From NCBI GenBank assembly GCA_001179505.1, contig CDMY01000510.1:290551-354449 (forward strand): 63,899 nucleotides of DNA, written 5' to 3'. Below are positions 1 through 63,899 of this stretch, piece after piece (the first letter of the stretch is position 1; each line of letters begins with the position of its first letter). A program made the translations under genes and the position numbers. The notes under the pieces are model-generated. The model ran no database searches. It had not been told where the DNA came from and saw only the letters and a program-made list of their open reading frames with translations. Source of the stretch: Vitrella brassicaformis CCMP3155 (lineage: Eukaryota > Protista > Chromerida).

Positions 1-817
1 CCCCCCCACACACACACACACACACTCCCAGCCGCAACACCATCCACCAGTCAGTCGACGAGAGAAAAAGTGATCCATCGATCGAGATCGATCGGCAAAG
101 TAAAGTCACGGGTCGGCTCAGGCAGGGAGGCCGAGCGAACCGCAGAGAAAAATCCCATGTGTGTGTGGACGACAGAGAGGGAGAGAGAGAGAATGCCAGA
201 CAGACAGACAGAGACCCAATGAATGAGCACATGATGGCATGATGCCAGCCAGGTAGACATCAACACACACACACACACACACACAGAGCATCGCAGAGAG
301 ACAGAGAAAAGGGGCGGACGGCAGGCAGGCAGGCAGCTAGCGGCAGGGGGGAGCAGCCAGGAGCGAGCAGCCCACCCAGCGATCGCTGCCGTGGGACACA
401 CAAAAATAGGACGATTGATGGCACTTCGTCAACACACACACATGGCCGGCCGCTGGGTGTGTGTGTGCGTATGTGTAGGCGTCGACATGAGGGCAGCCAC
501 ACAGACAGACCATCCGGCGACAGATATATATAAAGAGAGAGACTCGTATATATGCTACACACTCCTTCTTTCTCCTCTTCTCTCCCCTCGGCTCTCCCAC
601 GCTCCCCTGCTCCCACCGAAAAAGAAGACCCTTACAGAGAGACGTATGTATTGTATCCCACACACAGACACAAATCCACAGACACACATCCATCCGTCCA
701 CAGACACACACATAAACTTGCCTCGCTCCCTCATAGCTATGTACCGCTGGCTGCCACGCCCCGGACGAACATCCATCCATACAGTCAGCAGAATCTCTGT
801 GTTGGAGTATCTATCGA

Positions 818-3800
818 TCACATCTCGTCCATGTCGAGCGTGGCGTCGTGTGGCATCGTCTCGCGGACTGTCCGGAAACCCCGCTCGGGCGACACCAAGC
901 CGAGATTGCTGACACTGCACACACACGACAAGAGAAAAGGGCGTGTCTGTCTGTCTGGCTGGCTCGGTGCGGGTGTGTGTGTGTGGGTGGGTGGGTGGGT
1001 GCTGACCGTGATGTGTAGATGCAGGAGTAATCCTGAACCTGAAGTGACGATGGATGGAAGCACAGAGAGAGAGAGAGAGAGAGAAAAGGGTCGGTCTTTG
1101 CTGTGTGTGGGAAGGGAGGGCACCTATGTGTGTGTTTGTGTCGGAGCCCTGCCCTCACCTGTTTGGCGAACCGAGAGTCTTGGTATCCCGCTTTGAAGAG
1201 CTGCCCCCATATGGGATGGAAACGGCTGTGGTACAACTGATGACCACAACCACAACCACACACACAACACACAACACACACACGCAACCAAAGCAGTCAC
1301 GTCACCTTGTGTGCCACCTCTGCGCCACTGACTGACCCAGTTCATTTCCTTGAGCTTCAGCTTGTGGTCCTGCTGCTCAGCCTCCCACCGATGGATCTGT
1401 CCACACACACATTCAGGCACCCATACACACACATGATCAGATCAGATCGCCCACCAACACAACACACGAACCACCCACACGCACCTGCTCGACCAGTATC
1501 TGCTCGGCCCTCGCGAGGTTCTCATCCTCATGCTCGTGCCGCAAGTGCAGCAGTGGCGACTCATCCGCGTCACCATCTGCAGGAGCATCATGGCCATGGT
1601 AGTTGTTGACCTGGTGGTGGGTGTGGGTGTGGTCGGCATGGGCCACCACATGCGGCATCCGGGGATCGGCATCAAGATCAAGATCAAGATGCTCATCACT
1701 CCCCTGTGCCAAGGCGTGTGTGTGCGGGGGTCTGGGTGTCCTCATTCGGGTGGTCCGCAGGCTGACGAGCTGCATCTTGAGGTCGTCGAGGACCACGTCG
1801 ATGTCCTGCATTTCGTTTCTCATTCGCTGAATGGTGCCGGCGAGCTGACACACACGAGATAAAGGTGGATGGGGGATGGGGGAGGGGGAGAGGGGAAAAG
1901 CATATGTGTGTGTGGGTCACGTACATCTTTCTCCTGCTGGAGGATCTTGACTTCGTAAGCCAGCTCAGGCACGATCTGACATGTCCGCCAACCCAAATTC
2001 CTCTTCCCTGGTTATCAACACACACACACACACACACACGCAGAGCAGAGCAGAGCAGAGCAGACACACACACTTGGTGCCCATGACATGGGAGGTCGTG
2101 TGTCAGCCCAGTCAGTGTGTGTGACCTTGGAGGATGTCCGAGTACATGTGGTCGCCCACATAGAGAATCTCGCTGCCCCGCGACTCTACCCGCAGCAGCT
2201 TGTGCAGGTGCTTCCAGTTGCCCCCCTGGAACACATGACCCTGGTCGATGGATCGATCAACACGCACACAGACAGAGGAGAGGTGAGATGAACTCGTGTG
2301 TGAGGTGAGAGTGGGTATGTCTGTGGCGTGGCGTGGGTTTGGTTAGGTTACTTTTTGCAAAAACCTCTGTATGCTGTCCTCATCTCCGTCGACAATGGTG
2401 AGGTCGGCGTTGGCCAGACTGCCGTCCGTCGTGTTGACGCGGAACAGCTGCAGATTGGGGTCGTTCAGAAAATCTGATCAATCCGCATGGCATACACACA
2501 CACATAAAGGCCACAGACGAGTGCCCAGATGGCTGCCATCTAGTTACTCGGTTTCCCGCTGCCGACGATGACGATGTCGAAGAGTTCCAGCCAGTCCAAG
2601 CCCCGCTCCTCTTCATAGTTGTTGCTGTTGCAAGAATGGCAAAGCAGAGATGGTCGGGCGTTGCGCTGCGTTGCGTGTCCCGGCTCCGGCTCACCCGACT
2701 ATGAAGTTCATGGCCACATGGGTGTAGTCCCAGTGGCTGTTGGTCAGCAGAAACACCTACACATCACACATACAACAAAAACACACACACACATAAGCCA
2801 AGCCATCCGCCATGGTGTGGTGCCTTCCGCTCCCTCCCTCCCGCCACTGCCCACCCCACTCACTCCCTCAGTCACCTTCTTGCCGCTGGCTCGGTATCTC
2901 TGTATCATGGGCACGATGTTGAGGTCGGGGAATACGTATCTCGCGGGGTCCTGTGCGACGGTCTCCTTGATGGTGCCGTCGCGGTGGCACATGTCCACGC
3001 AGTGATGCACCTCGTCGAACATCTGGGAGTAGGGCGGGAAGGACAAGTCGGGCCGGGTGTCCTTCAGGTCCACCAGCTGGGCGAACAGACACGCGTCGAC
3101 CAGCTGCACAGCACACAACCACAAACAGGGAGAGAGAGAGAGGGTGATGAGACTGCCCAGCCCATTGTGTGAGTCTGATCTTGTTCGTTCTGTCTTTGTG
3201 ACCTGGAAGAGGGTGTCGATGGCGACATAGTGTTTCTCCGAGAAGGACGGCATTCGATCGAAGTACTCGAGGTAGAGCGTCCTCTTCTGCTCCGAGTTGA
3301 GCATCCGGGTGCCGTGGAAGACCGTTTTGACGTACTTGTGCCGGTCGACCTTCAGGAAGTTGCCCCTGGCCTTGTCGATGACGACACCCCGCCGAAACAA
3401 GGCCGGGTTGTACTGGAAGGCGAGTATTTCCTTTGGGTAGCCGTACTTGTAGACGAGCTTCTCCTGCGCCCCCCGGTAGCCCAGCAGGTCGAAGGCCACA
3501 TTGTACTGCGCCAGGGTGAAGTCCATGTCGAAGCCGACCGCACGGATCTTGCGCATCTCCAGCTCACGGTTGCAAAAGATGTCCTACCAGACAGACAGAC
3601 AGACAGACAACAGAAGCACGTGTGAGGAAAGTACAGTTACTTGTCTGCCTGTCTGGCTGTCTGTCTGGCTGTCTGTCTATCTGTCTGGGCCCTCACCTTG
3701 TTGCCCGACGTCCGATGATGCGGCACTTCGGTTTCGGTGGTGGCGGCCTTCCACTGCGGCTCCCCACTTCGCTGCAGATCCACCCTGTCCAAAGTCACCA

Positions 3801-4299
3801 CATCGATGCCGTCCTCGTCGAACTTATAGATGGGGGGCGAGTGGCTGGTCCTCGGCGCAAGGAACACGCCCTCGGCGGGGTTGCTTTGCAACGGACCCAC
3901 CAGGGACGACACCACACTGGCGTCAGACACAGAAGAACCCACAGGCAGATCCTCATCGCCATCATCACCACCAGTATTATCGCTTTCTGACGGGGGCGCC
4001 TCGACAGCTGCCGTCGCCGCGTCTGTGTCGGCCTCGCCGAGCCGCACCGTTGCCGCGACCCGCCGCCTTGGCGGCCTCACGAGATCCACCGAGCGCTTGT
4101 GCCTCTGTGAGCCGAGCAGCCTCCTTGACGGGAACTGAAAGGCCGAGTGGGAGGCGGGCTCCAGCTGACGCTGCGGTGATGCTGAGAGTGGAGCACTCCT
4201 TCCAGCAGTGAGCAGCAGTGAGCATCCCCAGAAGAGAGAGCGGATCCGCGATGGGATAGAGGAGCTCTTGGCGCAGGAAGATTCCAGCGTGGTGGCCAT
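818..4299 (-). CDS. HAD-superfamily cytosolic purine 5'-nucleotidase (cN-II/NT5DC family), multi-exon, with probable bipartite plastid-targeting leader
   Basis: Spliced exons give family motifs DIFCNRELEMRKIRAVGFDMDFTLAQY (3590-3500), VFLLTNSHWDYT, DWLELFDIVIVGSGKP, FQGGNWKHLHKLL, ILYVGDHMYSDIL, GWRTCQIVPEL and HPIWGQLFKAGYQDSRFAKQVQDYSCIYTSRVSNL; GT-AG junctions keep frame; TGA stop at 818-820. Confidence 0.93.
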
Positions 4300-4372
4300 A
4301 GCTGCAGGCGTAGATGCTCGGCTCAGGCAGCTGCGTTTCCCCTCCAGACGACCAGCCGATTCCTCACTGAGA

Positions 4373-4387
4373 CTGCGAGCTTAGCTC
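4373..4387 (+). promoter_or_regulatory. Candidate promoter motif CTGCGAGCTTAGCTC in the divergent nucleotidase/TLDc spacer
   Basis: Near-identical copy at 14183-14200 and partial copies at 43697-43707, 46022-46030, 53249-53261 and 61339-61348, all in 5' flanks. Confidence 0.45.
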
Positions 4388-4454
4388 ATCCTGACAGTTT
4401 CGCGATTCCGACGCTAACCGAAAGCGGCATCGCTATCTCTTTGGTTTGTTCGCC

Positions 4455-6538
4455 ATGGCGGCAGCTGCTGCTGCAGCGGCAGCACCGTCCAGCAAGAAGC
4501 GGAAGCTGCCCGCTGGTCTCGCTGATCCATCCAGCCTGCGTGAGTTGACGAGCGGTCTGCCGACCATCGACGCCTGTCTGGCGGCAGTGGCCGACTCGCT
4601 TGACGATTGGAAGGCTAGCGTGCAGAGTGCAGTGGAGGCCGCCGAGTTAGAGGCCAAGCGACTGGTGGATGAGATTAAGGGGATGATAGAGGGCAGTGGC
4701 GGTGTGCTGGAGCACGGCATCCTGGAGGAGTATCTGCGGCTCAACGTGGGAGGTGAGCTTGAGGCGTGAAGATCAGTGCAGTGCAACGGACGACCCGTTT
4801 CAGATTTGTTTGATGATCTGTGTGGGTGGTGTGTTTGCAGGTCGCGTGTTGTCGTTTCCGTACGAGGCGTTGGTCCACCCCGAGCTGCACAACACGGTTG
4901 TGGCTCAGATGCTGCTGTACTTCAGAGCCGCCCTCCCCCAGGATGCCGCCGGCAACCCGTTCGTCGACTCATTCGATGGGTACTTCGATAGACTGGCCGG
5001 TGAGCGCGATGAAGGCGACTGTTTCAGATGAGATTCTGATTCCTCTGTCGTGTGTGTGTGTGTGTGTCACATGCAGATCAGGTGTCCATGGTGTATGCTG
5101 GGCAGCTGGGCGGCCTGGTGCTGTTCGATCCGGAGGCCGCCGATCCTGCGCACGCAGAGCCCCACGCCATCTTCGCCACCAAACTCGACCTCACGCCACC
5201 CGTCAACACGCCAGCCACCCCCCCAGCAGGCAACGACCGGTCGCTGGAGGGACTGGCGGACGTAGCCGACAGGGCCCTGGCTGGTGTCAAGCGGCGCATC
5301 ATGGCACTGCGCAACACCAAGTGGGCGTATGAGAAGCTCATCGATTTTTTGGGGCCATTTCTGAAGAGCGGCAATGTGGAGGAGGACACCATCGTGAGTG
5401 TGCAGATCCGTGGCGAGACCGTGTCGACGGTTAAGGCCACACTCAACCGCCTCGGGACCAATCATGCGCTCTACAATAGATTCGACACGTGAGCTGACGC
5501 ACATCACACACGGATGGCAGGTGGCAGACAGAGAGCTGTGCGCCTTCTCCACGACTTCACTTTGGGGTGCTGGCCAGGGATGCGGTGGCGTGGAGCGGTG
5601 CGGATGTGCGCAAGACATCGTTTGAGCACTTCCGGCGCATCGTCGACTTCGCCCGCAGACAGCGGTATGGCCGCCGGAGGAATGGACAAAACAGGCATGC
5701 AGCCAATTGATGTGTACGGCTGTGTCAGGACCGGCATGGCGGGCAGCGCGGTGAAACCGCCGGTGGTACAGGCATCGATGATGGAGGCGTTGGAGGAGGA
5801 CTGCACCATGTACGGCATCAAGAAAGAGGAGTTTCGCACCAGCATCGCATCGGCGAGCGAGGTCAAGAGGGTGCTCACGATGATGGACAAACGAGACCGG
5901 CAGCTGAAGCTCCTCTATAAGTGAGGGCGGAGAAAAACACAAGGAAATGAATGCGGGCTTGCTTCTATCGTATCATATGCACTGGGTCTCTGTGGGTGAA
6001 ATATTTGTGCAGGATGAGTCGCGACGGGGCTGCGTACACCGACCTGCTCAACGGTGTCGGCGACGCGAGCGGCCTGCTGTTCGTCATCCAGGACGGCAGC
6101 ACACACAAATTCAGCGCCTTCATCGACGGCCCCCTCGCACAGCCCGCCGACCCCACACGCCACAAGGTCAGCCGCTGCCCCATATCGCTCTACAGCATCA
6201 GCGGGGCGTATGACGCGCCAACCAAGATCCCCCTGCCGGCAGAGAAGCCACAGAGCGTGGCGGTCGCGGGGCGGGAGGGGGCGGTGCTGGGCAGCAGTGG
6301 GCAGTCAAGCGGCAACGTGTACATCGGCGAGATGGGTGCAGCAGTGCTCTGGCTGGGCAAGGCCGAGCCCGGTCCAGCTGCTGACCTGCGCAGCTGCCAC
6401 GTGTGGGTCACAGAGGCCCACTTGCCTCCCGGCTATCGGGGGGCGATGGATGAGGGCAAGGGCATACTGGCGACAGACAAGAACTTCACAGCGACGGAAA
6501 TCGATGTGCTTTCTCTGGTGGGCGGGGTGACACGATAA
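4455..6538 (+). CDS. BTB/POZ-like (x2) + C-terminal TLDc domain protein
   Basis: Five exons (about 4455-4753, 4841-4999, 5078-5489, 5578-5665, 5729-5900) plus a last exon 6013-6538. LRLNVGGRVL and VSVQIRGETVSTVKATL resemble BTB_2 starts; LLY(R)MSRDG...LFVIQD...KFSAFIDG...FTATEIDV is a TLDc pattern. Confidence 0.85.
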
Positions 6539-6850
6539 TACGCGCCTGCACACATGGACGTCGACGTGCTCTTCTCATGTGTGTGTGTGTGTGTGTGTGT
6601 TTGTTCAGGTGTGACGCCGTCGATCGTAGCGACCGGCGACAGACGTATTCACGAACCCGTGTTGTGTTGATGGTAGCGTCATGGAATGGCTGCGTGCTCA
6701 GTGCGATCAAATGATTTACATACATGCGGCACGGACACAGCAACAGCGTACACACACCCATTCATTCACACACACACACACATGCACACACACCGTCAGC
6801 AGTCAGGACGGACGACACTCAGCAATCCTCCCACCCCTCCCAGCCGACAC

Positions 6851-9524
6851 TTAGCCCTCGGCCGATTCCTCGTTTTTGGTGTCAGTGGTCTGCTTGTTCT
6901 CGGTCTCAAAGGCCGTCATGTGCTGAATGGCGTTCTCAAATTTCTCCAATTTCCTGCAAACACGCAGCACAACACAACCACAGCCGATGGCAGCCGTGGC
7001 CTGGCCACAATCAGGCGCTCTCTCAGCAAGTCGGCTTAACGTACCAGCACTTGGATGGACAGTCAGACTTCTTGAGAATGTTCTTATTCTGCCCAGCGTC
7101 GTCCCAGCAGTCGACGATTCCGAAGTAGGGGCTCTCGTTGAGCGGCTCCAGACACTTGAAGCCGTCCTGAGCTGTCCTTTTCTGAAACACGCAACACACA
7201 TACAGGGGTTGCCTGTCTGTCCGTCTGTCTGTCTGTCTCTGTGCGTGTGAGAGGTGTCGGGCCAACCATGAGTCTGAAGAAGTGGTTCTTGACCTTGTCG
7301 ACGCACTCGCTCATGTAGGCCACGTCCCACTCGTCGTTCCAAATCTCACGCTTGAAACGATGCTGGGGCAGACAGACAAAGATGCCACGTGGAGAGAGAG
7401 ACACCGAGACACACAGACGGAGATGTGGACCAATGACGGCTGGCTGTTCTGGGGCTTTTTCCTCTTGTACTCTCTTTTCGAGGGAGTAGTCCTTGGGCCT
7501 GTAGTCGCACTGCCGCATCTGCAGCTCGTAGCTGATCGTGTCCGTCAGATTCTTGCTCAGCATGCCGAGACACTACCACACACAGAGAGACGGTATGTGT
7601 GTGTCTCCCCCCCTCTGCCCTGTGTGCGTGTGTGTGTGTGTCGTAGCTCAGCTCAGCCAACCATGCCGTTCATGTTTCTGAATCTGTATTTGCAGACGCG
7701 TGTGGTGTCCTCGTTCTTGTTGTTTTTGAACTTCTCCATGATCTCGGTGCAGCCGGCGCCCGGGAGGATGGCCCAGATGTTCTGGAAGGTGGGGTTGGAC
7801 TGGGAGGGGTTCCTCCCGCACTCTGTCGATATCTCCAGACCTGCTGCCTCACCCTGTGTGGTTGGTGAGACACAACACAAGATGAGATAGAGGGTTCTCT
7901 CGGCCGCGTGTGATATATTTTGTCGTCATTCTTTTCTCACGTTGCCGGTGTAGGTGAGGCAGCCCTGCTGGCCGGCCTTCATTGTCCAGACTGCACACAG
8001 ATATAGAGGAGAGAGAGAGTGAAGGCGGGCGGATGAACGGGCGTATTATTCTCTCTGGCTCGTTGCTGACTGTTGGGTGTCTTTTCGATCTGCCAGATGC
8101 CTGGGTGGCCCTTCTTTGGGTTGTCAGCAGGACAGTCCACCAGCCGGTACGCCGTGGGGGGATCCACATCTGTGGGTGGACGGACGGGCAGCTTGCACGT
8201 GAAAAACGCATTGAGGTCTTCCTCTTGATATATGGTTTGCTTACCGTCTCTGGCCAGGCAGAGCAGCGTCTGCTGCTCATGATCTGAAAGGTCTTCTCGA
8301 CTGCAAAACACTCCCAGCCCAGCCCAGCCCCCATCCACCACAGCGATAGAGACAGACACCAACGGGGTGATCATTCCTTTCCTTCCTTCGTACGTACGCT
8401 GGTGTTTGATCCTCCACATTTGCTTCTTGGAGATGGTCTGCCCCGCCGTGCCGGCCGACTCACACGGCTCCGTCGTCACCTTGGGCGCCCCGCTCTCCTC
8501 CTCTTCAGCGATGCTCAGGCACACATCGTCCCGGACGTTGCGCATCTGGAACCGGGGCTCCTTGCAGGGGCTGTCGGCCAGCTCTGCAGCCGACGGACGG
8601 GAGGCGCCGGGAGTTAGCTTGGACACGCAGTCGGCGGCAGTGCATGGGTCAACGAAGGCCAGCTCGAACTGACCGGAGCGCTCGAAGGGAATGCACTCAC
8701 GCTGTAGGAAAGAGAGGCAGATGGATCCATGGACGATGAGCTACGCAGGCAGAGTGTGGATGTTCATAAGAGTTACCAGTGCCTTAGCGTCGAGGCATCG
8801 TTGGTTGGTGAGGCACTCGTCGGGGCATTCAGGGGTGGTCGTCTTGATGTTAAACGCTGCACAAACAAGACAAGACAAAAAGTCTGTGCATGGTAGAGAA
8901 TACATCAGCTGCTCCTCACCGCAGGCCTGACAGCTCCGTTGGCAGACATGCATCAGCTTAAGCCCACGCTGGACAGAGAGAAACACGTGCACCCGAATTG
9001 GTAGGTATAAGCAGTTTGTGTCTCCCTCCCAGTGGCCTCACAAAGAAGAGATTGTTGGATTTCTCCGGAATCCAGTTCTGCATGCACATCTCGGCTGGGC
9101 TGGTGCCCGTCGCCAGCTTGGTCTCACACCCACCGCCCTCCTGGCTGCCCACATAGGCGTCGAAGATGTTGTCCTGGATGTCGGTGCACCCCAACCGGGC
9201 CAGCAGGCTCTTGAGGGTGTTCTCAACCGCACCTGCCCCCTCGGTCTTCTCTTCAGTCGGTTGATCCTCCTCCAGAAAGGCAGAGGGCGTTGACGCGTTG
9301 ACGGCTGCACTGTGCCGATGGCCTGCATTGCAACAAGGAGCCATGATGACAGTAAGGACCGCACTGCAGAGGCGGTGCTTACCAAATCGAAATGTCCCCC
9401 TTGGAGAGATGAGTGCGTCCAGCTGTTCCCTTGTTCTCGTTTCGTAGGCTTTCGCTGCTGCGATGATGGCCATTGCAATGCCAGCCACCAGCATGATGGC
9501 CGATGGATGACGTGAACAAGCCAT
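6851..9524 (-). CDS. Secreted Cys-rich protein: signal peptide, ShKT-like 6-Cys module, ricin-B (beta-trefoil) lectin-like repeats
   Basis: Hydrophobic N-terminus MLVAGIAMAIIAAAKA (ATG 9524 or 9494); spliced CTD...C...C...CQRSCQAC; ricin-type FQMRNVRDDVCLSI...EPC...KQMWRI, LLCLARD...YRLVDC...GIWQI and GFKCLEP...GIVDCWD; ends KLEKFENAIQHM...SAEG-TAA at 6851. Confidence 0.75.
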
Positions 9525-9735
9525 CAGCCGCCGGAGCGGGTTGCCGGATGCGATTGGAGTGTATGGCCTGCAACGAGCCGTGGCTGCGATGCGGGAGGGA
9601 ATGGAGGGAAACCTGCCCCCCGAGGCGAGCTTTTGGGGCCCGTGGCATCCGCAATCGAACTCCGGGACTTAGACAATCGGACACAGACAATCGGAATCGG
9701 ACAAGTTGGACTCAATTGGTTGACGTGCGTGTTTC

Positions 9736-12700
9736 ATGCATTCGGTGTCTGCTGGAGCCCAGTTGGTAGGGCCGGCGGCAGCAGGGCCCTTTCTCTACTA
9801 TGAGTCACGTCTCGAAGACCTGTAAGACCAGGGAGGGAAAGGCAAACGAACAGAGGCTACACACAGGGACGGATCACACATGAGACGGTCTGATAATTGT
9901 TTTGGTGTCTGTCTGGTGTCCGTGTAGTGAGAAGCGCCGACAGCACCTGGATGAGAGGTATGCAGCCGCAGAAGCGACCGCATGCACTCGGCCATGCCCG
10001 TTCTGTCTGTTGCCATGTTTGCAGGCTTGTGCTGCGTCGCGAGGTGGTGTGTCGGGAGGAGGGCATCCGGGCAAAAATCATGCAGAAGAGGCTCGACAGG
10101 ATACAGGTGCGCACAGAGGCCGGTTGTCCGCTGGTGTTGTGCCATTCATTATCGATGTCACCTCACCGGCCATGCAGGCAGAGGAGCCCAAGATGAATGA
10201 CAGGAACCAGCGGCTGTTGAAGGAATTGCATCGGAAGTCACAGTCCATCAGCCCCAGGGGACGGGGCAGGTCGCCTTTCTTCGGGTATGCACAGCACAGC
10301 AGCGAGGGTGCGCTATACGCTTGCATGCATGTGCAATGGTTTGTTTGTTCGTTAACAAACAGTATATCGACGAGCCATGTGCTCAAAGACCAGAAGTCGC
10401 AGTTCCTCAACATCATACAGGTCAGTCAGTGAGATCAACATCATGGCAGGCGATGGATGCGCAGATATCCTCTTACCAATACTTGGCTCCGTGTGTGTGT
10501 GTCTGTGCAGTCCGCGTCATTATCGTGGCAGCGTCAGGTGGAGGAGGACTGCAGGAGACACATAAACAGGACACAGATACAAACAGAGGTAAGGCGGTAC
10601 ACACACACACACACACACAATGATCGTACTCTTCCGGTTCGTTCTCGGCAGCGTTTGAAGGTTCGTCGTCTGGAGCTGGATCGCTTCTGGACGGTGCAGC
10701 AGCAGCTCATGCAGGTAGGGAGGTATACAAACACTAGACAGACACAATGAAGGAAGGCATCAGACAGTCAGGTGAAGGCCTGCAATGCCTGTCCAATGGT
10801 ATACGTAGGAACTGCACTCAGCGAGGAAGGAGCTGGCCGACGAACAGGTGAGTGACGGACGACAGAGACGTGACAATATGAAAGGGCCTGCACGTCACTC
10901 ATTCATTCATACGCTTCTCTCTCCCTTCCGCTTGTTGTGCCAGCGGCGTTTGAACGACGAGGCCCGGCGTCGGTACCTGCAGCTGCTGGAGCAGAGGATG
11001 CAGCCGCCCCCACACGCCGCCACGGCACCCGCACCAAATGTCCAACACATATTCGTGCGACATGAGGTCAGTCAGCTGCACATGAGTGAGTTGACTGACA
11101 TGCAAGGGGGACATGATCGCTTCACGCGCCCGCCCTCTCGTGCCTCCCTCTCTATCTATCAGGGAACGAGCAGCTCCACTGTACGTTTCCTGGCCGGGGA
11201 GCTGACCAACGGTGCCTCCAATCCCTCCATCATATCTGTCTCTTCCCCCCGCCATGACGACCAATCCCGCTCGTCCGCCGGGCGGTCAGCGTCTCAGGCC
11301 CGTTTTCTCTCCATCGGCTCCCCGACGCCAGGCAGCCGCCTCAAGTGGCAAGAGCCACAGACACTCCCAGAGAGCATCCCAATGGCGAGGGAGAAAAGCG
11401 ATGAAGGGGATTATCAACACGACGAGGACTTGGAGACATCGCCAGAGTGCTCTCCCGGCTCTTACGACGGGCTGTCCAAGGTGTCGCGGCTGTCGCACAT
11501 CAGCAAGCTCTCCCGGGGTGCGCGGCGCTCAGCCAAGGCCAAGAAGGCTGCTGGGGCCAAGAGGTCGGCCCTTGCTGTCGACCAAAGGGCGAAGCTGTCT
11601 TCTGGATCACCCTCACCCACCTTCAGCCCTTCAGAATTCGAGGCCCAGTCACGGCTTGCGGCACATCAACCGGCAGCCGTCAGAGTGGAGGCCGAGAGAC
11701 CGCCCCCGAGACGTGTGGAGACGGAAGGACTGGCGCGTGCACCTGAGGCCCCATCTGCCCCGCCTCGCATAGTGAAGGCGATGTTGCCGGTGCGATCGCA
11801 GCTGCCTGCCGGGTCGTGGGGTGCCGAGGTGATGCTGCAGCTGGGGCTGGACCCCAGTGACCACGACGTGATTGGCGAGATAGGGCCGCACCCCAGGACA
11901 GCACCGGCAAGAGCATCGGCTGGGGTGAGTGGACGAAGCCATTTCGGTGTTTGGGTGTCATGGGCGATCGATGGGCGTGTCTCTGTGTGTGGTGGATGTG
12001 GGTGCAGGACATGGTGTTTGATGACGATGCCTCGCGCAGTGCGACGATCGCCACAGCATTGAAGAACAGAACATATAAGTGCGCCGAACAGAAGCCATTC
12101 CTTCCAACAAGAAAGCTTCACGTGCATACATAATTATGTGTGTTGGCATGTCTGTCTGTCTCAGTGCGCTTGAGAGGATGGAGCAGGACCTGCTGCATGA
12201 CCTCCACAGACTGGACGCCTTCCAAACGGACCTCCACATGCACATGCAGATGAACACCGCCCCACCGCCACTCTCTTCCGTCCACTCCCGCGCCCGCCAG
12301 CAGACAGACAGCCTGACGGTCCCCCTCCCTCCCCTCTCCTCCCACTCGACCCCCGCACTCCACAGACGCCCCTCGCCAATCGCCCAGCCGCTGGGCACCT
12401 CCCTGCCGCCATCCGAGCTGGGCACGGCCACGTCTCCGTTCCACACCGACAGGCAGACGACGGACAGGACAGCCAACCAGCCATCATTCCGCGAAGGACG
12501 AGGGCAGGCCCCGACTATCTCACCGCCGGTGAGTGGACAGCGGTGGGGGGAGCGGACGGGCGACTTCGGCTCTCCCAGCGAGACCAACAACAACACCATG
12601 AAGGTCGGCACTCTGCCCTCCATCATGGAGCACGGGGGCAGCTCTGGACAGCTCAACAAGTCAGCCGATGAGACTGCCACAGCCGCCCCTCCCCCGCCCC

Positions 12701-13050
12701 CTCCACATTCACAGCATCCAGAGGCCCTTCCATCACTCCCACTGCCGAGAGGAGAAGAAGAAAAGGCCGCCGATGAGACATCGAAGCCCAACTCCACAGC
12801 CACGGAGACAGCCACGCAGCCGCCCATATTCGGATCGGCAAGCGGCGGCATGGGGACCCTGGCTGGCGGGCATGAGGAGGGCAAGAGCTACTTCATCGGT
12901 GGCAAGAGTCGTGGGAGTGGGAACTTGGCTGAGCTTGACCGGTTGATAGAGGGGGAGAGGGAGAGGGAGCAGTCGAGTGGGGGCGGAGTGATGATGCCTG
13001 AGGAGGATGAGTTTGAGGACGACGAGGGGCTGCCGCTGCCCGGGCTGTGA
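9736..13050 (+). CDS. Coiled-coil N-terminus + long Ser/Pro-rich low-complexity protein; N-terminus resembles centrosomal kizuna
   Basis: In-frame splicing from ATG 9736 gives PFLYYESRLEDLEKRRQHLDERLVLRRE...RIQAEEPKMNDRNQRLLKEL; later exons overlap ORFs 10848-12062 and 12079-13050 (TGA). The gene is well supported; the kizuna likeness is recalled similarity only. Confidence 0.6.
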
Positions 13051-13712
13051 GTGGTATGGGGTATGATGCGTATGTGTACTTGGCTGCATCCACGTGATGA
13101 GATAGATGTGCTCCTGCCCTCGACGGACGCAATTGCACGACACTGTCCCCTATGTTGTTGGATTGAAGATAGCGATTGTTCCACTTGTTCATCATATGTA
13201 CACCCCCCACCTGATCATCGATCGCAACGGAATGTCATCACACCACATCCGTAAGTGTCTGTCCGCATCCCATCACATGAGTATAGCGCTGCCAAGAAAC
13301 CGCGACCATTCATCGTGTCACCGACGAATGGCGCCGTCAGCCAGCAGCGCTCCACTCATGCCATAGGGAACAGACATCAAAGAAACATTCGACGACAGAA
13401 CACCGTACCGTCTTTGCTAGCTGAGCTGTCCACACGAATGGTATGGTATTTGGTCTTCTGGCCGCCCCGCTGGGCAGATCCTGCGTCGTAATGGAATCGC
13501 ACACAACGGACAGGCAGAAGACCAAATGCCACACACACGCTACCAACACAGGGTCCTCTCTCTCACTCTCTGCCCATGTCAACACCACATGAAAAACAGG
13601 CTCATCCGTTCTCTCCCCAATCCATAAAGCAAGCATCCGAGCAAAAGCTGCTCCCACGCACACTCACATGCGTCCGTCCATCCCGCACAGCACAGCGCAG
13701 CGCAGCGCCTCG

Positions 13713-14141
13713 CTAGTGGTCCCTCCTGAGCAAGAAGTATATCCTCGTGTCGAGCTGGAGGTTCTCGAGGTGAATGCGGTCGCCGGAGAGACTCATGAGT
13801 AAGCCGCCGAAGGATGCGTAGAGGTTGACCTTCTCGTCGCCCTTCTCCTGGTACTTGAAGATCTTGCCATACATGATGTAGTCCCACATGTCCATAACGT
13901 CGCCGCCCTTGTCCCAGAAGTACTGCCCGCCCTCCACGTCCGGTGGGGCGAGTTTGTCGTTGAGTGCGATCTTGACGACCTCGTTCTCGTTGATGGGGAA
14001 GATGTCCGTGTTGATGTCGATGGTCATCTCGAGCTCCAGTGACATGCCTTCGCACTTGACGCGAGACACCTTCTCGAACTTGGAGTTGTCCACGCTCTTC
14101 ACCTTGAACGCGTCATCAAGCAGATGGGGAGATAAAGCCAT
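13713..14141 (-). CDS. RPB8: DNA-directed RNA polymerases I/II/III shared subunit RPABC3 (RPB8), intronless
   Basis: 142-aa ORF with FEKVSR, LEMTIDINTDIFP, WDYIMYGKIFKY and YASFGGLLMSLSG...LQLDTRIYFLLRR, diagnostic of RPB8/POLR2H. Confidence 0.97.
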   Translation of the reverse strand: MALSPHLLDDAFKVKSVDNSKFEKVSRVKCEGMSLELEMTIDINTDIFPINENEVVKIALNDKLAPPDVEGGQYFWDKGGDVMDMWDYIMYGKIFKYQEKGDEKVNLYASFGGLLMSLSGDRIHLENLQLDTRIYFLLRRDH

Positions 14142-14183
14142 TTCAAAGAGCTAGTGAACCGCGAGCTCAAGACCTCTGAGGTC

Positions 14184-14200
14184 TGCAAGCTTAGCTCGCA
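14184..14200. promoter_or_regulatory. Near-perfect palindrome TGCAAGCT-T-AGCTCGCA in the divergent RPB8/Sushi-gene spacer
   Basis: Inverted 8-bp half-sites with one mismatch and a 1-bp spacer, centred in a 130-bp head-to-head interval. Confidence 0.45.
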
Positions 14201-14271
14201 AGCCAATGCATGAAATGCGGAACACCAGTGCAACAATGCTTGAAGAGGGCATAACATGATCAGCGGCGAGT

Positions 14272-17200
14272 ATGCGGATGGTCTGCTTCCTTCTCATTGC
14301 ACTGCTGGGCTGCCCACCCTCTTCAAGTTTCCTCCTCGGCCATCTTGCCAGCTTCTTCCGGCACCACAACCACACGCAGCACACTGCTGCAGAGGAGCCC
14401 ATCAACCGCACAAACGTCCTTGCTGCTGTGAGCCGCCATGTGAATTGGGCTTTGCAGAGGCTGTGGTTCGATGACTCTCAAGGGGCCGAGGGGCTACAGG
14501 CAGACTCTGTGTCGGCTCAGAACAGCAGCGACGAGGACACGTCTACAGGTGAACACGCGTCCGAGGACCTATCTCTAAGGCCTGGCCATCAGGGCAGGAG
14601 GGCATTCGGAGCTGTGCCCTCTCTCCTGCAAATCGGACACAGAGGTGAGGAAGGCCATGCATGGAGGGACAAAACGATTGACTGACTCACTCATGTCATG
14701 TATGTGTGATACTACATTCTCTGTATGTAATGCTCAGCGAGGCGTGCTCGGGGATGGAGGAAGCTGGTGCAACAGACACACAGGCCTGATGTGACGGAGC
14801 GACAGTGCAGCAGCATGATGGACGAGGGGCTCACTTACGTTGGCCAGCGGGTGTTCGTCAGGCGGGGTGAGCGCCGCAATGGTGTGATCCGGTGGAAGAA
14901 CTACAAGAGGGTCAGCAGCCTGGATGCATCGCTGGTGCCGAATGACACGGCCAGGGTACCCATATTCTCTGCGGGGTGAGTTGAGTGAGAGAGGGAAAGA
15001 CAACCGACCGCTATTGGCCAAAGACTGTTAAATTCAGATTGGGTGTCACCTTCCCTCTTTCACCACACCACATTCCCTCAAGACACAGGCGGCATGTTTG
15101 TCTGTGCTGAGTACCCGAGACCTCGATGGGGACGAGGGCTGGACGATATTTGTGCTCTTCAGCACGCCCAGCCCCTCCTCCCTGGCATCAGTGTTACTGG
15201 ACAGGACCACGGGGCTCCAGGTGGTCGTGCAGAGGGATAAGGGCGAAGGGCAAGGGGGGCCGGTGCATTTTGGCTTGCGAGTGGGCAACGATTCTGTGGT
15301 GGTGCCCACATCCACTGACCTCCCTGTGATGCACGCTATCGTCATCCGGTTGGTGCCAGACCCAACAGACACACCGAAGCTCAGAGTATGAAGGGAAAAG
15401 AAGAGCGACAAACGCCACAAAGGCCAAGTAAGTGTGCTGCCGTTATTTCTGTAGGTGTGGGTCTATCGTGAGAGATCCCTCTTGACGGCAGAGGAGGGCG
15501 ACTGGATCACAGACAGCCGTGCGATTGATTCTCTCCACCGGCGGGGGCCATTCGTTGTCGGATGTGACCTTTACGGCCACCATTGCCTCCACGGTATGTC
15601 TTACACACAACACAGAAGAACGAGATAGTCCGCGGGATAGCGTCCACGTGATTCGATCAGGTTCCATGCGGTCGCTAATGGTCCGTTTCCGTCCCTTGAC
15701 TGGTGACCAAGTCATCAAAGGGATGGACGAAATGGACGCCATTCTAGGTATGTATGAGAATGAATATCGAAGAGAATTCGCGGGAAAGAGAGATTTTTGA
15801 CCTCTTTCTTTTCGTTGTCCTGTCCCTTTTCAGGCCGATCTGGTTACTGCGGCAACGGCGTTGTAGACGGAGGGGAGGAGTGCGACACGCCAGAAGATGA
15901 CGGGACGTGCTCCATCGGATGCAAAAGTGACAGACAGACGACACATGCAGAGACCCCAGATACATACACCAATGATATATATGGGGTTGTATCAGAGTTG
16001 TGTGAGCCATGGTTTGAGTACGAGGCCGTCCACCAGCTGAATCGGCACTACATAGAGCTTGAGGGCCCAAAAACGACGCCAACACGGATGCCGGGCGAGA
16101 CACGGACACTGCGGTGCCATCTCGGATACAGCCCCGGACATCGGCATACGCACACGCAGACGATCGTGTGCGAGCACGGCAGGTGGACGCCGCCGTCGCT
16201 CAACTGCAGACGTAGGCCTGAAGTCAGGCCAATCCATTCTCTCTGCGAGTCACCTCCCTTGTTGCTTGCAGGTGACTTCGCCTTGTCCTATCAGCTGATA
16301 GCTCCCCGTGACCTGCATGTCTCCAACCACACGCACGACAAGCGGCATGGCACAGTGGTGGAGGTGTCATGTCGCGAAGGGCTGCAGCTGGGCGAGGGCG
16401 TCCCGAGCGGCCCCCGGCACGTCAAGTGCATTGACGGAGAGTGGACCAGTCCGGGACTCCAATGCTTCGGTCAGTGAGCAGCTCTGACATCGATGACAGA
16501 CAGCACAGCACACACCAGATTCCTTTTTCTCAGCTTCGTGTGGGGGGTATCCTGACCTTGGTCCCCACTACCGCATCGAGGGTGGGTCAGGCAGCGTACG
16601 GCATGGTGCCGTGCGGACTGTGACGTGCAGAGAGCCCTACCGGTCGACATCAGGCGCTGACAGCGCTGTCGTGTACTGCTCACACGGCCGATGGACAGAG
16701 CTGGACCTCAGCTGCGAAGGTGAGTGAGTACCACGGATCAGCAATTGATTCCCATTGACGCTGCTTGTTCTGCAGCCCCGTGTCCGCGGTACGAGGCCCC
16801 GTCACCCCCTTGCGTGGTTGTCAACACGTCTCGGGCCAACCACACCAGCCGCCCGCCGAACATGCACCTGGGTGACGTGAGGCATCAGGGGGGCTGGATA
16901 GAGATCGGCTGTGACAGGCGGATCTCCGCAGCATCGTGTCACAAATTCGGCCAGGACTGCGCGGCCGACCCGCAGCGGATTTGGTGTTTGGGGGGCAGGT
17001 GGCAAAAACTGACGCTCTCATGCCACTGTAAGCCATCCGCTACTGCTGCATCCTAATGATGAGTCCTGTAGCCCCTCCCTCTGTGCGTCTGTCTGCAGAC
17101 AACTGTCCTGGTTTGGAGGACTTCAAGATCACCAACACCCGTGCGCGGCCGGACCTTTCTTGGCCCCGCTACACTCTCAAGTACGGCGGCAACCGCCATG

Positions 17201-20200
17201 GTGACGTGACTGACCTCACCTGCAGCGACGGATACGTGCCGGTCAACCGAGACATGACTGCTCAGCAGGTCCGGTGCTGGGAAGGCACTTATGACGTCAT
17301 TCGTCTAGACTGCAGGGGTCAGCTAATGAGAGAGATAGAGAGATAGAGAGAGAGAGAGAGGCAAAGGTGTGACGCAAGTGTGTACGCCATGTGTGTGGTG
17401 TGGTGTGGTGTGGTGTGCAGCCGAGTGTTTGTCGTCGGTGCCGCTTCCTCTGCGAGGCTACGTGCAGATCGGCAGTGACATCCGGCACGGCAGCCGTCGT
17501 GTGGTGCAGTGTGACGAGGGTGAGGGCTACGGCAGCATCATTCCCAACATGACGCAGGAGACGCTCTACTGCAGCGATGGATACTGGTCCCCACACTCAC
17601 TCCAATGCAGAGGTCGGTGGGTGACAAATTTCATGGATGCACGGACGTCTCAGTCGCACCGTCGTGTGGTCTCTGTGCTGTGTGCTGGCTGTGTGTGATT
17701 GATTTGTCTGTCTGCAGTGTGGTGTGAGAGTCAGTACCTGCAGGAAATTTGCCAACCTGAGCAGGACGAGTGCACAGGCCCCTACCGGTTCGAGCCGCCT
17801 CTCACCATCGCCGACACATATCCCTCGCAATTTTCAGTCGACGTGCGGTGAGGATTCTTCAGTGCTGCCTGCATGCCTGTATCTCACTGGGCTCGTGTGT
17901 CAGGTGCAATGACGCGGAGGGCTATGTGCCGACGTCCTTCGAGCCCACCGGCAACACCTCCCAGATTGACACGACAGAGACGCTCAGGTGTCTCGGCGAC
18001 CCTGCAAACCCTTCACACAGCTGGTCGGACCTCACTCTACAATGCGCTGGTGAGCAGATCGTGTAATGCGAGAGACAAAGTAAGTGATTTTGCTGTTGTG
18101 TCTTTTCTCCCAGCCCCCTGCGTGACGGATCACCTGCTGCGTCTCGGGCAGTCGATTGTGCAGCGGTGGATATACGCGTCAGAAGAAACGCGGGTCATCA
18201 ACGGCAGGCTCACTGGCGACCAGGAGATCCCTTCTTCCGTCTACCACAACGCCCGGGTGGAGCTGACGTGCGCTGAGGGTTTCAACAGCAGGTTCCTCAA
18301 TGGCAGTGGGTATCCGACGAGACAGAGGTCGCTGGTAGAGTGTCGGAACGGCCAGTGGACAGACGTCGAGCTGGAATGTGCCGGTGGGTGGGCTCGAAAG
18401 GGGGGCTCTTGTCTTGTCTGTCATGTGTGTGTCTCTCTCTATTGTGTGGTTGTTGCTGCCAGCCTCCTGCAAGGAGTATGAGTATCCCGGTGCTGGGTAT
18501 GAAGTGCAAGAGCTCCCCTACATTGGGGCCCTCTTCCACGGCGCTCGCCGGGTGCTGCGGTGCGACCCACTTGTGGCCTCCGCTGCTGGAAACACGACTG
18601 AGGATTCTCTGGTGTGCGTCAACGGGGTCTGGACACGAAAGACCATCACATGCAAAAGTAGGTCTGCCCCACGAACACACGAGAAACAGACAGCACATTG
18701 CTTGATGTCATATGCATTGACGTTGTGAGTGTGCAGGGAGCTGAGGTCCCTTCCCGACTCTGCTGGCTTCCCGCTATGTCGTTCGTCACGTCAAGGCTGG
18801 TGTGGGTGTGGACCCCCTCACGAGCCACCAGGCCGAGTTCCACATCAGCTGCCGTCGGCACTTCTCGCCATCGACAGGCGACAGCCCTTCCACAGTGCGG
18901 TGTGAGGACGGCAAGTGGACAGACCTTATTCTCATCTGCATGAGTAAGAAACTTGGACGGCTCTCACCCCGTCGGGCACATGAGGGAATGTGTGTGTGTA
19001 TGTGTCTGTGTCTATCTGTCACGCCAGGGGATTGCGAGAGAGCTCCTCACTTCTCCTCCAAGTACAGTGTGGAAAAGGTGTGGCCCCTGTCTGATGATGA
19101 AGGCGGCCCGAGCTGGCCACACGGCAGCCAGATCAACGTCACGTGCTCTTACCACCATGCACCCGAGTACCACCGTGAAGCGCATGCAGCTTCTTATGAG
19201 CTGCTGGAGTGTCTCGATGGATCCTTCGCCCACAGCATGCTTCGCTGCGGACGTGAGACTGCCCGCCCCACGTCTAACCAATGAATGCGAGACAGGCAAT
19301 AAGCGCTGCCCTGCCTGTGTGGTGTGAGTGTCTCTGCAGGTGTGTGTGCATCTGACGTGCCTGAGTCGCGGGGCTATGTGATAGACTCACCGGACAGACA
19401 TACACACTGGCCAATGGCCGGCGAGGTGGCCCCGGGTGTGTCGAGGAGAATCCGGTGTGACAATACCAAGAGATACTTCCCTGTGGAGGGAAGTGACCAT
19501 CAAAAGGCTGAGGAGGACACAATCCAATGCGTTGACGGCACCTGGACCGCCGCATCCATTTTCTGCCGACGTACGTGAGAAGGCAGACCTAACTGGACAC
19601 TTTGACTGTCAGTGCATATACGCTTACCGTTCCCTTCATCTTTCTGTGGTGAGGCTCTTGTCCCTTCCTTTATCTTGCTGCTGACGAGAACGCCCCTTCC
19701 CGGCCCAATACCCATTACGTCCCCTACCAATACGACGTGGCCAGCCCCCACAACACCACCGCCGACCTCTTCTCCACCGCTGCATTCGGTGAGGGCATCG
19801 ATGTTGCGACATTACCTCGTCATGGCTCCGAGGTGACCCTCAAGTGCCGTTCTTCTGACCTTCCTGGCGAGTCGTGGACACCAGCATATTCCGACAAGGA
19901 TGCAGCAGGTGTAACGGTGACGATCAGGTGCACTGATGGGGCATGGTCGCCCATCACGCTATCTGGCGCGAGTAAGGAAATATAAGAGACAAGACAGGTG
20001 AAGCGCGGTTGTCTCGCCAATGCGGTCGCTTGTTCAGAGGATTGCACTACGGATGATCTCAAGGAGAGGCTTGGACGACTGATGGCCATGCATGCCAGTG
20101 AAGACACTGCAGGCGAAGGAGGCGAGGCACTGGATACGGAGAAGTCCCATCGGTTGAGCATGGGGAGCGTGTCATCGTTGCCTGCGGGGACAATGCCTCC

Positions 20201-23200
20201 TACCCCGTCGACTGCCACCAAGAGACATCACTGCCATCGGATGAGAGAGAAGAGATCACGTGCACCAACGGCACGTTTGCACCCATAACCCTCTCTTGCA
20301 GCGGTACGCATATCGGCACAAACGGCGGGGCAAATTCATTGGCCATACATACATGTCTCCTGTTTCTCGTACAGCTGACTGCGACATGAGCAATCTCCGT
20401 CGGTGGCTTTCATCCTTCGATGGCTACTACGCGATCGACCACATCGCCCCTCCCTCCTTTGCGGACTCAGTTATGGTGCCCACAGGCACATGCGTCACGG
20501 TGGCGTGCGAGTTGGCACTGACGTCACCAGAGGGTGAGCTGGGGAAGGGCCGACAAACATACGCCATATGAGGGACGACTTCCCCCACGACGATTCGGTG
20601 CGACAACGGCCACTTCGAGACACTAGACCTCTTCTGTGCACGTGAGCACATCTTGCCAAGAGGAGCAGACACAAACACTATGCCTATTGTCATTCTGTTT
20701 CAGAGGAGTGCGGCCCTCTCGAGATCGATCCGCACCGCTATTCCGCCCTCCTGAAGGAGTCCATGCAGGCCGTGGGTCCCTCAAACCCCCCCGAGACGGA
20801 GATCCTGGTCAGGTGTCAGGATGGCTTCTCATCTGCTGGGGTCGAGGCTGACTCATACACAACGGTGGAGTGCAATGACGGCACGTGGTCGCCCCTGATG
20901 ATCAATTGCCAGCGTGAGACATGAAGGGGGGGGATGTGGGGATATGCAAAGTGCTCTTGTACCGGGCTGCCTGCAGAGGATTGTGGAGAGTTCTCATCAC
21001 TCGAGCCTGTTGCCGCTTACACGATTGAAGGCAGTGGAGTGCATCACGCGGCCACACGGTCGATATCGTGCGCTGAGGGCTATTCCACCGGTGCTGCGGT
21101 GTCGCCAACCCAAAGTGAGTCCCGCTGCGTCGACGGTGTCTGGTCGCCAACTGATCTTATCTGCTACGGTAGGCCAGATGATAGAAGGCATTGTGCACTC
21201 TGTGGCCGATTTCCTTCAGCTGACTGCGACGCGTTTGTGGGTGGTGCGCCGCTGGACGTCAGCCGCCTGGCACTCACCAAGGGCACACAACGTGAGATCC
21301 AGCCCAGAGCATGGCTACAGAATCACGGCTGTGCTTTGTATGGCGGCTGCAGGTCTAATGACCGAGCCTCAGCATCACGGCACTCGCCTGAAGCTACGGT
21401 GCAGGGAGGAGGTCTTGTACCTCTTTCAGGGCATGAGGGGCGCATCCATGGAGTTTGTCTGCACCGATGGTCGCTGGAACATCTCGGATGAGGAGAGATC
21501 CAACGTCGGCATCCTTAAGTGCAAAAGTAAGACAACTGAGTGGGTCAGTCAGGTGCCCTTCCGTCCAAGGGCAACCAACAAATGCATATGTGCCCTTAAT
21601 TGAATCTGTCCGTCCGCCAGAGGCCTGTCCCCCGATCCGAGAGGCCCTCGCTCTGTCGGAGGAGAAAGGCTATCGCATCCTCAACGACGAAGAGGAGAAA
21701 TGGAACTTCCACGGCACACAGAGGAGTGTCACCTGTCGAGACACATTCTCACCCGTAAACATATCGCAAACCGTACGAACCAGACCGTCCCTCGCTCAGC
21801 TGCTGTCTTGCATTTGGTCTGTCTGTCTGTGTTGTGTATAGGACGTGGTGGCTGGCACCAACATGACGATAGACATCATCACATGCGCAGAGGGCTCATG
21901 GATCGGACGACACATACACTGCAGAGGTCCGTGCCGTGCAGTGCATGCGCGTGTGTCCTGTCCAACAGCAATGGGTGTTCATCTCATCTTTGCTCCTCCC
22001 CTCCCTCCCCTGTGTCTCTCTGCCCTTGCAGCCAAATGTCCGGAGTACGAGCCACCAGACCATGATGCGTACCTTGTGACGAGCCACATACCGGCCAGTG
22101 AGGTCTACAAGCCAAAGAAAGGGAGGCTGGTCAGCCACGGAACCATGAGACGAGTCGAATGCAGACCGCACAGGTAAGTGTGGTGTGATCATGAAAAAGA
22201 AAGCTCGTGTCTTCGACTGCGCAAGGGAAGCGAAGCCATCCACTCACTGTCTCGTGCCTTTCTTCCAGAAATAAGGAGCACCACAGTATGGGTTACTTCG
22301 CTGCCAACGCTTCCCACCTGCCCGAGAACCCACACACGGGGGAGTACTTCGGCGTGGTGCAGTGCCTCGGCGGCACGTGGACAGCACTACCTATCAGATG
22401 CGAAAGTAAGAAGGCACACCACGCAGCCAGCACCTTCCATTCACACACTCAGCTAAGTGCATACTTGATTGATTCAGAGGTGTGCCCGACTTCGATTGAG
22501 GCTTTCCTGTTCGACCGCTGTGTGGCCGTCCACACGTCCGTCGGCCCTCTAGACACAGGCGAGCCGTGCTACCAGGCCGCAAGGGGCAATCACAAAGATA
22601 AACGCGAATGCGGCATCAAGCAGTGCGAGTCTCGCTCGCCCTATCGCATTTTGAGGACTATCGCCCAGCGTGACGAGAGCACCGAGAAGCTGGTGCCGCC
22701 AGACAAGCAGCGCTCAGCCTTGATGGCAAGAAAGGTATGAGAGTGGGCCTCACCGTGTTGTTATTACCTTCATTTATCCATCAGCCGGGCGACGTTCATC
22801 TGGTTGTGTGCGACGAGAAGTCTGGCTACGCCCCCGTCTACCCCAACGACGATGGGTTCTTGAGCGGCCACACAGCCTCCCATGATTCACTGGTCGCCAA
22901 GGTGCAATGCGAGGACGGTCACTGAAGGGGGCTGACATTCACATGCAAACGTAAGCGACAACAGGCAGCAAAGGGAAAAGGGCAGCCCCGTTTGGATCCC
23001 TGTGGCCTTTCAGGCGGCTGCAAAGGCTCGTTTGACATGTACAGCTATCCAGCACTGCGGCATCACCTTCTCTCTGCATCGCAGCCGTCACCAGTGAACT
23101 GCCAGAATCATCACGGTTTGGAGATCGCTGTCCCGCGCCAGCACGGCCACAGGAAGACGCCGCACAAACGCCATAAGCACTCTCCCTTCCTGGTCAAGCA

Positions 23201-24910
23201 GCACAGACTGCCGTCTCACGTGAATCAGAGGCGAAGGACCGGCACACGGAGACGCAAAGACGGCGGGAGCCAGTCATCCCTTCTACTCCGCAGCCCTGCC
23301 CCACTGCTTGTCCCCGTACTGCTGTCCAAGAGCAGCGTTGAGGCTTTGCCGAGTGGCGCATTCTTCCCTTTGATATTGAGCGGTCATACGAACCACAGCA
23401 GCTCACCCGTTGGGCTGGTCTTTCTCGCATCGGAGAGACATGATGGTTGGCCACGATGGCGGGTTCTTTCTCTGCCAGCAGATGCGGATGTGCCATTGAC
23501 GATCATTACGAATTCTGGTCGCTTCGAGGTCTCTCCGCTGCTTGGGGAACATGGGGCTGCTGTCCTGAGGTGTCATGTGCCTGCCAGACAGGACCATCAT
23601 GAGGGAGGCACCGATGGACTAGGCCGATTTATGCTTGAAGGCCGGGGCATCCCGCCACTGCTGCAGAAGCTGCAGTGCGAGGGAGGTCCGGGAGAGATCG
23701 CTGGCGAGAGAATTATCGAGGCGATAAGGCATGAGGGGTCTCTGGGAGCGCACTCTCTTCTTCCTGTGTCACTGCGCTGGCGGCCAAGAGAGGCTCACAA
23801 GGGGCACAAAACCTCGCTGTTGACTGGATGGGTGGTCAGGAGAGACGGTCTGACGTCGCATTTGCTGTCCTCGAGCACTGATTGACGATATCGAGGCTAT
23901 ACAAGACGCTCCATGCACTCCACAGACGCCGATCGCCTGCGTCTGGAGACCCCCCATGAGAATGGGAGGATTCACATTGGCCTCTGTCGATTGATGTTGT
24001 CGGCCAGCGGCGCTTCGACTGGCGTCCGGAGGGCAGCGGGCTGTTCAGCACTTCTCTGCTGCTCAGTTTGTGGCTTGCCTCTGTGTTGGCTGTCGATGAA
24101 GCGCTTGGGAGGGCTTACCAGACCCTGGTACACAAGAATTACCGCGGAAACCATGCAAATGGGACACTTACCGCACTGGAAATCAATGTTGAAAGGCGTT
24201 CGCTGCTGCTGAGAGAGATTCTCGGGCATGAGGCTCTTATTGGGATCGCCTTCCCACCAGCACCGACCGGTCCCGAGTCTTTATCTGCTCTTCAAGTCTC
24301 ATTCTCCCTTTCAAGTGAGTGTCTCTCACTAGTAAATGAAAGGATGGGTCACTCTCTGTCCACTGTATATATCGGTCGATACGCATCGCATCAGCGAGTC
24401 CGACCAACCCGACCGCGGACCGGAGTGTGTATAGCCACCAGCCTGTCTCGTTTGTGGAATTGAGTAACAGAGCCGGCCCATTGGACGATGCAAAGCTAGC
24501 CAAAAGGTGAGACAGGGAGACATGACATGAGCCAAAGATCCTTCCTTCGTATCATCCTTTTGTCTATGCATCATCCATACAGGAATGTTCTCGTTGGTAT
24601 GCCGTTCGGTGCGATGTGCGAGACATGGAAGCGTTATGGCCGCAACCTCATGCCAGCCGCACACAAATGGCGTATATGGGGCCCCGGCTGCTGCGATCCA
24701 ACCAACTGTTGGAAGGGGCGTGACGTGGCTAACAAGCGCGCCCTGTGTTCTCACCGCTTATACGGTGATGGGACTCATGTTGCCATCGAGAGTGGGGAGT
24801 TTCAATGGAGCGCCACGGCGGATGGACGGCCCTTTAATGTGACTACCAAGGACTCAAGTGTGGCTTATGCTATGTGTGTGGGCGGCAAATGGCACGTCCC
24901 TTCAGTATAG
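14272..24910 (+). CDS. Giant secreted protein: signal peptide, LamG/ConA-like domain, Myxococcus-type Cys-rich repeat, ~22 tandem Sushi/CCP-like modules; 3' half carries apparent nonsense/frame lesions
   Basis: Signal peptide MRMVCFLLIALLG; LamG-like WTIFVLF...FVVGC...GSMRSLMVRFRPLTGDQV (about 15040-15748); CGNGVVDGGEECD (about 15845-15885); then repeated exons of pattern xxC...Y...HG...C...C.(D/N)G.W...L.C from 15995 to about 24910. The true 3' end is uncertain. Confidence 0.8.
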
Positions 24911-25011
24911 ATGTCTGGAAGTGGAAACAGCATTGAGGAGACAGCAACGTGGCCAAGAGATGTCCGAGAGGCACATCGTTTGTCTACCCATCCATCCATC
25001 CATCCAGCTGT

Positions 25012-25651
25012 CTACAGTGGGGGCAGCCTGGGCATCGACTGGCTCACACTGATGGTGTTGCCCTCATCTCGCTCCCTCCCTGGCCTCTCCGGGCTCAGAC
25101 TGCGGCTCACAGCAGCAGTGCCACCCACACGACGACCGCGGGCAACCGCACCCCGCCTTCAGATCGACCACACAAGGAAAGGACGTCACTAGGAGCTCCT
25201 GAGTTATTGGTCTACGTCTCTTCTCTCTATCGTCACCTTTGTCTTTTGATGACGGACAGCTGCATTTGCAGCACACCCCGCTGGCTGGACGTCAGCATGG
25301 CAGACCGGTTGCGGGGCGTGCCGTTGTTCTGATCCACACACAGATGACATACAGACAGACAGACAGACAGACAGGAATGTGTGTCGTTTTGTGGTAGGGC
25401 ATTGCATTGCTGGTTGAGTGGTGCGTACGTCAGTGTATGCAGCAAGTTTGGGGTAGAAGAGGGGTGTCCTGGAACCGAGGAGCCTCTCCTGCGCCTGTCG
25501 ATAGATTTGTAGGGCATCAGCGGTTGGACGAGGTCTTTTGTGTGTTTCTGTGCATATGTGTCATGAGACCTGTTGCTGTATGGGCTTCCATATGGAGCAC
25601 TCCACCTCATGCTGGCCTGTCAGAACACAAACGGACACCACACTGTGTGCG

Positions 25652-25682
<31 letters not shown>

Positions 25683-28520
25683 CAAGTAACTGAGTACCTG
25701 GCTCTAGCGGCACGTCTACATATCCATAGCCCTCAATGCCGCACTTGCCGAACCCATCCTTGCTGTACACCTGACCACACCCAGCACCAACCAATGTGTG
25801 CACACTTTGCCCGCAGAAATGCACTTACCAGGAAGAACAGACGAGGCGGCGGGGACAGCGGCGTCTCCTCTGCACCCAATCAATGAACACACACACACAC
25901 ACACACACATTACCAGAGCTCATATTGGTTCGTCTGTGCGCGGTTGTCGCTTTGACCTCGATCAGCGGATTTCTCCAGGGCAGCGAAGTGCATTTCGATG
26001 GGCTGATGGATGACAGGTGACAAAGGAGAGCAGCACAGGTGGGTTTATGGCTTGCTATCGATGAATAAGGTGCGTGTTGGCTCGCTGACGTGTCCGAATG
26101 TGTATATGGGGTATCCAGGCGGTGCGAAGCACTGCGCTGTCGTGCTGCGGTAGATGCTGAGCAAGAGAGAGCAGGGATACACCAATGGCTGCCAGACGTT
26201 CTCCCTCGATCTGTTTGTTACAAGAGTGGGTCTATGTCGTCAGGCGCAATGTCTTGGCTCTCGTCATCCGTCCCGCCTATCTCAGCACGCCAACCTGACC
26301 AACACGCAACACATTTATGTGCATGATTGAATGGCCTGCCCGCCTGCTGACCATCATTCGGCGGCAAGATGCCCTCGATCGCTACCGAATACGACCTGAT
26401 GACAACCAAGCCAGTGAAGCGATTTGTTTATGTGTGTATGCCTTCGTGTCGGTTCATCTCTGACCTACCTGCCGAAGAGTAGGCTCCACGGCGATGGTGT
26501 GCCAGGCGGCCCTCTGACGCGATACCACTCAGGCGGGAACTCTGCACTCATGGATGGATGGATGGATGGGCAGACAAAAGCCAGGCAGAGAGACACATAC
26601 ATGAGCCCTTTCTCACTCCCTCCCTCCCTCTCTCCCTCCCTCCCTCCATTGCTCTGTAGGTGTACCTGACATCTCGTCGTTGAGGTATGATGTCGGCCAG
26701 TCCGTCACCGTCACGGCGGTGCTGGCATCATCAAACGTGTGGGAGGATGCAGGGGAGGAGCCCCACAACGCCTCACTCTGACCGGTAAAGTCATACACAC
26801 ACACATACATGCTTCTACCAGTGTTGTGTTCACTCGGATACACACCTTGGTGGTCGCTTCCTGCTTCAACACACCTGCATTAACACACGGTGGGCATCCA
26901 CACACACATCCCTCGCCCCCGATTCTCTCACCGTCAGCATCGTATCTGAGCAGCTGCCCGAAAACAGACCACACGCACTGGATGCCCCGCGGCGCGCCCA
27001 CAGACAGTGACGGCGCGGAGCCAAAGGGCCCTAAGGTGGCCCCCTCACTGGACCAGAATGGCTCCATGTCCGCCGCCAACACCGATGGCGGGGCGGCAAT
27101 GCGCAGAGGGGCGAATCCTGGACCGGCGAGGTTCTCGTACAGCGCGAGAGCCCTGAGAAAGTGATCAGACGGGCCGAAAATGAGGCAGGCTAAGTGCGTT
27201 TGCGTGTCTTGTGTGTGTGTGTAGTGGGACGATTACTGTTCTTCGAGTCTCCGTCTGTTCTTCTGCGCGTCGATGAAGCCCTCGATGGTGATGGCGTCCC
27301 CGCCCTCGACGAACACTTCTATGCGGACCTCATACTGGTGGCCCTGACCCTGGACAGAGGGAAAGAACGACCATCCACTGGTCGCCCTTTTCATTGCTGT
27401 TGCCAATTGAACTGTTCACCCCAGGCAGGGAGAATGTGGCGGACTTGCCGCTCTCGGTCGATGGGAAGCGAGGCTGCAATACACAAACAGCACACAGCAT
27501 GGATGCCTCTGTTGCTGTTGGGGCTGGATGGCTGTCTGTGAGTCACCCACCGTGACTTCGAGCAGTGTCGTCCGTTTCTGTGTGGCCCCACCGAGGGCCG
27601 ACGGCGCCACGCCCCGGGGCGAGTCGCCCAGGCCTCCAGCCCCACCGGCCTCCAGCCTATGGGCCGCCAACTGACACAGCAGCACCTCATGCGCATCACC
27701 ACTGATGGAGTGGGGAAAGGGAGGAAAAGGCAGAACGACAGAATATGGGATGAATCTCTCTGTGTCTTGTGGATCTACTTGTCCTCCTTGATGCTGCCCA
27801 TGATGAGCATGGACTCCTTGTGGCCATCGCGGAGCCGGGACTTCTGCGGCTGGCTCCGGCTCCGCAAACCCACCTCCTCAAACGCTATATCCGGCACCCT
27901 GCACACACACGCACACACACACACAAATGCGGACTCACCAATCGTGCTCATCCAATGTGCGTGTGGCTGTGTCCTCACTTTGCCTTTGCCGATGTGGTGA
28001 TAGGTTGCAGCACGAAGGCAGCTAGTGCTCGCACGGCGCCTTCGTGTTGCCCGACGATGTCACGGTCGACGTACGTGAACAGCACCTGAATGAAACAAGG
28101 CACGCAGGCAGGACAGTGAGTGAGAAGAGAAGCGCATCTGATTGCCCGTGGTTTGCACCTTTCCTGCAGCCGCGTGCTGTTGGCTCGTGGTGGTGGCCGC
28201 ATATGCGCTCGAGGGAGCCCTGGACGAACAAAGGAAGAACACATCCAGACAACGAACGACAGCCGATCTCTGCATGAAACTCACGCCGGGCTGAGGACTT
28301 TCTCCTGCCACCGGAACTCCGCCACGTGCACCTCAGCAGCACCCTCATACTGCTCGCCTCCCGCTGCTTTCTCCCCTCCTGGTTGACCACCACCATTTGT
28401 CGGCGGGAGGGACGGGTGGCTGGCGGCGAGTGGCAGATCTCCTCCATCGGTCTTTCTCAGCAGTGTGGCACGGATCTTGAGCGCCTCAAGCGGCTCATCC
28501 AAGTGATAGAGGCCGCTCAT
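25012..28520 (-). CDS. MKS1: Meckel syndrome type 1 protein homolog (B9/C2 domain, ciliary transition zone)
   Basis: N-term MSGLYHLDEPLEALKIRATLLR, FRWQEKVLS, VLFTYVD, MLIMG; B9 domain STTAQC...FGHPIEMHF...PRLFFLVYSKDGFGKCGIEGYGYVDVPLEPGQHEVECSIWKP. The long N-terminal extension matches MKS1 rather than B9D1/B9D2. The last exon is chosen by frame (ends SQSMPRLPPL-TAG). Confidence 0.85.
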
Positions 28521-28565
28521 CCCGTCGGGCACACACAAATTTACTAATTTACTTGCGAGCCGCCG

Positions 28566-30250
28566 ATGTGTGGAGCTGATTTGGCGGATATGCGTGAGGA
28601 GGTTGCGGCTGACCCCGATGAGGCGCGGCGTCTCTGCACCTACCGGCCGCCAGCAGCTCCTGGCGTGACGGCCGGCCCGCCACAGCTGGGCGGTGGGCGG
28701 TCGGGGATCGAAGTGCTGCAGCTGGCATTCGAGAAGCACAAAGAGCAGACCGATAAGGTACAAGATCTGACGGATAAGCACATGGACTCGATTTGACGCA
28801 CTCTCTGGGGTTTGTGTGTCCAGGAGGTGCGCAGCATGAAGGAGCGCTACGACAAGGAGATGAATAGCATGAGGGCGCTGCTCGAGCAGCAACAGGAGGT
28901 GCGCAGATCAGACGACCACAATCTGGGCGTTGCGCACGGGTGGATATCTGTGTATGGCCACGCACGCAGGAGATGCGCAGCATGAGGGAGCGCCACGCCA
29001 AGATGGCGCAGGTCACGCGGCAGGTGAATTGATGACCCATCCGCAGGCCAAGACGCTGCAGGCGTTGCATGTGCGTATGTATGTGTGCGCAGGAGTCTGC
29101 AGAGAGGGAGGCTCGCCTCCGTTCTTGGCTGGAGCGTGAGGTCGCTGCCCGCCAGGCACTCGCGCAAGAAGTGCAGGTGAGAAAGGGGCAAGGCGACCGA
29201 AGGCCAAAAGGCGTATGCTTCTGGTTGCGTTGCGTTGTGTGTGTCAGGAGCAGCGCGAGTATTTGGTTGAGGAGGTGTCAATTGACGTGCGCACAGAGTT
29301 CAGCGACCAGATCAAGGACATGAAGCAGCAGATGAGCCAGAAAATAGAGTCGTTCAGCGCCAAAATCGACAGCTCACCTTCGGTAAGCTGAAGCTGGACA
29401 CAAATCTCATGTGTTCAGGCACTCACTGACGTGTGCTGTGCCATGCCTGCCTCTTGCATGCAGCATGCGGGTGTGGAGCTCATGGCGGCCTCTCACTACA
29501 TCTGCACAGCCGGTCAGCAGGTTAGGAACAGACAGACTGACAGACGAAAATCCTTGCCTTTACGGCGTATGTGTTTGTGTGCGCAGTTTGTGCGTAGTCC
29601 TCGCTCTTTGGCAGCTATCGCGCGCTGCGTGACTGGCTGCGTCGCTATACGTACATCAACACGATGAAGCTACTCTACAAGTGACGCATCACGCACACAG
29701 ACACCTGTGCAGCTGATATGCCTTTCATGCATTTAGGTCATCCCGTGATGGTTTCAAGTATGCCACCTTCTTCGACAAGACGCTCGGCGCTCGTCGGTCC
29801 CTCTTCCTCATCCGAGACGGCCCCGCCCACCTCTTCGGACTCACCGTCGACGGCCCCCTCACACCGCCCCTCAACCCCACACGGTCCAAGCACACCCCCT
29901 GCGCCATATCCTTGTACAGCATCAGCGGGGCGTATGACGCGCCCACCAAGATACCCCTGCCAGTAGAGGGGCAGAAGGTGGCGGTCGCTGGGCGGGAGGG
30001 GGCGTTGACGGGCAGCGATGGGCAGCCACACGGCAAGGTGTGCATCACCGGCCGGAATGAAGCAGCTCTCTGGCTGGGTTATGCTGACCCTGGCCCTGCT
30101 GCCGACCTCAGGACGTGCCACATGTGGGTAAACAAGGCCCACTTGCCGGCCGGATATCGAGGGGCGCTGGTGGGAACGAAAAACAACGGCACACTGGCGA
30201 CAGACAAGAACTTCACAGCGACGGAAATCGAAGTGTGGGCACTGACGTGA
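28566..30250 (+). CDS. Coiled-coil + C-terminal TLDc domain protein (paralog of the 4455-6538 TLDc domain)
   Basis: Phase-0 coiled-coil exons (28824, 28970, 29092, 29248), then YRALRDWL...MKLLYK|SSRDGF...LFLIRDG...YSISGAYDAPTKIPLP...ATDKNFTATEIEVWALT-TGA at 30248-30250. Confidence 0.85.
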
Positions 30251-30668
30251 AGGAAACAGACAAGGTGAGACGCCGACGAAGCAGCACGACACATCCGTTT
30301 GTCCACCCTTATTGTCGTGTCGTGTCGTGTCCGCGCTGGTTGCCCGTTTCTGTCAGATAGCAGCATCGGTGTGGAGTGTGTGTTGCCGGCTGGGTAGCCA
30401 TCGAAGCGACACTGGATGTCGCGCACTCGTTGCCATACCAAACGACAGACAGAGAGACAGACAGACAGACAGACCCATCTACGTGTGCGCATCCGTGCGT
30501 TGATGAACGAGTGCACATCCATCCATATGTGTGTCTCCAAGGTTCATCGATCGCAGCAAGGCTCTGTCAACACGCACGCATGAAGAGTACCGACCCAGCC
30601 ACGGCACGCAAACAGACTGACACAATTCTGCCTGCCCGATGCCACCCATCCCTCAATTGCATGACCGA

Positions 30669-33600
30669 TCAGCCTGCCGGCGTCCCCTTGGCGTCGAGTA
30701 TGAGCTTCAGGTGCCGCTGCAGAGACCGCACACCGTCACCTGCACACACGCACAGACACATGGACATGCGCACAACGGGGCGTATGCACGTCCGCCATCT
30801 CACCGGTGGCATCTTTGCGCTGGGCATGTTGCTCAGTCAACACGCGAGACAACGACTGAACACGGACACAACGGCAGATGAGCGAATGGCCATGTGTACA
30901 TGGATCGATACCTCGAGTACGTCGTAGCATGCAGTACACCGCGCGAGGCGCTCCTCGTGCGAGATGTCCACCGGGCACTCTGAACGCATGAAAGAATGAA
31001 TGCAGCCAGATAACCAACCAGTGTGGCAAAACACACATACAAGCAGGCTTATCCATCCATGGCCACCCACTCCCTCACTTGTGTGCGTGTGTGCGGTTGC
31101 GATGTTTTCCCTGATGGTGCCGCCGTGCAGGTCCAGCAGACGGCCCACGTGGCGCAACACAAACGACAATATCGCCTGCACACAAACATGCCAACCACAC
31201 CATCCATCCCAGCCACTGTGGGTGTGTCTCACTGACGTCGAATCTGGGGCCCTCTTTGACCAGCACGTCCAACAAGATCTGAAGCAGCCGACTCGCCACA
31301 TCTGCGACAGCCACGAGAGGAGCATGTCCAATGACAGAGGGTCGTTTCCCTCTCTCTGCTGACCGAGGTTGATGAGCGGCACCGAGTTGGCCTTTTCGAT
31401 AGCGGTAAAGTAATCGACCACCGTCCCCACATCGGCTGGGCACCGGCGCAGCTCCTCGATCGCAGCCACAAAGTCCTCTGATACATCGAACACACAATGG
31501 ACGGCATGAAGGCCCGTGGGCTTTCTCTCTCTGTAAGTGGTGTGTGTACGTCTTTCGACGAGGCTTCTGAGGCTGCGGATCAGCCGCACCCGGCGGTTCA
31601 TCGCCTCCATCACCACTGCATGGCGATCCATTATCTGACACACACACAGACAGACACACTTCAACGGTCGTCCAGATGTCTCACAGCCGACTGACCTTAT
31701 CGATGGAGTCAGGCGGCAGCGTTGCGGCCTCGTCAGCGTCCCTCTCCCCCTCGCCCCTCGTGCGTCTATCTACACCTCCCAGCCCCATCCCCGCCCCCAC
31801 GCCGCCCTCCCAAGGCGGCAGCCACCCCTCACGCATACCCATACCCACACCCACACCCATACCCATACCTGTACCCATCGCACGCAACCCGCCCATCATC
31901 CGCACCTTCGCCCCATCCTTCGCCCCACCCCCGCCCATCATGCCGTCCCTCTGCTGCTTCCGCCGCACCCGAGCCAGGGGGTTGGATGACGCCACGCCCG
32001 AGAGGGGCGTCAGCAGCGGCACCTGTGTGAACGGCAGGCGGTCTGTCGACTCACTGGGGGCGTCGCGACCAGACCGGGATGAAGAGGGCTCCTCCGTCGC
32101 CTCTGTCTCGGCCCGTGTGCTGGTGATGGGCGTGGGGATCCCCCGCTCCCGTCGCTTTTGGCTGGCCGGCAACGCCGCTGCTGCACCGCTGTCTTTGGGC
32201 TCTTCTGGTTGTTGGCGCAGAAGGTCCCTGCCTGTGGTCTTTGCTTCTGACTCGATTTGGCTCTTGCCCGACACGACGCGCAGCTGGAAGTCCTTGAGCA
32301 TGGTCTGCACCCGCGTCATGGTGGGGTCCTCATCCTCGCCCTCCGACCCCATCGACGGGCGGCTGCCTTTCTTCTCTGTCTCTGTGGCTCCGGCGCCCCC
32401 GCTCTCCTCTGCATCGTTCTCGTCGATGGGGTCCTCTCTGACATCCGTCGCATAAGGGGGCACCACAGTAGGCGAGAATCCACTGCCATTGGGGCTGGAG
32501 GTGCACAGCACATGCCGCCTCGCGCCAGGTGCGTATCTGAGTGCGCCCTTGGAGGGCAGCGGGTCTTGGTCTCGTTGTGTGTGTGAGAGGAGGGCGGCCA
32601 GATGCGGGTTGGACGAGTTGAGGTCGAGGTCGAATGCGATGCCGCCTTTGGTGGCGCTGGTCGTCTGACTCAGAGGGGCGGGGTGGTACTGCTTGTGGGT
32701 GGTGGTCGAGTGCGGCAAACGCGGAGAGTCTGACAGGTACCAACACACAATGAGACATGGTCACAGACAGCCCCAGCCAGCCCATGTTCGCTTACCCCCC
32801 GGCATAGCGGTTGCCTTGACAGGGCTGAGTGCCGGTCCCTCCCTCGGCTGCTCGCTGCGGCTGGTCAGAGGGAGGCTATCGTCGCTATTGTCGGGCGGGT
32901 GCATCGACGGCCGCCGTGGCAGGTACAGCAGCTTGGGGCGGAAGGGCAGGGCGAATGATGGTGGCGGGGCCTTGTCGTCCTCTCGACGCATCCCCTGCGG
33001 CCGACTGACGGGGAGGCCATCGCTGCCACCTGCGCAGAGTGAGGACACACAGCAATGAATGGTATTGGTGGCCCTTGTCTCTTCCTTCACCCGTCCGTCT
33101 ACCTGTGCGCGCAGCTGCAGAGCCCTGCCACTCCCTCTCCCTCTCCCTCCTGCTGCTGCGATGCTGCTGGTCAGAGACATCCCTGCTGACGCAGCTGATG
33201 GCGGCTCCTGATGCGGCCTTTGGTGGGCTCATCGCTGGCTTCTGTGGCTGCCTGAGCGAGTAGGAGGGCGAGATGGAGCTCTCGCGGCTACTGCTGGGGG
33301 CACTGCTGTTGACCAAGATGTCCCATAGCTCTGCAATGCACACAGGAGGGAAAGAGACTTTTGTCGATCGTTCGGCAGGTCCCTACCTGTTTTGCGTCCG
33401 TCTGCGGTGAGTGCTGCGAGTCTGTAAGTGTGGCTGTCGTGTGTGTCATGTGGCATGAGTGGCACGAATGAGAGTGTCAGCAGTTTGCGCCAGTTGGTCA
33501 CCACTTGGTCCGACCACAGCAGACCACACTTGAGGTCACTCGCGTCCAACAACTGATGCACATACGACACACACAGACGCATACATGACATGGATGGATC

Positions 33601-35238
33601 CTTTTCTTGGTCGGGNNNNNNNNNNNNNNNNNNNNNNNNNNNNNNNNNNNNNNNNNNNNNNNNNNNNNNNNNNNNNNNNNNNNNNNNNNNNNNNNNNNNN
33701 NNNNNNNNNNNNNNNNNNNNNNNNNNNNNNNNNNNNNNNNNNNNNNNNNNNNNNNNNNNNNNNNNNNNNNNNNNNNNNNNNNNNNNNNNNNNNNNNNNNN
33801 NNNNNNNNNNNNNNNNNNNNNNNNNNNNNNNNNNNNNNNNNNNNNNNNNNNNNNNNNNNNNNNNNNNNNNNNNNNNNNNNNNNNNNNNNNNNNNNNNNNN
33901 NNNNNNNNNNNNNNNCGGGGGGGGGGGTGGTAGTTCATCCACTGACTTTGATGCGATTGCTCTGACCGACAAGGATGAAGTTGCCGTCGCCCAGGAACTC
34001 AAGAGCCCTGATCTCGGACTGAGTGAAGTCCGACCTGCACACACACATGGATGGATGGATGTCTACAAGGCATGGATGTGCGTGACTTCCCTCACTCGGC
34101 GAGGCTGGTGTGGGTGTGGGATCTCTCAGCGGTAGTGGTGTTTGAGTTGAAGTTGAACAGCTTGACGAGCCTGTCCTGGCCCGCCGATGCGATCATGCGG
34201 AACTCGTCGTGGATGGCCACACACTTGACCGCTTGGCTGTGCGCCACGAACAGCTGCTCCTCGCGACCCTCACGCACATCCCACCACTGCAGTGCACACA
34301 CAATAGATATGAGATGGGGGCTCATGTGTGTGTATGTGTATGGGTCAACCCCTGTGTGTGTGTGTGTCTGACCGAGCAGTATCCGTCCTGGAATCCGGCT
34401 ACGAGCTGGTTGGTCCTGTTGAGGCGCACGTGCTGCACGGGGGAGGTGCTGCCGGTGCGACGCAATGTGCGGACCAACGTCCGCTTATCCAAATCCCACA
34501 CCTGTACAATCAATGATATACACACATGCAGCTGGATGGATGGATGGATGGACAGAGGCAGATGCTGAATGACCTTGACGGTGCCGTCCATGCCCCCCGA
34601 CACGACGTAGGGCAGGTCGCTGTTTGGCTGTGCGGCGATGCACGTGACGGCCGCCTTGTGGCTGCACGAACCCCTGTCGTTAGAAGATATCATGCTCGAA
34701 CAATTGTCTGACACACATACACATCATGACACACATCCGGGGAAGGAAGCGAATACAATGAATGGTATGGTGTGTATTGCGTTGCGTACGGCTGATGTCG
34801 TATACGCGGACGCCGCCGGTTTCCAGCCCCACAAACAGAATGTTGCCAGTGTGGTGGAAGGCCAAACCCGTCACGCCGCCCTTGCTCGTCCCATACTCCT
34901 GCAAAGACAGAGAATGCAGCCAACGAACGTGTCGGGAAAGCTCTCTCTCTCTGACCCTCCATTTTGTTTGTGTGGTGAGGTCCCAGATGTCGATATCGCC
35001 GCGTTCAGAGCCGAGCGCCGCTAGGGTGCCCTGCAGGTTCAAACACCCCACCGGCCGGGCCACATCCACCGACACACGAAACTCACCTGTATATATAGCA
35101 ACGGACAAAGAGAGCCACAAATGCAGTGTGCCATGCAGTGAGTGAGTTTGCCGTTGTGTGCGCCTTACAGCCCTTGGACACGTGCAGATACAGCGACGGG
35201 CAGGCCATCCGCTCAGACGCGTCGTTTACATCGCTCAT
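30669..35238 (-). CDS. KATNB1: Katanin p80 WD40-containing subunit B1 homolog (WD40 repeats, low-complexity linker, con80 C-terminal domain); interrupted by an assembly gap
   Basis: WD40 exons 34090-35090 (GDIDIWDL, VSGGMDGTVKVWDL, FVAHSQAVKCVAIH...IASAGQDRLVKLF); C-terminus IMDRHAVVMEAMNRR...VGTVVDYF...PVDISHEERLARCTACYDVL matches the p80 DISREERLHKC motif. Confidence 0.85.
33616..33915. other. Assembly gap (300 N) inside the katanin p80 gene
   Basis: Run of n from 33616 to 33915, flanked by a poly-G/poly-Pro tract. Confidence 1.
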
Positions 35239-35289
35239 GAGCTCGCCAAATGTGTGACCTCGTTGATTAGGCCAGATCTGCCGCGAGTG

Positions 35290-38200
35290 ATGCCGTCCAA
35301 CACCCGTAGGCGGCACACGGGTGCCGAGGACGAGGCCCGTCTTTTGCTAATGGCGTGGGCTGCCTGGCGTGACGTCATCACCGACACGAGGCGAAGGAGG
35401 CGTCTGATGCAGGCGGCAGACACGCGATACTTCTTCAGGAACGTGTCGGGGCCCTTCAGGGCGTGGGTGCACCTCTACCAAAGACAACAGATGCAGAGGT
35501 ACAGGACGCAGATCACATCTGCGCCCTTTCTCACTCAGATACTCATTGTCTGTGTCTGTGTCTGTGTCTGTGTGAGTGTATATGTGTGTCAGTGTGCAGG
35601 CGGGCCAGCTGTGTGAGCGTCGCGAGAGGGTGCTGGTGCATCGCACCTACCTGCAGCTCAAGAGCTATGCAGACGCCAGACGCAGGAAAAGGGCTTTCGG
35701 TGAGCTACACACAGGCAGCCACAAGACAATCGATGGGCCAATGTATGTGGGTTACGTGTGTGTGTTAAGTTGAGCGGCTGCAGTCGTTGCGTCGTCGGAA
35801 GCTGCTGAGTGAAGGGCTGAGGACCGCCGTCAGGTATCACACACACAGACACCACTGTAGATCTACACACACACGCGTGTGTGTGTGTGTGTGTGCAGTT
35901 GGTCGCGGCATCGCCGTGCGATGAAACAGCGGACAGTCATCGCCATCAGCCAGCGCAGCAGACAGCTACTCAAGGTACACAGACAGTACTACAGGCGACT
36001 CACACTCGTACACACAAAAGGGGCAACCAACAAACACTCGTGGAGTGGCCGTGTACATCAATCACGTCAGACCGCGATGTTGGGTTGGTGTCTGTGGCTT
36101 GCGCGTCGGCACGAGAGGACAAGACTCACACACATGGCGCAGCCAAGAATAATGGTCAGAAGTAGCACGCACAGACAACTGGATAGATCTGCAAACGAGT
36201 GTCTATATCTGTGTGTGTGTATGTCAGCTCGTTCGTGGCTTCAAGACCCTGCAGTGCCGCACCCGACGGCGCAGCGAGTGCAGACACATGATGCGGGTGG
36301 CTGCCCTTGCCCATGTGCACATCCTCCTCGCCAGCGCCCTCAAGCGATTCAAGGTCAGATCAGATCTATTGTCCGACACATACATAGAGATGGTTCTCTG
36401 TGTCGTCCATATCTACCTCCGATTGACTGATGCAGTTGCTGCGCCCGCGCCGCCTCCGCGGCCAGCGATACCTCAACGCCGCATCCAACCAACGCGCGTA
36501 CGCCCACAGACACATACACAAATAAACAAGACACCCACACCGACCCAGACCCAGTCTCCTCTGTCTTTCTTGTAGGTGTCTGCTGCAGCACCGATTTCTG
36601 CGCCGTCTGCATCGCCGTCTATCGGCCAATGGCATGCTGCAGACGGCCGACATCGAGAGGAGGCGGCTGGCCCTGCGGACCGTCATGATGCGGCTGCACC
36701 GACGTGCTTGTCGGACAGCCCTGTTGCGTCAGTTTCCTCTGCGTCGGTACTGGGAGAGATGGAGAGGGGCACTGCTGGTGAGTGAGGGGGAATGGGATGG
36801 GTGGATGTGGTTGTGTGTACTCAGTGGTGCTTTCTTTGTAATGGTGTGTTGAGTGCAGGCGTATCGCACCTATGAGGATGAGAGGGTGTCTGCTGCGGCA
36901 AGGTGCCTGCAGCTGTCGGTCGCTATGAGGAGATGGGAGCACAGGTATGCTATGCAGGTCGGAATCTGGGCCGTAACGGCCAGCCTTCCTTGAGCGTGCG
37001 GCATCACGTCACCTCACTTCCCTGTGTCCCTCCCTGTGTCTGTCTGTCAGGGTGTATGAGGCGCGTGACCAGCGGGACCGCCTCACCCAGGCGTTCACCG
37101 TACTCATACACCGCACTGCGAGAGGTGCAATGCGTAGGGAGGGATATCCATCTCAGCAGCGCAACGTACATAGCCTCTCTGTGGTGTTTGTTTCCCCAGG
37201 TCTGCTCCGTCGAGCCTTCACGGCTCTGTGTTGGTGGCGGTCACTGATGGTGCGGTATGCCGCACTTGGTGGCGAGCGGCGGCATCGTGAGCTGTCGTCA
37301 TCGTTCCGCGCGTGGGCGGTGCACTTGGGGATGCGGCTGCACTACAGACAGATCACTGTCGCCATACTGCACAGACGGGCCACCGCACTCAGGTCAGCCA
37401 GTCTGTCACTACGCGAGCGCCTGTCTGTCTGTCTGTCTGTCCGCACCTTGTGTGTGTGGGGGTACGCATGTGTGTGTGTTTTGTGTTTTCAGGATGTCTG
37501 CGCTCTCGTCGTGGCGGGCGTATGTGTTGCTGTGCCGCCGTGCACATGCCGGGATGATGCTGAGGCGAAGACACGCACTCCTCAGAGGCATGCGCAAACT
37601 CATGACGTACGTGGGATGCGCTAGTGAGAGAGAGAGGGGCGTGGCGTATTCATCACGTCCATCCATCGCTGCACATGGCTCCCGATGCTGTCTGTCTGTC
37701 TGCACCGGCTGCAGCCATGCGCAAGAGCGCACACTGAGAAGACACCAACGGTGAGCCGTTGGAGTGCAGGAGGGAGGATCGCCTTTGTTATCATGTGTGT
37801 GTGTATGTGTGTGTATGCTTGATTCGGTGTCTGTCAGGGTGATGAGTGTGGAGCATTATCTATTGCGGCTCCAGCGGGCGGCCTTCGCCGCACTCACCGC
37901 TGCCGTCGAGTCACGCAACCAAGTATTCGACAGGAGAAAGTCAGTGAGCGCACAACACAACTATCCCCCCATCGATTTATATGCCCACTCACCCCACACG
38001 GATCCATCCATCCATCCATCCAGACAGACAGACAGATCAATCAGACACAGAGAGATATACCATACCCATGTGTGTGTATCTGTCTGTATCTCTGTGTCTG
38101 CGTAATCAGGGCGTCCATCCACCACGCAGCACAGCGGCTGATGCGCACTGCTGTCAAGGTGCCTCACACAAACACATGACTGACACCCACACACCACATA

Positions 38201-40496
38201 TGCACAGACTTTTCTCTCTCCGTGTGTGTACCTGTGTGCATTTAGGCGTGGGCGGCGGCGATGCCGGTCTATCGCAGAAAGCACCTTATGGCGCGGCAGG
38301 CCGACGCCTTCTGGCGGCTGCTGTGGCTTGAGAGGTGGAAGAGACTCTGGACTCGTAGATGCACTGACAGACACAAGTACAGTACGCTCAGACAGAGGGC
38401 AGACACACGCTCTGTCTGTCTGCACACGTGTTTCTCGCCTTTCGTGGTCTGCCAGGGTGGTAGCTGGCTTAGCCAATTCCGGTCGTCATGCGGTGAGGCG
38501 TGTCTTCACCTCTTGGAGGGCGCTCACACAGGAGTGCATGGACATCAATCGCAGCCGAGAGGTGACCGACCAACGAACGAATCAAATGCAGAGAGAGAGG
38601 GGGGAGCGGGTCAATCCATTGTGCTTTACACCTTTTCTGTGTGTACGTCAGGTGGGTGTTCGTCTGATGGAGCAGGGGGCCGACATGCGCCTCCTCGGCG
38701 CTGTCTGGCACAAGTGGGCACACCAGTGGATAGGTCAGAAGTCTGCCCACCCATCCATCCACTCAGACAGTCTCCCAGCCCACATCGATGGTGGTTGGCT
38801 TTTGTGTCTGTCATTCGTCAGCCTACCGCCGTGTGCGGCGGTCCCGCAAGCATCGGGCAGATCAGCATCGCAAGCACCAGCTCATGAAGTAGGTGGCAAC
38901 AACACAGACACAAGACGCTCGCTCTCTCTCTCTGCGTGTGTGTCATCGGTTAACCGAATGATGCAGGTCGTGTGTGCGTGAGTGGCGAGCGTATTCGGAT
39001 CGCAAAGCAGCCAAGAGGCGACGGCAGACATCCGCCACTGACCAGATCGACCGCGGCAGATGCATGCTTGTCTTCAACGCATGGAACGGTAGGTACCCAA
39101 GCCCACATGCACCACACCACGGACCACCCGACATTTATTCTCCCTCTGTGTGTGTGCAGAGGTGATGCTCCGGAGGTACGAGGCCCGCTTCCGCAAGTGC
39201 ACGGCTCTCCAGCACTGGGCGCGCACCCTCTCTTGCCGCGCCTTCCGCGCATGGCACGCCTACCACCTGCACCGGCAGCAGACCGACACGGACCGTGCGG
39301 TGGCCAAGCAAATCTTCACGCAGCGGCTGCAGCGCGACGCCGTCCACATGATGCTCACGGCATACGACAGGCAGCAGCAGGCCGACCTCGGCAGACAGTG
39401 TGCGGTGCACCAACAGAGGAGCGCTCGAGAGGTGCGGCTGGCGCAATGGGTGGCGCATCGGTGGCGGGCCTTTGTGCTGGCGAGGCGGTCACGGTGGGGA
39501 GTGGAGGAGCCCCATAGGGGTGGCATCCTGAGAAAGATGCCACCGCCACCACCGGCAGCAGCAGCAGCGGCAGCATCAGTGAGGCGATCCCCCGACCACC
39601 CATCCCCCACTGCCATACCGTTCCCCGTTCGGCATCACTATCGCTCGCCCCCCCGGCTGCCGGTGTCTCTCTCAAAAGCATCAGCCATGCTGGACGAGCT
39701 CACTGGGCAGCAGCAGACAAGGAGGAGGGCGGAGGACGTCAGCAGCAGGCGAGCGGCCATGGTGGCCATATCGTCCCGACCACCGCCACCACCGTCACCA
39801 TCACCATCGCCATCACCACAGCCCACGAGTGGTTACGCATCTCGGCTGTATGTGCGGCGTGACCGGCCGTCACCTGCACGAGGGGGGTACGGAGCATCAT
39901 CTGTCGGCGGTGGTCCACTGGCGAGGACGGACGGCCTCTCTGACGTGCCCTCGCCCCCCAGCCCACCACAGCTTATTCCAAGACGGCAGCTGGACACCTA
40001 CACACACCAGCACCAGCAGCCATCCACACACACACGCTCTCGGCCTCCCCCGCGAATACCGACGGACATCCTCACCCCGAGGGGCGGCCAGAAAGATCGA
40101 GGGCCGATTTCGGTGGCTCGCTATCCTCCCCTCCTGAGCCCGCCGAGAGCTGACCGTCCCCCTGATCTTCGCCCCCGGCCGTCAGATAGGGTGTTGCAGC
40201 TTCGAGGATCTGCCGCACCGCCAGCACGTGACGCAGCAGCTGTGGCTGTCGATGCACGTGGTGAGAGCCGGGATAGCAGCCCTGCGGTGCAGCCTGTTCG
40301 TCTGGGCAAGGAGAGCAACATCACGACCCCAGCTCCCCCGACGGACAGGCGAGATAGAGAGGAGGAGAGGGGGTCTCTTGTTGCGGCCACGGGCGGCCTG
40401 ACTGATGAGATGACAGGGCATCAGGGAGAGAAAGAGGGCTCAGACTGTGTTGGAAAGGAGGGCGGCGAGGCAGAGGGAGGGGGCGGGGGGGAGTGA
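35290..40496 (+). CDS. SFI1-like centrin-binding repeat protein with Pro/Ser-rich C-terminal tail
   Basis: Many short exons encoding A..H/Y....L...(F/W)..W repeats, e.g. LLLMAWAAW, VSGPFRAWVHLY, LLRRAFTALCWW, LSSSFRAW, VRRVFTSWRAL, LLGAVWHKW, CMLVFNAW, TALQHWARTLSCRAFRAWHAY and LAQWVAHRWRAF; final ORF 39150-40496. Confidence 0.75.
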
Positions 40497-40924
40497 GTTG
40501 AGTCGACGGTTGTGTGTGTGTGTGTGTGTGTGTGTAATGTGTATGTGGATGCGGTGGTGTGACCTGACTGGCCTCATCTGTGTGAGTATGATGCGTGTCA
40601 ACCATCGATTCAGCCACCAAAGTCGATTCATGTACGACACGGCGAGATTCCTCCAAGCAGCCCCCTGTCGTCGACGACCTGCAGCCACAAAGTACAGATC
40701 CATACACGGATCCTCTCATCTAAATTGCTCACATCTAAAGTTGGTGTTCCCACATCTATTGCAGTGCGGACGAGGCGCTCTCGATTCGGGATCAGACGTA
40801 TCGGTGTGTAGTACGGCCGCCGGCAATCCTGCTTCCTGCCGCCGCTTGTGCACGCCGTCGCGGACATCATCGAGGCCCTTTTTTTTGGCCCGCCGTTTGT
40901 TTTCAACGGTTTTTGATCTCCCCA

Positions 40925-40971
40925 CTAGCTAACGACGGAGGAAACCCTAAAGGTACACATTTAGGGTTTCC
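40925..40971 (-). mobile_element. Putative Helitron-like 3' terminus (12-bp hairpin, 11-nt spacer, CTAG followed by T)
   Basis: Perfect inverted repeat ggaaaccctaaa (40940-40951) / tttagggtttcc (40960-40971) with an 8-nt loop; on the minus strand it is followed by tccgtcgttag, then CTAG|T. No Rep/helicase ORF seen and the 5' end is not located. Confidence 0.35.
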
Positions 40972-41435
40972 CTTTTTGGCTTCATGGCGATGTCAAGCGC
41001 CCGCTGGTGGTTCGAATGGTGCGCTTCTCGAGTCGCGCGGCACAGTATCTCGCGAGCATAGTGCAATTCGATCAAGATCTGGGGCAATGGGACATTCAAA
41101 CCCTAAACCCCAACCGAGCGGCTTCAGGCTTCTGTTGCAGAACCTATAAAGACGTACGCCGAGGTGGCGTTGTCAACCTTACTACTTTGCCCGCTCCAGC
41201 TTGAGCTCCTCGGGATCCACGGCCGCCGAAGGCGGCCGGCACAATACTAGTCGACCTGAGTGAAGAACAACAAAACGTGAAGAGTAGACATTTGTAGCTT
41301 ATCCCTTCTCCGCAGGTGTGTAAGGGATCGAAAAAATGAAGGAAAAGCGCCACAGAACCATTGTCATTTTCCCTGCCTGATCTGCCTTCAGCCGGCGCGT
41401 GTTTGCGGCCATCGGCATCAGCATCCAGGCCCACA

Positions 41436-43484
41436 ATGTCCATTCGGCACTTGCGCGAGGCTGTCGGATCCATCAGGGCGGTTCCGATAGAGGCCTCGCC
41501 CCAAGGTGCGCATCTCGCCACCACCCGACTGAGGCATCGAAGCGGCGTGGTTGCCCTGCTGATCGGTCCTGCCGGCAGCGGCAAGAGCTCAGCAGTGTGC
41601 ACGGCGTGCGAGATGGCGTCTGAGCTGCAGGAGCGGCCGGTGACGCCTGTGTTTGTGGATGGTGCTGCCCTGACCGCCGGCACGACGGTGGGTGACGAGC
41701 ATCTGCACTCGGCGGCGCTCAAGTGCCTGTTGAGCGAGTTGGCGTCGCGTCTGCCGCCGCCCCACACACGGCTGGACGGCATGTCGGTGGTCGACTTGAA
41801 GCGGGAGCTGAAGGAGCTCCTCGAGATCATATCGTGCTTGCGGATGAAGGTGGTGATCGTAGTGGAGAACCTGGACCACCTGTGCCTTGCCGGCTTCGGC
41901 AGCGGCGGCCAGAACTTCCTCTACACCCTTCTCGACCTCTCACACCACGCCGCCATCGCCCCCCTGATGGTGGCCACCAGCAGAGACTTCGCCGTCAACC
42001 AACTGCTCGAGAAGCGGCTCACCTCCCGTTGGGCCGCACCCGAGGTCATCCACTTCGGCCTCCCAGGCACAGCCGAGGCGGCCACGGCTGGCGTGAGGGC
42101 GGTGCTGATGCACGCCATCGACAAGGGGTGTGGGCGGGGGGAGGGGGAGCTGGACGTGACCATGGCTGACCTGGACAGCGATCGGGCAGCTGACGAGCTG
42201 CGGCAGGACGTCAGCAACGCACTCGAGGACAAAGGCCTGCAGGTACACAGAACAGACACACACAGGAGGGAGAAGCCGGTTGGTAGCTGTCCATCCATCC
42301 ACTATCCCATTACTCATCGTATGTTGTGTGTGTATGTCAGCGTACTTTTGCTCGTTGGTGTTTGGCTGAGGTCGGCATGGGGTGGTACCTCTCCCACGTA
42401 GTCGAATTCATCGACGGCAGACGGCGGGGCGCCAAACTGGCCAACAAAGTGACCAAACTGCGAATGCTCCAAGACTCGCAGAGAAGGTCAGACAGAACAC
42501 GCAGCAACACACGACTGCACCCATCAGCCTGTGTAAGCATGTGTGTGATCATGTGTGTGCGCGCGTGTGTGTGCAGTGGCGCAGTGGCCTCGGCCTCCAG
42601 TAGTAGCCAGCAGGGCGGCCCGGGCGCAGCTGAGTACAAGCAAATCATGCCATCGGACGCCGTCATGGTGACGAGCCTCCACAGCGCACCACACACTGAT
42701 GGCCGTCATGTATGGTGTTGTCTTGTGTGTCCTTCATTCAGGGCGGGCCGTTTGATCAGTTCCGAGCGGTGGAGCGTTACCTGGTGCAGCTGGGGAGATG
42801 CGAGCACTTTGTGCTGCTGTGTCTGGCCCAGCTGTACGCCCAAGAGGTGGCCGAGAAGACCCTCGCCAAGGCCATCTTCATCTTCAGCAGGGTGTGCCGC
42901 GAGAGGTCCGGCGATGACGTCTACGTGAGGGTGCACAGCGAGTTCATGCCCTTCATCGACGGAGAGCAACAACACCCTAACAAAGTCCACCCGGTGGGTG
43001 GGTGAGCAGTGTGAACAGGGCAAGGAGGGCCGGCCATGTGCACATGACATGTCCGTATTGGCGTCGTTCACTCCCTTCCCTGCAGAAGTTCCTTAGTAGT
43101 CTGCGTGAGTTGGTGGACCTGGGTGTGGTGGGTGTGGTGCCGCCCCACCCCTCGGACCCCAATAAAAATGCGATGGCGGGGGACGGGGAGGAGGGCCTGT
43201 GTGGCCGTGACCTGGCCCGGCAGGGCCGCTGGGCGCTGACCCACTGGGACGCCGCACACTGGATGGACCTCATCATCGCATTCCCACTGTGCACAAGGTG
43301 GGCGGGCACTCTCACCAATATTGACGCACACCTTTTGCACTGCCTGTCTGTCTCTCTGGTGTGTGTCATGCCTGTGTGCAGATATTTGCAGCATGTGTCC
43401 AAGAGCAAGACCGAGAGTGTGCGCATGACTGCGTCGCTCCGCGACTGGGCCGCAGAGCTGCACAAGATCGTCAAGGAGCTATAG
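41436..43484 (+). CDS. ORC4: Origin recognition complex subunit 4 homolog (AAA+)
   Basis: LLIGPAGSGKSS (Walker A), AALKCLLSEL, VVIVVENLD, QNFLYTLLDL, LLEKRLTSRW (the ORC4 EKRVKSRF motif); downstream exons give winged-helix-like LGRCEHFVLLC...KFLSSLRELVDLGVV; TAG at 43482-43484. Confidence 0.85.
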
Positions 43485-43749
43485 ATAGACTTAGACAGAT
43501 ATCCATGTAGACTGCCCGGCCAGCAGTGCGGTGGATGAGGTGAATGAATGATGCTGGGCGGCGGCTGGCTGGCTGTTTGATGGATAGCTGATAGCTGGAA
43601 GATTACATACATGACCGGTGTACAGTCGGAGGATAGAACGATGACACAGTCTCAGTCTTTGCAAACCGACCTCAATTCTGGAGCAAAGAGTCGCGACTCA
43701 GCTCGCACGAAAAAGGGTTCGTTCGTGCGACCCCCCACGCTAACCAACA

Positions 43750-44515
43750 ATGTCAGCATCAGCAGTGCCCCGGCAGAAGGGCAAGGTCAACTATGAGGCT
43801 CGCCTTAAGGTAGGTCTATGCACGTGGCCACATGCATACGAACAGCAGATCTACGTACGTACGCCACATGATGTGTGTGTCCCTGCGCCACAGAAGGTGC
43901 TCAAGGAGGTCAAAAAGGCGCAGCGTAGCAACGAGCCGGACTTGATTAACCTCGGCTTGTGCAGCCGAGACTATTTGCCAAGGGCAGACGAGCTTGCCGA
44001 CATCACGGCGGAGGAGAAGCAGGGGCACCACGGGCGGATGGAGGAGGTCCTGTACCCCTTCCCGTCCATCATCGTCTCCAACGCGTATTCACTCCTCAAC
44101 CATCAGGAAGACGCAGGTGAGCGGTCCATGTGTGTGTCCGTGTGTGTGTGTCCATCCATCCATCCGTGTTGGCATTGATTGTGCGCTGTGTGCGGATACA
44201 AACATACGTTGCTGATTGGATGGTTGAATCAGGCGACTTCGAGACGTGCTACCCGCCGGAACGTGTCGAGCCCGATGAGTTTGAGGAAAATGTGCCGCTC
44301 ACACTGGCCATCGTAGCATCTGACCCGGTACGTCGGCAGACACATACACCGGGAGGCAGGCTAGGCAACCAACTGCCACGTATGTCTGTCTGTCTGTCTG
44401 TCTGTCTGGGATTGCTCAGTCCAAGGGCATCACTGGCGCTGACTTCATGGCACAGATCCACGCCTTCGAACAGGGAGCCTTGTGCGATCTCAAGGACCCT
44501 TGCGAGGGCGCGTAG
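43750..44515 (+). CDS. Hypothetical protein (~190 aa, 4 exons)
   Basis: MSASAVPRQKGKVNYEARLK|...LYPFPSIIVSNAYSLLNHQEDA|...YVADWMVESG...LTLAIVASDP|SKGITGADF...EGA-TAG. Exon chain approximated by eye; no family recognised. Confidence 0.6.
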
Positions 44516-45409
44516 GTTCACACGGCGGGTCCCGTATGGCCTTAATTGCATCCTTTCGATCACGGGTTTGTTTCTCTGTCGATCGATCAGGGAACTGACA
44601 GGGGCCAGGCGCCACTCGTGCGGCCGCTATTGGCTGGAGTACACGGATAGGTGCTGACTGAGCAACTTCCGCACAAGCAGGCAAGCGTGTGAGGCCGATT
44701 GGGCAATACGTGTACATGTATGTTTGCACGTGTGTGTGTAGGTGTGTATGCCTGGTCTTATGCCGAGGGGTGACCAGACGAGACAGCCGGTTTTTTCGCC
44801 TCCTGTTGGGGCCGGCCGTGAGCCACGCACTCAGCGATGAGTATGACAGGCAGGTGTGCCATCATTCTCTGGCCGTTTTTTGCGAGTCTGATTGAAACAT
44901 TGAAACATGTGTGTGCCGACCGATGGCGAGGCGGTGTGTGCGAGGGGCAGGCCAGTCCCAGAGCATTCATCAGCCGTGTACGCGTGGGTATGTTCCCGTT
45001 TTTGTGAGTGCTTATGTGCGTCGCAAAGGTGAACGAATGCCTTATTGAGTCCTCAGGCAGGCCGACGGGTTCAGAGTGAGAGTTCCTGGGTGTGGAAGGG
45101 CGTTTACGTGTGTGATCGATGGTGTGTGTGAGCATGACACATCCATGTGTGGCTCGCTGTGTTGAACCAAGTCTGTCACACGTGAATGAATGTCTGAATT
45201 GATGTGCGCCGAGTGTGCGCGAGGCGAGTCGGTCATTCAACTATCGACAACTCACTGCTCCACCATCCATCCCACATCACAACAAGAAAGTTTCGATGAG
45301 CAGCAAGTAGGCCAACCAACCATTTGCATCCGCTGCCACTCCCACCTCCCGCCCTCATCAACGAAAGAAAAAAGACGCCAGCCAAACAGCCCCACAGCCC
45401 CACTGACAG

Positions 45410-46013
45410 CTACTTGGGTATGGCCTTGGCGAGCATGCTCATGCCCTTGAGCAGCGGGTTGCCGTCGATGCGCCGCTGCATCTCGTCCATCCGCCGCTGA
45501 TGGGCCAGGTGCTCGCGCACCAGCAGGACGGCCGCCGTGATGCCGATGAGCAGCACCAGCTGGGTGAAGCGGTTGCTCAGGTCGAGCCACGGCTTCTTGT
45601 TCTTGCGCTTCGGCTCCTTCTTGTCGCTCTTGCTCTCGGCGGAGGTCTCGGTGTTGTTCTGAATCACGATGGGCGACTTCTGGTTTTGCAGGAACGCCGT
45701 GGCAATTTCAGACATGACGGCCTGATTCATGCCGTCCCTCCGCACACCAGAAGAGTCCTGCCACATCAACTGGCTCGTATTCGACGACGGATAGCACTGA
45801 AATCGAATCGTGACACACGCAAACAGAAGGAAGAAGTCCTTCAAGTGCAGTTAATCTTATCGGACAGCCCCCTGCTCCCCTGCTTACCGCTTGGAACTGG
45901 TACGCCATGCGCTTGGACCCCTCATCGACGTCACTGCCGACGCGGACCGAGGTGAAGGGGTGAGGGTGCGCCTTCTTGAAGTCGTGATCAAGAAACGAAG
46001 CGAAATCAGCCAT
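45410..46013 (-). CDS. Small single-pass membrane protein (~170 aa, 2 exons)
   Basis: Exon 1 MADFASFLDH...MAYQFQA|gtaagc; exon 2 CYPSS...FTQLVLLIGITAAVLLV (TM) REHLAHQRRMDEMQRRIDGNPLLKG...IPK-TAG; strong coding codon bias. Confidence 0.75.
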
Positions 46014-46438
46014 TCCGCCTGGCTTAGCTCCGCCGCCTCTGCCCTGTCCTCACGGCGCTATCCTGTCTTCCACGACAGCTTGCATGGAAGTTTCACTCCT
46101 GCCCTAACAGTGCAACTTTTGCTGACACAAGAAGGAAAGAGCAGAGGACTGGAACGACGCACGGAAGCGCGTCTGACATCGCTTTGGTGCGCTTGAAGTC
46201 AACCTCTTTTGGGTGAGAAGGGCGGGAGGGTGCACAACGACAAGGAAGCCGGAGGGGGTGGGATGGCCATCCCGGCGGTTGATGGCTTCCCATGTGTCTG
46301 TTCGTGTCCAAATCCGCTGTTGGCTGGCTGTGTGTGTACAGGTGTAGTTGTCGGATGGTGTGCTGCGAGTGAAGTGACGGGTCGGTTGACGGTAACGTGT
46401 CTCGCGGCTTGTTTCGCGAGTTTGCCCCCCACCCGGTG

Positions 46439-49400
46439 ATGCGAGAGTACACCGAGTCGAGCAGGAAGGACTTTTTCCGTGACACTCGCGAGGACACGTC
46501 GCCCATCGTCATGAGTGGGCCAGACGACAGCCGGAGGGGCCGTTACCGGTCCAGGAGTCGGAGTCGTGTGAGGGAGCGGAGCCGCCGGCCGCGGGAGGAC
46601 GACTACCGGCCGCAAGTCAACGGCCACGTCTCGGTGAGATGTCTAGACCACCCACGCAATGCCATTCCACAGACACTCCCACACACATCATTCCTCAGCA
46701 CCGGCCTCATGGGGACCGTTCTCGCGAGCGCCGTCGGCCGTTCGACGAGGCCGACTACGAGCAGGACCGCGCCCTCCGCCGTGCCTATGGGGAGGACTAC
46801 TATCGCATCTACTACGACAGGGCCGTCAGAGACGACAGACACAACAGGCGCAGGAAGGTAAGCTGGGCACACGACACACAACCGACACGCAACCATCCCA
46901 CGTCGCGTCACATGTCATGTGTATATATGGGTGCAGGACTCCCGTGGTCGTCGTGGTCGCTCCCGTTCGCCCCGCGACCGGTACGACGGGTACGGTCGGG
47001 GGCACGTCGGTGGTGGCCAGAGGAGGGATCGGCACCGGAGTCGGGATGAGAGCTGGAGCGTTGACGACCACCTGGAGGACGAGAGCCACCAGGAGGCCGA
47101 GGACGACAGGAAGGACGACGACATCATACACTTTGACTGGTGGGAGGGGTGGGAGATCAGGTCACTGCATCGATCGATAAGAGGGCTGGGCGAGGCGATG
47201 TGTTGTGTGCACGCGTGTGGTGTGGTGTGGCGTGTGTGTCGGTTGTTGTCACTCAGGTATGTTGGCATGCGTCTGGACAACGGGCGGTACCGTGTTGAGG
47301 GCCTCATGGGCGACGGCACCTTCGGGCGCGTACTCGAGTGTCGTGATGAAGACACAGGGAGAAGCGTGGCGGTCAAGGTCAGCACTCACACTCACCCACA
47401 CAAAAACCGCACAAGCTCCCTCACTCAGCCCCCGATGTGATTGTCTATCCATCCATCCATCGCTGTGTTGTGTCAGGTCGTTCGTGACATCGAGCGTTAC
47501 AACGAGGCCGCCCAGATCGAGGCCGACATTTTGCAGGACATCCGTGGGGCGGACCCTCAGCGTCGGTCCAACTGCGTGCAGCTGCTGCACACGTTCACGT
47601 ACCACACGAGGCGACTCACGCACCAATCCAGTGGGTATCATCAGGGCAATGCCAGTGCCAGAGGAGACAGAGGAGAGAGAGGGGGCAGGCACCGCCACGG
47701 GGGCGACAAGGACGACACACCCACCGGCGAGCACATGTGTCTGGTGTTTGAGCGGCTGGGGCCGTCGCTCTACGACTTCTTGAAGAAGAACAACTACAGG
47801 GGGTTCTACATGGAGGACGTCCAGTGCTTCGCCAGGCAGTGTCTGCAGGCACTCGCCTTCCTGCACGCACTCAACATCACACACACAGACCTCAAGGTGG
47901 GTGCCTTCGGGAGGTGGACACACCCACTCCCACATGACTCACTGACAGAAAGATGGAAAGCTCCACACACATGACATGGTATGGACTCATTCGCTCTCTG
48001 TCTGTCTGTCTGTGCAATGTCATGTACTGTGATGTAGCCTGAGAACATCTTGTTGGTCAGTAGCAATTCCTACTCGACGACCTTCCCCAGGGTATGTGTC
48101 CAGTGAGTCAGTCAAGGCAGCCTCCCACTGCCATTCTGGTGCCCTTTTGTCCGCTTGGCCGCCCCGCCACTCACGACCACTTCTGCCTGCGGCCCCTCCC
48201 TCCCGGCCCCCCTTCTCCCCCCTCTTGCTGTGTCGGTCGCCCCCCCCATCGCCTTCGACGCCGCTGATTCCTCCCTGTCTTTGCAGGACCCGACTTCGTC
48301 TGCCTCATACAAGCGACCATCGCGGACTGACGTCAAGAGTAAGGATGACAGACAGAGAGAACAGGACGGACAGGAATGAATGGCCAGTATGTTGCTTGTT
48401 TGGAATTATGTCGCTGTTTGCTTGTGTGTGTCGTTGTGTATGATGTGTGTGTAGTCATTGATTTCGGCGGTGCGACGTACGAGCACGACCACCACTCTGC
48501 GGTGATCAACACGCGGCAATATCGGGCGCCCGAAGTGATTCTAGGTGCGTGCGGTGCGGGCTGACTGACTAACAAGACAAAGACACAAACAGGCGGTCTC
48601 GACGAGCGAGGCCGCATACATCATTCTCACTGACTGAGAAACCACCCACTACACTCACTGGTGGCATTTAGATCTCGGGTGGAGTATGTCCAGCGACATC
48701 TGGTCCATCGGCTGCATACTCATCGAGCTGGTCAGCCACGCCACGCAGGCAACCAGAGAGAGAGGCAGAGACACACACAGCGATATCATCGGGGTGTGTG
48801 TGTGTGTGCAGTATACTGGGAGTTTGTTGTTCGGGACTCACGAGAACCGCGAGCACCTAGCCATGATGGTACGGTACGCACACACAGGCGACGCGACGGG
48901 GCCACCCACCCCCCACACAGGAACGAGGGGCAGACAATCGACGGGCTTATTCTTTCTGTCGTCTCAGGAGAAGGTGTTGGGTCGTTTCCCTTCCCACATG
49001 CTGCAGCGGGCACAGCAGACGACGGGCAGCAAGTACATCAAAAACGGACGATTCTCATGGTCAGACCAGGCAGCACCAGACACACCAGACAGACACACAA
49101 CAGTTTTCATCTCATCATCCGGCGGGCGGCACCCTGTCTGTGTCCTTCCCTCCCTCAGGCCCGAGAACGCTTCCCCTTCGTCGAGGCGTGCTGTGCAGCG
49201 ATGCTGTGACATCGAGGTCAGGCAGGCACTGGCTGACCAAACCAACACAACAACACACACCTATCCATCATCGCATGTGCGTGTGCGTCTGTCTGTCCAT
49301 CTGTGCATTTCGGTTGCTTTGATCAGGAGTTGGTTGAGCCGCAGCATCGCGGTTTTGCCGAGTTCGTGCGTTACTTGTTGCAGATCGACCCCGCCCGTCG

Positions 49401-49485
49401 CCCCGCGGCCACCGAGGCCCTCCGCCACTCGTTCTTCACGACCAGATTTGACGGTCGGGCCAACCGAGGCGAGAAGACCAGATGA
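46439..49485 (+). CDS. CLK: LAMMER/CLK-family dual-specificity protein kinase with RS/RD-rich N-terminus
   Basis: [39 protein letters not shown]|[34 protein letters not shown] and the signature EHLAMM|EKVLG; stop at 49483-49485. Confidence 0.95.
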
Positions 49486-50668
49486 TGTGATGACAGATGT
49501 GACTGATACATCGACAGAGGACAACAAAGAAGAAAGGCGGCCGCTCGTGTGTTGATGGATGCTCTATCTGCAGGAGTGTAGATGAAGCGAAGCGGGTCAC
49601 GCCACGCCATGCTACACACGTCACCACACGGAGGGAGGGTTGGAGCGGCGGACGGGCGACAGCCACACCTAGGGAGGGGCCGTTTTTTCTTTTTGATGGA
49701 TGGATGGATTCATTGTGTGAGAGTGGAGCGAGTGGTTGTACATGGCGGACAGATGGGATGGATGGATGGCCGGCTGCATACAGAAGGAAGCAGTGTGCAG
49801 ACTGACTGACTGACTGACTTGACTGACTCTACCTCTCTCTCTCTCTCTCTCTCTCGGGCAATCTGGACTCATTCGAGAGACCGTGCGTACGTGCGTATAA
49901 ATTCGATATTTCTTCCCAGGGTCTCCTTAAATACTCTCACTCAACCGTGCGCCGATTCGCCCACGCTGTGCAAACCCCAAAAACGAGCAGAGTCTGCCCC
50001 CACACAGACTACTACATCCACACACTCACCCTCACACAAACGCTTTGTCGAATCTCCCCTCCCTCCCCTACGTGTCAGTCAAATGAGACAGATGAAAGGT
50101 ATCTATCGCCCGTCCATACGTATGAGGGTATGAGCGGACGAATGTCTGTCTGTCCGCCACTCGGCTGGCTGTCGGGTCACAAAACACTCAACGCAGGTTT
50201 CCTGGAGAAAGTGGGAGGAGGGAACTCAGAAAGGCAGCTAGTTAAGGAAAGTGCACAGATGCGGGTGCGCACCTGACTGACCAAAAAAGGCAGGCGGTGG
50301 GAAACAGGCAGGCAGGCAGGCAGGCAGAGACGCACACGCACGCTCAGAGAGGATCCGATCAGGCAGGCAATGAATGTACGTACGAATGAATGCTCACCCT
50401 GACTGACTGACAGCCCCTCAGCCACGTGGGTGAGTCTCTCCTCAAAAAGGCTGGCGGCCGTTAATCAAGGCGCCTCTCCCTTGCTCCCTCTCCCTCTGCC
50501 CTCCCCTCCCCCCCTCGCCCATGGGCATCGGTCGCGACGAATGCACCCAGCCTCCCAGCCATAGATAATTCGCCCGTATGCACTCACTCACTAAGTGTAA
50601 GACACTAATGGACGCCTCCCTCCCTCACGCAATCAATGGATCCATCCATCCATCCATCCATCTCTCCA

Positions 50669-53145
50669 TCAAGCACCGCCACCGCGGCCCTTCTGTGTCC
50701 AATCCAGTGAAAGGTCCGATCCCCAGTCGAAGTAGTCGTCGCACAGCCACCGTGTCACGAAGACGCCGTCCTCTGTCGTGTTGAGGCAGTGGCTGAGATA
50801 ATTTACCAAGAGGTACGTGAAGTGCACTGACAGACACAGCACCAGGCCAAACCAGGTGGAAAAGTGGAACCGGAAGCGCATCTTCCACGCCTGAGACAGT
50901 CCCATCGACGATGTCGATGAGAACAGACTCTCCGGCTGCTTGTCGACACCGCTGCCCATCCTCTCGAGGTCGGGCGACTGCACATCTCCTCCTCCTTGCT
51001 GCTGCTGCTGCTGCCGGCTCCGATCGGCTGTTGATGAGCATGAGCAGAGTGACTTGAGCTTCTTCCATGGCCCCACCATGCCCGGCAGTGAGATGCCGAG
51101 TCCGCCGGGGAGCGCCGCAAAGATGAGGTCGCCCACGAGCTCACCGAGGATCTGAATCGTCGCCTGGGTCAGGATCGTCGACGTGCTGAACTCTCCCTGC
51201 CACACAAACAGTCAGACAGAGTGTGTGTGTGTGTGTGGTTGTGAAGGGTGGCTACCTGGTCGCTGCCAATGCCGTAGTAGAGGAGGATCATGGGCGCGAG
51301 GCAGACAGCATAAGTCTCGGAAAGAATGTGTGAGAGCGGGACCATCTCGTAGAACACCTTTGCCTCCTCCGTGTGCATCAGGTGCCACAAAGCCATGTCG
51401 CCCACGTCGTCTGGCGGGGCCACCCCACGCACGAACCCCCAAACCTGCCGAACCCTCCTCTGGCACCACTTCCATATCTACCAGCCACGCACACAGAGAG
51501 AGAGAGAGAGTATCTGACAACAGATGGCGTGTGCCATGTTCCGTGTGTTGTGGGTCGTTGTGCGTATAGCGCCATGGAGCTGACCACGTTGAGCTTGTGT
51601 GCGTGGCCCGTGTCCATCCGGTAGCAGAATTTGAAGTCAACTGCATGGACGAGAAGAGGTCGGATGGACACATGGATGGATGGATGCGATCTGATCTTCC
51701 TTCCTTTGTGTGTGCAGGTGAGGTGACCTACTGAGCTCGAACACCAATGCCGCCAGCTCCCCCAAGACGCCCAGCCTGCACCCATCCATCCATCCATCAA
51801 GATCGTCCGTGCATGTGCGCTCGGCTGCATCCGTGCGTACAGTGGATCAGTCAGGGTGCCTTGCAGGACTCGTGTGACGAGCATCACATAGGCCACAACG
51901 GGCGCATAGAAGATGTGCCTGTCCGACGGCCGGATATGGACCATCATCAGGGCTGTCCACCGCACGAGGACGTAGAAGACCTCACCGCACACGAATATCG
52001 CCAGGCGAAAGAGCAAAAAGTACCATCCCTTATAGCCCAGTGCGTAGGGCACCAGCACCTCGATGCACAGGTACACGCCGAGGGCATCGATGGTCAAGTT
52101 GATGAAGGCGTTGTAGGGGAACTCAATGGGACTCCAGTACTTGCTCACAAACCCAATCCACACAAACCAGGTGACATAGAACCGCATGGACCAAACCATG
52201 TCCCCAGTGTACTTCTCAAACACGACGCCGTGCCAGCGCGACACATAGTCGGCGACCTGGACGAGCACGATGACGAGTATGTGTATGAGGCCGCCAATGT
52301 GGACGACCAGCCTCCCGCGCTTGGTGGGGTTCACGCCAGGCACACGGTTCAGAATCATCGAAAACGCCACTATCGACACAGACACAGACAACGTATACAC
52401 CTGCACACAGACAGACACAGAGAGAGGCCCAGGTGAGGTGGATAGCATCCGTGTTGACCACTCCCTCTCTCCCTCCCTCGTTGCTTACCGTGCCCGACCA
52501 GACGAAGGTCGGGATGGTGTGTGGTATCTTGTTGACCTCCATCAAGCTCTCATGTGTCAGCTGCACCCCGACCACCAGGTAGTGGACCAGAAACACCAAC
52601 ACGGCGCCACACAGAGCCGTTCCCTGCACCCGGATGACCGCCAAAGCCTCACGCCATCTCGTCGGCCGCACCCGGCACGCAGGTGAGAGTGAGGGCGTGA
52701 CGTCGTCGTCCATCGAGGGCAGAGAGGACCAGCCGCCTCGGGGGGTCATCATCAGCTGGTCCTCGGTCTGCGTCATCTCGTCAACACCGGCCCGCAGACA
52801 CAGATCCGCCCTGCCCGCCCGAGGCACCCTTCTGACGCCGACCCTGTCGATAGGAGGCCATGAGTCGCACCTTTGCAGAGGCCGTTGTGCATCCCCAGTG
52901 CCGGCAGCGAGTGCAAGAGGGGTCGCCGCCTGATCTTCATGACGGTCGTCGTTGTGGGGAGGGATGGGTATGCATATGAGCTGCGCCTCCTCCGGGAACT
53001 CGGTTGGCGGCAGAGTGGGGCTGCTGCTTGATGCGAAAGACCACTCATCGTCGAGGTCATCGTCGTCTGGCTCCTCCTCTGCTGCTGGGTTGAGCGATGC
53101 ATCCTTCTGGGCCAGCAGAGCTGTGCTGAAGCTCAGTCGTGGCAT
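50669..53145 (-). CDS. Multi-pass membrane protein of unknown function (roughly 9-11 hydrophobic segments) with acidic N-terminal tail
   Basis: ORFs 52216-53145, 51378-52448, 51169-51432 and 50669-51205 link by GT-AG junctions; hydrophobic stretches such as ALCGAVLVFLVHYLVVGV, YVTWFVWIGFV, WYFLLFRLAIFVCG and WFGLVLCLSVHFTYLLV. Confidence 0.7.
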
Positions 53146-53807
53146 ATGACGACATGCAGGCTCAGCTGGATGGACGGCAGCAACAGATAGATCAGGCCAT
53201 TCACTTAGTCGCGGGGCACTGCGGCAGCTGTTCCATCCTCAGGAGTCGGCTAAGCTCGCAGCCTCGGAGGGGGGAAGCGAAAAGAGCTTCCCCGAGAGGC
53301 AGAGGATGATGGAGAGGCCTCGAAGCAGCACATACATTGCTGATCTTGGCAGTTGATTCATGGTTTATTGCACGCTGAGATGGACTGACTGCATCAATCG
53401 GGTGGATGGATCAGGATGGATGTTTGCTGGTGGATGTCGTCGGTATGCCATAAGGATCACGAGCAAATGTGTGAATGAATTGACAACAGCCAGGCAGACA
53501 TACCGTCCACACAATCCGCACATGCAACCACCACTCAGCCAGCCAGCCGGACAAACAGAAGATACCGTATGTATCACCGAGTCCATGCATGGCCCAGGGG
53601 GACCAATATTCGGGGGACCACAGAGAGATGATGTCATGTGTGTATGTGTGCACACGTACGTATACGCAACAAATGACCACGCGACGCTCTCGCCGTCGAC
53701 CAACTGACTTGAAAGACAACCGAACCGAACCGACCACCGTCGCCACCCATCCCTTGCTGGCTCCTCGGCACTCACACCACACAGACACCTCCACACAGGT
53801 GGTATGC

Positions 53808-53809
53808 GG

Positions 53810-53840
<31 letters not shown>
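53808..53840. repeat. (GGCA)n tetranucleotide microsatellite
   Basis: About 8 tandem ggca units; one of many (others near 330, 50310, 54925, 60628). Confidence 0.9.
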
Positions 53841-53842
<2 letters not shown>

Positions 53843-56648
53843 ATCACACACACCATTCACGAGAAGCCAGCGCAGCTGTACACGGGCTGGTATGCAGGCA
53901 TCCGTGAAGCGGCCAGCAAGATAGGATGCCATACCGCTCACCCCCTGCACTGACTGCAGGCAGGTGTGTATACCTATCTGTGTGTGCGTCGGTGGATGGG
54001 ATGGGGGCTATAACAGGTGAACCAATCGGTCAGCAGAGAGAGGGGGGGACGAAGGCATAGGAAGAGAAAAGCTCGTAGACACGTCTGTCCGTCTGCGTGT
54101 GGACGAAATGCGATGCGATGAGTGGATTGCCTGACCCGTGCCCCCCGATGGGCATGGATGGCATCACCAAGTCAGCACGGCACGGCACGCAGCAAGGACT
54201 CAGCAAAGCGAGAGGGGGAGAAAAAACACAAACACACATCGACATGTGGAGCAAAGAGGGAGGCACCGTCATCAGTCAGCCAGCCAGCCAGTAAGTCAAA
54301 CAAGTCAAGAGATGAATGAGATGTGAGCAATCCGGTGGTGTGTGTGTGTATGACGTGTGGGATGAATGTCCACTGCGATGATTGCAATGCGATGTATATG
54401 ACGGTCAACAGGCAGGCAGGCCTTAAGAAGACCGGCCGAGTGGCACATGCACACATCTGTCGTATCCGACCGTCGGCAGAGGCTCGCACTCCCACGCTGC
54501 GCCCGCGTCAGAGTGCGAACCTTCCCAACGACCAGGCTACAACACGATGCGGCACGGCACATGCTATCGAAACGTGACGAACATCGCGGAAAGACACACA
54601 CCCGAAAATAGAAGACGACGAACGATGCTGCGCTCATGGTTGCAGCTGGCTGCAGAGGTCACTTTGAGGTCAGTCAGTGATGTCCTTCCTCGTACGACGA
54701 AGAGGAGGAACATGTCATTGTTGGCTGTGGCGCCAACACCGACACATGCCTCCTACGCGCCGGACGCCGCAGGACACCAATGAATGACGCCAGCCCAGCC
54801 AGCAGGCATTCTCACTTTCCCATGATGCACACACCTTTCTGTTGAGAGAGGAGATGGATGAGTGGTGCGCAACGTGGCCATGAAAACCTTACTGAAGTAC
54901 ATAACAAAAAAAGGCACACACAGGCAGGCAGGCAGGCAGACAGGCTTGTATGATCGTGGAGACAGATGCGTGTGAATGCCGATGATGCCTCCGACCAGCC
55001 AGACAGCCATCCCTCTTCTCCCCCTCCCCCTACCCCCCTCTCCCCCTCTCCCTCTCTCGCTCAGCAGCCTCTCGGCAGCAGCAGCGGTAGCAGCAGCATA
55101 TACAGACCACCATCCCTCCTCCCTCGCCCAACCGACCCCCAGACTATACAGCCCCCCTCCCTCCCTGCCCTCACCGCTCTCTCCCACCCCGTGCATGGCT
55201 GCAGCGTTGGTCTGTCTGGCTAGCGCCGGGGCAGACAATGAGTCTCCTGTCTGTGCACGGATCCCCTCGCTGCCCTCTCCTCTCTTCTCCCTCTCTCTGT
55301 GTCTATATAGGTGGGCTGGGTGCCCTCACAAATACGGTTTGTACTCACACACACCAGTACGTGGCCCACGCAACACACACGCAGAGGCAGACAGCAGACA
55401 CACACGTACGCAGCATCTCTGTAATTGCAGCCAGCTGATTGGGGTTGGGTGTCAAGGACGGCAGTCAGCCAGTCAGTCAGTCGGCTTGGCAGCGGTATGC
55501 CATCCAGGCACCGGTTAGATATACACACACACATCGTTCGTATACATAGACATGGACAATGGACATGCACCCAACCGTGTCACCTCCCCCGTGTGTGAGA
55601 GAGAGGTGATCATGATGGCTCTCTGTTTCCTCTGAGAATAGCGAAAAATCGCGCGCCTGACGGATTGATGACCTCTCTGTCTGTGTCGTGTCGTTCAGTC
55701 CACTCTCTCTCTCTCTCCCACCCATGAGACACCAAACAGGGAGGGAGGGATGGCAGGTGGACGAGCTGGGCTGTCGACTAAAATCGAATCGAGAAATGAC
55801 AGTCAGCCGCCCTCCCAACCGCCCGCCCGCCCGCCGTGACTGACAAACACACATACATACCTACTTACAAACACACGAAACAAAAAAACACACATGATGG
55901 ATACATCAGCGCCCATGCATAGATAGACACACAGCCTTCACACACGTACACACACACAGACACTTGCTTGAGTAAATTCCGCTTGTGAGCAAACAAGGGA
56001 GCAAGAGACCACCGACGGTATGATGATGGTATTGCGTGCGATCCATTCACTCTGTGGCTGGCTCACTGCATTGAGGCAGACAGACACACAGACAGAGAGG
56101 AGGGAAAGAAGGCAAGAAGGTATGGCAGCTAGTCAGTTCACTAACTATGTACAATCACCACCACACGCACCCTCACCCCACCCACCCGCCCCGCACACAA
56201 AAAGCAAAACCGTCCATCCATCCATGCCCTCACGCATCAGCCACCACCCCTCCCTCCCTCCCTCCGTCACCCAATCCCCCCCTCCCCCGTCCGGCCTGTC
56301 AAAGCAGCCACCCGCCCCCCACCCAGCCATTCAGGCATCCCGCCCAAAAAGGAGTCACGTCAGTCAGTCCGCTCTGCCCTCTCCCTATGGAATGCATGAC
56401 TGCAGTGTAATGACTGAATGGGATGTGGTGGCTGGACGGAGAGAAAAGGGCGTTTGCACTGCACGTGCGTGTGGGTGTGTGGGTACATGCAATGGATGCC
56501 ATGCAGTGAATGGATGGCCGGGGTGGGTGGTGTACGGTAGGTATCCAGAGACACCGTGTGCATATGGATGAGCGGATGATGCGATGCTGCAACCACCGGG
56601 CGAAGCTAAGGCAGGATTAAAACCAGCCCCACCCCCTTCCCTCCTCCT

Positions 56649-59600
56649 TCATGGCGCATCCGCACGCCCGCGCGGCGAGGGCGAGATGGCTGACGGGCTG
56701 CTGGAGGTGCTGGGCGCCTGGCTCCTGTGTGCAGCCGACTGCTCGGCGTCCATCTGGCGCTTCATCGACTCGCGCAGCTGCTCGATGCACTGAAACACCG
56801 CCGTCTGCACGCCCTGCAGGCGGGTCTGCTCCTCGGTCAGGTCCTCCAGGAACACAAACAGGTCGTTGAGCGACATAGAGCCCACACGACACACCGAAAA
56901 CCTGATGGATAAATGGATAAATTGATGGATTGATGGATGGATGGATGGATGGACACACGACACACACGTGTGTGTGGGGGTGGGGAATGGTCGCTCACCT
57001 GTGTGTGAGCTTGTTGATCTGTTCCTCCAGTGTTTTGACGCGCTCGGTTTTGGCGGCCAGGTCCTGGTTGAGGGCCGAGATGGCGCCTTCCTCCTGTTGT
57101 GTGTGGGCGTGAGCTTGTGAGGGGAGCGAGAAGTGTCCGAGAGAGAGGTGGTCGATGTGCGTGTCGGGGTCACAGCAGCCGCGGTCGTGTGATGCGGTGT
57201 CGGTAGTGCTGCTGCTCGGGGTGCCCTTGTCGTCATCCTCGCCCTTGACCTGACGGCTGCAGTGTGGTGGATGGAAGAAACAAAGGAACACCGATATGGC
57301 TGGCTGCGTCGGTTGGCTGTGATGGACACACGTACCTCCACTTGTGTGTAGAGTGTTGCTGTGTGATCTGTTTGCTGCTGCCGTCCTTGGTGAGCTCGTC
57401 GACAGTCCTCTGCAGCTGCTTGATGGTCCAGTCCTTGGAAGCACACTCGGAGGTCAGCTGCGCCACCCTCAACTCATACTCACCCAACCTGCTTACACAG
57501 ATGCCATCACACACACACACACATGGACGTGTGGTGAACAGCCAGGCGGCTGTGAGTGTGGTTGCTCACTTGTTTTGTGCAGCCATGTCGTTGGATGTGG
57601 AGCCGTCGCAGCGGCCAGGCGACACCGCCTCAGCCAGCAATGCGTCGCCGCTCTGATTGATGGCACACGGTGGATTGCCGTACGGCCACCATGCTGCTGT
57701 CTGTGTCCGTGTGGTGTGTGTGCCGACTTACGTCAGTGCCATGTGGTCTGTTGCCTGAGTCCATGATGCCATGCAGCCGCTGATCCAGATAGCCCACAGC
57801 CTAAACAACACACACACATAGACACCATCCAGTGCTACGGCTCTCTCTGTTCTTTCTCTCTCCGCCTGCCTCGCACTCCACTGACCTCTTCCAGGACGGC
57901 GCCGCTGGTTGGCGACATGAAGCTCCGCCCCGACACCCCCCCATCCCCACTGCCACTGTCGGTGCTTTGGTGGTACGGCGTGCCGCACTCGAGTCGGTTG
58001 GTGGGACTCATGTGGTCGGCCAGGTTGAGTCGAATGGGGTTGCCCACACTGCCCGGGGCCGGGCTGTGGCGGCTCGCCAGGCTCTCGCTCGACACGCAGC
58101 CGCGCGGGTCCATCACGGGAGGGCGGTGGATGCCTGTGCCGCCGCCCCACCCCTCATCACTCGGACTTGACTCGGGTGGCACGGGGAAGCCGACACTGCC
58201 CGACGAGTAGAGGCTGTAGAAGGTGTCGCACCCACTGCCGCTGGGAGGGCTGGCCTTGGGCGACGGCGTGACCATCCCCACACTGCGATCGGTCGGGCTG
58301 GGGGCCGCCCAGATGGCGGCCGTCTGCTGGTTGGCGGACGGCAGCTGCAGGCTCGACGGGGAGGGGGCCCCCTGCCCACCCCAGATGTCGGCCTGCGGCG
58401 TGGTGGCTGTGGGGGTGGGTGTGAAGCCGGGAGGGGGGAAGACCGGACCCACCGTGCTTGCCGGGCTGCCTGCGGGGCTGCTGCTGTCGTGCTGCGATTG
58501 AGAGCTGCCCGTCGTCTTGTGCGAGGGGCTCATGAGCGGCTTCTTGCCGGCCGCCTGATCCCCCCTCACACCGCGGGACGACCGCTTCTCGCTGCCGCTG
58601 GGTGCGGGTGTGTCGTCAGGTCCGAGTGCTGGGTGGTGTGTGTAGGTGGTGACGGCGTGGTTGAACGTGAAGACCTCCTTGCCCTTCTCCAGGTTCATGA
58701 CGTACCAGTTCTTGGCCTCCTTGGCAGGGTCCAGCTGCGGCGGGCTGGGGAGGTTGAGGCAGGGCGTCTCGGGGTTGCCCACCGTGTACGCGATGGCGCG
58801 CGTCGCCCGGATGACCATCCATAGGGGCACGTGCCCGATGGGGATCCAAACACGAGACACGAACTGGCCCGAAGCCGCCGCCCAGCAGATCTTGAATCGC
58901 ACGCGCATCTTGCCGTCCATGGTGGTCTCGGACGGCCCGCCCTTGTCGTGCTCCTTCCGGTAGCTGGCGCACAGCAGCCGGGAGCCTCTGCTCTCGTTGC
59001 GGTTGATCAGGATGGTGTTCATGAGCAGCGGGGCGTAGCTGGGTGACGCCAGGCCGTCGGTCGAGAGACGCCCCCAGAGTGCCACGATGCCGCAGAGGAA
59101 GCACCGTCTCACGAGGATGAGATGCAGGCCCAGCCGGATGTCGCGCGAGAGCTGGCGGTACCACTCGCCCACGTCGTGTCGAAGGCGTCTCAGGCCGTGG
59201 TAGGGGAAGTTGCGCAGCCGGGCGCAGTCGTCGCACGTCTCGAGAGCGAGCGGGCCGCTCTCGTAGAAGTCGACCACATCGTCCAGGGGGATCATCACTG
59301 CCGCCTGGGACGCGTCAACCTGCACACACCAAGCGACACGCACAGGCGTGGTATTGATATCCACACGCGCGTGTATGGCTTGCGCATGGCATGAGCATCA
59401 TCAGACGCACCTTGAACTCTCTGTCGATAATGGCGGCCGCCTCGCCCGCCAGCGCCTCCACGTTGAGGTGAGAGTAGCGCACCGCCATGGCGCCAAGCAC
59501 CACCACCTTGACGACATAGGGCAGCCTGCCGCTGACCTCGTCGACATGGCCGCGCAGCACCTCCACGGCCCTGTGCTCGAAGCTGCGGGGGTCGAGTGTG

Positions 59601-60162
59601 TATGGGAGGTTGTTGAGGTCGCTCCAGACCCTCTCGATCTGCTCCAGGGTGAAGCTGTCCAGCGGGACATAGGGCAGGGGAGGAGGCACGTACACACCCG
59701 AACCCTCCACGGGGAAGGCCATCATGCCGCCGGTGGCAGCCGGGGGCTGCATGAGGAAGGGCTTGTGGTGGGTGTGGCCGGGGGGTGGCTGCTGGTGCTG
59801 CTGCTGATGGTGGTGGTGGTGGTGGTGGGGCGTCATGTTGCCACCCTGTTGCTGCTGGTACATGGGCATGGGCGTGTCCATGGCCATGGGCGAGGCGGTG
59901 TACGGCGGCGCTGGCTGTCCAGGGTCGATGGTGGGCGGTGTGGATTGTTTGAGGAGCTTCTGGAAGAGGGCCGCCTGGTCGCTGAGCATTGAGGGGGAGA
60001 GGGGGGAGGGGTGGGGGGGACCGGGGGCAAGGGGGGACTTGCCTGACATCACATCAAAGCACACATGAATACAAGCAAGAGGTGCTGTGCATACGTGTTG
60101 GTCTGTGTGTGTGTTCCTTCCGCACCTGATGCATCAGTGTAATGCTGGGGAGCCCACGCCAT
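56649..60162 (-). CDS. Uncharacterised protein: Pro/His/Gln-rich N-terminus, globular domain with two CxxC pairs, Ser/Pro linker, C-terminal coiled coil; possible nucleic-acid-binding regulator
   Basis: MAWAPQHYTDAS G|KSPL splice (60162); ORFs 59315-60064 and 57835-59364 join at REFK|VDAS; CDDC...CFLC; later exons give KLGEYELRVAQL...and SMSLNDLFVFLEDL...ADAP-TGA at 56649. Confidence 0.7.
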
Positions 60163-60463
60163 GATGGCTGGTGGAACCAACGATGGATGCGATGCGACCG
60201 ACCTGCACACACACACACACACACACATACAGAGAGAGAGAGAGAGCATGAGAATCGTGTGCGAGAGCCGTCTGTGTTTCCCTCCCCTCCTCCACTCACC
60301 AGATATGTGATCAGTCGATTGTCGAGTGATGTGTGTGTGTCGCGCGTGTGGCCGGACAAGAGAGAACAACACAAATACAACGCAACAAGTCAGTACAGCT
60401 CACTCAGTCAGTCAGTCAAGTCGGATGGATAGTAAGTCTGTCTGTACAGATGTTCCCCCTCTC

Positions 60464-60490
60464 AGTGAGTGAGTGAGTGAGTGAGTGAGT
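60464..60490. repeat. (GAGT)n tetranucleotide microsatellite
   Basis: About 6-7 tandem agtg units in the intergenic region upstream of the 56649-60162 gene. Confidence 0.9.
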
Positions 60491-61418
60491 GTCCCCGACC
60501 GACACTGTCGAAAGGGATGTGTGTGTGTGTATGTGTATGACCTCTGAATTGATTGACACCAGCCACACCAGCCAAGGCCACACAAAACGCCCAAGGAGTG
60601 AGTGAGTGACGGGATGTGATCTGTCTGGCAGGCAGGCAGGCAGGCAGGCAGGCAGCACACGAGAGGGGAGAGAGACAAGTAGCTGGTGTACAAGCAAGGC
60701 AGTCAGACCGTCAGTCACACGACAAGCGGACCTTTACACCATGCAGTCAGTCAGCCAGCCAACCAGGCAGGTAAGCAAAGAATTAACCGAGTGAGTGAGT
60801 AAGTGAAGAGACGAGCAACGGATGGATGGATAGATGGCAGGTCGGTCTGAGGGGAAGGATGCTGCTCAAGCAAAGAACATGCGTTTGCGTTGTCGTCGGT
60901 CTATACAGTGACAGACAGCGCCTCCCTTTCGCCCGCCCTTCTCAAATGCACATCAATGTACCGCCACACCACCGCCGCCACAGCACTCCCGTCCGCCCTC
61001 ACTCCCAATATGCCCACCAAAACCTCCTTCCTCGCACCACCAGCACCTATACACCGGAGCGCAGCGCCGAGACTTCACTCACTCACTCCTGGAGCACTCC
61101 CGTCCACCTCCTTGACCACTTGCCGTTGTGTTGGCTGAGACAGCTGCGAGTGCAGCACACACACACCGGCTGGGCGGCCGCTGCGCTGGCCTGCTGGCTG
61201 CCGATGGATCAGTCGACGCAGATCTATGCGTGGGACGTCTTCATGACGACGGAGCAAGCAGAGGCTGAACGTCGGGGGAGAAGAAAGACTCCGAAACGCG
61301 GAGAAAGAAAATTCCTCATGTGCTCGCAGAGGCCCTTCAAGCTCGCAGAGCTTTTCTCCTCCCCGTTCGGTCCCCGATTGCCCGTTGATCTGCCATCTAT
61401 ACATCTGCGAAGGTGTGA

Positions 61419-63541
61419 ATGAGTGAGCCGATGACAGCAGCATCCGCCCCTTACTCAGCCTGTCTGAGGCGGCTCTTTGCGACTCACGCCATCAAGATGG
61501 GCGTGGTCAACGGCCGCAAACTCGCCGCACTCATGGGCGACCCCCAGATGCGCTTCAAGGCCGTGCACATCGCCGGCACCAACGGCAAGGGCTCCACAGC
61601 CGTCAAGCTTGCCAGTGCCCTGCAGCTGTCCGGCTACCGTGTCGGCCTCTTCACCTCGCCCCACGTGTGCACCTTCCGAGAGCGGATCCGAGTCAACGGG
61701 CAGATGATCTCTGAGGCTGAGGTGGTGGCTCTGGCAGAGGACATCTTCAGCAAGGCCAAGGAGGCCGCGCTCGATGTGACGTTCTTCGAGATCTGCACCC
61801 AGATGGCCTTCTCGCATTTCGCGGCCAAGCAGGTGGAGTGGGCCGTCATCGAGACGGGTCTGGGCGGCCGGCTGGACGCCACCAACATCCTGCTGCCGGA
61901 GCTGTGTGTCATCAGCTCCATAGGGTGGGACCACATGGCCATCCTGGGCGACACTCTCGAGAAGATAGCCATGGAGAAGGCGGGCATCATCAAGGAGGGC
62001 CGGCCGGTGCTGCTGGGGCCGCAGGCGGCCGTGTTCAGCGGCATACATGAGAGGGCGCGGCAGCTGGGCAGCCCACTCGAATGCGTGGAGAAGGGCCCTG
62101 AGCACGAGTCGTTTGACGACGAGAACCAGCGAACTGCTGAGTCAGTCAGTCAGTCAGTCAGTGATCGATATATCACAGATAGAGGGGGCCCGGGATCGAT
62201 GAAGAAGGAAAGGAATCTGTCTGGTGGCGTGTCGTGTGTTTGTGTTGTTGTCTGTCGTCCTTGCCGTGCAGGCGTGCGCTGCGTATGCTTGGTCTTGACT
62301 TGCTCGAGAAGGCCATCAACGATGGCGTTCACCACCTGCCGCCACTCCGGCTGCAGTTCCTGGACAGGGAACATATCGAGGTGAGAGATGTGCGCATGAC
62401 ATGAGGGACAAGAGGAATCACTGTCACATCACCGAGAATGAGAATGCAACACCTCTGTGTGTGTGGTTGTGGTGTGTGTCATGCATGTATCGATGCTTGC
62501 AGGTGGCGATTCACCATGCGGCCTCCCACCTGACTCCCCACCCCATCGCCTCCCTCTCAGCCACCTGTCGGCAGATCGCCGACGACGCACAGACGCACAT
62601 CGAGGAGAACGGCGGCAGCGTCGCCAAGGGGACCCTCACCGCCCTGCCCCAGGGCTCCATCCCTCCGTCACTCGAGAACGACCACTGGGGCGAGAAGGGC
62701 AGCCAGAAGCTGCGGCTGCCCGTGGCTGTGGTGCTGGACGTGGCGCACAACAAGACGGCCCTGGAGCGGCTGTGCGACGGGGTCAAGCAGAGGTGTGGGG
62801 GCAAGGGGGTGCGGGTGGCGGTGTGCCTGTCCAAGGAGAGGAGCCCCAGTGTACTGCTGCCGCTGCTGGAGGTCTTGAGCAACCCAGAGGGAGACGGAAG
62901 CAGCTCTTCGCTCAAGGTTCGTTCGGAGTGCAGTGCACAGATCTGTCTGTCGATGGATAAATGAGTGCATGAATGCGGATGTGTGTGTGGTGTCTGTCCT
63001 GTCTGCAGGGTGTGCATTATCTTCAGCCGAACCATCCGCGCGCCAAGATGTTCCAGGCACTGGTCGACGACTGCAGAGCGTCGGGAGACCCAGCAATCAC
63101 ACAAAGGTAGGTGGGTGAGGACATGCGCTTTCACAACACAACCACACAAGTCAGTCATTCAACATCCACATTGGGTGCTGCATCGTGGCCCTCGGTATGT
63201 GCAGGTTGCTGCCGCTTTTGCTGGAAGGCGCCAACATGCACCACCTCGCCCAGACCATCACTAAGGGCACCAACCGAGAAGGCGACACTGTCGGCGGCTC
63301 GTCGGCCGACACTGCGCCCCATCTGTCCACGCCTCCCTCCCTCTCCGACCATCTGTCTGCGGCATTGCTGGCCGCAGCGGCTGACAATGACGTGCTGATA
63401 GTGTGTGGGACGTTCTTTGTGATGAAGGAGGTGCTCGACACGTTCGGCCTGGCGCCGCTAGAGTGCGACGTGATAGAGATGAATGAGCTGTCGTCCAACC
63501 CCTCGTCTGTCTCGACATCCACCACTGCCAGCGGCAGATAG
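61419..63541 (+). CDS. folC: Dihydrofolate synthase/folylpolyglutamate synthase (FolC family)
   Basis: VHIAGTNGKGST, GLFTSPH...FRERIRVNG, TFFEI, AVIETGLGGRLDATN, SIGWDHMAILGDTLEKIAMEKAGIIK, VLDVAHN and LIVCGTFFVM; TAG at 63539-63541. Confidence 0.95.
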
Positions 63542-63899
63542 GACGTGTGGATGTCTGACCAGATAGGAGGGAGGTGTGGATGTCTGACGACCAGCGCAAG
63601 TGTGTGTCTGACGATTAGATCCAGATCTTGTGAATGAATGAATGCATTCACGAAGGGAAACTGTCATTAACCGTAACACTCGTCTGTGTGTCCGTGATAC
63701 TCATACAAATACAGTCCCATCAGCACGCAGACTCAAACAGGCTCAAGGGGAGGAGGGATCAATCCCCGCCCCATCAGCACACCCCAGTCCCGCAAACCCT
63801 CCCCTCCCTCCCCCACGCAGACAGAAGCTAGTCGCACGCGCGAGGGCGATAGACAAGCGGGAGCGAATCCATCCAGACACATGACTGAACCCCCGACCC

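Follow-up and report, generated by a model that had tools for sequence, protein, structure and literature searches.

The described systems closest to the gene treated here are unprocessed (duplicated) pseudogenes of extracellular families, the stops of filamentous ascomycetes that are repaired by A-to-I editing, selenoprotein genes and nonsense-associated altered splicing. UGA is the leakiest of the eukaryotic stop codons, being misread chiefly as Trp, Cys or Arg, and high readthrough is found where UGA is followed by C or CUAG. Fungal stop repair mostly converts UAG to UGG, and both ADAR-type and fungal editing disfavour a G before the edited A.

The gene under study is located on contig C510 of Vitrella brassicaformis CCMP3155, in an analysed stretch of 63,899 nucleotides (the window). 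This gene for a many-module protein of surface type is probably a young member, now decaying, of the expanded family that giant Sushi-repeat genes form in this organism, and its condition looks like ordinary recent gene decay rather than RNA repair or an altered genetic code. A preliminary description of the locus, all coordinates of which hold, had named a young pseudogene, a null allele or an assembly error as the likeliest explanations and had raised selenocysteine, readthrough and A-to-I repair as further ones.

Gene layout, annotation and family

The gene covers approximately 14272–24910 on the + strand and consists of a signal-peptide-like start, an N-terminal region, a Cys-rich motif (CGNG..EECD), 21 divergent Sushi modules, mostly encoded by one phase 1-1 exon each, a spacer and a C-terminal WGPGCCDPTNCW domain. 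The hydrophobic N-terminus suggests the ATG at 14272 as a putative start. The features referred to below are:

14272–24910, + strand: whole gene, as inferred from the open-frame map, the splice/phase table and a collinear alignment with five paralog loci
15996–18657, + strand: modules 1–9, without stop or frameshift, four Cys kept in each
18737–18943, + strand: module 10 exon, 207 nt, phase 1-1, TGA 18742–18744 on the Cys1 codon
19654–19971, + strand: module 13 exon, Cys4 changed to Gly (GGC 19965–19967)
20038–20303, + strand: module 14 exon, 266 nt and not a multiple of three, frameshift
20375–20641, + strand: module 15 exon, 267 nt, in-frame TGA 20569–20571
20386–22925, + strand: span of the public model CEM19318.1, which begins at an internal ATG of module 15 and ends with the TGA at 22923
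20704–22405, + strand: modules 16–20, intact, modules 18, 19 and 20 each split by one intron
22785–22950, + strand: second exon of module 21, TGA 22923–22925 on a conserved Trp
24524–24910, + strand: C-terminal domain exon, open and conserved, TAG 24908–24910 at its end

The modules are of the Sushi/CCP type, with four Cys and the motif C..G.W. Matches to the profile PF00084 were obtained in pieces of the window (E=1.1e-10 and 2e-4) and also in the paralog models, while many modules have diverged too far to score singly against the profile; compared with one another and with the paralogs they are only 30–50% identical. When analysing the splice/phase table it was found that most module exons start with ag|NN-NNN-TGY, in line with the rule proposed earlier, and end with a phase-1 donor. 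A suspected frame problem at module 7 was ruled out, the acceptor at 17718 being of phase 1 with a good pyrimidine tract, giving Cys1 and keeping the module in phase. An apparent Cys1-to-Trp lesion in module 18 (AWHSP, 21265) was likewise rejected, that reading being intron; the true first exon of the module, which is used in CEM19318.1 and matches the paralogs, has Cys1.

The only public model found at the locus, CEM19318.1 (563 aa), sidesteps the TGA at 20569 by joining a donor GT at 20534 to module 16. Protein searches were run exon by exon and no public protein covering any of the lesions was found. A search of 1.84 billion cluster representatives gave no protein containing exon 10 (best identity 46% over 22 residues), exons 10–11 gave no match among proteins of 98–313 aa, and word searches gave no further public protein for the locus. 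The genome paper states that pseudogene was the annotation given to genes containing in-frame stops (PMC4501334).

At least seven collinear giant Sushi-repeat loci are present (C510, C253, C266, C708, C954, C243 and C385), three of which carry in-frame stops. In C253, module 10 is interrupted by a TAG and a TGA has replaced Cys2 of module 18, and there are Cys-to-Phe and Cys-to-Trp changes; in C385 a TGA stands in place of a Trp, and C954 shows an apparent frameshift. The public model for C385, CEM08641.1 (2513 aa), reaches the C-terminus only by splicing around the module that holds the TGA. Genome-wide, 33 of 34 Pfam Sushi matches are free of stops, the exception being the TAG of C253. The C510 locus is single-copy in the assembly, where no undamaged twin or haplotig of the gene was found, and no version of it from a second strain was found in the JGI metagenomes.

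Lesions in the second half of the gene

Five damaging changes, four of them disabling, were found within ~4.2 kb of the second half of the gene and they are of three kinds: nonsense, frameshift and loss of a disulfide Cys. The first TGA (18742–18744) is the third codon of the module 10 exon (cag|GG AGC TGA). Its assignment to Cys1 was confirmed by the alignment, in which a Cys stands opposite in all four of the five paralogs that align there (C253, C708, C954 and C243), and the rest of the module continues complete and in frame. The acceptor suggested to bypass this stop at the cost of Cys1 also exists; it is the AG at 18744–18745, in phase and open, with the exon then starting at 18746. In module 13 the GGC at 19965–19967 replaces a Cys4 which is kept in five out of five paralogs, again as previously read.

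The frame break placed near 20100 corresponds to the module 14 exon, where the frame switches between ~20102 and 20135, within a purine-rich GGCGAAGGAGGCGAGG tract; the opening frame fits the start of the paralog module (matched by eye) and the closing frame its end. Module 15 contains a TGA (20569–20571) that had been missed. It is located on a variable column, with Leu, Leu, Gln, Lys and His in the five paralogs, in a stretch that aligns as coding. A 39-nt mini-intron (20534–20572) that would remove this TGA was rejected, since the paralogs align it as coding and the shortest intron of the gene is 56 nt. Modules 16–20, which follow, are intact as reported, and the last TGA (22923–22925) replaces the Trp of C.DG.W, which is present in all five paralogs.

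The TAG at 24908 had been listed as a further lesion, which is unproven. It closes the conserved C-terminal domain exon (24524–24907), the frames of the paralogs C243 and C253 end shortly beyond it (2 and ~11 codons, respectively), and judged from this alignment it is probably the natural stop. The C-terminal domain itself, 2 kb beyond the last TGA, remains open and conserved. All four disabling lesions are situated 3' of module 9, a distribution that is not significant according to a rough estimate (P about 0.08).

Ordinary point mutations would account for this damage to the second half of the gene: Cys1 of module 10 would have passed from TGY to TGA and the Trp of module 21 from TGG to TGA, a codon of module 15 would have become TGA in one step, Cys4 of module 13 would have gone from TGC to GGC, and the purine-rich tract of module 14 would have either lost 1 nt or gained 2 nt.

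It had also been pointed out that the stops fall exactly on conserved Cys and Trp positions. This is correct for 18742 and 22923 and not for the TGA at 20569, and the frequency is no more than chance. Calculated from the codon content of the gene itself, TGY and TGG are the source of 26–41% of all one-step nonsense changes and of 65–75% of the one-step routes to TGA, and the probability of at least two of three stops falling on Cys or Trp is 0.17–0.36. In a Cys-rich protein no other codons one step away from TGA are as common as TGY and TGG, which is why stops are found on them. Cys and Trp are also the columns that a reader lines up by eye.

To compare constraint on both sides of the lesions, sites that do not vary among the other paralogs were scored for deviation in this gene, giving 17% downstream and 23% upstream (p=0.33), a comparison in which a neutral divergence of ~1–2% is too small to be detected and for which the nearest paralogs, 30–50% identical, have saturated dS. 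Lesions aside, divergence is no greater in the downstream modules than in the upstream ones. For C253 versus C266 dN/dS was 0.21 against 0.26, values which, dS being saturated, do not separate recent decay from continued constraint. As the C-terminal domain is open and there is no excess of downstream divergence, this region must either have begun to decay recently or still be read.

Probable decay of the gene and competing readings

The case for a pseudogene is that three in-frame TGAs and one frameshift are located in exons aligning codon for codon with five paralog loci. The full-length product would then no longer be made, and a back-of-envelope estimate from the three nonsense changes suggests a recent decay, of roughly 1–2% neutral divergence. 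Modules 1–9 carry no lesion and may therefore still yield a truncated secreted product. With five lesions of three kinds, no single recoding mechanism could mend them all.

It is conceivable, if unlikely, that the gene is live and only some of its modules are dead, with exons 10, 14 and 15 being skipped or entered via alternative sites and a shorter protein keeping the C-terminal domain. Exons 10 and 15 (207 and 267 nt) are of phase 1-1, the frame is likewise restored when exon 14 (266 nt) is dropped, and in-phase bypass sites are present, namely two acceptors, from which exons would start at 18746 and 20127, and the donor at 20534 used by the public model. The intact C-terminal domain, the lack of excess downstream divergence and the splicing around the TGA-holding module in the public model for C385 are consistent with such a reading. 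However, these bypasses are choices of gene predictors, chance alone makes in-phase AG and GT sites frequent in GC-rich sequence, and the splice sites of the damaged exons are as good as those of their neighbours so that nothing marks them for skipping. In addition, the exon containing the TGA at 22923 runs from phase 0 to phase 1 and is removable only along with the preceding exon.

There is little to suggest that the lesions are absent from the organism, being assembly or base-calling errors or a null allele of a polymorphic locus. A repetitive modular gene built from short reads (velvet) is a possible source of error, but five changes in ~4.2 kb are far above the error rate of an SGA-corrected Illumina assembly with three rounds of ICORN (PMC4501334), and with modules only 30–50% identical repeat collapse or mis-joining is unlikely. 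The assembly holds no second copy, and the nearly stop-free genome-wide set of Sushi matches also argues against error. Of the explanations first named for the stops, the young decaying paralog is the favoured one, assembly error being unlikely given five lesions at a single-copy locus and the ICORN correction.

A wider reading, considered very doubtful, applies to the giant Sushi genes of Vitrella as a group: the UGAs replacing Cys and Trp might be decoded by near-cognate tRNA-Cys and tRNA-Trp to a degree sufficient for partial function or, alternatively, the damaged symmetric exons might be spliced out. Either process would explain the intact downstream modules and C-terminal domain.

For the C510 gene itself it is highly improbable that UGA is decoded, whether through near-cognate readthrough, by which 18742 and 22923 would regain their original residues, or as selenocysteine, leaving the gene leaky and not dead. 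TGA is over-represented, making up three of three stops here and five of six in the family where a share of 0.32 would be expected (P=0.03 and 0.015, respectively, post hoc and on small numbers), and four of the five family TGAs are on Cys or Trp codons. A tRNA-Sec gene was identified in the genome at C270:128036–128121 (71.6 bits against a cut-off of 47 bits; ARAGORN anticodon TCA). On the other hand, no SECIS family of Rfam was matched in 18000–29000 at E up to 5, nor in the whole window at gathering score, and selenocysteine makes no sense at the Trp site 22923 or at the variable site 20569, which leaves the proposal of Sec without support. The same applies to readthrough: the stop contexts are TGA-GGT, TGA-GGG and TGA-AGG, with G, G and A as next bases and not the C or CUAG of the known leaky contexts. 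There is moreover no single open frame past the first TGA, the frameshift and two more stops lying downstream, both this frameshift and the Cys4-to-Gly change are beyond repair by readthrough, and the mutation paths already account for the placement on Cys and Trp.

Stage-specific A-to-I editing like that of filamentous ascomycetes in their sexual stage, in which UGA would be converted to UGG in the mRNA and the full-length protein switched on, is hardly credible, for it would restore the Trp at 22923 but place a Trp at 18742, a disulfide Cys in the paralogs that align there, and at 20569, where the paralogs have mixed residues, would act on an A preceded by G, and could mend neither the frameshift nor the GGC at 19965.

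Comparison with known systems

The main value of the decaying paralog favoured here is one of caution: random mutation is expected to place stops on the Cys and Trp columns when a repeat protein is rich in Cys, and such stops are no signal of recoding. The lesions are also masked by the public annotation, CEM19318.1 starting at an internal ATG and splicing past one TGA and CEM08641.1 splicing around a stop, so that counts of Sushi domains in chromerids, and the 'expansions' read from them, include damaged copies. If leaky UGA or the skipping of dead modules were true after all, the gene would illustrate the way in which giant modular surface proteins withstand damage to a single module.

Compared with ascomycete A-to-I stop repair, the gene shares in-frame stops, including one on a Trp codon, in coding sequence that looks intact otherwise. 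The stops are however UGA, those of the ascomycetes being mostly UAG; a Cys codon is affected in one case and a variable codon in another, and the gene has in addition a frameshift and a Cys lost by missense change. The likeness to selenoprotein genes consists of the UGA at 18742, opposite Cys in the paralogs, and a tRNA-Sec in the genome. Here, in contrast, there is no SECIS match, the other UGAs are opposite a Trp and a variable residue, and the structural disulfide of a Sushi module is no redox site.

Nonsense-associated altered splicing has in common with this locus the organisation with one module per phase 1-1 exon, by which the loss of an exon keeps the frame, and the C385 public model that splices around the stop-holding module. 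It differs in that one damaged exon of the C510 gene is asymmetric and that skipping is here a prediction.

The likeness extends furthest to the unprocessed pseudogenes of extracellular families. The C510 gene is an intron-bearing paralog in a multigene family with several independent disabling changes of different kinds, its domains are still recognisable, automatic annotation fragments it, and other members of the family are damaged too. Unlike them, its decay is light: conservation does not drop from the upstream half to the downstream modules and the C-terminal domain, and the first nine modules are free of lesions.

Anatomy of the gene and its lesions

The giant Sushi-repeat gene, located at about 14272-24910 of the window (63.9 kb, at the end of contig C510), consists of the following parts:

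from the putative start ATG 14272, + strand: hydrophobic N-terminus
near 15850, + strand: Cys-rich motif CGNG..EECD, downstream of the N-terminus
15996-22950, + strand: 21 Sushi-like modules
between module 21 and the C-terminal domain exon, + strand: spacer
24524-24907, + strand: C-terminal domain exon, open for 128 codons, with the motif WGPGCCDPTNCW...LYGxGT

Modules 1 and 2 are held by one exon and a single intron interrupts each of modules 7, 18, 19, 20 and 21, while the remaining modules have one exon each, starting as NN NNN TGY directly after ag and ending in a phase-1 GT four bases past the fourth conserved cysteine (Cys4). The modules are diverged, and Pfam Sushi (PF00084) was matched in some pieces of the gene only. 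The C-terminal domain gave no Pfam match; together with WGPGCCDPTNCW it is conserved in the paralogs and in Chromera and Colpodella proteins, and it is an unnamed domain marking the giant Sushi proteins found here (Vitrella, Chromera, Colpodella). The GC content of the window is even (about 58%) and its only gap, a scaffold gap of 300 N at 33616-33915, lies far outside the gene. Microsatellites of the (GT)n and (GA)n type occur at 25640-25700 and 17340-17370, in introns and flanks of the gene.

When the lesions proposed in the preliminary description were rechecked on the sequence, all coordinates proved correct but the list was incomplete. Alignment with five collinear paralog loci placed TGA 18742 on the first cysteine codon (Cys1) of module 10, with Cys in the four paralogs aligning at the site, and TGA 22923 and GGC 19965 on a Trp and a Cys4, respectively, both invariant in all five paralogs. 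The frame break near 20100 falls in an exon of 266 nt (20038-20303), where the frame switches between about 20102 and 20135. A third in-frame TGA (20569-20571, module 15), absent from the earlier list, replaces a variable residue (Leu, Leu, Gln, Lys, His) in a region of continuous coding sequence in the paralogs. TAG 24908, previously counted among the lesions, closes the C-terminal domain; the corresponding frames end two codons (contig C243) and about eleven codons (C253) further on, while C385 runs on via one further small exon, and from these alignments the TAG is probably the natural stop rather than a lesion. Two further suspected lesions, a break of frame in module 7 and a change of Cys1 to Trp in module 18, were dropped once the proper splice sites had been located. 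Modules 10-21 thus contain the whole set of lesions (three TGAs, a single frameshift and the loss of one disulfide Cys), with none in modules 1-9.

Collinear paralogs and public protein models

Searching the genome assembly (72.7 Mb, 1064 contigs) with exon 10 (18737-18943, 207 nt) and paralog proteins revealed at least seven collinear loci, on C510, C253, C266, C708, C954, C243 and C385, the paralogs showing 30-50% identity to the C510 gene module by module. The paralog loci were scanned in all frames with a module profile, stops being written as X. No stop was found within any matched module of C266 and C708, and a single X in C243 was rejected, the match being weak and probably spurious. 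The other loci gave:

C253, 102001-122000, minus strand (fetched loci L011, L012): in-frame TAG in module 10 and TGA on the second cysteine (Cys2) of module 18
C385, about 315386-315517, minus strand (L023-L025; reverse-complement 14484-14615): TGA at 14592 on the conserved Trp of one module
C954, about 58150-58345 (L015/L016; region coordinates 10153-10345): switch to a different frame shortly ahead of Cys3 in module 9, apparently through a frameshift or a small duplication

C253 also has Phe in place of Cys4 in module 9 and Trp in place of Cys3 in module 16, and is probably a second decaying copy; its sister locus C266 keeps Cys at the position of the TGA. In a whole-genome Pfam Sushi search only one of 34 matches contained a stop, namely the C253 TAG, so stops characterise neither the assembly as a whole nor Sushi modules in general but cluster in this gene family.

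The public Vitrella models were made with Augustus and RNA-seq intron hints, genes with in-frame stops being labelled pseudogenes (PMC4501334). When the post-TGA part of exon 10 was compared by full HMMER search with 1.84 billion cluster representatives, no protein containing this exon was found (best identity 46% over 22 residues, against the 100% expected if a model included it). Mapping the 56 matches onto the DNA gave one model from the C510 locus, CEM19318.1 (563 aa), which begins at ATG 20386 within module 15, leaves this module at the GT of 20534, thereby avoiding TGA 20569, and terminates at TGA 22923; word searches with CEM19318.1, exons 10-11 and CEL97097.1 revealed no other protein for the locus. 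C253 is split into CEL97097.1, reaching up to the TAG, and CEL97096.1, from just past the TAG to the TGA. The seemingly complete CEM08641.1 (C385, 2513 aa) reaches its C-terminus only by leaving the damaged module at a GT within the codon for Cys2 and rejoining at the next module, which conceals the in-frame TGA.

Position and identity of the stop codons

The stops had been described as landing exactly on Cys and Trp codons. In a chance model of 1771 codons from the modules and the C-terminal domain, with transition and GC-to-AT bias varied, Cys or Trp codons are the starting point for 26-41% of the single-base changes that create a stop of any kind and for 65-75% of those that create TGA, the ranges reflecting the bias assumed. 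Two of three stops at such codons (P = 0.17-0.36) is therefore no more than chance. That all three are TGA is mildly odd (expected share 0.32, P about 0.03), and with C510, C253 and C385 taken together TGA accounts for five of the six in-frame stops, against the same expectation (post hoc P about 0.015); each of these TGAs precedes G or AG (TGAG or TGAAG). This TGA excess is weak and may be a small-sample effect.

Probable decay and its alternatives

The most likely reading is recent decay, of an ordinary kind, in one copy within a family of giant Sushi-repeat genes that evolves by birth and death. By a rough estimate, three nonsense changes correspond to 1-2% neutral divergence. At columns invariant in the other paralogs the C510 gene deviates in 27/119 on the upstream side of the first stop and in 20/116 on the downstream side (p = 0.33), which fits a young pseudogene, since such divergence is too small for this test. 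Between C253 and C266, dN/dS is 0.21 before the C253 TAG and 0.26 after it, values that add no information because dS is saturated. A truncated secreted protein could still be made from the lesion-free first nine modules; the skew of the lesions is not significant.

The even conservation on both sides of the first stop, together with the intact C-terminal domain, is also compatible with a live gene skipping its damaged symmetric exons as dead modules, which we consider unlikely. Exons 10 and 15 are of phase 1-1, loss of exon 14 brings the frame back and candidate in-phase bypass sites exist; the exon with TGA 22923, of phase 0-to-1, would be removable only together with the preceding one.

Less likely again is that the lesions are errors of the assembly or belong to one null allele of a polymorphic locus. 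Metagenomes yielded no second strain. The assembly was built with velvet from SGA-corrected HiSeq reads and passed three ICORN base-correction rounds with PCR-free data (PMC4501334), the lesion-bearing 4.6 kb occurs once in it, the modules are too unlike each other for collapse and five errors within 4.2 kb would be extraordinary.

Decoding of the UGA codons appears improbable, even though a tRNA-Sec gene is present at C270:128036-128121 on the minus strand (L026, 1500-1586; Rfam RF01852 71.6 bits, ARAGORN anticodon TCA) and Vitrella therefore very likely has selenoproteins. SECIS families gave no match in the window at gathering score, nor in 18000-29000 at E up to 5, and two of the three UGAs are off Cys positions. 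For readthrough, the bases following the three stops are G, G and A, which are not known as leaky contexts. Repair by A-to-I editing, the most remote of the alternatives, would place Trp at the Cys site of 18742 and act on an A preceded by G, a neighbouring base that the known editing enzymes disfavour. Weightiest against any recoding, neither the module 14 frameshift nor the Gly at Cys4 of module 13 could be mended by it. Ordinary decay ranks well ahead of skipping of dead modules, followed by error or allele, UGA decoding and, last, the A-to-I repair known from other systems.
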